Source of the DNA: Gammaproteobacteria bacterium
GTDB taxonomy: Bacteria > Pseudomonadota > Gammaproteobacteria > Methylococcales > Methylomonadaceae
Direction: 5' to 3'
Length of the DNA: 64,000 bases
Assembly: GCA_024277935.1 (NCBI GenBank)
Contig: JAJRUF010000190.1
Coordinates: forward strand, 495-64,494
A model generated the notes under the pieces. That model was given only the letters and a program-made list of their open reading frames with translations, was not told the DNA's origin and searched no databases. This document shows positions 1 through 64,000 of this stretch, in pieces. The stretch's first letter is position 1. Each line of letters starts with the position of its first letter. The position numbers and the translations under genes were made by a program.

Positions 1-1227
1 AAAAATTACCTTGAAACCAATTTTTCATTCTGGCCCACACCCCATTACCACCGCTGACATCTTCAACTCTGCCGTGGTGATCTTTCCCATACAACAACAA
101 CCCTACCCCAGTAGAATAAATAGGATTTTGCACCACATCAGTTAAACCTGAAACATGCTGTGGAACTCCCATACGCACCGGCATATGAAAAATTTCTTCC
201 GCCAAATCAACTAAGCCTTGTACCTTTGAGCTTCCGCCAGTTAGCACCACCCCTGCAGCAATAAGGTCCTCGTACCCACTGCGTCTTAATTCAGCCTGAA
301 CTAGCAACATTAATTCCTCATATCTTGGCTCAACAATTTCAGCTAGGTTTTGTGCTGATATCTTCCTAGGTTGCCTATCGCCAATACTGGGCACATTAAT
401 CATATCTTCTGAACTTACCATCTGTGTCAAAGCACAGGCATATTGGCATTTAATCTCTTCCGCACTTTTTGTAGGCGTTCTTAATGCAACAGCAATATCA
501 TTAGTGACTTGATCACCTGCAATAGGAATAACTGCGGTATGTTTAATAGCCCCTTCTGAAAAAATAGCGATATCAGTGGTTCCACCACCAATATCAATTA
601 AGCAAACACCCAGTTCTTTTTCATCCTCAGTTAATACTGATGTACAAGATGCTAATTGCTCTAAAACAATATCCTCCACCTCTAAACCACAGCGCCGAAT
701 ACATTTGATTATATTTTGAGCCGCACTGACACTTCCTGTCACCATGTGTACTTTTGCTTCTAGTCTTATCCCTGACATACCTATCGGCTCTTTAATCCCC
801 TCTTGCTGGTCAATTACAAATTCTTGGGGCAAAATATGCAATATTTTTTGATCGGCGGGGATGGCAACTGCGCGTGCAGAATCAATAACCCTGTCGATAT
901 CATATTGCATAACCTCTTGTCTTTTATAGCTACAATGCCATGTGAATTTAGACTCTTAATATGGCTACCCGCAATTCCAGCAAAAACGGATCGAATTTGA
1001 CAACCTGCCATCAATTCCGCTTCTTCTACTGCTCGCTGAATTGAATGTACGGTTGACTCTAAATTAACCACCACACCTTTCTTCAATCCTTTTGAAGGTG
1101 CTCGTCCAATACCAATAATTTCAATTTCATCATTACCCGTATGTTCAGCCACAATAGCGGCCACCTTTGATGTGCCAATATCCAATCCTACAATAATATT
1201 TCGCTCTATTTTTTTTGCCATATTCAA
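1..1227 (-). CDS. ftsA: Cell division protein FtsA. The 3' end runs off the window start, and there is an apparent 1-nt frameshift near 914-921.
   Basis: ORF 814..1227 starts MAKKIERNIIVGLDIGTSKVAAIV (actin-like ATPase N-terminus). After ...HGIVAIKDK the FtsA-like reading (EVMQYDIDRVIDSARAVAIPADQKILHILPQEF..., DIGGGTTDIAIF, ...WFQGNF) continues in another frame down to base 1 (my own translation). It lies after ftsQ in the dcw order. Confidence 0.85.
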
Positions 1228-1233
1228 TACGCT

Positions 1234-1977
1234 TTATGTTTTGTTCATTTCAGCTAATTTTTTCCAGTTTATTTTTGCTTCACCTTGTTTCCACGTTATC
1301 GCGTATCCATTTGAATATCTCAAATCAACCACTGCAATTTTTGCTATTTGCTCTTTCCCTATTAAGTAAACCGTCTTTAAAAATCGCTGTATTTTTTTCA
1401 AAGGCTGATTTCTTCCTGCATTTAATAGCATTTTATTTTGTAATTTTATATTCCATGCTCTTCTTTCATTAATATGAAGTTCTGCTAATACCATTGATTT
1501 ATCAGCTAATTCAGCTGATAAATCAGTTGCCACCTTTAGCATTTTTACTGCATACCCATCAGGCCCACTTAATAAAGGCAAAGAGCTAAAATTATTTCGT
1601 ACTACAGGTTTAAATATTTCAGCTTTTATATTCAGTAAAGCTTCGTCCCCCCAACGTGCCACTGGAATTTGCTCTTTAATCTCTATATTAAGAGCATCAG
1701 GCCATACCCGTTTAACCCTTACTGATTTGACCCAAGGTAAAGCCTCCACAGAAACCTGAATTTGTTGAATATCAGCATTGTACAAACCATTAACAACCTG
1801 CTCTCGCAACAACTGCTTTATTTCACCTTTTGCAATATATTGAAAAGTACCTTCAATTCTTACATATTTAACAGGTAACCAATCAGCCCCTTGTGCTTTT
1901 ACCTCTTCCCAGCCTTGCCAGCCAGCTACCAACACTAAAATTAAACCCGTAAAAAAATGTATGGTCGTTTTATTCAT
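1234..1977 (-). CDS. ftsQ: Cell division protein FtsQ
   Basis: 247 aa with a single N-terminal TM segment followed by a POTRA-like region (VRIEG...). It sits between ddl and ftsA. Confidence 0.85.
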   Translation of the reverse strand: MNKTTIHFFTGLILVLVAGWQGWEEVKAQGADWLPVKYVRIEGTFQYIAKGEIKQLLREQVVNGLYNADIQQIQVSVEALPWVKSVRVKRVWPDALNIEIKEQIPVARWGDEALLNIKAEIFKPVVRNNFSSLPLLSGPDGYAVKMLKVATDLSAELADKSMVLAELHINERRAWNIKLQNKMLLNAGRNQPLKKIQRFLKTVYLIGKEQIAKIAVVDLRYSNGYAITWKQGEAKINWKKLAEMNKT

Positions 1978-2905
1978 TCACAGTTGTTTCTAAAATACGC
2001 CAAACCAATTCATCAAAATTACAACCTTCTGCTTTTGCAGCCATAGGGACAAGGCTATGGTCGGTCATTCCTGGTACTGTATTGACTTCTATTAATTGTG
2101 CTCTTTCATTTTCGTCAATAAATATATCAATCCTTCCCCAGCCTATTACACCCACAACTTTACAAGCTTCAACAGCCAAGTTTTTTAATTTGGTTTCCTG
2201 CTGCTCTGTTAATCCACAAGGGCAATGATATTGAGTACTATTAGACTGGTATTTCGCCTCATAATCATAAAATACATTCTTTGTTTCCAGTCGAATAACG
2301 GCTAATGCTTCCCCTGCTAAAACAGCAACCGTATATTCATTACCTGTAACCCAGGATTCAGCAAATACATCACACTGATAGTTTTCTGCTACTGTTAATG
2401 CCTGCTTTAATTCATCTTCGTTATTTGCCTTACTCATTCCAATACTAGAGCCTTCCTGGGCTGGCTTCACAATAACGGGAAAACCTAAACTTTCAATACA
2501 CCTCTCTATATCTTCATCGTTAGTCAAAACAAACCATTTTGGAGTTTCAAGCCCAGCCCCTTTCCAACAAAGTTTAGTTCTTAATTTATCCATTGTGAGT
2601 GCTGATGCCATAACACCCGAGCCGGTATAAGGTAGTTTCATAATATCCAGCACACCTTGTAAAATACCGTCTTCTCCACCTCGCCCATGAATAATATTAA
2701 AAACTCTATCCACTTTCTGCCCTGTTAACACTTCAATAGGATTGTCTTTAACATCTATAACAACAGCATCGACCCTCTGCCTTTTCAAGGCATCAAATAC
2801 TGCCAGTCCACTTTTAATGGAGATTTCTCTTTCAGCAGAGCATCCTCCCATTAACACGGCGACTCGACCAAACTTTTCAGCCTGTTGGATATTCACTGGC
2901 TTCAC
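1970..2905 (-). CDS. ddl: D-alanine--D-alanine ligase
   Basis: 311 aa, ATP-grasp Ddl pattern (RVAVLMGGCSAEREISIKSG, HGRGGEDG, EVNTVPGMT). dcw position. Confidence 0.9.
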   Translation of the reverse strand: MKPVNIQQAEKFGRVAVLMGGCSAEREISIKSGLAVFDALKRQRVDAVVIDVKDNPIEVLTGQKVDRVFNIIHGRGGEDGILQGVLDIMKLPYTGSGVMASALTMDKLRTKLCWKGAGLETPKWFVLTNDEDIERCIESLGFPVIVKPAQEGSSIGMSKANNEDELKQALTVAENYQCDVFAESWVTGNEYTVAVLAGEALAVIRLETKNVFYDYEAKYQSNSTQYHCPCGLTEQQETKLKNLAVEACKVVGVIGWGRIDIFIDENERAQLIEVNTVPGMTDHSLVPMAAKAEGCNFDELVWRILETTVNE

Positions 2906-3774
2906 AGCACTTCACCTACTCTACAAACTTCAGGCTGCAAATTTATTCCATATTGTTTTTTTACTTGCTGCTGGATATAAGCAATTAATGCCTCTATATC
3001 TGCAGCCGTAGCATCCCCAGTATTTTCAATAAAATTTGCATGTTTTTCTGAGACACATGCACCGCCCATCACATAACCTTTAAGCCCAGATGCTTCTATA
3101 AGTCTAGCTGCATAATCACCTGGGGGGTTCTTAAATACCGAGCCACAGGTTGGTTTATTTGTTGGCTGCGTTAATCCACGTTGTTCTAATAATGATTTAA
3201 TCTTTAATTGACTTAACTCTGCTTCGCCTTGGCTTAGTTTTAATTCAGTTGATATAAACCATTCGCCTTCTATTCCTTTAACTGACCTATAAGCAACTTC
3301 AAAGTCTTCAACAGCCCTTTTTGCTACATCACCTCTAGCATTGACCATTTCAACACTGTCAACAATATTCCAGGTTTCGCCACCAAAAGCCCCCGCATTC
3401 ATTTTTAATGCACCACCTATTGTCCCTGGAATACCGGCTAAAAATTCAGCCCCCACCAAGCCCAGCCCCATACAAAACTTTGCTACATGTGGGCATGGAA
3501 CACCGGCTTCAATATAAATTTTTGCTGTATCGACTAAGCGCATATCTTTTAATCGGCCACGCGTATTAATAACCGTTCCCTTAATACCACCATCTCTAAC
3601 TAATAAATTACTGCCTAAACCTAACCAATAAATATTTTCCTGCTCGGGCAATGTTTTTAAAAATGCAATTAAGTCTTCCCTGTTTGCTGGCAAATACATT
3701 TTTTCTGCTGGCCCTCCAACGCGCCAACTGGTATATTTATCTAAAGGCTCATTTATTAATAAAGTACCTTTCAT
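2902..3774 (-). CDS. murB: UDP-N-acetylenolpyruvoylglucosamine reductase
   Basis: 290 aa. FAD-binding MurB motifs (YTSWRVGGPA, LGLGSNLL, GSVFKNP). Its start overlaps the corrected murC stop (ATGA). Confidence 0.9.
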   Translation of the reverse strand: MKGTLLINEPLDKYTSWRVGGPAEKMYLPANREDLIAFLKTLPEQENIYWLGLGSNLLVRDGGIKGTVINTRGRLKDMRLVDTAKIYIEAGVPCPHVAKFCMGLGLVGAEFLAGIPGTIGGALKMNAGAFGGETWNIVDSVEMVNARGDVAKRAVEDFEVAYRSVKGIEGEWFISTELKLSQGEAELSQLKIKSLLEQRGLTQPTNKPTCGSVFKNPPGDYAARLIEASGLKGYVMGGACVSEKHANFIENTGDATAADIEALIAYIQQQVKKQYGINLQPEVCRVGEVL

Positions 3775-5227
3775 CTTTTTAAGGCCTTTGTTAATTTCTC
3801 TGGTAATTCTGCTGAAATTTGTCCTACATTTCCTGCGCCCATGGTTAGTACCACATCATCTTTTTTTACAATACCGGCTAGAATATTTGCTAAATCAGCA
3901 TGATCTTTAACAAAACAGGATCAACTTGACCTCTGATTCTTATTGCTCTTGATAAAGCCTGTCCATTTGCGCCTGTAATTTCAGCTTCACCGGCCGTATA
4001 AATATCTAATAAAATCAATACATCAACAGTAGAAAGTACATCAACAAAGTCTTCAAATAAATCCCGAGTACGGGTATATCTGTGAGGTTGAAAAATGACA
4101 ACTTTTCGTCTATTAGGCCAAGCTTGATGCATAGCTTCAAAAGTTGCTGCCACCTCTTTTGGATGGTGTCCATAATCATCAACTAATGTAATACTCCCAC
4201 CGTTACATTCAATATCACCATTTAATTGAAACCTCCGCCCAATACCCTTAAAAGTTTCTAAACTTTTTATAATGGCTTCATCCTCTACATCCAACCTGGT
4301 TGCAATAGCTATAGCAGCCAGTGCATTCAACATATTGTGCCAGCCAGGCATATTAAGCGTGACACAGAGAGGTTTATGGTTTCCCCACCGCTCAACGGTA
4401 AATGATGTTTGTAGCCCATCCTGTTTTATCTCAGTAGCACGTACATCTGCATCTTTATGTATGCCATAGGTTTTTACTGGTTTTGCAATCTCTGGCAGAA
4501 TTTCTTGCACACCCTGATCATCCAAACACATAACAGCCAGACCATAAAAGGGTAAATGATGTAAAAACTCTAAAAAGGTATCTTTCAATCGCTGATAGCT
4601 TCCACCGTATGTTTCCATATGATCTCTATCAATATTAGTCACCACCGCCATCATCGGTTGTAAATGCAAAAATGAAGCATCACTTTCATCTGCCTCTGCC
4701 ACTAAATATTGACCTAAACCAAGTTTTGCATTAGTTCCTGCACTATTTAATCGTCCTCCAATCACAAAAGTAGGATCTAAGCCCCCTTCTGCAAGTATGC
4801 TGGCGGCTAAACTTGTGGTAGTCGTTTTTCCATGTGTACCTGCGACTGCAATTCCAAATCTAAATCGCATTAATTCTGCCAGCATTTCCGCACGGGGAAT
4901 AACAGGAATCCTATTTTCATAGGCCGCTTTGATTTCTTCATTTTGTTTATCTACCGCAGTAGATGTCACCACTACATCTACATTTTCTACATTTTCTTTA
5001 CAGTGACCGATATGTACAGTAACTCCTTTTTGTTCAAGCCTTTCGGTGACTGCACTTTGTTTAATATCAGATCCGGAAACGTCATAACCTAAATTAGATA
5101 ACACTTCGGCAATACCACTCATTCCCGTACCACCGACACCTACAAAGTGAATTTTATTTATAACACCAAGTAATTGTGTAGGTCTTTGTATATCGGGCAT
5201 ATTCATTATTTCGCTTCCTGTATACAA
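3771..5227 (-). CDS. murC: UDP-N-acetylmuramate--L-alanine ligase, with an apparent 1-nt frameshift in the A4/T4 run at about 3912-3915
   Basis: ORF 3890..5227 has the Mur ligase motifs ([20 protein letters not shown]). It ends abnormally (...[12 protein letters not shown]). Adding one T gives ...[40 protein letters not shown]...*, the normal MurC C-terminus, ending at 3771. The true start is probably the internal MNMPDIQ. Confidence 0.85.
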
Positions 5228-6264
5228 ATATTAGCCACAATCGCTGTTGCTTCTAATTTTGCTTTGTTTTTTACTATTTGACACATTTGTTTAAATGAAC
5301 TTTTAACATGCTGAATAGCCATAATTAATGATGTTTCATTAAAATCACTTTGTGCTAACAAAACCGCCCCCCCATCATCATATAAATAACGTGCATTTGC
5401 TGTTTGATGGTCATCAATCGCATGAGGCAATGGAATAAAAATTGCTGGAATACCTGCTGCTGCTACTTCACTGACGGTCATTGCTCCAGAGCGGCATATC
5501 ACTACGTCTGCCCATTGATAAGCTGATGCAATATCATCTATAAACTCAATAGCCTGTGCATCAATTCCAAGTTCTGCATATTTTTTAGTTACCAACTCTA
5601 ATGCGGCGGTTCCTGTTTGATGCTTTATTTCTATCTTAGTCAAATTGGCTGTCGCTGCTGGAACCGTATCATTTAAAACTTTTGCGCCTTGACTTCCTCC
5701 CACCACTAAAATACGAAAAGGTCTTTCTAACTCTTCTGTCCAAACTTGTTTTTCTGGAAAATCTAAAAAATGAGTTCTTAATGGGTTCCCCGTAAAAACC
5801 GCATTGACAATGGAAGGGAAACTTCCAGGAAAAGCCTCCAAAACTCTATTAGCCTTTTTTATCAATAATCTATTGGTTGTCCCAGGTATCCTATTTTGCT
5901 CATGAATAACTAAAGGGATTCCCATTAAATTTGCGACTATTCCACCAGGCCCAGCAACATACCCTCCCATTCCTAACACCACATCAGGTTTGCGTTTTCG
6001 CAAGATACCGTAAGCTTCCCACAAGGCCTTAAGTAAAAGTTTAAAATTACTTATTTTTGCAGCAATCCCCTTGCCTCGAAGTCCTTGTACAGATAACCAA
6101 TCTATTTCAATCCCATTGGCAGGAATCACTTTACTTTCCATGCCTCGCTGTGTTCCGATCCAGCTGACTTCCCAATCCTTGGCTTGTAAATACTGGGCAA
6201 CAGCAAGTGCGGGGAAGACATGCCCCCCTGTACCACCAGCCATAATTACAATACGTTGCCCCAT
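5206..6264 (-). CDS. murG: Undecaprenyldiphospho-muramoylpentapeptide beta-N-acetylglucosaminyltransferase
   Basis: 352 aa. [14 protein letters not shown]-terminus, GT28 pattern. dcw position. Confidence 0.92.
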
Positions 6265-6269
6265 TAAAC

Positions 6270-7415
6270 CTATCCTCTCTGTTGTTTCAATTGTTTTTGT
6301 TTTACTTCACTATATACACGAAACAATAAAGCCATTCCTGCACACATAATAATCATACTTCCACCACCATAACTCATCAGTGGTAACGTTAACCCTTTGG
6401 TTGGTAGCATCCCCATATTGACTCCTATATTGACAAAAGCCTGAAATCCAAACCAGATACCTAGCCCATAAGCAATAAAAGCTGCAAAATTATCCCCTCC
6501 TTCCTCAGCTTTAACAGCAAGAGAAAAGGCATGACAAACCAATAAACTAAAAAGGGCAATAACACTTAATATCCCAATCAAACCTAACTCTTCAGCAATA
6601 ACCGACAATAAAAAGTCAGTATGTGCTTCGGGCAAATAAAATAATTTTTGGATCCCGCTGCCCAATCCAACACCAAATATCTCACCTCGACCAAACGAAA
6701 TTAACGCTTGTACCAGTTGAAACCCAGTATTCTGTGCATCAGCCCAAGGATCAATAAATCCTGTTACCCTTGCCCAGCGATATGGTGAAAAATACACCAG
6801 TAACACCGCTAATATGGCAACAATGGTAATCAGTATCAAAAACTGCCATAAGCGAGCACCACTTAAATACATTATTCCCATTGCAATCACTAAAATAACA
6901 ACTGCAGAACCAAAATCAGGTTCCAGTAATAATAAGACACATGCAATAGAAAATAATAACAACGGTTTCACTAAGCCATAAGTTGACTGCTGTACATCTT
7001 CTTGGTGCCTGGTTACATAACCTGCCATATAGACAACAGCAATAAATTTTACAATTTCTGATACTTGTATTCTTACTCCAAAAAGGGACATCCACCTGAT
7101 ACTGCCCTTTACTTTAAGACCCACGCCTGGTATCAACACAAACACCAATAAAGCAAGGCCAAAAATAAATAACCATGCCCCCGATTTTTCCCATACCCTT
7201 AGTGGAATAGCTACAACAACAGCTGCCATACAAATACCAAGCACTATATGTAACAGCTGTCTGGTAGGGTAGTACATATAATTATGATGAGCCATCTTAT
7301 CCCCTAAATGCAGAGAGGCCGAGGTCACCATAATAAACCCCATCATCAGCAAACTAATACAAATAAAAAGCAGGTGATAATCTAAATAAAATCTTTTTAA
7401 ATCATTGTTATTCAA
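6270..7415 (-). CDS. ftsW: Peptidoglycan glycosyltransferase FtsW (SEDS family)
   Basis: 381 aa polytopic membrane protein (PDFG, LPEAHTDF, GGGS motifs), between murD and murG. Confidence 0.9.
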   Translation of the reverse strand: MNNNDLKRFYLDYHLLFICISLLMMGFIMVTSASLHLGDKMAHHNYMYYPTRQLLHIVLGICMAAVVVAIPLRVWEKSGAWLFIFGLALLVFVLIPGVGLKVKGSIRWMSLFGVRIQVSEIVKFIAVVYMAGYVTRHQEDVQQSTYGLVKPLLLFSIACVLLLLEPDFGSAVVILVIAMGIMYLSGARLWQFLILITIVAILAVLLVYFSPYRWARVTGFIDPWADAQNTGFQLVQALISFGRGEIFGVGLGSGIQKLFYLPEAHTDFLLSVIAEELGLIGILSVIALFSLLVCHAFSLAVKAEEGGDNFAAFIAYGLGIWFGFQAFVNIGVNMGMLPTKGLTLPLMSYGGGSMIIMCAGMALLFRVYSEVKQKQLKQQRG

Positions 7416-8779
7416 GCAACTAACTCCATCACAGCTGATGTAAATTTATCTCCTCTATCCTGGTAATTTTTATATTGATCAATACTTGCACAGGCAGGGC
7501 TTAGCAATACGCTATCCCCTTCTGTGACTAATGTTGATACTAATTTAACAGCCTGCTTTACATTTTTAACTTTATAAGTAGGTACGCTACCATTAATTGC
7601 TGCATCAATAATGTCCGCATCCTTTCCCATTAAAACGATGGTTTTTACTTTTTCTTTTACCACGGGAATTAGCTCATTGATATCAGCTCCTTTTGCATCC
7701 CCCCCCGCAATTAAGATTACTTTCTTGTTATAGCCTTGCAAAGCTGCCACACACGCTCCAATATTTGTTGCTTTAGAATCATTTATCCAGCTTACGCCTT
7801 TTACATTAGCCACTCGTTGCATTCTATGCTCTAAGCCTTTAAATTTTCTCAACGCATCACACATTGCTTTTTCATCTAAAGGAACCGCTGATCCTATGGC
7901 TAAAGCTGCAAGTGCATTGGCTACATTATGCAGACCTTCAAGAGGTATTTCTTGTTGCCGTATCAGGGGTTGTTGCTTATGCATTAACCAATTTTCACCT
8001 TGATACTGCTGTAAATGAAAACCTATATTACTTTTTACACTAAAAAACTTTGCTTCCCTACCTTCAATCTGCATTGCCTTAACAATAGGGTCATCTGCAT
8101 TTAAGACCATCACCCCATTACCCGAAAATACTTTTTGTTTTTCCTGCGCATAACCCTTAAATCCATCATGTCTATCCAAATGGTCGGCTGACACATTCAA
8201 TACCGTGGCAACTTTCGCATTTAACGAAGAAACACGTTCCAACTGAAAACTTGATAACTCTATAACATAAAGCTCATTATTTTCATTAAGTAAATCTAAT
8301 GCTGGCGTTCCTAAATTCCCACCAATTGCTGTCTTTACACCTGCTGCAATTCCCATATCTCCTAACATGGTGGTCACTGTACTTTTACCATTGGAACCCG
8401 TTATGGCCACAATAGGCTTATCTGTACTACAGGCAAATAAATCAATATCACTGAGTAATTTTGCGCCTGCACCCAAAGCCTTTTGAATTGAAACCTCTTG
8501 TAAGGAAACACCTGGGCTCACAACCAAATGTGTTGCTACTCTAAATGCTGCTTCATCAAACCCACCCGTAAAAACCGGTGTATCAGGATAGTCAGCTAAC
8601 AATGCATCATTTAATGGTGGTTTATCTCTACTATCAATAACGGCAAAAGGAATAGCCTGGGTATATAAATATTTTGCAACAGATAACCCTGTATCCCCTA
8701 AACCAACAACCAGTACCTTTGAGTCTTGATTCAAAGATAATGTGTTATCTAATAATTTTGATATAGCCTCTCTATCCAT
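7412..8779 (-). CDS. murD: UDP-N-acetylmuramoylalanine--D-glutamate ligase
   Basis: The ORF is open to 8839, but the likely start is MDREAISKL at 8779, just after the mraY stop. Mur ligase motifs GSNGKSTV and DSKATN. Confidence 0.9.
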   Translation of the reverse strand: MDREAISKLLDNTLSLNQDSKVLVVGLGDTGLSVAKYLYTQAIPFAVIDSRDKPPLNDALLADYPDTPVFTGGFDEAAFRVATHLVVSPGVSLQEVSIQKALGAGAKLLSDIDLFACSTDKPIVAITGSNGKSTVTTMLGDMGIAAGVKTAIGGNLGTPALDLLNENNELYVIELSSFQLERVSSLNAKVATVLNVSADHLDRHDGFKGYAQEKQKVFSGNGVMVLNADDPIVKAMQIEGREAKFFSVKSNIGFHLQQYQGENWLMHKQQPLIRQQEIPLEGLHNVANALAALAIGSAVPLDEKAMCDALRKFKGLEHRMQRVANVKGVSWINDSKATNIGACVAALQGYNKKVILIAGGDAKGADINELIPVVKEKVKTIVLMGKDADIIDAAINGSVPTYKVKNVKQAVKLVSTLVTEGDSVLLSPACASIDQYKNYQDRGDKFTSAVMELVA

Positions 8780-8781
8780 TT

Positions 8782-9864
8782 TTATCTCAATTTCAATGTT
8801 GCCAGACCAATTAACACCAAAATAAAGGTGATGATCCAAAACCGCACAATAATTCTTGGTTCAGGCCAGCCTTTTAATTCATAATGATGGTGAATAGGAG
8901 CCATTAAAAACACCCGTTTTCCTCTTAATTTATAGGAAGCAACCTGAATAATTACGGAGACAGTTTCAACCACAAATACGCCCCCCATAATCATCAAAAC
9001 AATCTCTTGTCGAACAAGTACAGCCAAAATACCTAATGCGGCTCCTAATGCTAAAGCACCTACATCCCCCATAAATACCATAGCAGGGTATGCGTTAAAC
9101 CATAAAAAACCTAAGCCGGCCCCAACAAGAGCAGCACAAAAAACAATTAGCTCACCAGACTCTGGTAAATAGGGGATAGCCAAATACTCTGCAAACTTTA
9201 TATTTCCAGATAAATAAGCAAAAATACCTAATGCAGCAGCAACCATCACTGTCGGCATAATAGCTAAACCATCAAGCCCATCTGTTAAATTCACCGCATT
9301 ACTAGACCCCACAATGACTAAATAAGTCACAATAATATAAGCCCAACCTATATCAATCATGACATCCTTAAAAAAAGGAACAATATATTGTGTTTCTGCA
9401 GCGACCTCTGCTGTCATATACAAAAAAACTGCCACCCCCAATGCAATTACAGATTGCCAAAATAATTTGGCTTTTGCCGATAAGCCATCACTGTTTCCTT
9501 GCATGACTTTCCTGTAATCATCAACAAATCCAATAATGCCGTGTCCCAGTGTGACAATTAATACCACCCAAACATAACGGTTTTCCAGGTCAGCCCAAAG
9601 CAGTGTGCTAATCGCTATCGCTACCAGTATTAATGCCCCCCCCATAGTGGGTGTCCCTGCTTTTTCATAATGACTTTCTGGACCATCCTCTCTAATTGAC
9701 TGTCCAATTTTTTTTCTCGTTAATTTTCTTATCATCACGGGCCCGACAATAAAGGAAATTATTAATGCAGTTAATGCGCCTAAAATAGCTCTTAAAGTCA
9801 AGTATTGAAATACTCGAAAACCACCATCAAAGTTCATTAAATAATCTGTTAAATAAAGTAACAT
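8782..9864 (-). CDS. mraY: Phospho-N-acetylmuramoyl-pentapeptide transferase
   Basis: 360 aa, 10-TM. Motifs [26 protein letters not shown]. Confidence 0.95.
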
Positions 9865-9873
9865 TTTTTGCCT

Positions 9874-11234
9874 TTATGTCCTGAAATCTGTAACTATCGC
9901 TTCGACAACTCTTTCCATCTTTTGCGAACGGGAGCCTTTAATTAGTACCGTCTCATCCCCATTCATTTTTTGTTCTAAATAAGCTATTAACTCCTCGTGT
10001 GAATTAAAAAAAATGGCTCCTCTACCATATGAATGGGAGGTAGATTCAGCATCAGAGCCTATAGTGAGCAACTTTTCTACTTTTTTTAATTTAATGAGTT
10101 CACCCAATTGCTGATGTTTTTTAACACTTTCTTTTCCCAGTTCAGCCAGTGCGCCCATTACAAACCAAGACTCACCTTCACATTGCATTAACACATCCAA
10201 AGCTGCCTCTACCGAACTGGGGTTTGCGTTATAAGTATCATCTATAATTAGATTCCCTTTTTTTCCAACCAAGGGTTGTAGCCTTCCCATAACGGGTTGC
10301 ATTTTTTCCAACCCTTGTTTTATTTGTTGCAACTCAATCCCAAGTGCTAAACAACTTGTAGCCGCCGCCAAGGCATTAATAACATTATGTTGTCCTGCTA
10401 AGGCCAAATTTATAATTACTTCAGCTTCACCAGTTGATAACACAAACTGCGTTATAAACTTGTTATTTTCAACCGTTGGCTTAATATCTTTTGCTCTCAC
10501 ATCAGCAGATTTATGCTCCCCAAAGCTAAAGATTTTTCTATCCTCAGCTATTTCCGCCCAAAAACCATAAAACTCATCATCTCTATTCAGAATTGCAATA
10601 CCATCACCACCCAACCCTGAAATAATTTCACTCTTAGCTTTTGCCACCCCATCAAGACTAACAAAACCTTCTATATGTGCTGCACCCACATTAGTAATCA
10701 CGGCAACATCGGCTTGAGCATACTGACTGCTATATGCAATCTCACCAATATGGTTTGCCCCCATTTCTATTACGGCATAGTCATGTGTTTGCTGTAGTTT
10801 TAATAAAGTAAGTGGAACACCAATATCATTATTAAAATTACCTTGCGTAAATAACACACTGGCATCTACTTTTAAAATTTTGGCAATCATTTCTTTAACC
10901 GTAGTTTTGCCATTACTACCTGTTACTGCAACTGTTTTTACTTTAGCCTTTTTTTCCAGGCCCCTGCCAATTCAGCCAAAGCTAAATGCGTATCCTTAAC
11001 GACTATCTGCGGCAATTCAGTCTCACACTTTTGTGCTACCAGTACAGCACTTGCTCCTGCATTTTTGGCTTGATCAATAAAATCATGTCCATCAAAATTC
11101 AGCCCTTTTATTGCAATATATAAATCTGCTTTTGCTAAGGTTCGAGTATCTATACTGACTGCCGAAATAGCCAAGTCATCGCCATATAATTTTCCACTTA
11201 CTGCCTTCGCAATTTCAGTTAATAGCATTTCCAT
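9874..11234 (-). CDS. murF: UDP-N-acetylmuramoyl-tripeptide--D-alanyl-D-alanine ligase, split by a 1-nt frameshift in the T7 run at 10949-10955
   Basis: The N-terminal 98-aa ORF (10938..11234) and the 338-aa ORF (9874..10890) are both MurF-like. Reading the run one base longer fuses ...AGAWKKK-AKVKTVAVTGSNGKTTVKEMIAKIL (P-loop). Confidence 0.85.
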
Positions 11235-12709
11235 TAATATTCAGCTTTTTCTAATAATGCTTGTTCTACCACTAATTGATCACTAAATTTGTATTTAACA
11301 CCTTGTATATCCTGATAAGCTTCATGTCCTTTCCCCGCAATAACAATACAATCTCCTTCACTTGCCCTACTTATCACACTTTGTATTGCCTGTTCACGGT
11401 CTTGAATCACCTCGGCTTGCTTAGTAACAAAACCTGTCAAAATATCATTCACTATTTTTTCTGCCGCTTCCATTCTAGGGTTATCATCTGTAATAATTGC
11501 TTGATCCGCTAATCTTTCTGCAATAGCTCCCATTTCCGCTCGTTTACCTTGATCCCTATTACCACCGCAACCAAAAACAACATATATTTTTTGTCTACAA
11601 TATTTCCTTAATCCTGATAACACTTTTTCTAGTGCATCAGGGGTATGTGCATAATCAACAAATACAAATGGCTTATCGCCGCCGCCAAAGCGCTCCATTC
11701 TGCCTACAACAGGTAGCAAGTTATTTACTTTACTAGCGGCTAAGTCTAAAGAATACCCTTGAGCCAATAGCACCGTAATAACTGCCAATATATTGGCTAA
11801 ATTAAAGTCACCTACAATTTTGCTTTGGACTAATACTTTTTGACCTCGCCAACAAACAACAGCAGTAATTCCCTTTAGGCTAAATTTCACCTCAGCAACT
11901 GATATATTTTCTGCATTGTCAATTTCATTTCCTTTTACACTAAAAGCCCAGCACTGCACTTGGCTATGCGTCACTGCTAATACTTTTTGACTATTTTTAT
12001 CGTCAGCATTAACCACAGCAAACTGTAATTCAGATCGGCTAAATAATTTTAATTTTGCCTCTAAATAGGCCGCCATAGACCCGTGATAATCTAAATGATC
12101 TCGGCTTAAATTAGTAAATAGCGCACCTTTAAAATTAACCGCTTCTACTCTGCCCTGGTCTAAACCATGTGATGAAACTTCCATCAATACGGCCTGCTTT
12201 TTTAAAGTGACAAAATCTGCCAATACCTGCTGTACAGTTAAAGCATCGGGCGTAGTATTTTGCGTTTGCTTTAATTCTCCTTTCTCTCCCCAGCCCAATG
12301 TACCTATAACAGCACTTGCTGGTATTAACTGTAATAAAAACTGACTACAAGTGGTTTTACCATTTGTTCCTGTCACTCCAATCACATCAACTTTTTTAGA
12401 AGGTGACTGGTAAAACCTATCAGCAATACGACTTAATTTTGCCGTCAAATCTGTCACTTTTAGCTTGTAGCAACCTAACAATTCAGGTGAAAATGCCTCA
12501 CTTCCTTTTGCCTCATAGATAATGGCAAAAGCACCATTTTCTATTGCTTTATTGGCATAACCCAAGCCATGTTCAATAGCCCCTGCAATTGCTATAAAAA
12601 CAAACCCTTTCTTTACTTTCCTGCTATCAAGGACAATACCTCGAATATCCGTCATGTTTTTTTGTAATGAGCTATCAGTCAACCCATCCAATAAATCAGC
12701 AATAATCAT
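11234..12709 (-). CDS. murE: UDP-N-acetylmuramoyl-L-alanyl-D-glutamate--2,6-diaminopimelate ligase
   Basis: 491 aa. GVTGTNGKTT P-loop and a DNPR motif (ITDDNPRME) typical of meso-DAP-adding MurE. Confidence 0.9.
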   Translation of the reverse strand: MIIADLLDGLTDSSLQKNMTDIRGIVLDSRKVKKGFVFIAIAGAIEHGLGYANKAIENGAFAIIYEAKGSEAFSPELLGCYKLKVTDLTAKLSRIADRFYQSPSKKVDVIGVTGTNGKTTCSQFLLQLIPASAVIGTLGWGEKGELKQTQNTTPDALTVQQVLADFVTLKKQAVLMEVSSHGLDQGRVEAVNFKGALFTNLSRDHLDYHGSMAAYLEAKLKLFSRSELQFAVVNADDKNSQKVLAVTHSQVQCWAFSVKGNEIDNAENISVAEVKFSLKGITAVVCWRGQKVLVQSKIVGDFNLANILAVITVLLAQGYSLDLAASKVNNLLPVVGRMERFGGGDKPFVFVDYAHTPDALEKVLSGLRKYCRQKIYVVFGCGGNRDQGKRAEMGAIAERLADQAIITDDNPRMEAAEKIVNDILTGFVTKQAEVIQDREQAIQSVISRASEGDCIVIAGKGHEAYQDIQGVKYKFSDQLVVEQALLEKAEY

Positions 12710-14433
12710 TCGGCTTTAGTCAGTAATACCGGCATTGTGTCCTCCTTATCAGGTGCAACACCATAAATTCTTAGCGCTCCAGCCATAACCTTTGCAAATA
12801 TTGGAGCAGCCACCAAGCCACCATAATATTTCCCAGCACTTGGCTCATCTACCATGACTGCAATTACAAACCGTGGCTTACTGGCTGGAGCTAGACCTAC
12901 AAAAACAGCTAAATAACGATCATTAGCATAACCCCCTGCAATAGCCTTTTTTACCGTACCCGTTTTCCCTGCAACTCGGTAGCCATCAACTCTTGCTTGA
13001 TAAGCCGTCCCACCTCTTTCAATCACATGCTCCAGCATTTCGGTTACTTTTTTTGCGGTATCCTTTGAAAACACACGTTTTGCATCATAATCCACCTCTC
13101 GCTTTAATAAGCTAACAGAGTGCAAGACACCATTGTCTGCCAAAGCCGTAAAAGCCCTTGCCAGTTGTAACACCGACATTGAAACACCATACCCATACGA
13201 CAAAGTCGCATGCTCAAAATCATTCCACCGCTGAAAGTCAAGTAGTGAACCACTTGTCTCTCCTGGAAAACCAGCATTAGCAGATACCCCAAAACCTAAC
13301 TGGTTATAACTGTTCCAAAAATATTCTCTCGGCATACTTAGCGCAATCTTACTTGCCGCAATATTGCTGGATTTTTTCAACACATGCATCAAATCCAAAG
13401 TGCCATAGTTATGCACATCCTTAACTAAATTACGCCCCACGCGATAAAAACCATGCGTTTCTATCTTAATATTTTCATCAATAAAACCACCGTCCAAGGC
13501 AGCAGCAATAACAAAAGGCTTTATTGTTGAACCGGGTTCAAAAGCATCCAGTAAGGCACGGTTACGCACCGCATTAGCCTTTAACCCTTTTCTTGTATTG
13601 GGATTAAAAGCCGGCTGATTAGCTACTGCTAATATTTCACCATTTTTTGCATCTAAAACAACTAAAGCCGCAGATAAAGCCTTATTCTTTATAAACCCTT
13701 CTTGCAAAGCTTTAAAAGCAATATATTGAATTCTTTGGTCAACACTTAAAACAAGATCCTTTCCTGAAATAGGATCTTGGATATTTTCTACATCTTTAAT
13801 AACGCGTCGTCGACCATCCCTTATCACTCTTTTTTTACCCGGTATTCCTTTTAAACTTTGTTCGTAGCCCCGTTCCATTCCTTCTTGGCCAATATCATCG
13901 ACATTAGTAAACCCAACCACATGAGCAGAAACAGCCCCAGCGGGGTAAAAGCGTTTAAACTCCCTTTCAAAATAAACACCACTTATCTGCAATGCTTTTA
14001 TTTTTGCCGCTAATAATGGATTAATCCGCCTTTTTAAATAACTAAACCGCGTTTTAACCCCTGGTTTTAATAAAGCATTCACTTTTTTAGTGGGCACTTT
14101 AAGTAACTTTGCCGCTTGTTTAAACTTGCTCTCTTCGTTTTCTTTAAAAAATTTGGGGTTAACCCAAACAGATTCAACCGGGGTACTAATCGCTAAAGGC
14201 TCATTGTTTCTATCTACAATCTTACCTCTATAGGCTGGGACAGATACCACCCCAACATGCCTTATATCTCCTTGTTTTTGTAAGAACTGCTTATCTATAA
14301 CTTGCAAAAAAACAGCTCGCCCGACCAACACGGCCATTCCAAGCAACATGACGGCTAATAATAACTTTTGTCTAATCTCAAACTTATTTGCCTTATTAAC
14401 AGGGGCTGTTGATATATGCTTCGTCCCAATCAT
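12706..14433 (-). CDS. ftsI: Peptidoglycan D,D-transpeptidase FtsI (PBP3)
   Basis: 575 aa. N-terminal TM segment, then the transpeptidase motifs STIKP, SSN and KTGT. Confidence 0.9.
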   Translation of the reverse strand: MIGTKHISTAPVNKANKFEIRQKLLLAVMLLGMAVLVGRAVFLQVIDKQFLQKQGDIRHVGVVSVPAYRGKIVDRNNEPLAISTPVESVWVNPKFFKENEESKFKQAAKLLKVPTKKVNALLKPGVKTRFSYLKRRINPLLAAKIKALQISGVYFEREFKRFYPAGAVSAHVVGFTNVDDIGQEGMERGYEQSLKGIPGKKRVIRDGRRRVIKDVENIQDPISGKDLVLSVDQRIQYIAFKALQEGFIKNKALSAALVVLDAKNGEILAVANQPAFNPNTRKGLKANAVRNRALLDAFEPGSTIKPFVIAAALDGGFIDENIKIETHGFYRVGRNLVKDVHNYGTLDLMHVLKKSSNIAASKIALSMPREYFWNSYNQLGFGVSANAGFPGETSGSLLDFQRWNDFEHATLSYGYGVSMSVLQLARAFTALADNGVLHSVSLLKREVDYDAKRVFSKDTAKKVTEMLEHVIERGGTAYQARVDGYRVAGKTGTVKKAIAGGYANDRYLAVFVGLAPASKPRFVIAVMVDEPSAGKYYGGLVAAPIFAKVMAGALRIYGVAPDKEDTMPVLLTKAE

Positions 14434-14435
14434 TA

Positions 14436-14708
14436 TTAAGGTTTAAGATAAATAATTTTTCCACGCTCAGGCATTTTTAATTTTAATTTTCGAGCCGCTA
14501 CACGCTCCACTCTATTCTCTTCTGTTAAGGTTGTAAGCTCCAACTGCAACTGTCCCCACTCAACCTCATACTTATCTAAACTAGATTCTTGTACTTGTAT
14601 CGCTATAAAAACCAGTCTTGACTGGTACTTACTAGCAATCACAGCCAAAGCGGATACCAGCAAAACTAAAAGCAAGCTTGCAATTAAAGAGATATGAGAA
14701 AATGACAT
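14436..14708 (-). CDS. ftsL: Cell division protein FtsL
   Basis: 90 aa with one TM segment plus a coiled-coil region, between rsmH and ftsI. Confidence 0.7.
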   Translation of the reverse strand: MSFSHISLIASLLLVLLVSALAVIASKYQSRLVFIAIQVQESSLDKYEVEWGQLQLELTTLTEENRVERVAARKLKLKMPERGKIIYLKP

Positions 14709-14711
14709 TTG

Positions 14712-15638
14712 CTAAATTCTTTCAGCGACTCGCATAACTGCACTTCGCGCTCTTGGGTTTTGCATTAACTCTATTTTCCCTGCTTTAATGGCCTTACCTA
14801 CTTTTTTTAGTGCTCCTTGTTCAATATCAATTTCTTTAACAGGTAATCTACCTGGATTAAACTTTCTCCCAGACTCATTTCTGATAAATCGTTTTACAAT
14901 ACGATCCTCTAATGAGTGAAAGGAAATAACCACCATTCGACCACTAGGAGCCAATATATTTACTACCTGCTGAAGGCTATTTTTAATTTCTTCCAACTCA
15001 TTATTTATTTCAATTCTTATTGCTTGAAAGCTACGTGTTGCAGGGTGCTTATGCTTCTCTCGTCTAGGCACTACACTCTCAATCAATTTTGCCAGATCCA
15101 AAGTAGTTAAGATTGGCGTTTCACCTCGCCGCTCAATTACCGCACCGGCAATGCGTCTAGCAAAACGTTCTTCACCATATTCAAATAACACTTTAACCAA
15201 ATCTTTTTCTTTAACCTGTTGCAACCACTCAGCAGCGGATAACCCCGCCGTATCATTCATCCGCATATCTAAAGGACCTTCTTTCATAAAGCTAAAACCT
15301 CTTGAAGAGTCATCTAGCTGTGGAGAAGAAACCCCTAAATCCATTAACACACCATCAATCTTTCCAAACCAGCCATATTGCTTAACAACACTTTCCAATT
15401 CAGAAAAACAGCCGTGGTGTAAAGAAAACCGTGGGTCTTTACGCATTTCATCTGCATAAACTGAATTAATAGCGGCTAAATCACGGTCAAAGGCTAATAA
15501 TCGCCCATCTTCACCTAATTGCTTCAACACCCCTCGGCTATGCCCACCACGCCCAAAAGTACAGTCGATATAAAGACCATTAGGCTTTATATTTAAAGCT
15601 TGTAATGACTCCTCAAATAAAACAGATAAATGCTGCAT
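14712..15638 (-). CDS. rsmH: 16S rRNA (cytosine1402-N4)-methyltransferase
   Basis: 308 aa. HxSVL, DCTFGRGGHS, DLGVSSPQLD motifs. Confidence 0.95.
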   Translation of the reverse strand: MQHLSVLFEESLQALNIKPNGLYIDCTFGRGGHSRGVLKQLGEDGRLLAFDRDLAAINSVYADEMRKDPRFSLHHGCFSELESVVKQYGWFGKIDGVLMDLGVSSPQLDDSSRGFSFMKEGPLDMRMNDTAGLSAAEWLQQVKEKDLVKVLFEYGEERFARRIAGAVIERRGETPILTTLDLAKLIESVVPRREKHKHPATRSFQAIRIEINNELEEIKNSLQQVVNILAPSGRMVVISFHSLEDRIVKRFIRNESGRKFNPGRLPVKEIDIEQGALKKVGKAIKAGKIELMQNPRARSAVMRVAERI

Positions 15639-16111
15639 TAAAAAGATAAGGCGCTAAGCTCTTCAAGGTCAGAGGCAGAAACATCATCCGCTTTCATTAA
15701 TTCACTCTCTTTCTCACCCCAGGCAGGTGCACTCCAAACTTCAAATTTATTTAACTGACCCACTAAAACGATATGCTTTTCCATTCCAGCAAAGGTTCTT
15801 AATTTTTCAGGTAATAATAATCTTCCTTGAGCATCCATATCACACTCCGTAGCGTTGCCAATTAAAAACCGCCGTAGTCTTCCTGCCATTTTATTTAAAG
15901 CGGGCAATTTACTAATGGTTAGTTCTAACTTTTCCCATTCAGGTAAAGGGTATAACCAAAGACAGCCTGCTTCGCCCACACATCGTTCATCCATTGCGAT
16001 TGTTACTATCATTTGACGCTCGCAACTTTCCTGTAACTCCGCCCGATAACGAGTAGGAATTGCAATACGCCCCTTAACATCAAGATTGATAGTACTTACA
16101 CCACGAAACAC
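15638..16111 (-). CDS. mraZ: Transcriptional regulator MraZ
   Basis: 157 aa, GTG start, MFRG... N-terminus, duplicated SpoVT-AbrB halves (KGRIAIP / QGRLLLP). It is the first gene of the dcw operon. Confidence 0.95.
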   Translation of the reverse strand: MFRGVSTINLDVKGRIAIPTRYRAELQESCERQMIVTIAMDERCVGEAGCLWLYPLPEWEKLELTISKLPALNKMAGRLRRFLIGNATECDMDAQGRLLLPEKLRTFAGMEKHIVLVGQLNKFEVWSAPAWGEKESELMKADDVSASDLEELSALSF

Positions 16112-16137
16112 AAATCACCCACAATTAAACAAAAAAA

Positions 16138-16162
16138 TCCCTTTTCCACCACTTTTCGCCAC
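16138..16162 (-). promoter_or_regulatory. Candidate MraZ operator: three pentamers spaced 10 bp apart
   Basis: The minus strand reads GTGGC-gaaaa-GTGGT-ggaaa-AGGGA, 27-51 nt upstream of the mraZ start. A further GTGGG lies at 16118-16122, in phase with the others. Confidence 0.45.
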
Positions 16163-16700
16163 TTATCAACAACTATAGATTTCTATTTATAGTCAGTCAA
16201 GACCGATTCGCATTTAAATCTTTGTTTTTTTACAATGCCTTAGCTCTATTTTTTAGCAACGCTTTATTAAGGCAATTTTTTTCAAAAAAAACTAATTCTT
16301 TATCATAAGGTTAGTAGCACAATCTAATTTTTTACATAAGAACGTTAGGTGTTTATCAGTAAGCAATAAAAACAATACCTAAAAAGGAGATTTAAACTTT
16401 TTAACCGCACTATTTACCAAGAATTTAACAAAAGTAATAATCCTCTGAATAACAAACAAAAAAATAGAAAAAATTAAGGCGTAAAAAGACAATTAGGAAA
16501 GAGTACACAGAAAAAATTTATGGGGGGGCTTCAGTAGCTAACAGATAATAGCTACTGTTTCTACAGACTTTAAACCAAGGGGTGCAGATCAAAAGTCGAT
16601 AAATAAGAGCAAAAGAAAAATTTAATTATTCACCAAAAACAGGTGGATTGAAAAAGTACAAAAAGATTTTACTTGATTTAGCTTAGAAAAAGATAAAAAA

Positions 16701-17063
16701 GAGTTGGCCTATAAGCCGGGTTCTGTCGAGAACAGCCATTCATCTAGGCCGCTAGTCACCTAACGGCTCAAGCAATCTACCCAGAGGCCGCGCGGGCCAC
16801 GCGTCTGCCTCTCTATTTGATCTTGCTCCAGGTGGGGTTTACCCTGCCACTGCTGTTACCAGCTAGCGCGGTGCGCTCTTACCGCACCATTTCACCCTTA
16901 CCCAGCCCCTGAAACTAGATTTCAGGGGCTGGGCGGTATATTTTCTGCGGCACTTTCCATAGGCTTACGCCTTCCAGGCGTTACCTGGCACCTTGCCCAG
17001 TGGAGCCCGGACTTTCCTCCGCTTTATTTTGCAATAAAACAGCGACTGCTCAGCCAACTCTTG
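16701..17063 (-). ncRNA. rnpB: RNase P RNA, bacterial type A
   Basis: The minus strand contains GGAGGAAAGTCCGGGCTCC (CR-I), GGTGCCAGGTAACGCCTGG, AGTGCCGCAGAAAATATACCGCC and ACAGAACCCGGCTTA (CR-V). The termini AGAGTTGGC / GCCAACTC form P1. Confidence 0.93.
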
Positions 17064-17351
17064 TCTGTATTGTACCGCAAATAAGCCTGTTAATGATTAA
17101 TAAATCTGCAAAATAATAGCCTCTGTCTATACTTTAAGCTTAAACTCATCACCTAATAGTATTAAGCTAAAATCAACAAATATAGCTGAGGAACTTTCTA
17201 AAAAAGTCCCAGAATCACCACTTTAGATAAAAAGAACACTGAAAAATTGAGTAAAGACAACAAGGTATAACAAGATAGGTGGCTTTAAGCATCCATTATT
17301 TTTAATAAAATAACCTTGGCTTTTATTATACAAATTCAGGAATGACCATTT

Positions 17352-18557
17352 ATGGAATTATCAAAAAAACTAAATCAGTGGCAGAATGCGTAACTTATTG
17401 ACGGTGTTACTGCCGATAAAATTATTGAATTTGAAAAGCAACAATCAAAGCCTATTGCTCTCTGGGCATTTGGAGGTTTAGGTGCTTTTGCCATTATTTT
17501 AGGATTAGTGTCCGTTGTGGCTTCTAATTGGATGCAAACACCCAACTGGATAAAATTAACAGTCGACTTAATTTTATGTCTTGTTATCGCGTTAACTTTG
17601 TATCGTGTTATTTTACAAGAAAATCCCAGTGCTCGCAGTCAATGGTTACAGGAAGTATTAGTTATTTTTTATTATGGTTTTACGCTGGCCTCGATGGCAC
17701 TTATTGGCCAAACCTATCAACTGGGTGGTAGCATCGCCAAATTGCTGTTGGTGTGGACGCTGGTGACTCTGCCCATTGTATTATTAGGCCGAGGGAAATT
17801 TCTTTCCACTTTATGGATTATAGGTACAATTATCACGTATACATTTAATCTAGAAGTCATCAGCAACTTTATAGCAACATTGACTTATCAACGTTATATA
17901 TGGGAGTCTTTAGTTAGTGCCTTATATACCCTAACACCTTTCTTTTTTATATTGCTATCTCGCATTCCTTGGTTAATAAAAAACCGTCCAGTGATGGCAG
18001 GTGAACTTTCACGCTGTAGCTGGTTGGCTATCATTATTGGTGGCTGGTTTTGTCAATTTATGTGGTATGAGCACATTTTTGGTTCAGCGCAAGAAACAAA
18101 ATTGCTACAGCTCTTTCTAATTATTTGTTTTTTTGCCACTATGGTAATGCTAATATTTATTCCCAAGCTTTATCCCTCCCGAACAAAAAAGACTCAACTA
18201 GCAATGCGTATTGTATTAATTGCCACCTTCACCATCGGTGCTAGCGCATTGTGGCATGAGCACTCTTACCCTTTGATAGGTGCATTGAGTAATGTTGCTT
18301 ATATGATTGTTTTGACATGGGCAGCCCTTCAAACACATTCCATCAGGCTATTTAATATGATGACCGCACTCATCTGTATACGCCTGCTTTTCATTTACTT
18401 CGAAGTCTTTGGCTCAATGTTAGAAACCGGCATTGGCTTAGTGGTTGGTGGCGTTATAACACTCCTAGTCGTTTGGGGCTGGTTTAAAAAGGCAGGCTTA
18501 TTAGCTCAGTATTTTGGGCTTTCTCAACAAGATAAAGTAATGCGAGATACAAAATGA
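17352..18557 (+). CDS. Polytopic membrane protein (DUF2157-like) with an in-frame TAA at 17391-17393
   Basis: The listed ORF 17508..18557 starts at GTG. The same frame is open back to ATG 17352, which has an AGGA RBS (MELSKKLNQWQNA*LIDGVTADKIIEFEKQQ...), except for one TAA. Confidence 0.55.
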
Positions 18558-19057
18558 GTAATAAAAAACTGTTACTGATTGTTATGCTCCCTTTTGTTTT
18601 ATTATGTTTGCTAATTGTACGTGCCGAATTCCATTTAAGCAGAGGGACGCAATGGGACTTTGCTATTACCGGCTATGATCCTCGTGATTTATTGCGTGGA
18701 CACTATTTACGTTTTAAACTGGCCTATGACTGGAAAACACCACGGAATAAATGCAGTAGCAAACAAAACTGTTCCTTTTGTTTAACCGAGGTCGGCAAGC
18801 AAGCCCCTATAGTACAGAAGATTGACACCCCTCTCGCCAAACAATGTGATGGTTTTATGCAATATGATGATCATCAAGAGCTATTAAATCGGTTTTATAT
18901 TGCTGAAAATAAAGCTAAATTAGCAGAGGGTTTATTGCGCCAAGCGAGGCTAGATGATACCGCTTATTTAAGAGTCTCTATCAATAAAGAAGGTACACCT
19001 CACATTGTTGATTTGCTTATTGATGGACAATCATTAAAGACGCTACTATCGAGGTAA
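18554..19057 (+). CDS. GDYXXLXY-domain membrane-anchored protein
   Basis: 167 aa with an N-terminal TM segment. The motif DPRDLLRGHYLRFKL matches the DPRDLxRGDYxxLxY signature with a D-to-H change. Its start overlaps the stop of the upstream membrane-protein gene. Confidence 0.6.
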   Translation: MSNKKLLLIVMLPFVLLCLLIVRAEFHLSRGTQWDFAITGYDPRDLLRGHYLRFKLAYDWKTPRNKCSSKQNCSFCLTEVGKQAPIVQKIDTPLAKQCDGFMQYDDHQELLNRFYIAENKAKLAEGLLRQARLDDTAYLRVSINKEGTPHIVDLLIDGQSLKTLLSR

Positions 19058-19117
19058 CAACCTGACACCAGCAAAGTGATAGACCGGCTTACTCATCGAA
19101 AAGCCGCCTTTTTTCTG

Positions 19118-19765
19118 CTAATGCTTCAAAACCCCCAATAAAATGGCTATATGTGCTATTTCAGCAATACTGGATACTTGTAACTTTTTCTTAATCTGGG
19201 TGATATAGTTTGCTACTGTTTTATACCCTAAGCACAATTCCACAGCTATTTTATGTGCCGTTAAACCCTTTGCCAACAACCGAAATATATCAAATTCTCT
19301 CGCTGAAAAAGTTTGAATAATCGACTGAAAATCATACTGATCCAAAGCTTCGTCAGTATTTTTTTTAAGTAAGCCATCCTCAACATAAGCGTGTCCGTTA
19401 TAAATAGCTTCTATGGTCTCGGGTAATATTTCAGGTGCGCTATTTTTAGTAATGTACCCGTTTGCACCTGCATTTAGAGCTCTATTCACATAGACCTTTT
19501 CATCATGTACACTAAAGACCAAAATTTTTACATTTTTATACCGAAAAACCAAGCGCTTGATCACTTCTAAGCCTCCGATGCCCGGCATAGATAAATCTAG
19601 CACAACAACATCTGGCAAGCAGGACGGATAAAGCTGAATAGCTTGCTCCCCACTCTCGGCTTCTGCTACCACTTCAATATTAGGTGAAGTGGTCAATAAT
19701 AACTTAAAACCAGCTCTTACCACCGCATGGTCATCGACTAACAAAACTTTAATTTTACATTTCAT
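19118..19765 (-). CDS. Response regulator, NarL/LuxR family
   Basis: 215 aa. REC domain (VLLVDDH, phospho-acceptor DVVVLDLSMPG) plus a C-terminal LuxR-type HTH. Confidence 0.85.
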   Translation of the reverse strand: MKCKIKVLLVDDHAVVRAGFKLLLTTSPNIEVVAEAESGEQAIQLYPSCLPDVVVLDLSMPGIGGLEVIKRLVFRYKNVKILVFSVHDEKVYVNRALNAGANGYITKNSAPEILPETIEAIYNGHAYVEDGLLKKNTDEALDQYDFQSIIQTFSAREFDIFRLLAKGLTAHKIAVELCLGYKTVANYITQIKKKLQVSSIAEIAHIAILLGVLKH

Positions 19766-21153
19766 ACCAAGGGAATTTCTGCCTTAATTTGCATACCTTT
19801 GTTAACTTCTGTATGTATTTTAAAATGCCCGTCTAATAATTTCACTCTTTCTTCCATCCCCAACAGACCAAACCCGGAGCTTAACTGATCATAATTACAG
19901 CCTACCCCATTATCAGTAACAGTCAAAACTAATCTATCTGGGCTTGGTTTGATTTGAAGGCTGACAGTAACCTGACTGGCTTGTGCATGGCGAATGCTAT
20001 TCGTTAGGCTTTCTTGTATAACCCGAAAAATTTGTATCACAATGGTTTGCTCTATATAGTCAACTGCATCATCATAATGCAGAATAAATACGGTTGATAC
20101 ACTTCGCTCTTCCCAGTGCTGAAGCAGGTCTTCTAACGTAGCTTTTAAGCCTAGCTCTGTCAGTATTAAAGGGTGTAACTGCTTCATCATTGAGCGAACA
20201 ACCGTTACTAAGTGGTCACAAATTTCGATAATAGATGTAGTGATTTGTTGGGTATTGGCTTTTTCATGAGCGGCTGTCACAGCCATTACCTTGATGGCTG
20301 TTAAAGATTGGCCAAACTCATCATGTAATTCTTGAGATAAGAGCCGCCTTTCTTCTTCTTGAATTTCCAATGAATGCTGAGTCAATGCACGGTTTTTCTT
20401 TTTAGTTTTATCCAGCACATCAGTCATATGGTTAATGGCTTTAGCTATCTCATCATATTCTCGGGTTGAAAACCCCATTAGCTTGTTCTGGTAGTCTCCC
20501 GTCTCAATAGCTTTTAGGTGTTCTACAATTGAATGAATGGATTTTATCGTTTTATTAAACACGGCTTGCACTGACAGAAAGGTCAAGAGAACAAGAACGA
20601 CCAAAGAGCTAAAAAATGCAATACTTTCTTGCCAAGCTTCGGAAATTTCATCCATGGGGTTAGCTTGAATAATCAGTTTTAATGGTAAACCATTGCGTAC
20701 TTCAATGGGGTATTCTATTTTGGGGTACTCTCCTTTGACTAAATTGATAAACCAGTCAGGTGGCGTTTCATCTATCTTACTTACTAAGTGGTGAGTAGGA
20801 ATATTCACTATCTCACCTGTCGACGTTCTTAGTTGAATTTTTAGATGTCTTGTCTGCTTCAAATGGCTCAATCGAAACAACCAATCAGTCTGGTGGGTTT
20901 TATTGGATTCCATTCCAATTTTAATTAACTGCAGAACTAAACTAATAGAGGAATCAACCTCATTATTGACTGATTCCCGTGCCTGCCAAATACCAATAGA
21001 ACCACCTAAAAGAAAAATAGATAATGAAATCAATAAAATCCTGATACTAATTTGATAACGTAAGCTCATTGGGAATGATTTCCTTATTTTGGGGGCTATT
21101 CCAGTCATACACTGAAAGATGCTATCTTGACACACCCATATAAATTTATACAA
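19762..21153 (-). CDS. Sensor histidine kinase (HAMP, HisKA_3, HATPase)
   Basis: H-box ELHDEFGQSLTAIK, N-box SLTNSIRHA, G-box DNGVG. The likely start is the internal MSLRYQISI at about 21069. The stop overlaps the regulator gene's start. Confidence 0.8.
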   Translation of the reverse strand: MYKFIWVCQDSIFQCMTGIAPKIRKSFPMSLRYQISIRILLISLSIFLLGGSIGIWQARESVNNEVDSSISLVLQLIKIGMESNKTHQTDWLFRLSHLKQTRHLKIQLRTSTGEIVNIPTHHLVSKIDETPPDWFINLVKGEYPKIEYPIEVRNGLPLKLIIQANPMDEISEAWQESIAFFSSLVVLVLLTFLSVQAVFNKTIKSIHSIVEHLKAIETGDYQNKLMGFSTREYDEIAKAINHMTDVLDKTKKKNRALTQHSLEIQEEERRLLSQELHDEFGQSLTAIKVMAVTAAHEKANTQQITTSIIEICDHLVTVVRSMMKQLHPLILTELGLKATLEDLLQHWEERSVSTVFILHYDDAVDYIEQTIVIQIFRVIQESLTNSIRHAQASQVTVSLQIKPSPDRLVLTVTDNGVGCNYDQLSSGFGLLGMEERVKLLDGHFKIHTEVNKGMQIKAEIPLV

Positions 21154-21331
21154 GGCTTACCATAAAGCGAATTTTAGCCACACTGTATTGTTAATAAGGG
21201 CGCTAAAAAGACAAGAGAGAGGTAGGTATATTATTTATTACTGCCCTCTTACAGGTAACTTGTTATCTTCTTAATTGAATGACATTAACTACCCATGGGG
21301 CCGGTCGTGCGTAGTATTAAGTTAACAAACT

Positions 21332-22174
21332 TTAGTTCTCTTTCATATCCAAGGCGGCCTGATACAACACTTTTTTTCTAGCGCCGGTTATTTCAGTGGC
21401 CATTGCTACGGCTGTTTTAATGGAGCATTGTTTTAATAAAACCTGCAAAATATGATTTTGTTCTTCTGTTATCTCTGCAGTATGCTTTTCAATAACAGCA
21501 CCTTCTACCAATACAACAAACTCGCCTTTTTGCATGTTATTGTCATTTTTCACCTTTTCCAGCACACTTTCTAAAGTATCGTTAACGACTGTTTCAAACA
21601 ACTTAGTTAATTCTCTAGCCACTACAACACGACGCTCTCCTGGTATAACTTCTAACAAATCTTCCAGTGAAGCTAAGATTCTATGACTGGATTCATAAAA
21701 AACCCATGTTGCAGTTTCACTTTTCTTTGCATTAAAAAATGTTTTTCTAGCTGTTGAAGTTCTAGGCAGGAACCCTTCGAAGGTGAACCGTGTAACAGGT
21801 AGGCCTGATACTGATAATGCTGCAATAACAGCACATGCCCCTGGGATGGGTGACACTTGTATATCATGTTGCTTTGCCAGCTTGACTAATGGCATACCTG
21901 GGTCACTTAATAATGGTGTTCCCGCATCAGAAACTAAAGCAATATTTAAACCGCCTTTTAACTTTTCTACCAAACTTGGTGCGGCTTGCTCTTCATTATG
22001 CTGGTGCATGGAAATCAGCTTATTGTTGATTGAGTAGTGTTGTAACAACATTTTGACATGCCTTGTATCTTCAGCGGCAATCAAGTCGACAGTTTTTAAA
22101 ATTTCCACAGCTCTATAGCTAAAATCTGCTAAATTGCCTATAGGTGTTGCAACAACGTATAATTTACCGCACAT
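21332..22174 (-). CDS. rsmI: 16S rRNA (cytidine1402-2'-O)-methyltransferase
   Basis: 280 aa. LYVVATPIGNLADFSYRA...AAEDTRH tetrapyrrole-methylase-fold signature. Divergent from lpoA, as in E. coli. Confidence 0.9.
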   Translation of the reverse strand: MCGKLYVVATPIGNLADFSYRAVEILKTVDLIAAEDTRHVKMLLQHYSINNKLISMHQHNEEQAAPSLVEKLKGGLNIALVSDAGTPLLSDPGMPLVKLAKQHDIQVSPIPGACAVIAALSVSGLPVTRFTFEGFLPRTSTARKTFFNAKKSETATWVFYESSHRILASLEDLLEVIPGERRVVVARELTKLFETVVNDTLESVLEKVKNDNNMQKGEFVVLVEGAVIEKHTAEITEEQNHILQVLLKQCSIKTAVAMATEITGARKKVLYQAALDMKEN

Positions 22175-22255
22175 TTAATAATTTTATCTCTTAATTTAAT
22201 ACTAAAATTTGAGAATAATCATATCCTCATTTTTAATCAATAGGCTAGTCTGTTT

Positions 22256-24127
22256 ATGAATCGCCATTATTTTGCTGTCATTACTTTTTGCTTCTTTATA
22301 ACTTCGGGTTGCGCGACTGAGTCAACTCGACACTATCAGGTGTTGAATGAAGCTGTTATTGCGGAAGCATTCACTCAAAGTGGTCAGCATAAACAAGCTG
22401 CCAATTTATATCAATCACTTGCAAGCTCAAAACCCACCCAGCGTGATGAGTTTAACCTTTTAGCGGCTGAGGCTTTTATACAGTCAGGTGATAACTCAAG
22501 TGCTCAATCAATTATAAGCCAAATAAACCCTACTTCATTAGATGTTGAGCAAGGTAGTAAATTAAATTTAATATTAGCCCAGATAAACTTAAGTGAAGGT
22601 GAGGCGGAGCAAGCACTTAATAGGCTCAACAATATCCAGCCTTACAATTTATCACTGGCAGATCAAGTTATATTTTACCAGTCTATGGCTTTTGCCCAAT
22701 CTTTGTCAGGTAAGCCATTAAAAAGTGTTAAAGCACGCATTAAACTTTCAGCATTACTGCAATCAGTCGAGCAACAATCTGAAAATAATAAAGTTATTTT
22801 AGATACTTTAAGTTTATTACCCCCTCAGATGCTTAATTATCAGCAAAATACATCTGATAATATATTTAATGGCTGGATAGCTTTAGCAAAAATACTTAAG
22901 GACAGCAGGTTAAACCAAAGTCCAATTGAATTTCAACTTAATTTAACGGAGTGGCAACGGTTATATCCCCACCACCCGGCTAATACAGATTTTATTCTGT
23001 CCTATTCTCAAGGATTAACAAATACCTTTAAATCACCTAATTCAGTTGCCATTTTACTTCCTGAGTCTGGCCCTTATGCCAAAGCAACAGAAGCTATAAA
23101 AGCTGGTTTCATGGCAGCTTATCATCAATCAGCTCTAGCTGAACAACCTTCTATCCGCTTTTATGATTCAGCCATTGAAAATATAGTTAATTTATATCAT
23201 TTAGCTATTTCGGAAGGTGCGGAATTAATTATTGGCCCGCTGAGTAAAGATAACATTCAAGAGCTTGCTTTAAGCACCGAGTTAACAACCCCTGTCCTGG
23301 CCTTAAATCATGTTTCCAACCTGGCTAAAGATAATTTATTTCAATTTGGATTAAGCCCTATTGATGAAGTTAAAGAATTAGTTAATAAGGCAAAATCTGA
23401 CGGCGTTGAAAAAGTATTGATTTTGGCTCCAGAGTCAAACCAAGGCCATCGTATGGCTGCCTATTTAACCGATTTCTGGCAACAAAGTGATAGCACTGTT
23501 CTTGAAACTCAGTTCTACAATAGGCGTGCGAGTGATTTCACTCCATCAATAAAAAGTCTACTTAACCTTGATGAAAGTAACTATCGCTATAAAAGACTAA
23601 AACAAACCTTAGCCCGTAATATTCAATTTACAGAACAGCGACGTAAAGATGTTGATGCAATTTTTCTCTCTGCATCCCCCCAAAAAGCACGCTCTATTTA
23701 TCCACAATTACAATTTTATAGAGCAACACAAGTCCCTGTTTACGCATTGCCTGAAATATATTCTGGTGAACCCAATCCACCAGCAGATATTGATCTAAAT
23801 GGCATTATTTTTTGTGATATTCCTTGGGTATTTCCAAAGCTTTACAGTGGGGAACTCAGCAAAGAATCATTACGAGACAGTTGGCAACGCTTACCTCAAA
23901 AGTATTTAAGGCTTATTGCGCTAGGTATAGATTCTTTCAACTTAAGCTCAAGATTAGCTGACCTTGCAAATGCACCTTATCAAGGTGCAACAGGGGGGTT
24001 ATCTATTAATTTAGAAAATAGAGTCACTCGCCAGTTAAGCTGTGCAAAATTTATTAATGGTAGCCCCGTTATTCAGGAGCCTAAAGAAGAAGGTGAGCCT
24101 TTTGATTTACAAGACTCACCTCTCTAA
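22256..24127 (+). CDS. lpoA: Penicillin-binding protein activator LpoA
   Basis: 623 aa. Lipobox ITSGC, an N-terminal TPR-like half and a C-terminal periplasmic-binding-protein-like half. It fits the rsmI/yraN synteny. Confidence 0.8.
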   Translation: MNRHYFAVITFCFFITSGCATESTRHYQVLNEAVIAEAFTQSGQHKQAANLYQSLASSKPTQRDEFNLLAAEAFIQSGDNSSAQSIISQINPTSLDVEQGSKLNLILAQINLSEGEAEQALNRLNNIQPYNLSLADQVIFYQSMAFAQSLSGKPLKSVKARIKLSALLQSVEQQSENNKVILDTLSLLPPQMLNYQQNTSDNIFNGWIALAKILKDSRLNQSPIEFQLNLTEWQRLYPHHPANTDFILSYSQGLTNTFKSPNSVAILLPESGPYAKATEAIKAGFMAAYHQSALAEQPSIRFYDSAIENIVNLYHLAISEGAELIIGPLSKDNIQELALSTELTTPVLALNHVSNLAKDNLFQFGLSPIDEVKELVNKAKSDGVEKVLILAPESNQGHRMAAYLTDFWQQSDSTVLETQFYNRRASDFTPSIKSLLNLDESNYRYKRLKQTLARNIQFTEQRRKDVDAIFLSASPQKARSIYPQLQFYRATQVPVYALPEIYSGEPNPPADIDLNGIIFCDIPWVFPKLYSGELSKESLRDSWQRLPQKYLRLIALGIDSFNLSSRLADLANAPYQGATGGLSINLENRVTRQLSCAKFINGSPVIQEPKEEGEPFDLQDSPL

Positions 24128-24489
24128 TGTTCAATTTTTATCGCCCTTTACACCTATTACAAGGTGAAAAATCAGAACAGCAGGCCTATGATTTTTTATT
24201 ACAACAAGGTCTACAACTTGTTGAGAAAAATTTTAGCTGTAAATACGGTGAAATTGATTTAATCATGAAGGATGCGGAGACGCTTATTATTGTTGAGGTC
24301 AGGTATAGAAAATCTAATAAATATGGGGGGGCAATAGAAAGTATCTCGCAGAAAAAACAATCCCGTATAATAGCAACAACACAATATTACTTATCAAGCC
24401 ATAAAGTAAATAGCAAAATTCGCTTTGATGTTATTGCCATGTCTAAAAACGCTGACATTAACTGGATAAAAAATGCCTTTCAAACATAA
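24127..24489 (+). CDS. yraN: UPF0102 (YraN) endonuclease-like protein
   Basis: 120 aa. GEIDLIM...VEVRYR core, conserved position. Confidence 0.8.
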   Translation: MFNFYRPLHLLQGEKSEQQAYDFLLQQGLQLVEKNFSCKYGEIDLIMKDAETLIIVEVRYRKSNKYGGAIESISQKKQSRIIATTQYYLSSHKVNSKIRFDVIAMSKNADINWIKNAFQT

Positions 24490-24493
24490 GTAA

Positions 24494-25114
<621 letters not shown>

Positions 25115-25116
25115 GC

Positions 25117-25704
25117 ATGAAACAAATAATGCTGTTTATTCTTTTTTCAATGATACTCTCGGGATGTTCAACCCTAATGACTGGCTTAGCCGAAATAACA
25201 GGGCTTTCTCTATTGCATGATCGTCGAACCAGCGAAGAGATTTTACAAGATGAAGGTATAGAAATTAATGCAGGAATCGAGTTAAACTCCCATGATGATA
25301 CCCGAAAACAGTGTCATTTTAATGTTACCGCTTATAATGGAATTGTATTAGTCACTGGAGAAGCCCCTACTGAGACATTACGCAATAAAGTTATCAATAT
25401 TGTCCGCTCAATCAAAGGCGTAAAATCTGTTTACAATGAAATGAAAATAGCCCCTCTTTCCTCTTTAGCTACACGCGCTCGTGATACGTTCATCACCACA
25501 AAAATAAAATCATCTTTAAGTAATATTAAAAATTTACCAGGGTTTGATGCTACTCGCGTAAAAGTTGTTACAGAAAGTGGTGTTGTTTACCTTCTTGGGC
25601 TAGTTCACCAACAAGAAGCCAATGTTGCAACTGAAATTGCACGTCGAGAAACAGGCGTTAAGCAAGTGGTGAAAAATTTTGAACTTATTGAATACCAACA
25701 ATAA
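25117..25704 (+). CDS. dolP: Dual-BON-domain lipoprotein DolP/YraP
   Basis: 195 aa. Lipobox LSGCS and two BON repeats. Conserved position after diaA. Confidence 0.8.
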   Translation: MKQIMLFILFSMILSGCSTLMTGLAEITGLSLLHDRRTSEEILQDEGIEINAGIELNSHDDTRKQCHFNVTAYNGIVLVTGEAPTETLRNKVINIVRSIKGVKSVYNEMKIAPLSSLATRARDTFITTKIKSSLSNIKNLPGFDATRVKVVTESGVVYLLGLVHQQEANVATEIARRETGVKQVVKNFELIEYQQ

Positions 25705-26078
25705 ACAAGGGGGGGGCAAAAAACCTAATATTCTCACCACAGAGCTCACGATGAACGCAGGGGGTTTTGATCGTTAAGCCACTATAAACTCAGTGCTTAT
25801 TATTAAATTTCTTTAAATGCTATACTTCACTCAATCACGAGTGCGGAATTATAGTAAGTTGATTTTTATTGCTAGCAACGACAGCATGAATACAGGCGCA
25901 TAGCAAGCTACGCAACTGTTTTTGTAACACAGAAGATGGACAAAAAGACTAGCGAGTTACTCAAGTTATTTCGTGCACCTTCCTTATTCATAATTAACAC
26001 CCTTTGGGACAGAGTGCTTTAAAATATAATTTAGTCGGCTGTTAATCCCCCCCCTTTTTTCAGTATTAAGGTTTTCAA

Positions 26079-26948
26079 ATGAATGCTCAATCTTTAGCCA
26101 ATCAAGTCAGATCTCTATTTTCACTACCCGAAGTGGCTTTAAGAGTCAATGAAGTTCTTAATTCTTCCAACCCTTCAAATAAGGAATTAGAAGAAATTAT
26201 CATTAATGATCCGGCCTTAACTGCAAAAATTTTAAAAATTGTTAACAGCTCTTATTTTGGCTTCCCGGCAACAATAGATACCGTTTCCAGAGCTATCACT
26301 ATTATTGGGCTAAAAGAACTAAGCATCCTGGTACTAACAACTTCAGTAACCACAACTTTTAAAGGCGTACCCGCTGAGTTAATTGATATGGATATTTTTT
26401 GGTTTCATAGTATTACCAGTGCAGTGCTCGCTAAATTACTAGCTAAACGACTCAATCATGCTGACCATGAACGCTTATATATTGGTGGTTTACTGCATAG
26501 TATTGGCAGATTAATTTATATAACTCAATGTCCTGAAATATCACGAGAAATTCTCAACCAAAAAGCTCAGGGGGAAGGTGCAATTATTGCTGCAGAAGTT
26601 GAGAATTTAGGATTTAATTACGCAGAATTAGGTGCAGAACTGTTAAAAATTTGGCAACTGCCTGAAAACATCTGGCAAATGATTAGTCACCACCTTGACC
26701 CATTGAATTCAAAACAATTTATCCAGGATACTTGCTTACTTCATGTAGCCAGTCAAATCGCCAGCTGCATAGAGCCCTGTGCAAAATATGATTTTAATGT
26801 GGAAGAGATTGAACCCCGCTACATACCTGGCGTTATTGAACACTTGGGTTTATCGCCCAATCAAATTTCATACTGTATTGATGAAGCGCTATTACAATCT
26901 TTTGATATTATTAATATCATTAATCCAAAAGCAACTTCAATTTTTTAA
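26079..26948 (+). CDS. HDOD-domain signalling protein
   Basis: 289 aa. LPEVALRVNEVL...DPALTAKILKIVNSSYFG...AITIIG HDOD signature. Confidence 0.8.
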   Translation: MNAQSLANQVRSLFSLPEVALRVNEVLNSSNPSNKELEEIIINDPALTAKILKIVNSSYFGFPATIDTVSRAITIIGLKELSILVLTTSVTTTFKGVPAELIDMDIFWFHSITSAVLAKLLAKRLNHADHERLYIGGLLHSIGRLIYITQCPEISREILNQKAQGEGAIIAAEVENLGFNYAELGAELLKIWQLPENIWQMISHHLDPLNSKQFIQDTCLLHVASQIASCIEPCAKYDFNVEEIEPRYIPGVIEHLGLSPNQISYCIDEALLQSFDIINIINPKATSIF

Positions 26949-27282
26949 GATGGCTATGCCACCGTTAAGGACTGAGGATGAAAAGTTGAAGTCACTCTAA
27001 AAAAGCCTTCTCCAGCTGGTGAGAGCTTAAGAACCAACTAAATTCCACATTTAACGGTGATATAGCCAAAAAGATTGGGGGAAAGTGATTGTGTATACAT
27101 AGTGAATCTACCTGAGATAATTACTATTTCATTATCAGTAGCAATTATAATTTCTTTAATCCACCTTACATTCATATCAGCAAAAATTATTATTTGATTT
27201 TATACTCTTCGCCTTTTATGATTGAATGGTACTTCACACGGTTACCACTACGGTTTTACCCATTTAACAAAAGGCAATTCAA

Positions 27283-27852
27283 ATGACTACTTCATTTTAT
27301 AAGCTCTTTACAGTTTTATTTATTTCATTTTTTTCATTTAGCTCCTTAGTACACTCTGCTGATATAGAAGCAGGAAAAAATAAAGCAGAAGTATGCCAAG
27401 GGTGTCATGGTATAGAAGGTAAAAGTCAAAGCGCATTCTATCCAAACCTAGCCGGTCAACGTGCTTTATACCTTGAAAATCAACTAAAAGCATTTCAATC
27501 GGGAAGGCGAATAAATCCTATGATGCAATCAATGGCTAAAAACTTAAGTAAACAAGAGATAAAAAATATCTCTGCTTATTTTGCCAGTATTACATTGGAA
27601 AAGGATAAAAAAAGCCCCCTCGTTGATATCAAGGGAAAAAACAAAATTACCATGTGCTTAGGTTGCCATGGGAGCACAGCAAGAGGCATGGCAAACTTCC
27701 CAAGGCTTGCCGGTCAACAATCTGCTTATTTAAAAAAACAACTGCTAAATTTTAAAAATAAGACACGAAAAGGTGGGCCAATGAACAGTATTGCTTCATC
27801 ATTATCTGAACAAGATATTGATGAAATTGTGACTTATCTAGGCAGTTTGTAA
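27283..27852 (+). CDS. Di-heme cytochrome c4
   Basis: 189 aa with a signal peptide. Two CxxCH sites (CQGCH, CLGCH), each followed by P(N/R)LAGQ and a distal Met region. Confidence 0.85.
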   Translation: MTTSFYKLFTVLFISFFSFSSLVHSADIEAGKNKAEVCQGCHGIEGKSQSAFYPNLAGQRALYLENQLKAFQSGRRINPMMQSMAKNLSKQEIKNISAYFASITLEKDKKSPLVDIKGKNKITMCLGCHGSTARGMANFPRLAGQQSAYLKKQLLNFKNKTRKGGPMNSIASSLSEQDIDEIVTYLGSL

Positions 27853-27873
27853 GCTATAAATAGAGACTCTATT

Positions 27874-28701
27874 ATGGAAAACTTTAGTGTTGATGCTTAT
27901 ACACCCAAAGAAATTGCTCAACGAATTGAAAAAGTTAGTATCAGTAAAAGTACTTTAGACCCATTAAGAGTATTTGCCTTATCTATGCTAGCAGGCGCAT
28001 TTATCGCTTTTGCCGCCGTTTTTTATACCCTCGTTATTCACGATTCCAGCCTAAGTTCAGGTATCACAAGACTACTAGGTGGCTTAGTCTTTTGCCTCGG
28101 TTTGATTTTAGTGATTATTGCAGGTGCCGAACTATTTACCGGCAATAATTTATTAGTAATGGCTTATGTTGATAAAAAAATAACCTTGAAACAATTGATG
28201 ACCAACTGGTTAATTGTTTTTGTTGGTAATTTAGTCGGGTCCATAGGGATTGTTATCTTAATTTTCTTGAGTGACCAATGGTTAATAAGTGGTGGGGCTC
28301 TTGGGGCCAAAGCAATAGTAATTGCTAATAGTAAAGTGAATTTAGATTTTATACCTGCATTTTCTCGCGGTATTTTATGTAATGCATTAGTCTGTATGTC
28401 AGTATGGATGTGCTTTGCCTGCCATTCTGTTACCGATAAAATATTAACTATTATATTTCCAATCACAGGTTTTGTAGCTATGGGGTTTGAACACTCTGTC
28501 GCTAATATGTATTTTATTCCAGCTGGTATATTAGCGCAAATGAACCCTGATATTCTACAGATGGTTGATCCGTCAATTGATCTATCCAAGCTAAATTTAA
28601 TAGGGTTTTTACATAACCTATTACCCGTAACTCTCGGAAATATTGTTGGTGGTAGTTTTTTTGTCGGTATAATTTACTGGTTCATTTATCTAAGATCATA
28701 A
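27874..28701 (+). CDS. Formate/nitrite transporter family channel
   Basis: 275 aa, six TM segments. FNT signatures GAELFTGN and GFEHSVANM. The substrate cannot be assigned from sequence alone. Confidence 0.85.
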   Translation: MENFSVDAYTPKEIAQRIEKVSISKSTLDPLRVFALSMLAGAFIAFAAVFYTLVIHDSSLSSGITRLLGGLVFCLGLILVIIAGAELFTGNNLLVMAYVDKKITLKQLMTNWLIVFVGNLVGSIGIVILIFLSDQWLISGGALGAKAIVIANSKVNLDFIPAFSRGILCNALVCMSVWMCFACHSVTDKILTIIFPITGFVAMGFEHSVANMYFIPAGILAQMNPDILQMVDPSIDLSKLNLIGFLHNLLPVTLGNIVGGSFFVGIIYWFIYLRS

Positions 28702-28720
28702 TAAAAAATCTAACTTTTTT

Positions 28721-28772
28721 ACCATAAAAACACTGAGTTTTTTGAGTACTAAGCCTCAGTGTTCTTTATGGT
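28721..28772. terminator. Long hairpin between convergent genes, belonging to a short repeat family
   Basis: ACCATAAAAACACTGAG / CTCAGTGTTCTTTATGGT form a roughly 17-bp stem with one bulge. The following 15-mer CTTTATGGTTATTTT recurs exactly at 47685-47699. Confidence 0.5.
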
Positions 28773-28840
28773 TATTTTGAATATGTCTTTATATTACTTT
28801 TTGTTAACATAATTTTTCACAGCGACTTACCTGTCAGGTT

Positions 28841-28990
28841 TTACCAGCTATTAGAACCATCATCACCGTCCTCGTCATCTCTGAGTTTAAAACCTTTTGG
28901 TAATTTTGGTTTTTTCGCAGTCCTAAGCAAAACAAAGGCACCACCAAAAACCAGGCATATTGCTAATAACACAAATCCAATGAGTAGCAT
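28841..28990 (-). CDS. Possible 49-aa single-TM small protein
   Basis: My own translation: MLLIGFVLLAICLVFGGAFVLLRTAKKPKLPKGFKLRDDEDGDDGSNSW*. It is preceded by a GGGGGGAG RBS. It is below the ORF-track length cutoff. Confidence 0.35.
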   Translation of the reverse strand: MLLIGFVLLAICLVFGGAFVLLRTAKKPKLPKGFKLRDDEDGDDGSNSW

Positions 28991-29056
28991 AATCTCCCCC
29001 CTGTTTTTACAAAAATGTTAGAATACTAACAAATTGATTATTAACGAAAAACCCCA

Positions 29057-30394
29057 ATGAAACAAGTAGAATTACTTTCCCCTGCCGGCACCTTGAAAAA
29101 TATGCGCTATGCCTTTGCTTACGGAGCAGATGCAGTTTATGCTGGGCAACCCAGATATAGCCTCCGTGTGAGAAATAATGATTTTCTCGAAGACAACCTA
29201 GCAAAAGGTATCAATGAGGCTCACTCTTTAGGGAAAAAGTTTTTCCTAGCAACTAATGTTATCCCTCACAATACAAAGGTTAAAACTTTTATTGCAGATA
29301 TGGAACCTGTTGTTGCCATGAAACCTGACGCATTGATAATGGCTGACCCCGGCTTAATCATGATGACCAGAGAAAAATGGTCGGAAATGCCTATTCACTT
29401 GTCGGTTCAAGCGAATACTGTTAATTTTGCTAGTGTAAAATTCTGGCAAAGTATGGGAGTAGAACGCATCATTCTTTCTCGTGAATTATCTTTAGATGAG
29501 GTGGAGGAAATTCGCCAGCAATGCCCTGATATTGAATTAGAAGTATTTGTTCATGGTGCTTTATGTATTGCTTATTCTGGTCGCTGCTTATTATCAGGCT
29601 ATTTTAACCATAGAGACCCAAACCAAGGAACCTGTACTAATTCATGTCGCTGGAAATATGACACCTTGCCCGCTCATGAAAATGCTGAGGGTGATTACGT
29701 TTTAGATAATGCTGCTATTTCAATGAATGATATTAGCAATGCAAGCTGTGGTGGTGCTGAGCGTCACCCTCTAGCTGATAAAACTTACTTTCTGGAAGAA
29801 GAAGGAAGAAAAGGTGAGTTACTCCCTGTGATGGAAGATGAAAACGGCACTTACATCATGAACTCTAAAGATTTACGCGCTATTGAGCATGTTCAGCGCT
29901 TGGTCGATATAGGCATTGATTGCCTTAAAATTGAGGGGCGCACTAAATCACATTACTATGTTGCCCGTACAGCTCAGGCTTATAGACAGGCTATAGACGA
30001 TGCTCTAGCTGGGCGTGATTTTCAACCAAAATTAATCGGTGTATTAGAGAACCTTGCCAACAGAGGGTATACCGATGGTTTTTATCAACGCCATCATACC
30101 CACGAACAACAAAACTATATAACAGGGTACTCTAAAAGTCACCAACAACAATTTTGTGGTGAAATCAGATCATACGATAATAAAACGGGTATTGCTGAAA
30201 TTAATGTAAAAAATAAATTTTCAGTAGGCGATAAAGTTGAGCTTATACTTCCAGAAGGCAATCAGGATATTATTATTGAAAGTATGACGGATATGTATAA
30301 TCACGATATGCAAGAAGCTGCAGGTGGTGGATATGAAGTTAAAATCCCATTACCTAAAGGATGCTCCCAAGGTTTATTATCTAGGTATATTTGA
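29057..30394 (+). CDS. yegQ: U32-family peptidase-like protein YegQ (TrhP)
   Basis: 445 aa. The N-terminus ELLSPAGTLKNMRYAFAYGADAVYAGQPRYSLRVRNN is nearly identical to E. coli YegQ as I recall it. It also has the SGRCLLSGY...GTCTNSCRW Cys cluster. Confidence 0.88.
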   Translation: MKQVELLSPAGTLKNMRYAFAYGADAVYAGQPRYSLRVRNNDFLEDNLAKGINEAHSLGKKFFLATNVIPHNTKVKTFIADMEPVVAMKPDALIMADPGLIMMTREKWSEMPIHLSVQANTVNFASVKFWQSMGVERIILSRELSLDEVEEIRQQCPDIELEVFVHGALCIAYSGRCLLSGYFNHRDPNQGTCTNSCRWKYDTLPAHENAEGDYVLDNAAISMNDISNASCGGAERHPLADKTYFLEEEGRKGELLPVMEDENGTYIMNSKDLRAIEHVQRLVDIGIDCLKIEGRTKSHYYVARTAQAYRQAIDDALAGRDFQPKLIGVLENLANRGYTDGFYQRHHTHEQQNYITGYSKSHQQQFCGEIRSYDNKTGIAEINVKNKFSVGDKVELILPEGNQDIIIESMTDMYNHDMQEAAGGGYEVKIPLPKGCSQGLLSRYI

Positions 30395-30432
30395 GAGCAG
30401 GTTCAAGGTAAAAAGAGCAGGAGATAAAACTC

Positions 30433-30456
30433 AGAAGGTTCTTTATTGAACCTTCT
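30433..30456 (+). terminator. Hairpin downstream of yegQ
   Basis: AGAAGGTTC-tttatt-GAACCTTCT followed by a T-rich stretch. Confidence 0.45.
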
Positions 30457-30527
30457 CTTTATCCTTTATTAATTTTAAGCAGTTAAGTTAAAATAACACC
30501 CAATTAACCAAGTAAAGAAGTCAAAAT

Positions 30528-31484
30528 ATGCAAATTAAACTCGCTAATCCCCGTGGATTTTGTGCTGGTGTAGATCGTGCCATTGAAATTGTAGACCAAG
30601 CGCTTGAGGCCTTTGGCGCACCGATTTATGTACGTCATGAAGTGGTACATAACCGTACTGTTGTTGAAGGATTAAGAGATAAAGGTGCCATTTTTATAGA
30701 AGATGTCAGTGAAGTACCGGAAGGGTCTTACTTAATTTTTAGTGCTCATGGCGTATCAAAAAAAGTACAACAAGAGTCTAAAGATCGTAACCTAACAGTC
30801 TTCGATGCAACCTGCCCCTTAGTCACAAAAGTCCATATTCAGGTTGCCAAACACGCCAAAGCAGGGCGAGAAGCTATTTTAATTGGTCATGCCGGGCATC
30901 CAGAGGTAGAAGGCACTATGGGTCAGTATGAAAAACTAGCAGGGTCAAAAGGTGGTATGTATTTAGTAGAAACGCCTGAAGATGTTAAAAACTTAAAAGT
31001 TAATGACCCAGAAAACTTGGCTTATGTTACCCAAACAACATTGTCTATGACTGATACTCAAGTGATGGTTGATGCCTTACATAAATACCTTCCTTCCATT
31101 CAAGAGCAAAAGAAAGACGATATTTGTTATGCCACCCAAAACCGTCAGGATGCTGTTCATGAACTAGCTGAAACAGCTGATGTTATCTTAGTTGTAGGTT
31201 CTCCTAATAGCTCCAATTCAAACCGTTTACGCGAAATTGCAGAGCAGTTAGGTAAAAGAGCTTATTTAATTGACACCTACGCGGATATGCACCAATCTTG
31301 GTTTGACGGCATTGATTCCGTAGGTGTAACAGCGGGTGCTTCAGCCCCTGAAGTATTAGTTCAAGCCGTTATTGAGCAGTTAAAAAAATGGGGTGGAGAT
31401 AGTGCTGTGGAAATACAGGGTATTGAAGAAAAAGTAGTATTTTCCATGCCTAAAGAGCTAAAAAAACATATTACTAACAACTAG
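30528..31484 (+). CDS. ispH: 4-hydroxy-3-methylbut-2-enyl diphosphate reductase
   Basis: 318 aa. [30 protein letters not shown] and SSNSNRL motifs. Confidence 0.95.
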
Positions 31485-31531
31485 AAATAAATAAAAGTTC
31501 AAAGTAGCGTCCCCCCCATTAAACAAGCTAT

Positions 31532-31599
31532 GTAGGATGTGCTGAGGAACGAAGCGCATCGTTAACAATTGATGCGCTTCGTTCCTCAGCACATCCTAC
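31532..31599. repeat. REP-like perfect palindrome (29-bp arms, 10-nt loop)
   Basis: GTAGGATGTGCTGAGGAACGAAGCGCATC-gttaacaatt-GATGCGCTTCGTTCCTCAGCACATCCTAC, between the convergent ispH and K+ channel genes. Related copies lie at 38815-38889 and 55938-56006. Confidence 0.85.
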
Positions 31600-31648
31600 T
31601 TATAGCAATAATGCTAGAGCATTTTATATTTTAACAATAAGCTAACCC

Positions 31649-33391
31649 TTACCCCAATCGCTTTTTCTTCTCTCTACGCGCTATAAACCAATTAGCCAAA
31701 TAACTTCTAGGCGGGTAAACACCATACTGAATATAATACATTTTATAAGCACTATTTATGCTGGCATTAAACAATCGAGAAGATAAACCAGTACCACAAA
31801 ATAATACCTGATCATTTTCCTGTATTTCATAAGTTTCAGGGGGCAATACAATTTCTTGAGCAGCAGATTTAACTACAAAAAAAACTAAATCTAATTGTTT
31901 TTCTCGTGCTCGTGGGTCTCGAATCAAATCCCTTAAAGTGACTTTTTTATTGTTATCCAGCAGTTCAATAACCGCTTTAGCCTTTTCTCTAGTGAAATGG
32001 ACAGTAATTAAATGAGGAACTCTATTCCCTACTTTTTCCCGCAAACTATGAATAACAGCCTCCATTTCCTGTTGTCTTCCTGGCTTATTTTCTAATAGAT
32101 AATAAAAGAATTTTTTCAATAAAGGTGCTATCAATAAAAACAGTATTTTCCGCGCTGCAACCAATGTAGGCTGCATAATCATATCAACAGTTGTCGCTTT
32201 AAAGGCTATCTCATTCTCATGATTATTTTGCCTTACAATGGTAAATAAATTTTTATTAAAATAACGGGCATTAAGTAAAATCCCTAAATTATGCCCATCA
32301 TCGTCAGTCCCTGAAATAATTCCCACAGCACTCTCAATCCCTGCCAATCCAAGCGTTTTTGAAGTTGATCTTCCTACAATATATTGATCAATATGCTCTT
32401 CTTCTTTTGAATCATGAGGATCAATAACAGCTGTTTGAATACCATATTTACTTAAAACCCGATTCACCTCATGTCCCATCCGGCCATAACCACAAATAAT
32501 CCAGGTTCCTTTAGGTGGCGAAGTATATTGCGACAATGTTGCACCCTTTTCTCTTACCAACCATTTATTAAATGCGTAGAACCCAGGGTTATGCATGGCT
32601 GCCGCTAAAACTTTAGCAAAAATTTTAAAGGGGTCAACAATATGCACTTCGCCACCCAATGTTATTAATGTCTCTTCAAAGACCTCTACTTTAGACATTG
32701 TAATAATGCCTACTTTAGGATTTAACAACCGCGTAAGCGCTGAAATTTTTAGATTAACCTCTTCACTATTAGTGATTGCAATAACTGCTTTACAGTTTGA
32801 CCGCCTTAATCCTGCTTCAAGCAAGTGCTTAGGCACACTGGCATCTCCACAAAATGAAGGCGTGGCAACCGTATAATCTCTTAATTGCAAAGCCTTGATT
32901 CTTTCTTCATCATTATCAATGACTACAGCAGGCAATCCGTAATCACTTAGCCCCCGCATTAACACACTACCCGTATCACCAAAACCACAAACAATAACAA
33001 AAGGTTGCTCTATACGTTGTACACCTCTAGAAAATTGCCACTCTGAAAGGGCTCTTAATAAGAAAGGGTTTTGAAACAACCTAATAATAGAGCCAATCGC
33101 ATAAAACCAGGTAATGACACTGATATAGAGACAAAGAATAGCCCAAAAACGCTGCGCATCGCTAAAAGGGTACGGGATTTCACCAAACCCAGTAGTGGTT
33201 GCGGTGTATGTCATAAAATAGAATGCATGAAAAATACTCATATACTCTACTTTACCGTTGACCTCTATACCCGGAATAAAAACCATTCCCAAAATAGAAA
33301 CGGAATACACCGTAAGCAAGGCAATTAAAGGCCCTCGCATCTCACGCATAACAATAAAAGTAATGCGACTCAGATCAACTGAAGCAGCCAT
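31649..33391 (-). CDS. Potassium channel with tandem RCK/TrkA-N domains
   Basis: 580 aa. Pore helix plus the filter TATTTGFGE, followed by two Rossmann-like GxGxxG regions (CGFGDTG, CGYGRMG). Confidence 0.8.
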   Translation of the reverse strand: MAASVDLSRITFIVMREMRGPLIALLTVYSVSILGMVFIPGIEVNGKVEYMSIFHAFYFMTYTATTTGFGEIPYPFSDAQRFWAILCLYISVITWFYAIGSIIRLFQNPFLLRALSEWQFSRGVQRIEQPFVIVCGFGDTGSVLMRGLSDYGLPAVVIDNDEERIKALQLRDYTVATPSFCGDASVPKHLLEAGLRRSNCKAVIAITNSEEVNLKISALTRLLNPKVGIITMSKVEVFEETLITLGGEVHIVDPFKIFAKVLAAAMHNPGFYAFNKWLVREKGATLSQYTSPPKGTWIICGYGRMGHEVNRVLSKYGIQTAVIDPHDSKEEEHIDQYIVGRSTSKTLGLAGIESAVGIISGTDDDGHNLGILLNARYFNKNLFTIVRQNNHENEIAFKATTVDMIMQPTLVAARKILFLLIAPLLKKFFYYLLENKPGRQQEMEAVIHSLREKVGNRVPHLITVHFTREKAKAVIELLDNNKKVTLRDLIRDPRAREKQLDLVFFVVKSAAQEIVLPPETYEIQENDQVLFCGTGLSSRLFNASINSAYKMYYIQYGVYPPRSYLANWFIARREKKKRLG

Positions 33392-33422
33392 ATTAAGCCC
33401 CTATTGCTGTTATTATCAATAC

Positions 33423-33806
33423 TTACAAACGATTAAATAAAGTTTCTGAAACCAAAATAATGGTTGAGATAATATTGGCCAATAAAGCACCTCCCGTTAA
33501 AGACACAATACTAGACATAATTTCTGGAGTAAGACCTGTACCCGTTATATGTACAGCAAACGTCCAATAAATGGCAGCTGCAATTAACTCCAAATCAGCA
33601 ACTAAACTGGTCGATAATAATACTGCCCCAATTTGTGACCTATCCCCAAACTTTAAAACAGTGGCTATTAAATTAACGATAATTACAGAAAAAAGTTCAA
33701 AAACATTATGATGATCGGGATTATCCATCTCTCCGATAAAGAAACCAAAGTTTAATGTTAAAGCCAACACCACAAAAAAACCAAATATGACTTTCTCTAG
33801 ATTCAT
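33423..33806 (-). CDS. Small integral membrane protein of unknown function
   Basis: 127 aa with about 4 predicted TM segments, immediately upstream of and co-oriented with the K+ channel gene. Confidence 0.5.
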   Translation of the reverse strand: MNLEKVIFGFFVVLALTLNFGFFIGEMDNPDHHNVFELFSVIIVNLIATVLKFGDRSQIGAVLLSTSLVADLELIAAAIYWTFAVHITGTGLTPEIMSSIVSLTGGALLANIISTIILVSETLFNRL

Positions 33807-33968
33807 TACCTACCCCTATATTTTAATATCAAATACACAAAGAAATTTGAACACTATTTTGAACCCAGTATTTTAACGCTAAAAGCCAACTTCAGAATAG
33901 TTAAAATAAAACTAACACATACATATTATTTATTGCTAATATAGTTTTATTTTATTTGGAGTATTATT

Positions 33969-34334
33969 ATGTCGATTACCGCACTAGATCTTGTTGCTGC
34001 AGCAAAAAAAAATATTACCCTCTGTGATATTGAAACTGTAAGAAAAGACCATTCTTCCCATCTAATTTTAGACGTGAGAGAACCTGCTGAGTATGAAGCA
34101 GGCTGTTTACCTGGTGCCATTAATATTCCTCGAGGTGTTTTAGAGTTTAAAATTAGTGCTCACCCTGCTTTTCAAGACTCTCAAAATGCAAAAATATTTG
34201 TCTATTGCCTAACAGGTGGCCGCTCAGCACTGGCGACAGAATCACTCAATAAACTAGGCTATACCCATGCTTGCAGTATGGAAGGTGGATTCACATTATG
34301 GAAAGAAAGTGGCTTACAGGTAGATAAACCTTAA
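33969..34334 (+). CDS. Single-domain rhodanese sulfurtransferase
   Basis: 121 aa. Active-site loop YCLTGGRS. Confidence 0.8.
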   Translation: MSITALDLVAAAKKNITLCDIETVRKDHSSHLILDVREPAEYEAGCLPGAINIPRGVLEFKISAHPAFQDSQNAKIFVYCLTGGRSALATESLNKLGYTHACSMEGGFTLWKESGLQVDKP

Positions 34335-34337
34335 GCT

Positions 34338-34730
34338 ATGCCAGAATTAGGTTCTATTCGGATAGATAAATGGTTATGGGCTGCGCGTTTTTTTAAAACG
34401 CGCAAACTTGCCAGTGAGGCTGTTTCTGGTGGGAAAGTACACCTTAACGGCCAACGCTGCAAACCAGCGAAAGAAGTTAAATGCGGCATGGTGCTCACGA
34501 TAACTAAAGATCAGTTACAATGGCAACTTACCGTTACCGCAATTAATAGCCACCGACGTCCCGCTAAAGAGGCTGTTTTACTTTATCAGGAAGCCCCTGA
34601 GAGTTTTAACAAGAGACAACAGCTCATTACCCTACAAAAAGAACAACGAGCCTTAACGCCCCCTATAGATCGTGAACACCGGCCCAATAAAAAACAAAGA
34701 CGGCAAATACACCGTTTTAAACAAGGTTAA
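34338..34730 (+). CDS. hslR: Ribosome-associated heat shock protein Hsp15 (S4 domain)
   Basis: 130 aa. [16 protein letters not shown]4 signature and a basic C-terminal tail. Confidence 0.85.
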
Positions 34731-34743
34731 TTATAAAAAATTA

Positions 34744-35076
34744 CTATAAACAAGTAGGCGGCTTAGGAAGCCCGGCTATTTTGCAAGCATATTTTAGTGG
34801 CCCTTCAGGAAATAATTTGTGCAAATATCGGCTATTGCCTTTCTCTTCACCAAACTCTTTTCTTATGGCTTTAGTAAATCCCCTTGCGTTTGGTAAATGC
34901 TTAAATTGTTGGTAATACTTGCGTATAAAATAAATAATTTCCCAATGTTGAGAGCTTAATTCAAGCCCATTTAAGCTAGCAATTTTAACTGCAAGCTGTT
35001 TATTCCAGTCATTTAAATCAACAAGAAACCCGTCACCTGTTGTTTTTAACGTTTCACCATTAACAATTAACTCCAC
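34744..35076 (-). CDS. DsrC/TusE-family sulfur relay protein, DsrC-type with both C-terminal cysteines
   Basis: 110 aa. C-terminal arm ...YACKIAGLPKPPTCL, with a penultimate Cys and a second Cys 10 residues upstream. Confidence 0.85.
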   Translation of the reverse strand: MELIVNGETLKTTGDGFLVDLNDWNKQLAVKIASLNGLELSSQHWEIIYFIRKYYQQFKHLPNARGFTKAIRKEFGEEKGNSRYLHKLFPEGPLKYACKIAGLPKPPTCL

Positions 35077-35360
35077 GTTTTAATAACCTTATTTTGCTCT
35101 GTCAGTTCAACAAACCCAGAGTAATTAATCACTTCAATCCCTGAAACGAGTTCTGTGATATTAAGACCTCGTGTTTCAAGCTCAACATCTAATACATAAA
35201 GACTAGTTCTATTTTTCAGCATTTGCTTTAACTGTAAACTTAAAATACCCTTTTTATTGATCTGAAAAACTGCATTTTCAAAAAAAATAACACTATCCAG
35301 ACTATCTATCCTTTGTAGTAATGCACCATCAATAGCTGACTGAAAAATCAAATGTAACAT
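35067..35360 (-). CDS. DsrH/TusB-family protein
   Basis: 97 aa with an MLHLIFQS... N-terminus and typical DsrH/TusB length. It overlaps the dsrC-like gene by 10 nt. Confidence 0.7.
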   Translation of the reverse strand: MLHLIFQSAIDGALLQRIDSLDSVIFFENAVFQINKKGILSLQLKQMLKNRTSLYVLDVELETRGLNITELVSGIEVINYSGFVELTEQNKVIKTWS

Positions 35361-35365
35361 TCAGC

Positions 35366-35686
35366 TCACTCAACATGGCTTAATTTAAGCCCAATAATAC
35401 CTATAATAACCAGGCTAATAGATGACAACCTAACCCAGTCCACAGACTCTTTAAAAAGAAATATACTTAAAATAGCCACACCAACAGCTCCCATACCTGT
35501 CCATATTGCATACGCAGTCCCTAATGGTAATGTTTTTATTGCTAGCATGAGTAAATAAAAACTAGTCCCACCTGAAACCATCGTAACCAAGCTTGGGTAT
35601 AATTTAGTAAAGCCCATATTGTATTTTAAACTTAATGCAAAAATAATTTCTGCCAGACCCGCTGAAAACAAAAACAACCACCCCAT
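35366..35686 (-). CDS. sugE: SMR-family efflux protein SugE
   Basis: 106 aa, 4 TM segments, MGWLFLFSAGLAEI with the conserved membrane Glu. Confidence 0.85.
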   Translation of the reverse strand: MGWLFLFSAGLAEIIFALSLKYNMGFTKLYPSLVTMVSGGTSFYLLMLAIKTLPLGTAYAIWTGMGAVGVAILSIFLFKESVDWVRLSSISLVIIGIIGLKLSHVE

Positions 35687-35771
35687 TGACCTCTCCTACT
35701 TTCAGGTGCAAAAAAAAGCTATTTATTCTACAATAGATACCTATAAACTAATAATTAACATGACACTTTAA

Positions 35772-36512
35772 ATGACTGATATAGCAAAATACTTAGTAAG
35801 AAGTCAAAAACAGGTTCTCGCCTATTTAAATCTATTATCTACTGAAAGATGCTTGATTTCTGCCGCTTTTGGTCAAAGTGACAAAGATACTTTCCTAACG
35901 GCGATAATGGATATTGATGAAAAAAAGCAGACGCTTATCATTGATTGTGGGCCCAAAGAATATCTAAACAAAAGGTTACTGGACAGTGCAATTATAAAAT
36001 GCTCAACTGAATACAAAGGTATAAAAGTCCAGTTTGAGGGTAGAAAAGTAAAAAAAGCGGGCTCACCAGGCCAACCTGCTTTTTTAATCCCTATTCCTAG
36101 TTCAATCTACTGGGTGCAAAGAAGACAGTTTTACCGTATCAGGTCACCTTTATCTAAACAAAGCTATTGTGCAGTTTTATTTAAAGATGAAGCAACCGGT
36201 CAAGAAAAATCAGTCAAGCTCCCCCTTCATGACCTCAGTGCTAGTGGCGTTTGTTTTCTGAATCAATCAAAAAACCTAAAAGAACAACTAAAACCAGCAA
36301 CTCAATTTAGTAAGTGTAGCCTTGTTCTTCAAGATGAAGCACCTCTCTCAATTGACCTTGAAGTACGTCACACTACACCTCAGCAGTCTAATACACCTGG
36401 AAAAATTGAGCGTATTGGTTGCTATATTACCAATTCAACACCCCGAATTGAATCAACAATATTACGTTATATGCAAACAGTAGAACGGGAAATACAACAA
36501 ATGACAAAATAA
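35772..36512 (+). CDS. YcgR-like PilZ-domain c-di-GMP receptor
   Basis: 246 aa. A PilZN-like N-terminal half, then RRQFYRIR (RxxxR) and DLSASGVCF (DxSxxG). Confidence 0.75.
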   Translation: MTDIAKYLVRSQKQVLAYLNLLSTERCLISAAFGQSDKDTFLTAIMDIDEKKQTLIIDCGPKEYLNKRLLDSAIIKCSTEYKGIKVQFEGRKVKKAGSPGQPAFLIPIPSSIYWVQRRQFYRIRSPLSKQSYCAVLFKDEATGQEKSVKLPLHDLSASGVCFLNQSKNLKEQLKPATQFSKCSLVLQDEAPLSIDLEVRHTTPQQSNTPGKIERIGCYITNSTPRIESTILRYMQTVEREIQQMTK

Positions 36513-36553
36513 ATAATATTTATATTTTTATAAACATGAAGTAAAAAAGAATT

Positions 36554-37894
36554 TTGATTAGCCAGAAAATTTACAGTGTTTCTGAACTTAATAAAGAAAC
36601 CAAAGACTTACTCTCAAACCATTTTTCTTTCATTCAAGTTGAAGGTGAAATTTCTAATTTAAGCCAACCCTCATCGGGACATATTTATTTTTCTTTGAAA
36701 GATAAAAAAGCACAGATCCGTTGCGCAATGTTCAAATCGCAATTACGCCGGCTGACTTTTACACCCAGCAATGGCAAACAGATCATTATCTCTGCTCAGG
36801 TTAGCTTGTATGAAGCCAGAGGCGACTATCAGTTAATTGCCGATAAAATGCAACAAGCCGGTGAAGGTGATTTACAACTTGCTTTTGAAAAACTCAAATC
36901 GAAATTATTTAATGAAGGCTTATTTGATCAAGATATTAAACAGTCTCTCCCTGTATTACCGAAGTGTATAGGCGTGATTACTTCTCCATCAGGAGCGGCT
37001 ATACATGATATTTTAAGCGTTCTAAACAGAAGATTCCCTGCCATCCCCGTTATTATTTATCCGACATCAGTACAAGGGGCCACCGCAAAAGTTGAAATTT
37101 GCTATGCCATTAAAACGGCCAATCAACACCAGCAGGTTGATATTATATTGCTCGCCAGAGGCGGAGGTTCACTAGAAGACCTTTGGTGCTTTAATGAAGA
37201 ATGTGTTGCTCGTGCCATCGTCAATAGTAAAACCCCCATTATTTCAGGGATAGGTCACGAAGTTGATTTTACCATTGCTGATTTTGTTGCCGACCTACGC
37301 GCCCCGACACCATCGGCAGCTGCAGAAAATGCAGTCCCCAACCAACAATCCTGGATCAATAATTTTCATGTCCTTGAACAACAATTAAAAAATCTAGTTA
37401 GCCACCAGTTAAATCAACATCAACAATCCATTAATTGGCTACATAAAAGGCTAAAACAGCAACACCCAGGTCAGCAATACCAAAGGCTTGCTCAAACACT
37501 GGATAATTTAGAAGCGAGATTACAGCGTATTATTCAGTCTCGAATAAAGCAAGAGACTCATATATTAGCTAAACAAAACTTTTTATTACAAAGGCATAAC
37601 CCTAAAAATAGAATAGAGCGCTACCAGCAACAGCTCAACTATTTAACTAACAGGTTCAATCATGCCATAGAGAGTAAACTCGAAAAACTTAAAAGAAAAC
37701 AAGCTTCACTTATTCATACACTTAATGCAATAAGCCCTTTAGCCACTTTAGAAAGAGGCTATTCAATTACCAGCTTAACTCAATCTAATTGCATTATTAG
37801 CAGGAGTGAGCAGCTGTCAATTGACGATACAATTAAAACGCGTTTCGCCCAGGGTTCAATTATTAGCCAAATAAAACAAATTAATCATGACTAA
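36554..37894 (+). CDS. xseA: Exodeoxyribonuclease VII large subunit
   Basis: 446 aa, TTG start. An OB-fold N-terminus (VEGEISN...SGHIYFSLKD), a catalytic core (ARGGGSLEDLW, GIGHEVD) and a long coiled coil. Confidence 0.9.
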   Translation: MISQKIYSVSELNKETKDLLSNHFSFIQVEGEISNLSQPSSGHIYFSLKDKKAQIRCAMFKSQLRRLTFTPSNGKQIIISAQVSLYEARGDYQLIADKMQQAGEGDLQLAFEKLKSKLFNEGLFDQDIKQSLPVLPKCIGVITSPSGAAIHDILSVLNRRFPAIPVIIYPTSVQGATAKVEICYAIKTANQHQQVDIILLARGGGSLEDLWCFNEECVARAIVNSKTPIISGIGHEVDFTIADFVADLRAPTPSAAAENAVPNQQSWINNFHVLEQQLKNLVSHQLNQHQQSINWLHKRLKQQHPGQQYQRLAQTLDNLEARLQRIIQSRIKQETHILAKQNFLLQRHNPKNRIERYQQQLNYLTNRFNHAIESKLEKLKRKQASLIHTLNAISPLATLERGYSITSLTQSNCIISRSEQLSIDDTIKTRFAQGSIISQIKQINHD

Positions 37895-38735
37895 GTACAT
37901 TTTTCTGCTTTTTATATTTTATTCTAGCTTTATCTGGGCAAACAAGTTGCCGGAACAATTAGCTGTACCAGGTGGCATTAATAAAATCATGCTACCAGAA
38001 ATGAGTCAAGTAGCGCCTAAAGCCTTTTTTAATAATAATCGAGTGGCCATTATTAAAGAAAAGACTCATTGGATAGCCTTAGTAGGTATACCTCTGTCAA
38101 GCAAGCCAGGAAAACAAAAAATAACCGTTAATACACTACATCATAGCTACCAATTAAGCTTCAACATTGCCGATAAAGACTACCCTGCTCAACACCTTAC
38201 CATTAAAAAAAAGCGCATGGTAACAGGTTTTACTAAAGCTGATTTAAAAAAAATAGCCATCGATAAAAAGGCAATGAACAAAGCAAAGTCAACATGGACT
38301 GAACAGGCCGTAGATACCAACTTTACAGCCCCAGTCGATGGCCGACTCAGTAGCTTGTTTGGTTTAAAACGATTTTTTAATAATATTCCTAAAAAACCGC
38401 ACAACGGTTTAGATATCGCTGCAAAAACAGGCACAGCCATTATTGCTCCAGCATCGGCTAAAGTCATTGATACTGGAAATTACTACTTTAATGGTAATAC
38501 TGTCTTTTTAGATCATGGCCAAGGCTTATTAACGGCCTATTTGCATATGCACAAAATTAATGTCAAACCAGGACAACTTGTTAAGCAAGGAGATTTGTTA
38601 GGCACTGTGGGAGAAACTGGTCGCGTAACAGGCCCTCATTTACACTGGATTGTGTATTTAAACAAAACTCCAGTCGACCCTGCCTTATTTATTTCAAGTG
38701 ATATTGTTCGACTCGATGCTAGAAATAAAAAATAA
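37887..38735 (+). CDS. M23-family metallopeptidase
   Basis: 282 aa with a signal peptide. HNGLDIAA and GPHLHW zinc-site motifs. Confidence 0.85.
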   Translation: MTKYIFLLFIFYSSFIWANKLPEQLAVPGGINKIMLPEMSQVAPKAFFNNNRVAIIKEKTHWIALVGIPLSSKPGKQKITVNTLHHSYQLSFNIADKDYPAQHLTIKKKRMVTGFTKADLKKIAIDKKAMNKAKSTWTEQAVDTNFTAPVDGRLSSLFGLKRFFNNIPKKPHNGLDIAAKTGTAIIAPASAKVIDTGNYYFNGNTVFLDHGQGLLTAYLHMHKINVKPGQLVKQGDLLGTVGETGRVTGPHLHWIVYLNKTPVDPALFISSDIVRLDARNKK

Positions 38736-38814
38736 TCGCTAAAAATTAGGCATCTTTCATTTTAACCCTAAAGTAGTTTACACATTTTTAATGTGAAAAA
38801 ATAAGCACATCATT

Positions 38815-38889
38815 GTAGGATGTGCTGAGGAACGAAGCGCATTAGCTAAACTTCGTTTGATGCGCCTCCTAACGTCGGCACATCCTACA
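38815..38889. repeat. REP-like palindrome, imperfect copy of the 31532 family
   Basis: The left arm GTAGGATGTGCTGAGGAACGAAGCGCAT is identical to the 31532 copy. The right arm has diverged (GATGCGCCTCCTAACGTCGGCACATCCTAC). It lies between convergent genes. Confidence 0.8.
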
Positions 38890-38989
38890 GAAACATCAAT
38901 ACAAAAATGTAAACGGGAAGATGCCAAAAATTAATCGCTTAATCCAACTTTTTGAATGATGTATGGGTTACTTTAGCCCAGCTATTAGC

Positions 38990-40966
38990 CTACCCATCCA
39001 CCACCACGCAGTTACGCCCTTGGTGTTTAGCTTTATACATTGCCGCATCAGCCGCCTCAATTATTTGATTATAACTACTAAATTTTGGGCTATAAAGGCT
39101 AACACCTATACTAATAGTTAAAGCATGTCCTTTAAAACGCTGTTTAAGAATTTCACCTTTACGCTCAATTTCCAAGCGAATACGTTCTGCGTAGCATTGT
39201 GCGCCTTTTAATGTTGTATTCCGTAATACAAAAACGAACTCTTCCCCCCCGTAACGGCCAATAAAGTCACTTGGCCTAGTGAGTGTCTGCATAATTTGTG
39301 CAACAATTTTAAGCGCATCATCCCCAGCCTCATGACCACAACTATCATTAAACCGCTTAAAAAAATCTATATCAATAAACCCAACAGCCACACGGCTTAA
39401 TTGTTCTTTATTTTCTTGAAAGGTTGCCGTTAAATATTCGATAACCATTCGTTTATTAAGTAAACCCGTCAAGGCATCCACTTCAGCCCTTTTTTTCTCC
39501 AACTGGAATCGTTTAGCATTATTTAACGCAACACCTAACTCATGAATAATCGGTGTAATTTGAACAATATTATTTGAACCAAAAGGTGATTTGCTCTTTT
39601 CATTATCTATATAAAGCAAAGCAATTAATCGATTTTGACTTAATACAGGAACAAGAAGAAATTCGTCTACCTGAAAACCCTCAACAATATTCATATCACC
39701 CTCATTAATAACAATAGCCTTTCGATCTCTCAAACTATTCAAAATAGATTTAGATAAGGATTCAATTTTAATGGACTGGTTTTGAAGAATAGTATGACAC
39801 AATGCTTCAGGCCAACTATAAGTAGCAACCAAACTACGCAACTTTGCTTTAACTTCAAAAAAAATAATTCTCTCAAATTTAAAATCAGCCTGGATAGCCG
39901 CTAAAGTCCAAGGGACTATTTTATTCGGCTCAAGGCTTTTATGAGGAGCCGTTAAACTAGAAAAAACACCATTATTTAACGAATTAACAGCATGACTAGG
40001 TACTCTTTTACAATGACTTAATAATAAAGCTGTTTCAATGAGTGTTGCCCGTAATTTATTAAGATCAGGAAACTGGATACCATAAAATTCACGCGTATGT
40101 TGCATTTCTTTATCAACACGGCTTAATAAATGCTCAAGATCTAAACCCGCGATATCAAGATAATTAGAAACCTCAGCATGTAGTTCTGGAGCATTGTTTA
40201 CTTTTGTAGACCCAATACCTTGCATCCAGGCAATATAATTAGCAAAACTTACAATAGCGATATCGGGTTTATATTGGGCAAGAAAACCACCCTCTTTAGG
40301 AAGGTCATGATGGCAATAAACAATAGCCGCAATCTGCTCAGGAATATCCCACTGTTGGCAAAATACATAGCCCATTTCAGCATGATTTAAACCAAAAAAA
40401 TCATGCTCCCCATTAAGCAACGACTGCTCATCCCCCTTACAAGCTAACAAAAAATCGCTATAACTGACTTTGCCATGATTTTCAAACACAATTTTACCAA
40501 TATCATGCATTAACCCCGCACAATAAATAAGATCAGGATCAGGGTGTTTTAACGCATTGGCTATAGCACGACTCAGCGAAGCAACAAACAAACAGTGCTG
40601 CCAATAAAAAAGCTGGTCAAATTCATCTTTAGACCTAGATTGAATTAGTTTATTATAAAACAACTGATTTAAAGCCAATTGCCGAACCGAAGAAAAACCC
40701 AAAATATTAACGGCTCGCTTAATAGAAGTCACTTTATGAGATAAAGCAAAAGCAGCAGAATTAACATTACGTAACACTTTTGCAGCTAACGTTGGTTCAG
40801 TTTCAATTAATAGCGATAAATCACCCACATTAGTTCGCTCATCACTTGTCAAACGAAGCAATTTAAGAGCAACCACAGGAATAACCTGAAGTTTATCAAC
40901 TTTATGCTTTAATATTGAATTAGCCGCTTGGTTAATGGCTAAAAAATGATTAGCGTTATTGGTCAT
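38990..40966 (-). CDS. HDOD and GGDEF domain diguanylate cyclase
   Basis: 658 aa. An N-terminal HDOD region (GLMHDIGKIV), a central GAF-like region, and a C-terminal GGDEF domain with an intact GGEEF A-site and an RPSD I-site five residues upstream. Confidence 0.85.
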   Translation of the reverse strand: MTNNANHFLAINQAANSILKHKVDKLQVIPVVALKLLRLTSDERTNVGDLSLLIETEPTLAAKVLRNVNSAAFALSHKVTSIKRAVNILGFSSVRQLALNQLFYNKLIQSRSKDEFDQLFYWQHCLFVASLSRAIANALKHPDPDLIYCAGLMHDIGKIVFENHGKVSYSDFLLACKGDEQSLLNGEHDFFGLNHAEMGYVFCQQWDIPEQIAAIVYCHHDLPKEGGFLAQYKPDIAIVSFANYIAWMQGIGSTKVNNAPELHAEVSNYLDIAGLDLEHLLSRVDKEMQHTREFYGIQFPDLNKLRATLIETALLLSHCKRVPSHAVNSLNNGVFSSLTAPHKSLEPNKIVPWTLAAIQADFKFERIIFFEVKAKLRSLVATYSWPEALCHTILQNQSIKIESLSKSILNSLRDRKAIVINEGDMNIVEGFQVDEFLLVPVLSQNRLIALLYIDNEKSKSPFGSNNIVQITPIIHELGVALNNAKRFQLEKKRAEVDALTGLLNKRMVIEYLTATFQENKEQLSRVAVGFIDIDFFKRFNDSCGHEAGDDALKIVAQIMQTLTRPSDFIGRYGGEEFVFVLRNTTLKGAQCYAERIRLEIERKGEILKQRFKGHALTISIGVSLYSPKFSSYNQIIEAADAAMYKAKHQGRNCVVVDG

Positions 40967-41157
40967 AAAGAGGCTTAAAAAGTATGGATATATTAAAGTT
41001 TAACAGTAATTTTAATAATACTGCTAACAATTAACCTTATATTCCTACAATCTATGCCAAAAAAACGAGAACTAAAGCTTAATTTCTATCTATGCTTGTA
41101 AAAATGATAATAATTGATGCAGAACTATACTCTACGCGGACATATTTTAAGGAAGTT

Positions 41158-41367
41158 TGATGGAATAAAGTAGTAGGATACGCATTGTGTACCTTTCGTT
41201 CAGTCAGGTATGCGATGCATACCCTACACAATGGTTGTCATGTGTTGAATGAGCAGTCTAATTCTGGATAATTAACTTTTTCCATCGCCCTTACATAAGG
41301 GGGTCTGAAGAAATAAAGTTACTCATCTCACTTGCCTTTTTGCAATATGGATAACTTTATTCCATCA
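41158..41367. repeat. MITE-like 210-bp element with perfect 14-bp terminal inverted repeats
   Basis: TGATGGAATAAAGT (41158-41171) and ACTTTATTCCATCA (41354-41367). It contains a GTAGG...CCTAC palindrome (41170-41229) and the core GTCTGAAGAAATAAAGT, which recurs inverted at 52402-52430. Confidence 0.55.
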
Positions 41368-41437
41368 ACCCCCCTAAGGCAGGAAACACTAATTTGTACA
41401 ATGCACTCTGTACCTCAGCAATATTTTTGGGCCTTAT

Positions 41438-43831
41438 TTAGTTTTTAGTTAAGCCTTCTAATTTAGTTTTCGCAACCTCTACACCATTAAATGTTGCACC
41501 ACCCTCAATGGCCTTTTCTAACTCTAGTTTGGCTTCTTCAACCCGACCTTTATCAAGATAAACCATTCCCAAATGATAATGCATTTCCGGCACAACACCT
41601 TTCTGTTTAATCACTGATTCTAAAGCAGCCAGTGCTATATCAGCATGACCTTTCTTATAATTAACCCAGCCATAAGTATCCAAGAAAGCAGCATATTTAG
41701 AATCTTTTAACGGTTCAATTAAACTATATGCCTCATCAACTCCCTTATCAGCAGGTTTTTCTATTAATAGAGAAGCTAGGTTATTAACAGCTAACAAATT
41801 ATCAGGAACAAGCAGTAATAATTTTCTATATGCATCAATAGCCTTGTCAATGTCGCCTTTAACTGTATTTAAAATCCCCTCCTGCATTAGAAAATACTTA
41901 CTGTCAGGGATTTGTTTTAAACCTTGCTGAAAGACATCAATTACTTTATTTATCTGTTTTTGAATAATATAAATTGAAGCTAAATTTTTATATCCCACTT
42001 CTACCTTTGGCTTTAATTCTATGACCTTTTTAAACAGAGTCTCAGCTTTAGACAGCTGTTTCATTTGCCTATATAACTCTGCTCGCATAGTCAGTATAGT
42101 TGGGTTGTCTTTGTTCTCAGATAATAGTCCATCTAATAAATTTTCCGCCTTTTTTTCCTGCTTTGAAGCGACATAACTATTAACTAAACCCGCAATCGCA
42201 TCTACTGCTTTTGGTTTAGTCTCCCGTACTTTTTCAAATTCAACAATGGCCTGCTTAAATTTTTGTTGTGCCATATATAGTTGGGCTAATTTATAATGGG
42301 CTATTTCCTTATTCTCAGACTGTTGCAAAAGTTCTTTTGCAATTGTTTCAGCTTTATCCCACTTTTTTTGTTTGCCATACAAATCAATTAACATAAGCGA
42401 AACTTGCTGATCTTTCTTTAATATAGGTCGAGATTTTTCCAGTAACTCAATCGCCCCCACTTCATCTTTTGTTTGCAGTTTTACCCTAGCCAGATCTTTT
42501 GTTGCAACCGCATTTTTTGGATTAATACTCACTATTTTTTCTAATGTTTCTTTTGCCAGCTCTATATTTTTATCTTGTAGCTGAGTTACCGCCTGAATCA
42601 TTAATGCTTTTTCAGATTCAGGGTTATCTCTTAAAATTGTGCGTGCATCCGCAAGAGCTGCATCAAATTTTTTATCCTTTAATAACATTCCAGCTCTAAG
42701 TAATAGAGCTTTTTCGTTTCTAGAATCTAGCTCCAAAATTTCTTCGACTAATGCCCTTGCTTTATCAGGCTTGCCTTTTGCGTTAAAATACCCTGCCAGC
42801 CTATTTCGAGCATCAATGCCTGCCGCACCTAATTTATCGTCTTCTACAATTGCCTCAAGAATTTTCTGACTTTTCTCAGGCTGGCCTTTATATAAGGCAA
42901 GTTTGGCAAACCTAAAACCAAAGTTATCTGGGTTCTTAGCAATTAAACTATCTAATTCTTTTTCAGCCAGCTCCACTCCACGTTGACGTGTTAAAAAATC
43001 AATTAAAACAAATTTTGGCTTATCTTCTTCAGGCAACTGTGTAACCAGTTTCTTCAGCACACCTTCAGCCAAATCAATTTTATCTCTTGCTATATAAAGC
43101 TTCGCTAAATTGTAATAAAGCCCTTCATTTTCAGGAAACCTTGGCAATAAAGAGACATACAAGGCTTCTGCTTCATCTTTCTTACCTTCAAACAACAAAA
43201 AATTAATCTTGACTAATTCTAATTGCAATTTATCTGGATGAGCTTTTAAAGCACTCTCTAAAACCTGTTTTGCCTCAGTAATATTTTTTTCATCACCCAA
43301 TATTTTTATCATCAATAAAGAGGAATCATAATGTCCTGGCTCAGCAATTAACGCCTGATTTAACAGCTCTTTTGCAGCATCAATATCCTTATTTGCCAAA
43401 GCAATAGTCGCTTTTAATGCTAAGCCATCAGCATTATTAGGCTGACTAGCCAAAACCAGTTCAGCTTTTTCAGATGCCTTAGTTATATCTTTACTAAATA
43501 ACATTAACTTACCCAGCTTTATCTGAGCATCATAATGATCAGGCTTAGCCTCAACAACTGCCAGCAAATTACCATACATTTTGCGCCAATCCTGATTTTT
43601 TTCGGCAGCTAAAGCAGTTAAGTAACGAGCATCTATATTTTTTGGATTAATTTGCAAGACATTCTTAAGTTCAACTCGCATCTTGTCATAGTTACCCTCT
43701 TCATAATATCCTTGGGCTTTTTTTAGATATTTTGCCTCTCGTTCGGCGGCACCATCACAGCCAAGTAAAAAAACAAAACTAATTAACAAATAGAATGCTA
43801 ACGATTTATTACCTAACATTTTCTTCCTCAT
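41438..43831 (-). CDS. prsT: PEP-CTERM system TPR-repeat lipoprotein (PrsT-like)
   Basis: 797 aa. Lipobox FLLGCDG followed by TPR repeats throughout. It lies two genes from the exosortase. Confidence 0.7.
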   Translation of the reverse strand: MRKKMLGNKSLAFYLLISFVFLLGCDGAAEREAKYLKKAQGYYEEGNYDKMRVELKNVLQINPKNIDARYLTALAAEKNQDWRKMYGNLLAVVEAKPDHYDAQIKLGKLMLFSKDITKASEKAELVLASQPNNADGLALKATIALANKDIDAAKELLNQALIAEPGHYDSSLLMIKILGDEKNITEAKQVLESALKAHPDKLQLELVKINFLLFEGKKDEAEALYVSLLPRFPENEGLYYNLAKLYIARDKIDLAEGVLKKLVTQLPEEDKPKFVLIDFLTRQRGVELAEKELDSLIAKNPDNFGFRFAKLALYKGQPEKSQKILEAIVEDDKLGAAGIDARNRLAGYFNAKGKPDKARALVEEILELDSRNEKALLLRAGMLLKDKKFDAALADARTILRDNPESEKALMIQAVTQLQDKNIELAKETLEKIVSINPKNAVATKDLARVKLQTKDEVGAIELLEKSRPILKKDQQVSLMLIDLYGKQKKWDKAETIAKELLQQSENKEIAHYKLAQLYMAQQKFKQAIVEFEKVRETKPKAVDAIAGLVNSYVASKQEKKAENLLDGLLSENKDNPTILTMRAELYRQMKQLSKAETLFKKVIELKPKVEVGYKNLASIYIIQKQINKVIDVFQQGLKQIPDSKYFLMQEGILNTVKGDIDKAIDAYRKLLLLVPDNLLAVNNLASLLIEKPADKGVDEAYSLIEPLKDSKYAAFLDTYGWVNYKKGHADIALAALESVIKQKGVVPEMHYHLGMVYLDKGRVEEAKLELEKAIEGGATFNGVEVAKTKLEGLTKN

Positions 43832-43893
43832 TTATACGATTTCCTAAACTATTAATTTTGATTGTTTACTACTATTTAAAACCTATTGATTAT

Positions 43894-45507
43894 TTATAAA
43901 TAGGTAGATAAAACAATGGTTACAATAACCACCCCAGACAACATAGAAGAATACCGAGTTAAACCAAATTTAGAATAATCTTGGTGTAATAAATATTCTA
44001 ATGCATAAACCAAACAAAATAATCTAAAAGCAACATGCTCAACCCACTCTATATCAGCCAGAAAGAATCCAGCCATTATAAATAACAGGACTAAAACATC
44101 TTGTGTCGTCACCCTAAACTTATCTTTTCGGGTAATTCGAATAGCAACCGATACCACGATAATGAGTAACAACAAAAAAGCATTCATTACCCATTGGTTA
44201 TAAGCACTTAACTCAGGTAATTCATTACTCATTACATTTGCCACTATTGCAGCAATATAAATGCTAAATCGAATCCAGATATCCTGATTTTTTTTGCTAG
44301 AAATAAAAAATAAAATAATGGCTAAAGCCATCCCTAAATACATTTTATAGGAAAGCTGCGCAATTTTATCTGCCAAATAAAATAATTGTATGACTAAAAA
44401 AGTTGTTATTGCATAATTAATATAATATCGGCAAAACTGAAACACCCAATCATTTCTGAGTAGATGGTTTCTTCGGCGGTCACCACCCTCAATAACATGA
44501 TGTAATGTCCACTTTGTTTTCCCAGCCCAATAAAATAGCAATAAAATAGTCGCTGAAATAATTAAATAGGTCCCGATAACAACAATGTCGGATGCATAAC
44601 GAAAACGCAGTGCCGATGCTAAAAAAACACCTTGTAATAAATAAATGCTTCCTACAGCTTCTGCATGTGAAAACCCATACTCCATCAAGCGATGATGAAT
44701 ATGAGTCTTATCGGGAGAAAAGGGCGACCTTCCAGCTCGAACCCTACGCACCATAACCGTTAATGTATCTAAAATAGGTAGCCCTAACAATAAAAGTGGA
44801 AGTGCAGGGTTTAAAGCTGGGTTTACATCCTGGGTCAAATAAATACAAAGAAAGACAGCCATAAAACCAATAAACTGGCTTCCGGCATCACCCATAAAAA
44901 TAATAGCTGGATGCGTATTAAACCATAAAAACCCAACGATTCCACCTGCTACAGCTAGAGCAACCACGGCAGTATCAAACCCATTTGCATCAACGGCTAA
45001 ATATGCAATTGCTGCAAATGTTAGTAACATTATTCCGGCCGCTAGCCCATCCAAACCATCAGATAAATTAACGGCATTTGTTACGCCAATAGCAAAAATA
45101 ACCGTTAAGGGCAGGGAAATAAATAAAAAAACAGGCTCTAATCCTAAAAAAGGGACAATACTTATATATATCCCCCCAAACATCGCCACAATTACCGCCA
45201 ACAACTGACCTAAAAACTTCCATTTATAACTTAATTCAAAACGGTCATCCAGCAAGCCAAATACAATAATAAGCAAACTAGCCCCCAGAAAACTGACTAA
45301 TTTTTCTTCAAAATCAATAAAACACAAAGTTGCAATAATCGCACCTAATGCCAAACCTAAGCCCCCACACCTAGGAATTGCAATAGTATGTATTTTTCGT
45401 TCTCCCGGCTGATCAAGCATATTTAAAAAATCAGCATGCTTCATAAATAACGGTATAAGAATAAGGCTGATAATAATTGAAAGTGCAAAGGAGAAAAATA
45501 AAATCAT
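43894..45507 (-). CDS. WecA/MraY-family polyprenyl-phosphate sugar-1-phosphate transferase with an extra C-terminal membrane domain
   Basis: 537 aa. NAVNLSDGLDGLA and DKTHIHHRL motifs in the first ~330 aa, then about 190 aa of additional TM segments. Confidence 0.8.
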   Translation of the reverse strand: MILFFSFALSIIISLILIPLFMKHADFLNMLDQPGERKIHTIAIPRCGGLGLALGAIIATLCFIDFEEKLVSFLGASLLIIVFGLLDDRFELSYKWKFLGQLLAVIVAMFGGIYISIVPFLGLEPVFLFISLPLTVIFAIGVTNAVNLSDGLDGLAAGIMLLTFAAIAYLAVDANGFDTAVVALAVAGGIVGFLWFNTHPAIIFMGDAGSQFIGFMAVFLCIYLTQDVNPALNPALPLLLLGLPILDTLTVMVRRVRAGRSPFSPDKTHIHHRLMEYGFSHAEAVGSIYLLQGVFLASALRFRYASDIVVIGTYLIISATILLLFYWAGKTKWTLHHVIEGGDRRRNHLLRNDWVFQFCRYYINYAITTFLVIQLFYLADKIAQLSYKMYLGMALAIILFFISSKKNQDIWIRFSIYIAAIVANVMSNELPELSAYNQWVMNAFLLLLIIVVSVAIRITRKDKFRVTTQDVLVLLFIMAGFFLADIEWVEHVAFRLFCLVYALEYLLHQDYSKFGLTRYSSMLSGVVIVTIVLSTYL

Positions 45508-45593
45508 TAGTGTCTATATTTCACTTAAGGGCAATTTAATAATTTTATACATAAAAACTTGCTGCTGATTAGCTGGTAACAATAAAAAGTGCT

Positions 45594-45792
45594 GTAGAGC
45601 GGACTTCAGTCCGCTTCATTTATCAGCAATAAATAGCTAACAATATTTATTCTAACATTTTGAAGTGAGGCTTTAGCCTCGTACGAACTAGGCGAGGCAA
45701 AAGCCTCACTTCCAAAGTTTATTGATTCCAAATGTTAAAATAATTTTGCTCCCCTACTTACGTCTTTAAGGCGGACTAAAGTCCGCCCTACA
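45594..45792. repeat. Cluster of short GC-rich hairpins, bounded by TGTAGAGCGGAC...GTCCGCCCTACA
   Basis: GAGCGGACTTCAGTCCGCT (45598-), GAAGTGAGGCTTTAGCCTC...GAGGCAAAAGCCTCACTTC (45662-45712) and GGCGGACTAAAGTCCGCC (45770-). This is the same hairpin style as at 52319 and 61435. Confidence 0.55.
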
Positions 45793-45848
45793 ATAATCTA
45801 AGTGATGTAACTAAACTGGAATAATAACAGAAAAATTAAAATGTATTA

Positions 45849-47438
45849 TTAACTCGGTACATATTTTCCCAACTCAGGAAAAACAACTGTTAAAAAATCG
45901 GCCATTTTCTTATCAGCTTCTGCTTCATTACTTCCTTCAGGTAAAGAGACAACCAAACGAACCAGTGCTCCATCGGTACGGTGCCGCGTCAATGCATCCC
46001 AAAATAAATACAGTTTTACCATATATTCATTGGTAATAATGCGACCTCTTTGTTGAAACCAATAATAAACCAACTGCCTATTATTACCTTTACTAATTAC
46101 AGTCCTGTTAACAACCAGTGGCACGCCCTTTGTTGTAACAAGGTTCTTTATTTTGCGTTGCTCAAATTCACCAATTCTCCAGCCATCACCAGGCATACAA
46201 GACTTTGGCGAGTGAGCAGAGGCTCCCTTACGTTGAGAAGCATAGTATGCGACATAAAAATTTACCGGTAAGCTATCGCCAGGCCTTACATAATTACTAA
46301 TAATATAATCATTAAATTTTAATGCTTTTATAAATTTCTGCTCCATGCCCACTTCAGCACCTTTCCAGACACCTAATTGCAAAGGAAATGAGGTGAATTG
46401 TTGCCTGGCAGGTTCAAAATCTTCCCTTCCCCCCAATAAAATGGAAAGCGGTAGCATTATTAGTAACAAAGCACAGGCTGCTATATATGGCTTTGATAAG
46501 CCAAAAAAACCATTTGTATTTTTACCCGTAATAATCTTTTCTATTCTAGTTTCATTATGGAAATTTGCATCAACAACAAACACCTGAGAAAAGCTCTTTC
46601 CTGGCATAAAAAACCTAACGAACACCCACATTTCCACAAACAGCACGCCCAAACAACCTATAAAAATAATCCAGCCTTCAAAATCATGTAAAAAGCCTTC
46701 TGCTTGTCCAATCCCCCAATATTCAACCAATATACCAATAACACCAATACGAAAACTGTTCATCAAGACCGTAATAGGTAAGGTCGTTAAAAATATAGTG
46801 GCTCGCATCCAAAAAGGTGCTTTAAAAAAATAAGCACACAAAAAGCCAAAGCTACTTAAGGGAAATAAATAGCGTAAACCGCTACAAGCCTCAACAACTT
46901 GTAATTTATAGACCCCTAAATCAATGACATTGCCTTGCAAAAAAACGCTAATATCAAGCGCTCGTATTACCCAAACACCTAATTGCGATGAAATTAATTG
47001 CAACTGAGAAGAAAGGTTATTGTACAGAAAATTGGGCAATGGAATCATAAAAAACAAATAGGCTAAAGGAAACCACAAAACCCTTGACCCTTTTATACCG
47101 ACTGCTGCTAAAGCCAAGCCATATAAAATCAGTAAAAAGGCATATTGAGTAATGATATATAGTGACGCTAATTCCCCCATTAGCCCAACCATTAAACCTA
47201 TTACAATAACAGCAACTCCTAGCCAGCTTCCCTGTCCTAAATACTGACTGGCTACCGCCCTGTTACTCCAAAAAAACCAAAAGGAAATAACAGGGATTAA
47301 ATACCCATGACTATACTCCTCTCTTTCCCAGCTTTTCAGCATATAACTAAGCGCATCATTAAACATAAAGCCTAGCACTAATGCTACTAAACAAAAAGAT
47401 GCGTACAGTACGGTATTTTTTTTAATGGGTAAATTCAT
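45849..47438 (-). CDS. Exosortase (EpsH family) fused to a C-terminal EpsI domain
   Basis: 529 aa. An 8-TM N-terminal half with VVEACSGLRY (Cys), NSFRIG (Arg) and LHDFEGW (His). The C-terminal ~200 aa are EpsI-like (FPLQLGVWKG..., YVAYYASQRKGASAHSPKSC). Confidence 0.85.
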   Translation of the reverse strand: MNLPIKKNTVLYASFCLVALVLGFMFNDALSYMLKSWEREEYSHGYLIPVISFWFFWSNRAVASQYLGQGSWLGVAVIVIGLMVGLMGELASLYIITQYAFLLILYGLALAAVGIKGSRVLWFPLAYLFFMIPLPNFLYNNLSSQLQLISSQLGVWVIRALDISVFLQGNVIDLGVYKLQVVEACSGLRYLFPLSSFGFLCAYFFKAPFWMRATIFLTTLPITVLMNSFRIGVIGILVEYWGIGQAEGFLHDFEGWIIFIGCLGVLFVEMWVFVRFFMPGKSFSQVFVVDANFHNETRIEKIITGKNTNGFFGLSKPYIAACALLLIMLPLSILLGGREDFEPARQQFTSFPLQLGVWKGAEVGMEQKFIKALKFNDYIISNYVRPGDSLPVNFYVAYYASQRKGASAHSPKSCMPGDGWRIGEFEQRKIKNLVTTKGVPLVVNRTVISKGNNRQLVYYWFQQRGRIITNEYMVKLYLFWDALTRHRTDGALVRLVVSLPEGSNEAEADKKMADFLTVVFPELGKYVPS

Positions 47439-47627
47439 ATTTTAAGGCACTAATAAAATTTATCTATTCCAAAGTAATATATTATTGAATTATATGCCTA
47501 TTAATAAATTATAGGTCAATATAAATAAAAGCGGAGATTTTAATCAAGGACAATTCCTCACTATAACACTGAAATAAGTCAGTTAAATGACTTGGGGGCT
47601 GTCCGAGAATAGAGAACCTGTTAATTT

Positions 47628-47699
47628 TAAACCACAGAGTTTACGGGTGTTACAATTTTTCTCGTCAAACCCTTGTTCTCACTAACTTTATGGTTATTT
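47628..47699. repeat. Palindromic repeat, same family as 28721-28778
   Basis: AAACCACAGAGTT ... AACTTTATGGTT imperfect inverted termini. It shares the exact 15-mer CTTTATGGTTATTTT with 28764-28778, and ACCACAGAG recurs at 25736. Confidence 0.5.
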
Positions 47700-47743
47700 T
47701 AAAATTTGTTTTTCTTAAACTCATTTTACTCAGCCCTCTGTCT

Positions 47744-50376
47744 TTAGAAAGCATAACCCCAGCGAACTAATAAAGTTCCATCACGTTTTAACTGATAACC
47801 ATTAAGGTCATGAATAACTGGCTGCAACCATTCAACACTTAAGCTATGGCCAGCCAGTTCACCGCTCGGAACGGTAAGAGTAGCACCTAAACCAATATCC
47901 CAAAATTTTCCACCATAATTTTTAGGATTTATATTTGTCGTTAACTGGGGAGTATCACCCTGCTTATTTGGATCAACAATATGTAGCATTCTTTTAGCCT
48001 GCCCCTGAATACTGCCTTTATTTCGGTATTGATTTCGCACGGTGAACGACAACCAATCTAAAGGACGATAACCAAGCCATACAGACCCTTTAAACTCATC
48101 ACCTAAAGCATACCCCAATTTGTTATGATTCTGCATCCTTTTAGTACCACTTAACTGCCCTCCCCAAAACCACTGATCAACATGACCAGTATAGGTCAAA
48201 CTAGGCTTTAAATCCCAGGTTCCACTCCCCAACTGCATACCATAGCTTTGAACCAAACTAGTATCATTTAAAAAACCATCAAATGTCACGTCAATTCTTG
48301 CCGTTGGGGCACTAACTCCGATCCCTAAATGTACATGATGCTGACCATTATCATATAGTTTAATCAAGCCTGACAAAATAGTATCGCCTAAACCGATATT
48401 TTCATGAAAACCAGGAGGTGTTGAAAAGGGAACCGAAGCCATATCCATTTTCATATAGGCAAATTGAGGCATTAGCATTAAATTTAACCAGCCTGTTGGT
48501 GCATACATAAAATTAAGCATATGCATATCCATCCGCATTTCCGTCGCTTTAAATTCACAAATACCACCAGCACCACGACAAGCTTGATTGACCAACTCCT
48601 GATCACCAATGCCAGTACGTCTACCCTGTTGAAAGCCCTCCGCCCAGTTAGAGTTTGCATAATTATAAGAGATCATAAATTGACCGGCTTCACTAAGCAT
48701 ATGTCCATTCATAAGACCAGCAGGTGCATGTCCTCCATGGTGATGATGTTTATGTGACTTATGCTGATCAGCTAGCCCTCGACCCAGACTGGATAAATTA
48801 ATATTTAAGCCTGCAGATAATAGATACGAATCAATATCGGCAAAACCAGAATCCCCTTTTCCACCCAGTTGCAATGAACTCCGCTGAGTCATATATTCAA
48901 AGCCACCCGACAGCGTTACACCTTTGGCAAACTGTTTACTCAGCGTCAAACCACCACTCACTTTACCAAAACCTGATAATCTATAATCACTGGAATAATA
49001 GCCATCTGCACGCGGTGCCAGAAAATATGGCGCATAAAACTCTGCTGCCGTTTGTGAATAATAACGCAGATGAGGTTTAAGCATAAAACCAAAAGGTAAT
49101 TTTTGATACCAAGACAGAGCCAGTGTATGTGAACGAAGTTGCCAATCATCCCATTGATAGCGATAATTTAAATGCAAAGCCCCGTCTAATGCAGAAACAT
49201 ACTGATTAACCCCTGCCGATATTGACCATTGATCGCGTTTATCAGGCCTGACTTCCCGATATAAATCAATACCCATCGGTACCAGATCAACCCCTGTATA
49301 ATATTTCCAGCCTTTATTCGAGTTATCCAACGGCGTTTTCAAGCCCACTAATAGATAATCTACTGCTGTTAACACCCCTTTAACATACACCAGTTTATAC
49401 GGATTAGAGAGAAAACCTCGCTTTCGGGTATATTCGCCATTAAAATAAGCCAACGTGTTTTTGCTAAACACCTGACTAAAAGCAATACTATAAGTACGGT
49501 AAGTATTATCAGCATTAAAATCATCCGAAGTACCACCATGGTCATGCGCCCCTCCTGTTGGGGGAGCCGCCCTAAAAATATGGTTATTAGAAAATTTATA
49601 TCCAAAAGTTAAAGTCGACAACTTATTATTAAATTCAAAGCTGTTGTAAATTGAGCCAAAAGTTGAAGAATAATCAGGTTCAATTGAATAACCTCCTGAT
49701 GCTGACAATGTATAGGACCCCAAAAATAACTTGCCTCCTAATACTGGCATATTTCGTGTTTCTAGTGGGTGGGGTTCAATAATCTGTGTAGTGGTATGAT
49801 CAGTACCTGACTGCTGTTTACTAAGGTAGCGCCTAAATATCTCTGTTTGAAACCTCAAAAAAAATCATTTGGGTTAATTGGAGGACTTGAGTGGTCTGAA
49901 TTTATTTGCTGTATCAAGTTAGAAGGTAATAAAGGTAAAGAGCCAATATTTATTCCTGCCTGAAGAGATTGGTCTTGAAAGGCAACATTAACAAGACCAA
50001 AAATTTTTCCAAAAGCTGGGCCTCCGGCATTCTCAAAACCCGATGCTTTAGTCACAATATCTATACTATTAGCGGGAACAACATAACTCGGCGAAGCCCC
50101 CGTATAAGTATCCTGGTCATGGGAAAATGACAACTGTAACCAGTCTGTTACAGGCGCAACAAAGCCGCCATGATAAACCTGAACCTTCATCCGCTTACCT
50201 TCTTCGCTATAATAGCCAAATTGAGTATTTAGCTGAGGTTCGGCCACGGGAATGTCCGCTTGCACATCCAAACTCGACAAACTTAAAGCCGCACTTGTCA
50301 GTGCCAATAGAGTGTTTTTTCCAGATTGTTTAAATCCTCTTTTTTTTCTTTTAGTTACATCCACACCCACCCCCAC
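47744..50376 (-). CDS. DUF3570-like outer-membrane barrel fused through a His-rich linker to a second (MetA/phenol-degradation-type) barrel. It is interrupted by a frameshift in the A8 run at 49857-49864.
   Basis: The 173-aa ORF (GTG start, signal peptide ...SLDVQA) and the 704-aa ORF overlap by 4 nt. One extra base in the homopolymer fuses them into about 877 aa. The linker is HKSHKHHHHGGHAPAGLMNGHM. The C-terminus is ...LLVRWGYAF. Confidence 0.7.
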
Positions 50377-50557
50377 TTCCCATCATTCCACCGGATGAAG
50401 CTTCCTTACTGTCAAATACATGTTCCATCAAAGCAGCTTGTTGAGGGTTGGGGGTAATCGACATTTCCTGTTTTGCTAAATGACCTCGCTCCCATGGCGA
50501 TACCGTACAGGCAGACAGTACAACTAACAAAAAAACACTGAAATAGAGAATTTTCAT
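50351..50557 (-). CDS. DUF4266-like small lipoprotein
   Basis: 68 aa. Lipobox VLSAC and C-terminus GSGGGCGCN. It lies immediately upstream of the DUF3570-like gene, as is usual for this family. Confidence 0.7.
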   Translation of the reverse strand: MKILYFSVFLLVVLSACTVSPWERGHLAKQEMSITPNPQQAALMEHVFDSKEASSGGMMGSGGGCGCN

Positions 50558-50591
50558 TATTGTTCGCTTAATAAAGTTTCTAACATCTGTT

Positions 50592-51050
50592 TTATATCTG
50601 CTTATCCTTATCCCGAAATCCTAAATGAATATTCCGTATTTTCCCCTGCTTATCAATAAAATATGAAGATGGCATTGCTTTAACTTGATATTTTTCCGGA
50701 CAGTCACCCACAGGATCCAACTCCACCTTATAATTAACCGGAATTTGTTGTAAAAAACGATAGACATCTTGCGTATCTTCATCAACATTAACCGCAATAA
50801 TCTCCAAACCTTGCACTCCCATTTCAGTTTGCAAAGCATTAAAAAAAGGGATAGATTTTTTGCAGGGTGGACACCATGTTGCCCAAAAATCAAGTAACAC
50901 TACTTTTCCACGGTAAATACTTAAATCCAATACTTGTTGTTCAGCAGACATTAATCGAGCATTACAAGCAGGTGCTAAATCACCAAGCTGAACCGCCTCT
51001 GCCTGACTTAACTGAAAAAACATTAGTACAATCCAATAACAAAATTTCAT
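50592..51050 (-). CDS. TlpA/ResA-like periplasmic thiol:disulfide oxidoreductase
   Basis: 152 aa with a signal peptide. LLDFWATWCPPCK active site. Confidence 0.85.
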   Translation of the reverse strand: MKFCYWIVLMFFQLSQAEAVQLGDLAPACNARLMSAEQQVLDLSIYRGKVVLLDFWATWCPPCKKSIPFFNALQTEMGVQGLEIIAVNVDEDTQDVYRFLQQIPVNYKVELDPVGDCPEKYQVKAMPSSYFIDKQGKIRNIHLGFRDKDKQI

Positions 51051-51087
51051 CTGATATAAATATTAATCAAGCAGTAAGCTGATAGAT

Positions 51088-51113
51088 AAAAAAAGGCCTA
51101 CATTGCGTAGGCC
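51088..51113 (-). terminator. Rho-independent terminator after the first PEP-CTERM gene
   Basis: Minus strand: GGCCTAC-gcaat-GTAGGCC followed by T7. Confidence 0.65.
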
Positions 51114-51135
51114 ACTTCCAAAAATTAATTAAGGA

Positions 51136-51972
51136 TTAAGCTAGTTCTGTTATTTTACGTTTTCTGCCAACACCTACTAAACCAATCATTGCTGAAGCAA
51201 ATAAATACGCTGCAGCAGGTACAGGTACGGCTGATACTGGTGCTGATATTTCTACATTATCAACCTGTAAACTTAAGGTATGGTTTGGATTTATTCCCCT
51301 AAAACTGTTTCCATTTGAATCATTATAAAAATATTCCAATAAGTACAAATCGCCAAATGCAGCAACGTCATCCAAATGAACATGTGTTCCTCTAAACACC
51401 TGCCCTGTAAGAGCATCAGTTCCTGTTTGAGTCGCTACTGCAGTTGAGCCATCCATAACGACGGGGTTTCCATTAACATCAGTAGATAGTGTTACATCAT
51501 ACGAATTAGCTAAGTCAGCACTGGTATAACCACGAATAGTCATACTATTAAATACTGAGTCTAATGTTAAAGTCTGTATATCAAGTCCATTAACACTGAA
51601 ATCATGCCCATCGGATAACCGGTAAAAGGCTCCACCTGAATCACCTGCTAATTCTGCAGTATAATTACCATCACCATTAGGATCCTGCCTATGAACATGG
51701 CTAAACCCACCAGAAAAATTTCCTACATTATGACTAAAACCCGGGGCAGTACCAAAACCAATAGCACCAAACCAGACGCCCTTTTCTGAATAATATTGCC
51801 CTCCTGCTGGAAAAACAGATGTCGCTAATCCTGCCGAGCTTGCCGAACTACCCAGAGAGACAGTAGATCCGCTTGAAAAATCAAGCACTGAACCACCCGG
51901 CAAAAGATGAGCTGATGCTTGACTTGATACTGCTAGCATTCCTGCTGCGATTAAAATCATTTTTGTTTTCAT
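51136..51972 (-). CDS. Secreted PEP-CTERM-type protein (P1), VPVPA variant anchor
   Basis: The probable start is MKTKMILIAAGMLAVSSQASA (M19 of the listed ORF, with an AGAGG RBS). The C-terminus is VPVPAAAYLFASAMIGLVGVGRKRK. Confidence 0.75.
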   Translation of the reverse strand: MKTKMILIAAGMLAVSSQASAHLLPGGSVLDFSSGSTVSLGSSASSAGLATSVFPAGGQYYSEKGVWFGAIGFGTAPGFSHNVGNFSGGFSHVHRQDPNGDGNYTAELAGDSGGAFYRLSDGHDFSVNGLDIQTLTLDSVFNSMTIRGYTSADLANSYDVTLSTDVNGNPVVMDGSTAVATQTGTDALTGQVFRGTHVHLDDVAAFGDLYLLEYFYNDSNGNSFRGINPNHTLSLQVDNVEISAPVSAVPVPAAAYLFASAMIGLVGVGRKRKITELA

Positions 51973-52030
51973 AAAAAAACCTCTATAGTGATAAAAAATT
52001 ACTAAATTGCATGCCCCCCGCATCACTTAA

Positions 52031-52046
52031 AGCATATTACATGCCA
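52031..52046 (-). promoter_or_regulatory. Candidate sigma-54 (-24/-12) promoter for P1
   Basis: Minus strand TGGCATGTAATATGCT, with GG-N10-GC spacing, about 60 nt upstream of the M19 start. Confidence 0.55.
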
Positions 52047-52507
52047 GAAAATAGTAACTTATCTCTATATCTTGTACGGTGGTTACCCCATACATCTCAA
52101 TACTTAATTGATGCGACAAAAGTAGAGACCTCGACAAGTAAGTAATAAAAATAATATTTTGAATTAAAAAACATTTTTGTTAATTTACATTTTCGCAGGC
52201 AAGATTAAATCTATAAGAAATTAATTAAACTATGTTATTTAACCTAGTCAATAAGGTTATTTCCCCTACTTTCTTACTTTTATGATTACCATCACCCACA
52301 GTGTATAAATTGTAGCGTGGGTTTTAGTCCGCAATAACGGGTACAAGCTGCGCCTGGCGAGTATTACGTCATCCAGGTATATTTCACGAGCTGAAGTTTA
52401 TGGGTGACTTTATTTCTTCAGACTCCCTATAAAGGCTATCTTTAAAACATTATCCTAAATTAACTAATTCGCTAAATATCAGTTTATTTAGTCCACATTA
52501 CAAACTA

Positions 52508-52523
52508 TGGCACTTAAATTGCT
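52508..52523 (+). promoter_or_regulatory. Candidate sigma-54 promoter for the first long di-heme peroxidase gene
   Basis: TGGCACTTAAATTGCT matches TGGCAC-N5-TTGC exactly, about 190 nt upstream of ATG 52713. Confidence 0.6.
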
Positions 52524-52712
52524 TATCCGCATAATAAGTTTACTTTTCTGGAAAGTGAATACGCAAATAAAAGCTGGCATTTTCATTACAAAGGAAGGAG
52601 GTCCTTCTTGACCCTCGCTCAAGGAGATACAAAATCAAAAGCTTACAACTTTCTTATTTAAGAGTTTTTGTAAGCTTTACAATTTAAATAGATTATAGTT
52701 TTGAGGTATAAC

Positions 52713-54935
52713 ATGCGGTTTAACAAAAAAATCATTATTGCCTGTTTGCTACTGCCTACACAGTACGCATTTGCTCACGGCCCAATCCCTGTTTCTCTAA
52801 AAGCAGCTCCTATTCCTCCCGTCCCAGGGTTATTAACCGGTCCATCACCTATCGTTGTTAATCAAGCAAAGGCTATTGCATTGGGTAAGGCATTATTCTG
52901 GGATATGGCGGCAGGTAGTGATGGCATAGCTTGTGCCTCTTGTCATTTTCATGCAGGTGCTGACCAGCGCACAAAAAACCAGCTTGATCCAGGACAAAGA
53001 ACTAACTCACCGACTGCCTCTACATTTGAAACACTTATTTCAGGCGCGGCAGGTGGGCCAAATTATACTTTACACCTATCTGATTTCCCTTTTCACCAGC
53101 GTAGCGATGTATTCGATTCAAACAGTACGGTTACTTTTAATACTGATGATACGGTTTCTTCAGCAGGGCCCTTTGGTCAAATTTTTCAGGCTGTTAAACA
53201 TTTTGGCAACACTAATGATAATTGCACACCGAATGTAGACCCTGTATTTCAGGTAAATAATATTGGCACCCGCCGTATTGTCCCTCGCAACACACCGTCT
53301 GTTATTAACGCTGTCTTTAATCATAGGAATTTTTGGGACGGCAGGGCAAACAATGTATTTAATGGTAGTAGCCCTTGGGGTGACCGAGATCCAAATGCTG
53401 GGATCTGGGTTAAAATTAATGGCCGCAAAGTAGTCAAACAAAAATTACAATTAATTAACTCAGCATTAGCATCACAAGCACTTGCCCCAGCATTAAGCGA
53501 TGTTGAAATGAGCTGTCAACACCGGACATTTGCTGATATAGGCCGCAAATTATTAATGCGTAGACCCTTGGAACACCAAAAAGTCCATTTTCAGGATAGT
53601 GTTTTAGCAGCCTACAGCTCTAGCACTCAGGGAAACTTGCAACAAGGCTTAAATACCACTTATGGGGCATTAATTCGTGCTGCATTTAATAGAAAATATT
53701 GGTCGTATCGCCGCCGTGACCCTTTTGGCAGCCCCACAAGTGGACTACCCTTCACCCAGATGGAGGCTAATTTTTCATTATTTTTTGGCTTGGCGATTCA
53801 ACTCTATGAATCAACCTTAATTTCTGATGATGCACCTATCGACCGAGCCAGTCGAGATCCTGTCACCTATTTACCGACCGACCTTGGTGATTCTGTAAAA
53901 AGAGGCATGGCTGCTTTTGAAGAATTCCATTGCAATATATGTCATTCAGGCCCTACTTTGTCTGCAAATGCGATTATTACAAACGCACAAATGTTAGAAA
54001 ATAACCCTACAGTTTTTAATTCTAACAATTTTTCTCAAGGAGGATCAAATGGTGTCGCAATCAATCGCAATGTCGTGAACTATGATAATGCGGTGGGTTC
54101 TAAGTTTTTTGATACGGGCTTTGCAAACACTGGCGTACAAGATCCTTCTGGCGACCCTGGAGTCAATGGAACTGATGATTTTGGTAACTCATTATCATAC
54201 GCTGATCAATATGCAGAGTATTTAGCAGTAACAGCCAATGCAATTATTGATACGGCCGTTGGAATTGAAGCAGTTAAGGCTTGTAACTTCCAGTCTTTGC
54301 TAGCAACCCAAAGAACATTTCCATTTGTAATGACGCAGTTTTTCAATAACCCTGCTGATATTACTCCAGACCCTAACGGTTCTGCTAACTGTTTTAACAG
54401 TGGATCTCTTGATGCTTTTATTCCTACTCAGGCTGCGGCTGCGGCAGAATTAGCCAACCCTGCCAGCAAAAAAATGGCCTTTGCAACGCAAGCCGCCTTT
54501 AAAGTTCCTAGCTTGAGAAATGTTGAACTCACAGGACCTTATATGCACAATGGCGGCATGGCAACACTAGAACAGGTTATTGAGTTTTATACACGAGGTG
54601 GAAATTTTCCAAATAATTTCACCCATCAATTTGTGACCTCTCTACCTTTATTTGGTACAGACCCCGTTATTAATGCTGCAACTATACAAAAGAGAAAAGA
54701 TATTATTGCATTTCTTAAATCATTAACCGATGGACGCGTGCGTTATGAACGTGCCCCCTTTGACCACCCAGAACTCATAGTTCCAAATGGTCATATAGGT
54801 GATGAGACGAATGTTACTGCTGGAAATTCCTTAGGCGGTGCATTTGCACAAGATATATTAATGACAATACCTGCTGTAGGGGCAAATGGAAAGGCAACAC
54901 CTCTCCAGGCATTCAAAGATGTTTTAGCACCTTAA
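52713..54935 (+). CDS. Long-form di-heme cytochrome c peroxidase/MauG-family protein (CCP1)
   Basis: About 740 aa with a signal peptide. CASCH (codon at 52932) and CNICH (53931). FWDGRAN and PSLRNVELTGPYMHNGG motifs. The listed ORF starts 12 nt earlier at TTG. Confidence 0.85.
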   Translation: MRFNKKIIIACLLLPTQYAFAHGPIPVSLKAAPIPPVPGLLTGPSPIVVNQAKAIALGKALFWDMAAGSDGIACASCHFHAGADQRTKNQLDPGQRTNSPTASTFETLISGAAGGPNYTLHLSDFPFHQRSDVFDSNSTVTFNTDDTVSSAGPFGQIFQAVKHFGNTNDNCTPNVDPVFQVNNIGTRRIVPRNTPSVINAVFNHRNFWDGRANNVFNGSSPWGDRDPNAGIWVKINGRKVVKQKLQLINSALASQALAPALSDVEMSCQHRTFADIGRKLLMRRPLEHQKVHFQDSVLAAYSSSTQGNLQQGLNTTYGALIRAAFNRKYWSYRRRDPFGSPTSGLPFTQMEANFSLFFGLAIQLYESTLISDDAPIDRASRDPVTYLPTDLGDSVKRGMAAFEEFHCNICHSGPTLSANAIITNAQMLENNPTVFNSNNFSQGGSNGVAINRNVVNYDNAVGSKFFDTGFANTGVQDPSGDPGVNGTDDFGNSLSYADQYAEYLAVTANAIIDTAVGIEAVKACNFQSLLATQRTFPFVMTQFFNNPADITPDPNGSANCFNSGSLDAFIPTQAAAAAELANPASKKMAFATQAAFKVPSLRNVELTGPYMHNGGMATLEQVIEFYTRGGNFPNNFTHQFVTSLPLFGTDPVINAATIQKRKDIIAFLKSLTDGRVRYERAPFDHPELIVPNGHIGDETNVTAGNSLGGAFAQDILMTIPAVGANGKATPLQAFKDVLAP

Positions 54936-54983
54936 AGTATTGCAACACTACAACTAAGCACTTTTTTAAAATTATTAGCTCTC

Positions 54984-55066
54984 GTTCCCACGCTCCAGCG
55001 TGGGAATGCATACCGTGCCTAACAAAAGTAACGTATGCATTCCCACCGAGGATGGCGGGAATGAGC
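54984..55066. repeat. Nested palindromic repeat
   Basis: TTCCCACGC-tcca-GCGTGGGAA, GGGAATGCATAC...GTATGCATTCCC and CATTCCCACC...GGCGGGAATG. The segment GGGAATGCATACCGTGCCTAACAAAAGT recurs at 56044-56076. Confidence 0.7.
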
Positions 55067-55085
55067 AACATTTAGGAATTTTACC

Positions 55086-55871
55086 ATGAATTTTTTTTCC
55101 ACCCATAAAAAAACCTTACCCCCCCTAGCCGTAGTAGGTTTACTTGCTTTAGGCTTACAACCCGTTAGTGCAAACAGTGTGTTTTCTACTGACTCCACTG
55201 TTACATTAACTTTTAACAGTATCACTAGTAGCTCAAGTAATACTTCGGGATTAAGTATAAGTGGCTTATTTGAAATTGGCGTTCCTACTAACGATCCTTT
55301 TGCACAACCACCAGCAACCCTCGGGTTTGGCAATACTTTTACAGGTGACGGCCAATCCAGTTACTCATATACAGGCGCAGCCCTACCACTTACAGTTAAT
55401 GCTGGCGACAGTTTTATTCAGTCTTTTAGTGCGTCAGGCGGTTCTGGAAACGGTACTATTAATTCTTATTACCAATCTTATGGAACATTTGATTTTGCAA
55501 ATAACTCCGCATCCGATACCTATACTATAAACTTCAGCCTTGATTATTCTTTAGATGCATTTGCAACGGGCAGTGCTTCTCAATCTCAAGCGTCAATTGA
55601 TTATTCTGATGACTTGGGCTTTATATTTGGCAGTGACCAAGCTACTGCCAATGCCCAAAATAACACTCATAGCACTAAAAACCCTGGGGCTTTAACTTTT
55701 AATATGGTATTAAACCCAGGAGACTCTAACATCTTTTATGCTGATATTGCCTTAACAGGGTCTGCCGCCAGTACATCACCAGTACCTTTACCTGCTACAT
55801 TGTGGTTATTTTTATCTGCTGTTATTGGCTTGCGAGGGTACAAAAGCAGAGCAATACAAGCTCATAGTTAA
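55086..55871 (+). CDS. Secreted PEP-CTERM-type protein (P2), VPLPA variant anchor
   Basis: 261 aa with a signal peptide (...LQPVSA). Ser/Thr/Gly/Asn-rich body. C-terminus SPVPLPATLWLFLSAVIGLRGYKSR. Confidence 0.75.
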   Translation: MNFFSTHKKTLPPLAVVGLLALGLQPVSANSVFSTDSTVTLTFNSITSSSSNTSGLSISGLFEIGVPTNDPFAQPPATLGFGNTFTGDGQSSYSYTGAALPLTVNAGDSFIQSFSASGGSGNGTINSYYQSYGTFDFANNSASDTYTINFSLDYSLDAFATGSASQSQASIDYSDDLGFIFGSDQATANAQNNTHSTKNPGALTFNMVLNPGDSNIFYADIALTGSAASTSPVPLPATLWLFLSAVIGLRGYKSRAIQAHS

Positions 55872-55909
55872 AACAGCCAAGTTATTTTCTCTCATTTCCA
55901 CACTCCTGC

Positions 55910-56034
55910 GTCACTGCCATTAACTTAAGCGTTTCGCGTATAGGATGTGCTGACGACAGGCAGCGCATCAATGATACAAAGATGCGCTTCGTACCGCTGT
56001 ACACCCGGTTTTTCCTGAAGTCAATGGCAGTGAC
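55910..56034. repeat. Inverted-repeat element carrying a nested copy of the GTAGGATGTGCTG... palindrome
   Basis: The outer 12-bp inverted repeat is GTCACTGCCATT / AATGGCAGTGAC. The inner palindrome at 55938-56006 is a degenerate member of the 31532 family. Confidence 0.6.
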
Positions 56035-56042
56035 ACCCCTGC

Positions 56043-56447
56043 ATGGGAGTGCATACCGTGCCTGACAAAAGTGATGCTAGTGTTCCTGATACAACTGGTG
56101 TGTACATTGGTTGCGGAAGTACTAATGCTTGCCTAACGAATACCGCTTTATTTGATAATTTTCTAGCTGATAATTATTGGACAGGCTCAGAAATAGACAC
56201 TACTTTTGCTTGGAGTTTTAATGCTCAACATGGGATTCAAACACCCTTCGATGGAAAGGCTAACTTATTTTATGCTTGGGCAGTTCGCTCCGGAGATGTA
56301 GCAACTGTCCCTCTACCTGGCACATTCTGGCTGTACTTGTTTTGCTTAATGAGTTTAACTGCTTTTCTTATTCATACTCGCTATACAGGAGTGCCATCAA
56401 AAGATACCGTAGCGCGGCTAGAAATCTGCTTACCACGTAGCGCGTAG
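56043..56447 (+). pseudogene. C-terminal fragment of a DUF1566-like protein with a PEP-CTERM-type anchor (P3)
   Basis: It has no signal peptide, and the first ~12 codons lie inside a repeat copy. NYWTGSE...AWSFNAQHG...LFYAWAVRSGDV resembles the end of a DUF1566 domain. This is followed by VPLPGTFWLYLFCLMSLTAFLIHTRY and an unusually long tail. Confidence 0.45.
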
Positions 56448-56672
56448 TAAACTAGTACAGCAGAATCATTTTGTAGGGTGGGCAGTCTTTTTTGCCCACC
56501 GTTGCATAATTCAATTTATTGCGAGGCAGAAAAAGGCTGTCCGAGAAGCATCTTCGTCATAGCAACATCAAACTGTGTCATATCACACAAAGTCATGGCA
56601 TATAACACAAAAACTTGTTCCACCTCACACTTTAATATAAAAAAACCACCAGTAATAGACCTTTAACTTTAT

Positions 56673-56688
56673 TGGCATTAAATATGCT
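56673..56688 (+). promoter_or_regulatory. Candidate sigma-54 promoter upstream of P4
   Basis: TGGCATTAAATATGCT (GG-N10-GC) is nearly identical to the P1 site, but it lies 320 nt upstream of the P4 ATG. A second site at 56922-56938 (TGGCATTAAATATTGCC) has N11 spacing. Confidence 0.4.
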
Positions 56689-57007
56689 TATCTAAATATG
56701 ATTTATTTTTAAACTGTGCTTTAGTATCGAATCAACGTATTTAGCAAAGGTTTAAGAGTTGTCAGTACCACACTCGTAGCAATGCGAGACCGGAAAGCCG
56801 TGGAGCTCATTGAGTTAGCCAGGCTACTCTCTTTTATCGAAGAGATGAGTGGGAAGCAAATCATTTTCGAAGTTGAATAGGCTTCCCACAAAACCACTTT
56901 ATTACATTTGAATATTTCTGCTGGCATTAAATATTGCCGGAACAAATGTTTTAAAACGTTACAACACCCTATTGGATTTAGCAATTAATTTTGAGGTTTA
57001 AAACATA

Positions 57008-57835
57008 ATGAAACAACTTTCTACAACATTTAAAGTATCACTGGCAGCTGCAGCTCTTGTAATAAGCAGTAATGCAATGGCTGGTCTCGTTTCTCCAACA
57101 CCTGGAGCTAATTGGGACGGCGGTAATAATCATTTAATGATGGCCGGTTCCACTATTTCTGCATCAAATCAAACAGCAAATCGGGAGTCTTATACTGGCA
57201 ATCCAAGTCTTGATAATGCCGCTTGGGGGCACGTAGGCTATTGGTATACTTTTATGAACCATCACGCCTTGGATACCACAGTTTCGGTTGATTCAGCTAT
57301 GTCAGATCTTGGTATGACAGTATGGCGCACTAACGGGGAGTTTGATGGCGGCACCCAGTCTTCAGGTGAACTATCATCAGCAGGAGTAGGCATACCTCAC
57401 TCATTTAATCAGACGGGAAATGCGGGTGACTCTGGCACCAAATGGATGACAGATAGCTCATTAATGACAGCTGATCCATTAAATACAGGTACAGCCAACG
57501 GTATCCTTGAAACCTTAGGTTATGTCAACTCGGGGGCTGCACAGTCAATAAATGGTTGGGGCAACTCTGTTGGTCACGGTGCATTTGATACCAGTTTAAC
57601 TAACACCTATGAAACTGGCGTTACAGGTACTGCAACTGCTGGACATATTGACCTAACTTTATCAAACCTTGCTAATGGCTGGTACGTAGTCTTTATCGGT
57701 GGAACTAATCACACTCAATCTTCGCACAATATTAATTTAACCGTATCGCAAGTACCTGCACCTGCAGCAGTCTATTTATTTGGAAGCGCTTTAGTAGGGT
57801 TAATATCTGTAGGGCGCAAACGAAACGCGGCTTAA
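57008..57835 (+). CDS. Secreted PEP-CTERM-type protein (P4), VPAPA variant anchor
   Basis: 275 aa with a signal peptide (...SSNAMA). C-terminus VPAPAAVYLFGSALVGLISVGRKRN. Confidence 0.75.
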   Translation: MKQLSTTFKVSLAAAALVISSNAMAGLVSPTPGANWDGGNNHLMMAGSTISASNQTANRESYTGNPSLDNAAWGHVGYWYTFMNHHALDTTVSVDSAMSDLGMTVWRTNGEFDGGTQSSGELSSAGVGIPHSFNQTGNAGDSGTKWMTDSSLMTADPLNTGTANGILETLGYVNSGAAQSINGWGNSVGHGAFDTSLTNTYETGVTGTATAGHIDLTLSNLANGWYVVFIGGTNHTQSSHNINLTVSQVPAPAAVYLFGSALVGLISVGRKRNAA

Positions 57836-58052
57836 TTTATTTATCAGATCAGGATCTATTCACAAATTAAGCTGAGTAGATTCTGATTCTCCTTAACCAC
57901 CACTCACCTGAAACTCGGTAAAATACATACAACTCCTTACCTCGGAGTCATCCATTCTACCTTTTAAAAGTACGACACTAGGAATGGATAGCCTAGATTA
58001 TTATAGTAATAGCGTGTGTTTTTTAGAGACATCACTATCCTTGGAGTTATAA

Positions 58053-60272
58053 ATGTTTGTTCACTCTAAATTTAATTTTTTACCCTTTTCGCTACTAGCA
58101 CTCTTCCTGCTACAAGTTAATAGTGCAGTAGAAGCCGCTGCACCAGGCCCTATCCCTATCAATTTAAGCACCCTACCTGTACCACCCACCCCCGGCTTAA
58201 GCAACGGATCAGATCCAATTGTTATTGATCTACAAAAAGCCATTATTCTTGGTAAAGCTTTATTTTGGGATACTAATGTAGGCAGTGATGGTATGGCTTG
58301 TGCTTCTTGTCATTTTCATGCAGGTGCAGATGTAAGAGTTAAAAACCAAATATCCCCAGGAGGAAAGTCAACACCGCCTCAAGCACAGTTATTTGATAAT
58401 TCCACTTCAGGCGACTTAATTAATGCCAACCATATTTTAAAAAAATCAGACTTCCCTTTTTACCAACTCCAGCAACCACTGGACCCTAACTCTCCCACCA
58501 TTCATAACAGTGATGATGTGGTTTCATCTGCTGGCTCATTCGGCGGTCAATTTAAGGGTATAGATCTTTACGGTAGCAATGTGGATGATTGTCTAAGAAA
58601 CGCTGATCCAGTATTTCATGTTGGTAGTACAGGCACTCGTCGAGTGCAACCTAGAAACACTCCAACAGTTATTAACGCGGTCTTTAATTATCGTAATTTT
58701 TGGGATGGCCGAGCAAACAATATTTTTAATGGAAGTAGCCCTTGGGGTGATCGTGATACAAATGCGGGTATCTGGGTTAAAATCAATGGCCGTAGAGTTA
58801 TTAAAAAATCATTACACTTAATTAATTCATCCTTAGCATCACAAGCACTTGCGCCGCCCCTTAACAGCACAGAAATGAGTTGTGCGGGTCGAGTTTTTCC
58901 TGCTCTAGGCAGGAAGTTATTACAAAAAACACCATTACAGCAGCAGAAAGTAGATTTTCAAGACAGTGTTTTAGGTAGCTTAAGCAATAGCTCAGCAGGT
59001 GATATACAGCCTGGGTTAAATACAACGTATGGTGCGTTAATCCGCGCTGCTTTCAATAGAAAATATTGGTCTTATCGTCGTCGCGGCCCTTTTGGCTCAG
59101 CTCCCAACCAACTTCCTTATACTCAGATGGAAGCTAATTTTTCAATGTTTTTTGGTTTGGCTATTCAGTTATACGAAAGTACCTTAATTTCTGATCAATC
59201 ACGTTTTGACCTAAGTGCACGCGATGAAACAGGAATGCCAACTCAATTAACTGCATCAGAAATGAATGGCTTAGAACAGTTCCGGCTGAATCAGTGCGCC
59301 CTTTGCCATATTGGTCCTAATTTTACCGCTACATCAATTGCTGCAAATGCGGCTATTGCAAAGACACACCCTGAAGCTTTTGGTGATGCTTCCAGCTCCA
59401 TCAGTACAAGCAGCAATGTTGTAAACCGTATTTTAACAGCGCGTTCAGTAGCCATGTTCGACAGTGGTTTTGCTTCAACTGGAGTTACCGAAACCACTTC
59501 TGATATAGGTGTTGGAGGCACAGATCCTTTCGGCAATCCTTTATCATTTTCATTACAATATATACAACACCTCACCGGTAACAATACTGCAGTTGTTGAC
59601 GCTGATGTTTTTAATGTCCGCTCATGTGATTTCCAGGAAGCATTTGCTGTCAATGTAACTTTTCCATTCCCTATCACCAAATTTTTTACCGCTGCCGATG
59701 ATTTAATCCCTCAGCCTCAAAATACAATTGACTGCTATTTACAAGTAAACAGTGCATTTTTACCCTCTCCCTCTACGGCCTTGGCTGAATTAAATAAGCC
59801 TAATAGTTTAAAGCTAACTACGGCTGTAAACGGTGCGTTCAAAATACCTTCTTTACGAAATATTGAGCTAACAGGTCCCTATATGCATAATGGTGGCTTG
59901 GCATCACTGGAACAAGTTATTGAGTTTTATGCCCGAGGTGGAAATTTTAACCCTCCAGCTAAGCAGTCAGTGAAAGTATTTCCACTGGCGCTTTTAACAT
60001 CTGATACGGCTGCTGCACAAAACCGTGCCGACTTGATTGCTTTTTTAAAGACCTTAACTGACGAACGAGTCAAATATGAAAAAGCACCCTTTGACCACCC
60101 AGAAATCAAGATTCCCCACGGCCATGTAGGAGACGAATTTTCAGTAGTCAATGGAAACCCAATTGCAGCTGCTAGTGATTTAGCTGAGGATGAGTTCATA
60201 ACAATCAATGCCGTGGGTGCGTCTGGACGTTCAACACCGTTAAAAGCCTTTGATAGTCTGTTAGCTCCTTAG
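58053..60272 (+). CDS. Long-form di-heme cytochrome c peroxidase/MauG-family protein (CCP2), paralogue of CCP1
   Basis: 739 aa with a signal peptide. CASCH and CALCH. FWDGRAN and PSLRNIELTGPYMHNGG motifs. It shares long identical peptide runs with CCP1. Confidence 0.85.
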   Translation: MFVHSKFNFLPFSLLALFLLQVNSAVEAAAPGPIPINLSTLPVPPTPGLSNGSDPIVIDLQKAIILGKALFWDTNVGSDGMACASCHFHAGADVRVKNQISPGGKSTPPQAQLFDNSTSGDLINANHILKKSDFPFYQLQQPLDPNSPTIHNSDDVVSSAGSFGGQFKGIDLYGSNVDDCLRNADPVFHVGSTGTRRVQPRNTPTVINAVFNYRNFWDGRANNIFNGSSPWGDRDTNAGIWVKINGRRVIKKSLHLINSSLASQALAPPLNSTEMSCAGRVFPALGRKLLQKTPLQQQKVDFQDSVLGSLSNSSAGDIQPGLNTTYGALIRAAFNRKYWSYRRRGPFGSAPNQLPYTQMEANFSMFFGLAIQLYESTLISDQSRFDLSARDETGMPTQLTASEMNGLEQFRLNQCALCHIGPNFTATSIAANAAIAKTHPEAFGDASSSISTSSNVVNRILTARSVAMFDSGFASTGVTETTSDIGVGGTDPFGNPLSFSLQYIQHLTGNNTAVVDADVFNVRSCDFQEAFAVNVTFPFPITKFFTAADDLIPQPQNTIDCYLQVNSAFLPSPSTALAELNKPNSLKLTTAVNGAFKIPSLRNIELTGPYMHNGGLASLEQVIEFYARGGNFNPPAKQSVKVFPLALLTSDTAAAQNRADLIAFLKTLTDERVKYEKAPFDHPEIKIPHGHVGDEFSVVNGNPIAAASDLAEDEFITINAVGASGRSTPLKAFDSLLAP

Positions 60273-60365
60273 GATTAAACCTCCTCCTTATGCACTTAGA
60301 GAGAGGGTGAGGATAAATAAAATCAACTATAGAAGCTGACTTTTTATATAGAGAGGCGATCTTAA

Positions 60366-61373
60366 ATGTTAGTTCTTGGACAGTCTTTTAGCTGTTATAA
60401 TGCAGAGGCTATAAGCATATTATACGAATTTAAGTCTAACCAATACATGCCTCTCTCTCTTTATCAATTTCCTTTTCAAGCAATGGGTTCAACTTGTAAT
60501 ATACAGTTATATGCCAATAATAAACCCAACGCTCAAAATATTGCTGATTTAGTTGTGAGTGATGTCCGTCGAATTGAACAAAAATATTCACGCTATAGAA
60601 ATGATAGTGTTTTAACTGCAATTAATAATATTGCAGAGAGTGCAGGATCAATTCAAATTGATGAAGAAACATTAGCATTACTTAAATATGCTGATACTTG
60701 CTATCAACAAAGTGACGGGCTATTTGACATAACATCAGGTGTTTTAAGAGAAGTTTGGGATTTTAAAACGGGTAAAATCCCAAAGAATAAAGAAATTAAA
60801 GGAATTTTGCCAAAGATAGGGTGGAATAAACTCAGTATTATAGGTACCTCACTAAGTTTTTCAGTAAAAGGAATGCAGCTGGATTTTGGAGGTATTGGTA
60901 AAGAATATGCAGTTGATAGAGCTGCTACTATTTGTCAGCAACACGGCCTTCAACATGGATTAATAGATCTGGGTGGGGATATTAAAGTTATTGGTCCTCA
61001 TGCTGATGGCAGACCATGGTCAGTTGGTATTCGCCACCCTCAAAAGCCAGGTGAATTAATGTCCAGTATAAATGTGTCTCGTGGAGCTGTTGCCAGTAGT
61101 GGAGATTATGAAAAGTGTATTATTCTTAATGGGAAAAGGTATAGTCATGTACTGAATCCAAAAACAGGCTGGCCAGTAAGGGGCTTATCTTCTATTACTG
61201 TTATTGCAGAGCAGTGTGTTATTGCAGGAAGTATAACAACTATATCAATGTTAAAAGAAACTAAAGGTAAGCGTTGGCTTAAGGGGCTCGGCTTGTCCTA
61301 TCTATGGATGGATCAGCAGGGGAAGGTTGGTAGTAGTTTAAATAAACATGGTTATATACAAACTACAGCTTAA
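60366..61373 (+). CDS. apbE: FAD:protein FMN transferase (ApbE family)
   Basis: 335 aa. FQAMGSTCNIQLY, DGLFDIT, LDFGGIGKEYAVD and ASSGDYE motifs. The probable start is the internal MPLSLYQF (60447). It lies 93 nt downstream of CCP2. Confidence 0.85.
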   Translation: MLVLGQSFSCYNAEAISILYEFKSNQYMPLSLYQFPFQAMGSTCNIQLYANNKPNAQNIADLVVSDVRRIEQKYSRYRNDSVLTAINNIAESAGSIQIDEETLALLKYADTCYQQSDGLFDITSGVLREVWDFKTGKIPKNKEIKGILPKIGWNKLSIIGTSLSFSVKGMQLDFGGIGKEYAVDRAATICQQHGLQHGLIDLGGDIKVIGPHADGRPWSVGIRHPQKPGELMSSINVSRGAVASSGDYEKCIILNGKRYSHVLNPKTGWPVRGLSSITVIAEQCVIAGSITTISMLKETKGKRWLKGLGLSYLWMDQQGKVGSSLNKHGYIQTTA

Positions 61374-61428
61374 TTTGGTAGTGGGTTAAATCTGTAGTTT
61401 TAACAAATTCATTCTCATTAATAACAGA

Positions 61429-61464
61429 TTTTTTGGGCGCAGGCTTTAGCCTGCGCCCAAAAAA
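61429..61464. terminator. Perfect palindromic bidirectional terminator
   Basis: T6-GGGCGCAGGC-ttta-GCCTGCGCCC-A6. It is embedded in a larger imperfect palindrome (61383-61507). Confidence 0.6.
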
Positions 61465-61546
61465 TGGATAAATTGTTAAAATAGCCTTATCAACAGATTT
61501 TACCCATCACCAAAATAAGCTCCGAAACATGAAGTATCCTACTTAG

Positions 61547-62112
61547 TTAATTAACGGTTAAAGTAATAACAGCCCCATCATTATTAACATCCCAGCTTAA
61601 CCCTGTGGGTAGTTTAGGTAAATTATAAGGGGGGGATCTAGTCCAAAAAATGTAATTAAATTAGCACTTACTATTTCAAAACTATCTCCTTGTTGGGCAA
61701 TATAACCTTCGCGTAGAATCACATTAAGATTCCAATGATTTAAATATAGCTCTCCATTAATATGTAAATGATCATACCGTGTTGCTCCTGCTAACTCAAT
61801 ATCTGTTGAGCAACCAATACATAAAAAATACCCATCAAAAAATTGATTAAAATATTCACTGTAAAACTGCTTCGGAGTTATTGATAGTCTGCCTATGGGG
61901 TATCCAGGATATAAAGAGACTTTTTCGAATAAAGGGCTGTTTTCTATACCTTCAATAGTTCCTTCACCACTAATAATTCCTTGGTTAATACGTATGCTAT
62001 GTGCTGCAAAATAACCATTTACTTTTAATTACCCTGCATGCTGAATATAACAGGCTTTACGCGTTGCTGTTTCAGCTCGACTAGCAAAGTTACAATTGTA
62101 GAAGTTACGCAT
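61547..62112 (-). pseudogene. Disrupted ORF resembling the C-terminal part of a secreted repeat protein
   Basis: My own translation gives ...INGELYLNHWNLNVILREGYIAQQGDSFEIVSANLITFFG, then a frameshift in the G7/C7 run (61629-61635), then PPYNLPKLPTGLSWDVNNDGAVITLTVN*. There is also an internal TAA. No intact ORF of 60 aa or more exists here. Confidence 0.3.
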
Positions 62113-62887
62113 TGACGACAGGTTGAAATTCTGGGTTTAAATGATTCATATTTGGCATAAATGTTCCGAGAAACGAAGCAATGACATCTTTGAATAAATT
62201 CCGCTGTACGCTATAGCAATTATTAATCACTTCTGCAAAGCTCAATTTTTGTTATTGAACAAATCCACAAATTGCAGAAAAAATATGATTATTTATCGCT
62301 CCTTTACTACGAACCTGGAACCGTTCAATATTACACACCTGCTTTATTGCTCGATGATATTGATCAATCTGCCAACGCCTATTATGTTGTTAAATAAAGG
62401 CTTTATTATTAAAAGCAGATGTTTTTTCTTCACCAGGTAGTGAGCTTATATAATGGCTAATCTGGTCTTTCAAAGTCGTCCGAAATAATTTTACATACCC
62501 AAAATTTTTGAGCAAAACCATCAAGCCATCTTCTGGAGTTTCTAATTGCTTAACTTGAGCCCACGAACCTTTTTCAACGGAGACTAAGCGGTTACTTTCT
62601 AGTGCAAAGAGTAATCCTATCTGATGGTTTTTTATCAATTTAAGATTACTCACACAACTGTACCAGCTATCTCCTGTTACAAAAGCAGGCTCAAGTCCCC
62701 AAGCTAATACTTCGGTTAGCATATCTTGAAAATAGTCGTTTTTTGTCTTTCCTTCCGCCTTGTCGACCACTCGGAAATTAAGAGGTTGGTGTTTTCCTTG
62801 AATGTCTATGTAATACAAAGTGACAAGGTTGATTCCTTTAACCGTTCTGTGATGTTTTCCTGACCAAAAATGACTGACAAGTGCCAT
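62105..62887 (-). mobile_element. IS701/IS4-like DDE transposase relic (N-terminally truncated, two in-frame stops)
   Basis: The 165-aa ORF (HFWSGKHHRTVKGINL...FVTGDSWYS) continues in the same frame past TAA (62387-62389) as RRWQIDQYHRAIKQVCNIERFQVRS..., then through a second TAA. No terminal inverted repeats were identified. Confidence 0.65.
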
Positions 62888-63384
62888 ATATAGTACTCCC
62901 CATTGTCCCCGTTATAGAAAATGCTCCACGGGTAAATAAGGTTCCGTAGTTAATGCATGAGCCGTCAAGGAAATGTCAAATAAAAAAGGGGAAATAAGCA
63001 ACCTTAGATTGGGTAAATTATTCATTTATTAATGCTCCATAAATAAGTAATTTAATTGATTTTCACGATATCTTTATCAATCATAATCAGTGCTTTTTGG
63101 CGGATTAAGTTAACAGCTACCATGATCGTGTTATTTAATGCAACACCCATGCCATAACACTCATAGAGCATATGCCTTATTTTTAAATCAAAGCACTTTG
63201 CCACCTCCGCTGAAAAGCAGGCTCGGAAAGCCGTGGGGCTTCAATTAGATAACCAGTTGCCACTTTAGGACCGAAGTGAACGGGGGAAATAAATTCAAGG
63301 CAAGATGCCTTAGGAAAGAAAAAGGGACAGAGACATTTTATCTCGACTATCAAAAAGGTAGGCTCTACCTTCTTTCTAAAAACT

Positions 63385-63696
63385 TTAATTAATTTTTAAT
63401 ACCGTTTTATGAACCTCATCTCTCAGTAATTTATCAGTACTATTATAAGGCACAACATCTATTTTTAAATCATATCCAGCTTTTAATAAAAAACTGATAA
63501 ACCGTATTTTATACTTTTTGAACTGTTCAGGAGAAATCTCAATATCAACAGCTATATCAATATCTCCACCTTTTTTAGAATCATCTATTCGACTGCCAAA
63601 CAGATAAATATCAACACAACCAAAGCTATTTAATATTCCGTTCTTAATCTGCTGTTTTAACCGGTTAGCTAAGCGCATGAACATATTTCCTGGCAA
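63385..63696 (-). CDS. Nucleotidyltransferase-fold (MNT-type) antitoxin
   Basis: About 100 aa. GSR...GGDIDIAV minimal nucleotidyltransferase motif. Its start overlaps the end of the upstream HEPN reading frame. Confidence 0.8.
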   Translation of the reverse strand: MPGNMFMRLANRLKQQIKNGILNSFGCVDIYLFGSRIDDSKKGGDIDIAVDIEISPEQFKKYKIRFISFLLKAGYDLKIDVVPYNSTDKLLRDEVHKTVLKIN

Positions 63697-64000
63697 ATTT
63701 TAATGCATTTAAGTAGTAACTTTCTATTTTAGTAAAGCTATCAATACAAAACTTTAAATCTTTTAGTGCATCGGTTATATTTTCAGGGTAATCATGTTCT
63801 AGGTCATGTCTTATTTCCCTTAACTTAACTCAACTCAATTATCTAAGCTATCTATAATTTCTTCTTTTTCTATTGCATACAAAACTTCACTCATTTTTCC
63901 AGACCCTATACCAGAAACATCCAGTAATAATGAAAAAATCTTAGCGCCTAAAAAATCTTGTACTGAAGAAAACTGCTTTAAATAGGCATCTAAAATTGCC
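63665..64000 (-). pseudogene. HEPN-domain toxin gene, inactivated (5' end beyond the window)
   Basis: My own translation gives ...AILDAYLKQFSSVQDFLGAKIFSLLLDVSGIGSGKMSEVLYAIEKEEIIDSLDN*. It then resumes in another frame as VKLREIRHDLEHDYPENITDALKDL...KYVHALS*. RHDLEH is the Rx4H HEPN motif. Confidence 0.6.

Follow-up and report, generated by a model that had tools for sequence, protein, structure and literature searches.

What do two paralogous long di-haem proteins do in a gene cluster where secreted proteins with PEP-CTERM sorting tails are encoded beside them? The window, a 64-kb stretch of Methylomonadaceae DNA, contains two such genes, CCP1 and CCP2, whose products are named 'cytochrome c peroxidase' in public databases. 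The original prediction proposed that each enzyme modifies a residue of its neighbour, P1 for CCP1 and P4 for CCP2, as in the pair MbnP-MbnH, where MbnH installs kynurenine in MbnP. Our analysis points with reasonable probability to a methanotroph cassette in which a CorA-like copper-binding surface protein, P4, is encoded together with two long di-haem enzymes of MauG type that belong to the CorB/SACCP group (Table 1).

Table 1. Features of the locus, with positions in the window
Feature	Position	Strand	Description
PrsT-like TPR protein	41438-43831		beside exosortase
GT4 sugar transferase	43894-45507		beside exosortase
Exosortase	45849-47438	-	EpsH domain fused to DUF3485/EpsI; Pfam Exosortase_EpsH E 7e-68, DUF3485 E 4e-59
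DUF3570 protein	47744-50376	-	Pfam DUF3570; two overlapping ORFs, 49855-50376 and 47744-49858
DUF4266-type small lipoprotein	50351-50557	-	68-aa ORF, lipobox-like LSAC, C-terminal GGGCGCN
TlpA/ResA-type thioredoxin-fold protein	50592-51050	-	secreted, CPPC motif
P1	51136-52026	-	secreted PEP-CTERM/VPLPA-CTERM protein; likely start Met19, near 51972
CCP1	52713-54935	+	long-form MauG-type di-haem enzyme, CCP1-type orthologue group
P2	55086-55871	+	secreted PEP-CTERM protein (SPVPLPA...), conserved downstream neighbour of CCP1-type genes
P3	56043-56447	+	short ORF, weak Lcl_C (DUF1566-like) match, degenerate VPLP tail
GEMM-I/c-di-GMP-I-class riboswitch aptamer	56757-56831	+	177 nt upstream of P4
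P4	57008-57835	+	CorA/MopE-fold protein, signal peptide and PEP-CTERM tail
CCP2	58053-60272	+	long-form MauG-type di-haem enzyme, CCP2-type orthologue group
ApbE, FAD:protein FMN transferase	60366-61373	+	Pfam ApbE E 6e-76

Two long MauG-type enzymes

CCP1 (740 aa, or 744 aa if read from 52701) is 100% identical to a 740-aa database protein and shares 54% identity across the full length with CCP2 (739 aa); both match Pfam CCP_MauG (69 and 70.5 bits, respectively; cut-off 25.6) and carry the FWDGRAN, PSLRN and GPYMHNGG motifs. The first codons of the CxxCH sites are at 52932 and 53931 (CCP1) and at 58299 and 59295 (CCP2), corresponding, with CCP1 numbered from 52701, to haem 1 at C78xxC81H82 and haem 2 at C411xxC414H415 of CCP1, with an inter-haem W212, and to residues 83 and 415 of CCP2. 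The spacing is 333 residues between the two haem motifs and 192 residues from haem 2 to the PSLRN motif that follows it, close to the originally stated values of about 330 and 190. The extra length, previously ascribed to two large insertions, is better described as three insertions relative to the classical enzyme 1nml (CCP1 residues 91-193, 220-361 and 422-595) and a C-terminal extension of ~63 residues. We rejected the idea that the insertions are low-complexity linkers, as they contain invariant residues and are modelled mostly with high confidence.

In the shared peptide GLNTTYGALIRAAFNRKYWSYRRR, 13 of 24 codons differ between the two genes and every difference is synonymous, as originally claimed; in the correct frame the codons lie at 53646-53717 and 59013-59084, one base below the positions first given (53647-53718 and 59014-59085). 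Over 731 aligned codons, pN is 0.316 and pS 0.691, giving dN/dS of ~0.21 with dS near saturation, which bears out purifying selection on both paralogues. These values and the tree agree with an old duplication of which both copies have been maintained: CCP1 and CCP2 represent two orthologue groups of old origin and did not arise by local duplication.

The E-haem ligand distinguishes canonical peroxidases from MauG-like enzymes, with His-Met and His-Tyr ligation, respectively (PMC11892367). The ligand is predicted to be Tyr in both proteins, Y630 in CCP1 (numbering from 52701; nt 54588-54590) and Y626 in CCP2 (nt 59928-59930), an assignment made by alignment; in the surroundings of the two haems the AF2 model of CCP1 is of low confidence. 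Y630 aligns with Tyr294 of MauG, the corresponding Tyr of MbnH and Met258 of the canonical Nitrosomonas europaea enzyme, and Tyr occupies this position in 78 of the 81 long-form proteins aligned. With a pTM of 0.86, the CCP1 model finds MbnH as its best Foldseek match (6e1c, E 6e-6), followed by MauG (1e-4) and then canonical enzymes. Both enzymes are 48-49% identical over the full length to the CorB orthologue of Methylomicrobium lacus (48.7% for CCP1), whose upstream neighbour is CorA itself (PDB 4bz4, E 1.6e-138), and CCP2 shares 60.6% identity with the enzyme of another related locus and 56.6% with the second of the Methylococcus sp. EFPC2 enzymes. In the tree, CCP1 and CCP2 fall into clades that are sister to the CorB-type clade and lie outside it. 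CCP1 and CCP2 are not canonical peroxidases but members of the CorB/SACCP group of MauG-like protein-modifying enzymes found in methanotrophs.

P4, a CorA-like protein and probable partner

The P4 family has no annotation in public databases. The AF2 model of P4 (pLDDT 86, pTM 0.80) matches CorA (4bz4, E 5e-8) and MopE* (2vov, 1e-5) in Foldseek, with the next match at 1e-2, and a profile search of the PDB also returned 4bz4 on top (E 0.0036). Comparing the P4 and CorA families by hhalign gave a probability of 97.1% (E 5e-11) and paired W73, H75 and H131 of P4 with Kyn62, H64 and H114 of CorA. From this alignment, we predict a copper site formed by W73 (codon at nt 57224-57226) as kynurenine precursor, H75 and H131; H75 is replaced by Met or Val in some members of the family, and H131 by Leu in one. 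P4 is an unannotated relative of the copper-binding protein CorA, presumably anchored at the surface, and also has a PEP-CTERM tail (VPAPAAVYLF...GRKRN).

The genomic context couples such proteins to the long enzymes. A CorA-like gene is found no more than 3 kb from 11/12 CCP2-type, 6/9 CCP1-type and 13/15 CorB-type enzymes, compared to only 3 of 40 distant long-form enzymes. In many genomes, a P4-type gene immediately precedes the CCP2-type gene, and CCP2 groups in the tree with enzymes that have such an upstream gene. On independent contigs carrying a P4 homologue, a CCP_MauG gene follows directly downstream in five of six cases, the sixth contig ending at that point. Methylococcus sp. EFPC2 shows the same order, with P1/ApbE/DUF3570/DUF4266/TlpA facing CCP1/P2/P4/CCP2, and the neighbours of CCP1- and CCP2-type genes are conserved across classes of bacteria. 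Thus, the partner-protein idea holds for P4-CCP2, with the CorA/MopE fold, the retained Trp and His and the gene linkage in its favor, while P1 is not the conserved partner of CCP1. The closest known system is CorA-CorB/MopE-SACCP of methanotrophs, not MbnP-MbnH as first suggested, and the locus represents a variation on an already known gene pair for copper acquisition rather than a novel type of system.

Conversion of P4 Trp73 to kynurenine, which would build a Cu(I) site, is the function that we consider most likely. All cassette proteins would be exported to the periplasm, where a di-haem enzyme reacting with H2O2 at its five-coordinate haem would reach a high-valent state, with the second, His/Tyr-ligated haem stabilising it. 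This state would oxidise Trp73 and thereby complete a CorA/MopE*-like site of Kyn73, His75 and His131. CCP2 is the most likely enzyme for P4, given that many genomes have its gene after P4; CCP1, representing a second, equally old group accompanied by P2 and usually by a CorA-like gene, may act on P4 or on another target. For CorA and MopE* themselves, the kynurenine-forming enzyme is still given as 'TBD', CorB and SACCP being the proposed candidates. In Methylomicrobium alcaliphilum, however, a mutant without the CorB homologue grew faster on methane than the wild type, so that its CorA homologue probably still bound copper; non-enzymatic oxidation was suggested (PMC3912023).

Sorting and expression may be encoded nearby. 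The exosortase gene, ~4 kb from the cassette and ~10 kb from P4, codes for the predicted sorting enzyme for the tails of P1, P2, P3 and P4; it would recognise the P4 tail and deliver P4 to the cell surface or the exopolysaccharide layer for copper capture. The aptamer upstream of P4 scores 38.6 bits against RF01051 (gathering score 35) and shows compensatory changes in 9 of 21 pairs. About half of the related loci examined also have an aptamer upstream of the P4-type gene, placed as in the window in eight of them and with a weak match in one more. CorA and CorB are copper-repressed, whereas the only regulatory element found here is this c-di-GMP-class riboswitch. It would control P4 and probably CCP2 and ApbE, tying their expression to the surface and biofilm state; ApbE may be co-transcribed with P4 and CCP2, and a strong hairpin of 17 pairs lies 3' of ApbE (61428-61465).

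Flavinylation module and competing explanations

ApbE, DUF3570, DUF4266 and the thioredoxin-fold protein make up a known extracytosolic electron-transfer module, in which DUF3570 is a flavinylation substrate of ApbE and DUF4266 has a CXC motif (PMC8238504). The DUF3570 gene is frameshifted in the assembly, with a T8 run at the junction of the two ORFs, one of which covers profile positions 3-101 and the other 134-423; the gene is a single ORF in three related loci. Its product has a TGAS flavinylation-type motif at residue 92 and a His-rich stretch, HKSHKHHHHGGH, near residue 366. At the position of the small lipoprotein, two related loci have a Pfam-annotated DUF4266 gene. The thioredoxin-fold protein matches Pfam Redoxin (E 7e-25) and AhpC-TSA (E 2e-22), with NCBIfam ResA/TlpA-type matches below their cut-offs. 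The module adjoins CCP1/CCP2-type genes in the window and in nine related loci, and ApbE itself adjoins CCP genes in six. It would provide an extracytosolic flavin-based electron route that probably feeds or complements the Trp chemistry.

This proximity could also mean that CCP1 and CCP2 are envelope redox or electron-transfer enzymes working with flavinylated DUF3570, either reducing H2O2, O2 or a metal or passing electrons outward, with the PEP-CTERM proteins co-regulated and not substrates. In line with such a role, SACCP is located at the cell surface with many multihaem cytochromes, the M. alcaliphilum mutant is viable, and P2 has no obvious modifiable residue. The conserved E-haem Tyr, in contrast, is characteristic of protein-oxidising enzymes of the MauG type, whose peroxidase activity is generally poor; a general redox enzyme would not be expected to pair so tightly, and in a clade-specific manner, with CorA-like genes that retain the kynurenine-precursor Trp, and the flavin module is absent from the vicinity of distant members of the family. 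We therefore regard this explanation as unlikely, albeit the strongest competitor of kynurenine formation in P4. It is quite improbable that CCP1 and CCP2 are ordinary periplasmic peroxidases detoxifying H2O2, enlarged by insertions and with coincidental neighbours: the database name and the core motifs of the family agree with this, but Tyr replaces Met at the ligand position, the structure resembles MbnH and MauG more than canonical enzymes, the insertions are both structured and conserved, and the neighbours are conserved across classes of bacteria. The least probable reading, RoxA-like oxygenases acting on a non-protein substrate at the cell surface, for instance a lipid or a polymer of the exopolysaccharide layer, draws on a similar protein size, nearby exosortase and EPS genes and a Pfam RoxA-like cytochrome c match of 16-17 bits, which is below the 26.7-bit cut-off, while neither sequence searches of the PDB nor Foldseek matched a RoxA structure and the CorA-like partner is left unexplained.

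Other tail-bearing proteins

The tails of the secreted neighbours P1 and P4 are real, as first described; that of P1 (VPVPAAAYLF...GRKRK) has a VPLPA-CTERM score of 22.6 bits, just under the cut-off of 25.35, and is the only part common to the two proteins. By hhalign, P1 is unrelated to the CorA and P4 families (probability ≤6%), and no relative was found in the PDB. Its family has an invariant H-x-H (H92, H94) and no conserved Trp. We rejected P1 as the conserved partner of CCP1, since P1-family members occur in few loci (four related ones), lack a conserved Trp, and the conserved neighbour is instead the P2 family, encoded directly downstream of CCP1-type genes in 8/9 loci and likewise in two further ones.

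The mature part of P2 contains no Trp, its family has no conserved Trp, His, Cys or Met, and neither a relation to CorA/P4 by hhalign nor a relative in the PDB was detected. Partner modification does not explain the CCP1-P2 pair, because conserved Trp residues and metal ligands are absent from P2.

P2 and P3 carry the same kind of tail as P1 and P4, which the original prediction did not discuss. P3 has no signal peptide and no homologue in 80 related loci, and its Lcl_C match (Pfam, E 0.004) is under the cut-off. It is probably a gene remnant; one related locus has, at the equivalent position, small and fragmented ORFs that match Lcl_C weakly.

Sequence, length and family placement of CCP1 and CCP2

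CCP1 and CCP2, the two long-form di-haem enzymes, share 54% identity end to end in a pairwise alignment, and both match the Pfam CCP_MauG family (PF03150), with 69.1 and 70.5 bits, respectively, against a cut-off of 25.6. The CxxCH positions originally reported for CCP1, nt 52932 and 53931, were reproduced (C78xxCH and C411xxCH, counting residues from nt 52701) and have counterparts at nt 58299 and 59295 in CCP2 (residues 83 and 415); the FWDGRAN, PSLRN and GPYMHNGG motifs, also reported earlier, were found in both proteins. A peptide of 24 residues shared by the two enzymes had been described as differing in 13 codons, all synonymously. The count is right, but the coordinates were one base too high, the correct frame being 53646-53717 versus 59013-59084. 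Across 731 codons, pN and pS are 0.316 and 0.691, giving a dN/dS of ~0.21 with dS near saturation. The near-saturated dS, together with the grouping of each copy with orthologues from other genera, rules out a recent local duplication and, with the low dN/dS, bears out the original prediction of an old duplication in which both copies are kept under purifying selection. A search of 1.84 billion representatives placed 1062 clusters in the family at E ≤ 1e-30, and the nearest relatives are nearly all from Methylococcales.

Coordinates of genes, RNA elements and loci; L handles denote related loci in other genomes
Feature	Location	Coordinates	Strand	Remarks
CCP1	window	52701-54935	+	likely start ATG 52713; 740 aa, 100% identity to database protein
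CCP2	window	58053-60272	+	long-form di-haem ORF
P1	window	51136-52026	-
P2	window	55086-55871	+
P3	window	56043-56447	+
P4	window	57008-57835	+
TlpA	window	50592-51050		flanks enzyme genes
DUF4266 lipoprotein	window	50351-50557		flanks enzyme genes
DUF3570	window	47744-50376		flanks enzyme genes
ApbE	window	60366-61373		flanks enzyme genes
Exosortase EpsH gene	window	45849-47438		EpsH domain
c-di-GMP-I-class aptamer (RF01051, clan CL00126)	window	56757-56831		177 nt upstream of P4; 38.6 bits, gathering score 35
PilZN-PilZ protein	window	35772-36512
HDOD-HD-GGDEF protein	window	38990-40966
Hairpins	window	51095-51113; 61428-61465
RNase P RNA, bacterial class A	window	16696-17061	-	351 bits
P4-family member	L021	767-1648		first or second Cu-ligand His replaced
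P4-family member	L003	6756-7568		first or second Cu-ligand His replaced
P4-family member	L007	6793-7608		first or second Cu-ligand His replaced
P4-family member	L008	6727-7875		first or second Cu-ligand His replaced
c-di-GMP-I-class aptamers	L088	675-752; 1894-1976		before other genes
c-di-GMP-I-class aptamer	L089	8793-8867		before another gene
c-di-GMP-I-class aptamer	L017	3736-3811		before another gene
c-di-GMP-I-class aptamer	L008	2294-2380		before another gene
c-di-GMP-I-class aptamer	L010	8087-8160		before another gene
CRISPR array	L014	473-740		DR4-type repeats
Tandem long-form enzyme genes	L016	92-4681		Methylococcaceae
Tandem long-form enzyme genes	L034	7965-12201		Methylococcaceae
Tandem long-form enzyme genes	L035	498-4851		Methylococcaceae
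P4-CCP2 pair	L084	1-3699		CP024202, complete genome
719-aa cytochrome	L082	13821-15980
P5-type protein	L082	16609-17538		PEP-CTERM

Local alignments of CCP1 to the classical enzyme 1nml delineate insertions at residues 91-193, 220-361 and 422-595, and a C-terminal extension of ~63 residues. Insertions do account for the doubled length, as proposed, although there are three large ones rather than two, in addition to the extension. These segments contain many invariant residues, including four extra cysteines, and were modelled with mostly good confidence by AlphaFold2 (pTM of the CCP1 model, 0.86); they are domains. Low-complexity linkers, the outcome named beforehand as counting against an unusual enzyme, do not describe segments that are conserved and confidently modelled.

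The identity of the long form was established from a locus of Methylomicrobium lacus, in which the gene upstream of the homologous enzyme matches CorA (PDB 4bz4, E 1.6e-138), making that enzyme a CorB orthologue. CCP1 and CCP2 are 48.7% and 47.6% identical to it over 680 columns, and are similar in size to the CorB-type enzymes in the loci examined (702-768 aa). Combined with the published descriptions of CorA-CorB and MopE-SACCP, this orthology identifies the long form as the CorB/SACCP group, known since 2005. Scanning one genome per species gave 80 related loci. When 81 long-form enzymes were placed in a quick neighbour-joining tree marked with their neighbour genes, three sister clades emerged: a CorB-type clade with corA upstream, a CCP1-type clade with a P2-family gene immediately downstream and a CCP2-type clade with a P4-family gene immediately upstream. 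CCP1 and CCP2 thus fall outside the clade defined by an upstream corA-type gene and, on this tree, are not CorB orthologues. The clade structure and the clade-specific neighbours across genomes show them to be two old orthologue groups and new subgroups of the CorB/SACCP family; judged by sequence, the CCP1, CCP2 and CorB types are paralogous subgroups of one family.

In canonical di-haem peroxidases the E haem has His-Met ligation, whereas MauG-type enzymes use His-Tyr (PMC11892367). An ungapped alignment covering CCP1 residues 594-639 places Y630 opposite MauG Tyr294 (chain index 294), the corresponding Tyr of MbnH and Met258 of the Nitrosomonas europaea peroxidase; the Y294H variant of MauG scores two bits lower in the same alignment. 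Tyr occupies this column in 78 of the 81 long-form proteins, and the surroundings of MauG Tyr294 (PSLRNV..TGPYMHNG....FY) are nearly identical in CCP1 and CCP2. The axial ligand of haem 2, for which Met and Tyr had both been considered, is thus predicted to be Tyr as in MauG, read from the alignment rather than from coordinates, and the predicted His-Tyr ligation places both enzymes in the subgroup of MauG, MbnH and BthA. Enzymes of this subgroup form a bis-Fe(IV) state with H2O2 and turn over poorly as peroxidases. Like MauG, CCP1 and CCP2 also have an inter-haem Trp (W212 in CCP1), which is present in 79/81 long-form proteins and aligns with the FWDGRA motif of classical enzymes. Foldseek ranked MbnH first as the structural match of the CCP1 model (E 6e-6), followed by MauG (1e-4) and then canonical peroxidases (1e-3). 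In an NCBIfam scan, CCP1 and CCP2 scored 85 and 105 bits with the MbnH model TIGR04039 (cut-off 362.85) and 68 and 79 bits with the MauG model TIGR03791 (cut-off 443.85), all matches being confined to the C-terminal motif region. A RoxA-type identity was rejected, the RoxA-like domain scoring 16-17 bits against a cut-off of 26.7, with no RoxA entry among the PDB sequence or Foldseek matches.

P4 and the other PEP-CTERM neighbours

P4 has diverged from CorA beyond the reach of single-sequence search: phmmer found nothing for it in the PDB, and it took profiles and a structure model to reveal the link. When eleven P4-type proteins were combined into a profile without the sorting tail, CorA (4bz4) was the top PDB match (E 0.0036), aligned over the W-x-H region, and one-round HMMs of the P4 and CorA families find each other reciprocally at 1e-10 to 1e-4. 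When the tails were removed from both families, hhalign aligned them over 199 columns with 97.1% probability (E 5e-11), pairing W73, H75 and H131 of P4 with Kyn62, H64 and H114 of CorA. The AlphaFold2 model of P4, built with 45 homologues (pLDDT 86, pTM 0.80), matched CorA 4bz4 in Foldseek with E 5e-8, probability 1.00 and a TM score (target) of 0.53-0.55, followed by MopE* (2vov) with E 1e-5, the next match being at 1e-2. These four lines of evidence indicate that P4 is a diverged protein of predicted CorA/MopE fold with the predicted copper-site residues in place. W73, H75 and H131 each occur in 90% or more of the 45 homologues, but the site varies within the family: some members have Met (W-G-M) or Val instead of the first Cu-ligand His (W-G-H), and the second is absent from one member. 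The Met-for-His variants recall the His/Met/kynurenine site of MbnP.

The P4 family comprises ~45 clusters, all annotated 'hypothetical' in public databases, and defines an unannotated CorA-like family with an exosortase tail, which the CorA sequence lacks. The tail suggests a possible route of CorA-like proteins to surface association. Full-text literature searches returned no description of PEP-CTERM-tagged CorA homologues; their coverage was incomplete, making this weak evidence of novelty. P1 and P2 have tails of the same kind, combining a C-terminal Pro-rich motif, a hydrophobic helix and a basic cluster, and the genome encodes an exosortase, as expected for PEP-CTERM proteins. On P1 the VPLPA-CTERM model scores 22.6 bits, slightly under its cut-off of 25.35, and PF07589 is annotated on some P4 homologues. 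The exosortase gene clusters with PrsT-like and glycosyltransferase genes at 41.4-47.4 kb.

P1 and P2 were also considered as further CorA/MbnP-like partners and rejected, with hhalign probabilities of ≤10% after removal of the tails; the apparent HMM links among P1, P2 and P4 arise from the common sorting tail. Profile searches of the PDB gave no relative of known structure for P1 or P2, a single-sequence phmmer search with P1 gave nothing useful, and none of the four proteins P1 to P4 matched an MbnP-type model in the NCBIfam scan (E ≤ 0.01). In the P2 family, no Trp, His, Cys or Met residue is conserved. The P1 family has an invariant H92-x-H94 and conserved Asp and Ser residues, a pattern that may mark a metal site. 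P3 looks like a gene remnant.

Conservation of the arrangement and linked elements

A CorA-like gene lies within 3 kb of 13 of the 15 CorB-type, 6 of the 9 CCP1-type and 11 of the 12 CCP2-type enzyme genes, compared to 3 of the 40 distant long-form members. In the window, CCP2 is directly downstream of P4 with a gap of 217 nt, an order repeated in 11 of the 12 CCP2-type loci, and the CorA-like gene is 2 kb downstream of CCP1. The three CCP1-type loci lacking a CorA-like match are L002, L013 and L016, of which L002 is only a 4.6-kb contig with a partial P4-like match running into its end. A P2-type gene accompanies 8/9 CCP1-type enzymes, and a further PEP-CTERM family, P5, which adjoins CCP1-type genes in other genomes, is related to CorA at 91.7%. 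In five of six independent contigs with P4 homologues, the next gene downstream encodes a CCP_MauG protein, and the sixth contig stops at that point; the complete order CCP-P2-P4-CCP was seen in several. The ten-gene layout of the window is reproduced in Methylococcus sp. EFPC2 (CP070491, 4.138-4.156 Mb), and Methylomonas methanica MC09 (CP002738, 2.980-2.998 Mb) has TlpA-DUF4266-DUF3570 followed by a CCP1-type gene, P2 and P5. Near distant long-form members in Pseudomonas and Nostoc there were no conserved secreted partners, the neighbours being of cytoplasmic type only.

These neighbour counts show that the partner conserved for CCP1 is not P1 but P2, along with the nearby CorA-like gene. 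Of the two MbnP-MbnH-like pairs in the original prediction, P4 with CCP2 holds, with a CorA-type partner, and P1 with CCP1 does not. Loss of the PEP-CTERM neighbours in related genomes, which would have spoken against any pairing, was looked for, and P4- and P2-type neighbours were found to recur. Other arrangements were also seen. In three Methylococcaceae loci (L016, L034 and L035), two genes for long-form enzymes follow one another in tandem without an intervening partner gene, and in one complete genome (L084) the P4-CCP2 pair stands alone, adjoining a divergent TonB-dependent receptor gene, a DUF4154 gene and a CHASE8-HAMP-GGDEF-EAL gene.

Flanking the enzyme genes are the four clustered genes of a putative extracytosolic flavinylation system, ApbE, DUF3570, DUF4266 and a thioredoxin, of the type in which DUF3570 is flavinylated by ApbE according to Meheust et al. 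2021 (PMC8238504). The arrangement is the usual one in those clusters, here placed beside enzyme genes. Some of their clusters contain VIT1 ferrous-iron transporter genes, and the consulted parts of that paper mention neither di-haem MauG-type enzymes nor CorA-like proteins. At least nine further loci show the module linked to CCP1- or CCP2-type genes. The DUF3570 protein contains one TGAS motif, compared to the two [S/T]GA[S/T] motifs described for the family, and differs from described members in an extra C-terminal domain, a His-rich linker and a frameshift. The frame is broken in a T8 run (49856-49863) at the junction 49855-49863 (minus strand), where ORFs 49855-50376 and 47744-49858 join, while L001, L082 and L083, three related loci, have a single uninterrupted ORF; the break could be a homopolymer sequencing error, a pseudogene or slippage. 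The His-rich stretch, HKSHKHHHHGGH, spans residues ~366-385 of the 704-aa ORF (47744-49858) and is followed by the extra domain of ~300 aa, outside the Pfam model. The sequence of the stretch and the added domain suggests metal binding.

The aptamer upstream of P4 belongs to the c-di-GMP-I class; aptamers of that clan also precede P4-type genes at the corresponding position in loci from Methylococcales, Nitrosomonas and Desulfuromonas. Eight other loci have one at the equivalent position, including four of the six independent contigs; in total, this applies to roughly half of the 19 P4-type genes that were inspected. Compensatory changes were found at 9 of 21 riboswitch pairs. Several relatives' aptamers score best on the 'GGC' variant model, and c-di-GMP is the putative ligand; full-text searches for literature on the variant models gave nothing useful. 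Further aptamers of this class precede other genes, some of them encoding PEP-CTERM proteins, in five loci (L088, L089, L017, L008 and L010), one lying downstream of a second enzyme gene. The enzyme-gene clusters seem unusually rich in c-di-GMP-I-class riboswitches. Close to the exosortase cluster, the window also encodes PilZN-PilZ and HDOD-HD-GGDEF proteins, placing c-di-GMP signalling genes near the riboswitch. None of the papers searched was found to describe linkage of the enzymes to a flavinylation module or to a c-di-GMP-class riboswitch. Between 50.3 and 61.6 kb, promoters and terminators were predicted no more often than in shuffled sequence, only two hairpins looking meaningful. Elsewhere, the window contains an RNase P RNA, and in a Methylococcales MAG (L014) a CRISPR array lies ~7 kb upstream of the enzyme gene.

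Known systems and the proposed chemistry

The closest known systems are CorA-CorB of Methylomicrobium album BG8 and MopE-SACCP (MCA2589/MCA2590) of Methylococcus capsulatus Bath, copper-repressed gene pairs for which copper repression is the defining physiology. In CorA and MopE, Cu(I) is bound by two His and a kynurenine derived from Trp. As in those pairs, the gene of a CCP/MauG di-haem enzyme in the window directly follows that of a small secreted beta-sandwich protein, P4, for which Cu(I) binding is predicted; the predicted CorA fold with its W-x-H...H site residues and the Methylococcales source lineage are shared as well. The window goes beyond CorA-CorB in having the conserved P2, a second enzyme, the linked flavinylation module and the c-di-GMP-class riboswitch. 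Kynurenine formation by the di-haem enzyme has been proposed for CorB and SACCP, and a Methylomicrobium alcaliphilum mutant in the CorB homologue is healthy (PMC3912023). Kynurenine copper sites are described for MbnP, MopE* and CorA, the enzyme being demonstrated for MbnP only and listed as 'TBD' for the other two.

The MbnP-MbnH system, found in methanobactin operons and beyond, likewise pairs a di-haem enzyme of MauG type with a periplasmic partner, and a Trp of MbnP becomes the kynurenine of a copper site, as predicted for P4. MbnH is smaller than CCP1 and CCP2 (~350-390 aa) and lacks the insertions, and the fold of MbnP differs from that of CorA and MopE. MauG, which acts in TTQ biogenesis on a Trp of a separate protein, methylamine dehydrogenase, is half the size of CCP1 and CCP2, near which there are no mau genes.

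A mechanism can be placed on the directly established family identities, conserved residues, linkage and riboswitch. By analogy with the demonstrated reaction of MbnH on MbnP, and with what has been proposed for CorB/CorA and SACCP/MopE, a MauG-type enzyme, CCP2 and perhaps CCP1, would oxidise Trp73 of P4 to kynurenine, creating a Cu(I) site, and the exosortase would then anchor P4 at the surface. The main weak points are that kynurenine formation by CorB-type enzymes is so far a proposal, that the M. alcaliphilum mutant in the CorB homologue is healthy and that the Trp73 mechanism does not account for the CCP1-P2 pairing.

CorA-type proteins bind Cu(I), and a broader reading would make the cassette a self-contained copper-capture machine switched on with the biofilm state. 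The c-di-GMP-class riboswitch would turn on the CorA-like protein, which the exosortase would plant in the exopolysaccharide layer, and its kynurenine copper site would be made by two specialised enzymes of the MauG type, possibly with a different, non-Trp modification on P2 or on P1, with its H-x-H. Electrons for the reduction of Cu(II) to Cu(I) would come from the outer-membrane DUF3570 protein, flavinylated and His-rich, together with its thioredoxin and CXC partners. That all these parts hold jointly we consider unlikely. If they did, the orphan DUF3570 flavin system would gain its first function and the long-sought kynurenine-forming enzyme of CorA/MopE would be identified.

The locus itself ties the enzyme-partner pair to a putative flavin-based extracytosolic electron module and to c-di-GMP-class riboswitch control, and across methanotrophs, nitrifiers and their relatives no fewer than three old subgroups of the CorB-type family can be told apart, each with a conserved partner of its own. 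Isolates with sequenced genomes carry the cassette, namely Methylococcus sp. EFPC2 and, partially, Methylomonas methanica, so that the enzyme-substrate question is directly testable. The M. methanica MC09 locus (L082) additionally encodes a 719-aa cytochrome with faint CCP_MauG similarity only, followed by a second CorA-like (P5) PEP-CTERM protein, possibly an enzyme-partner pair that has diverged even further.
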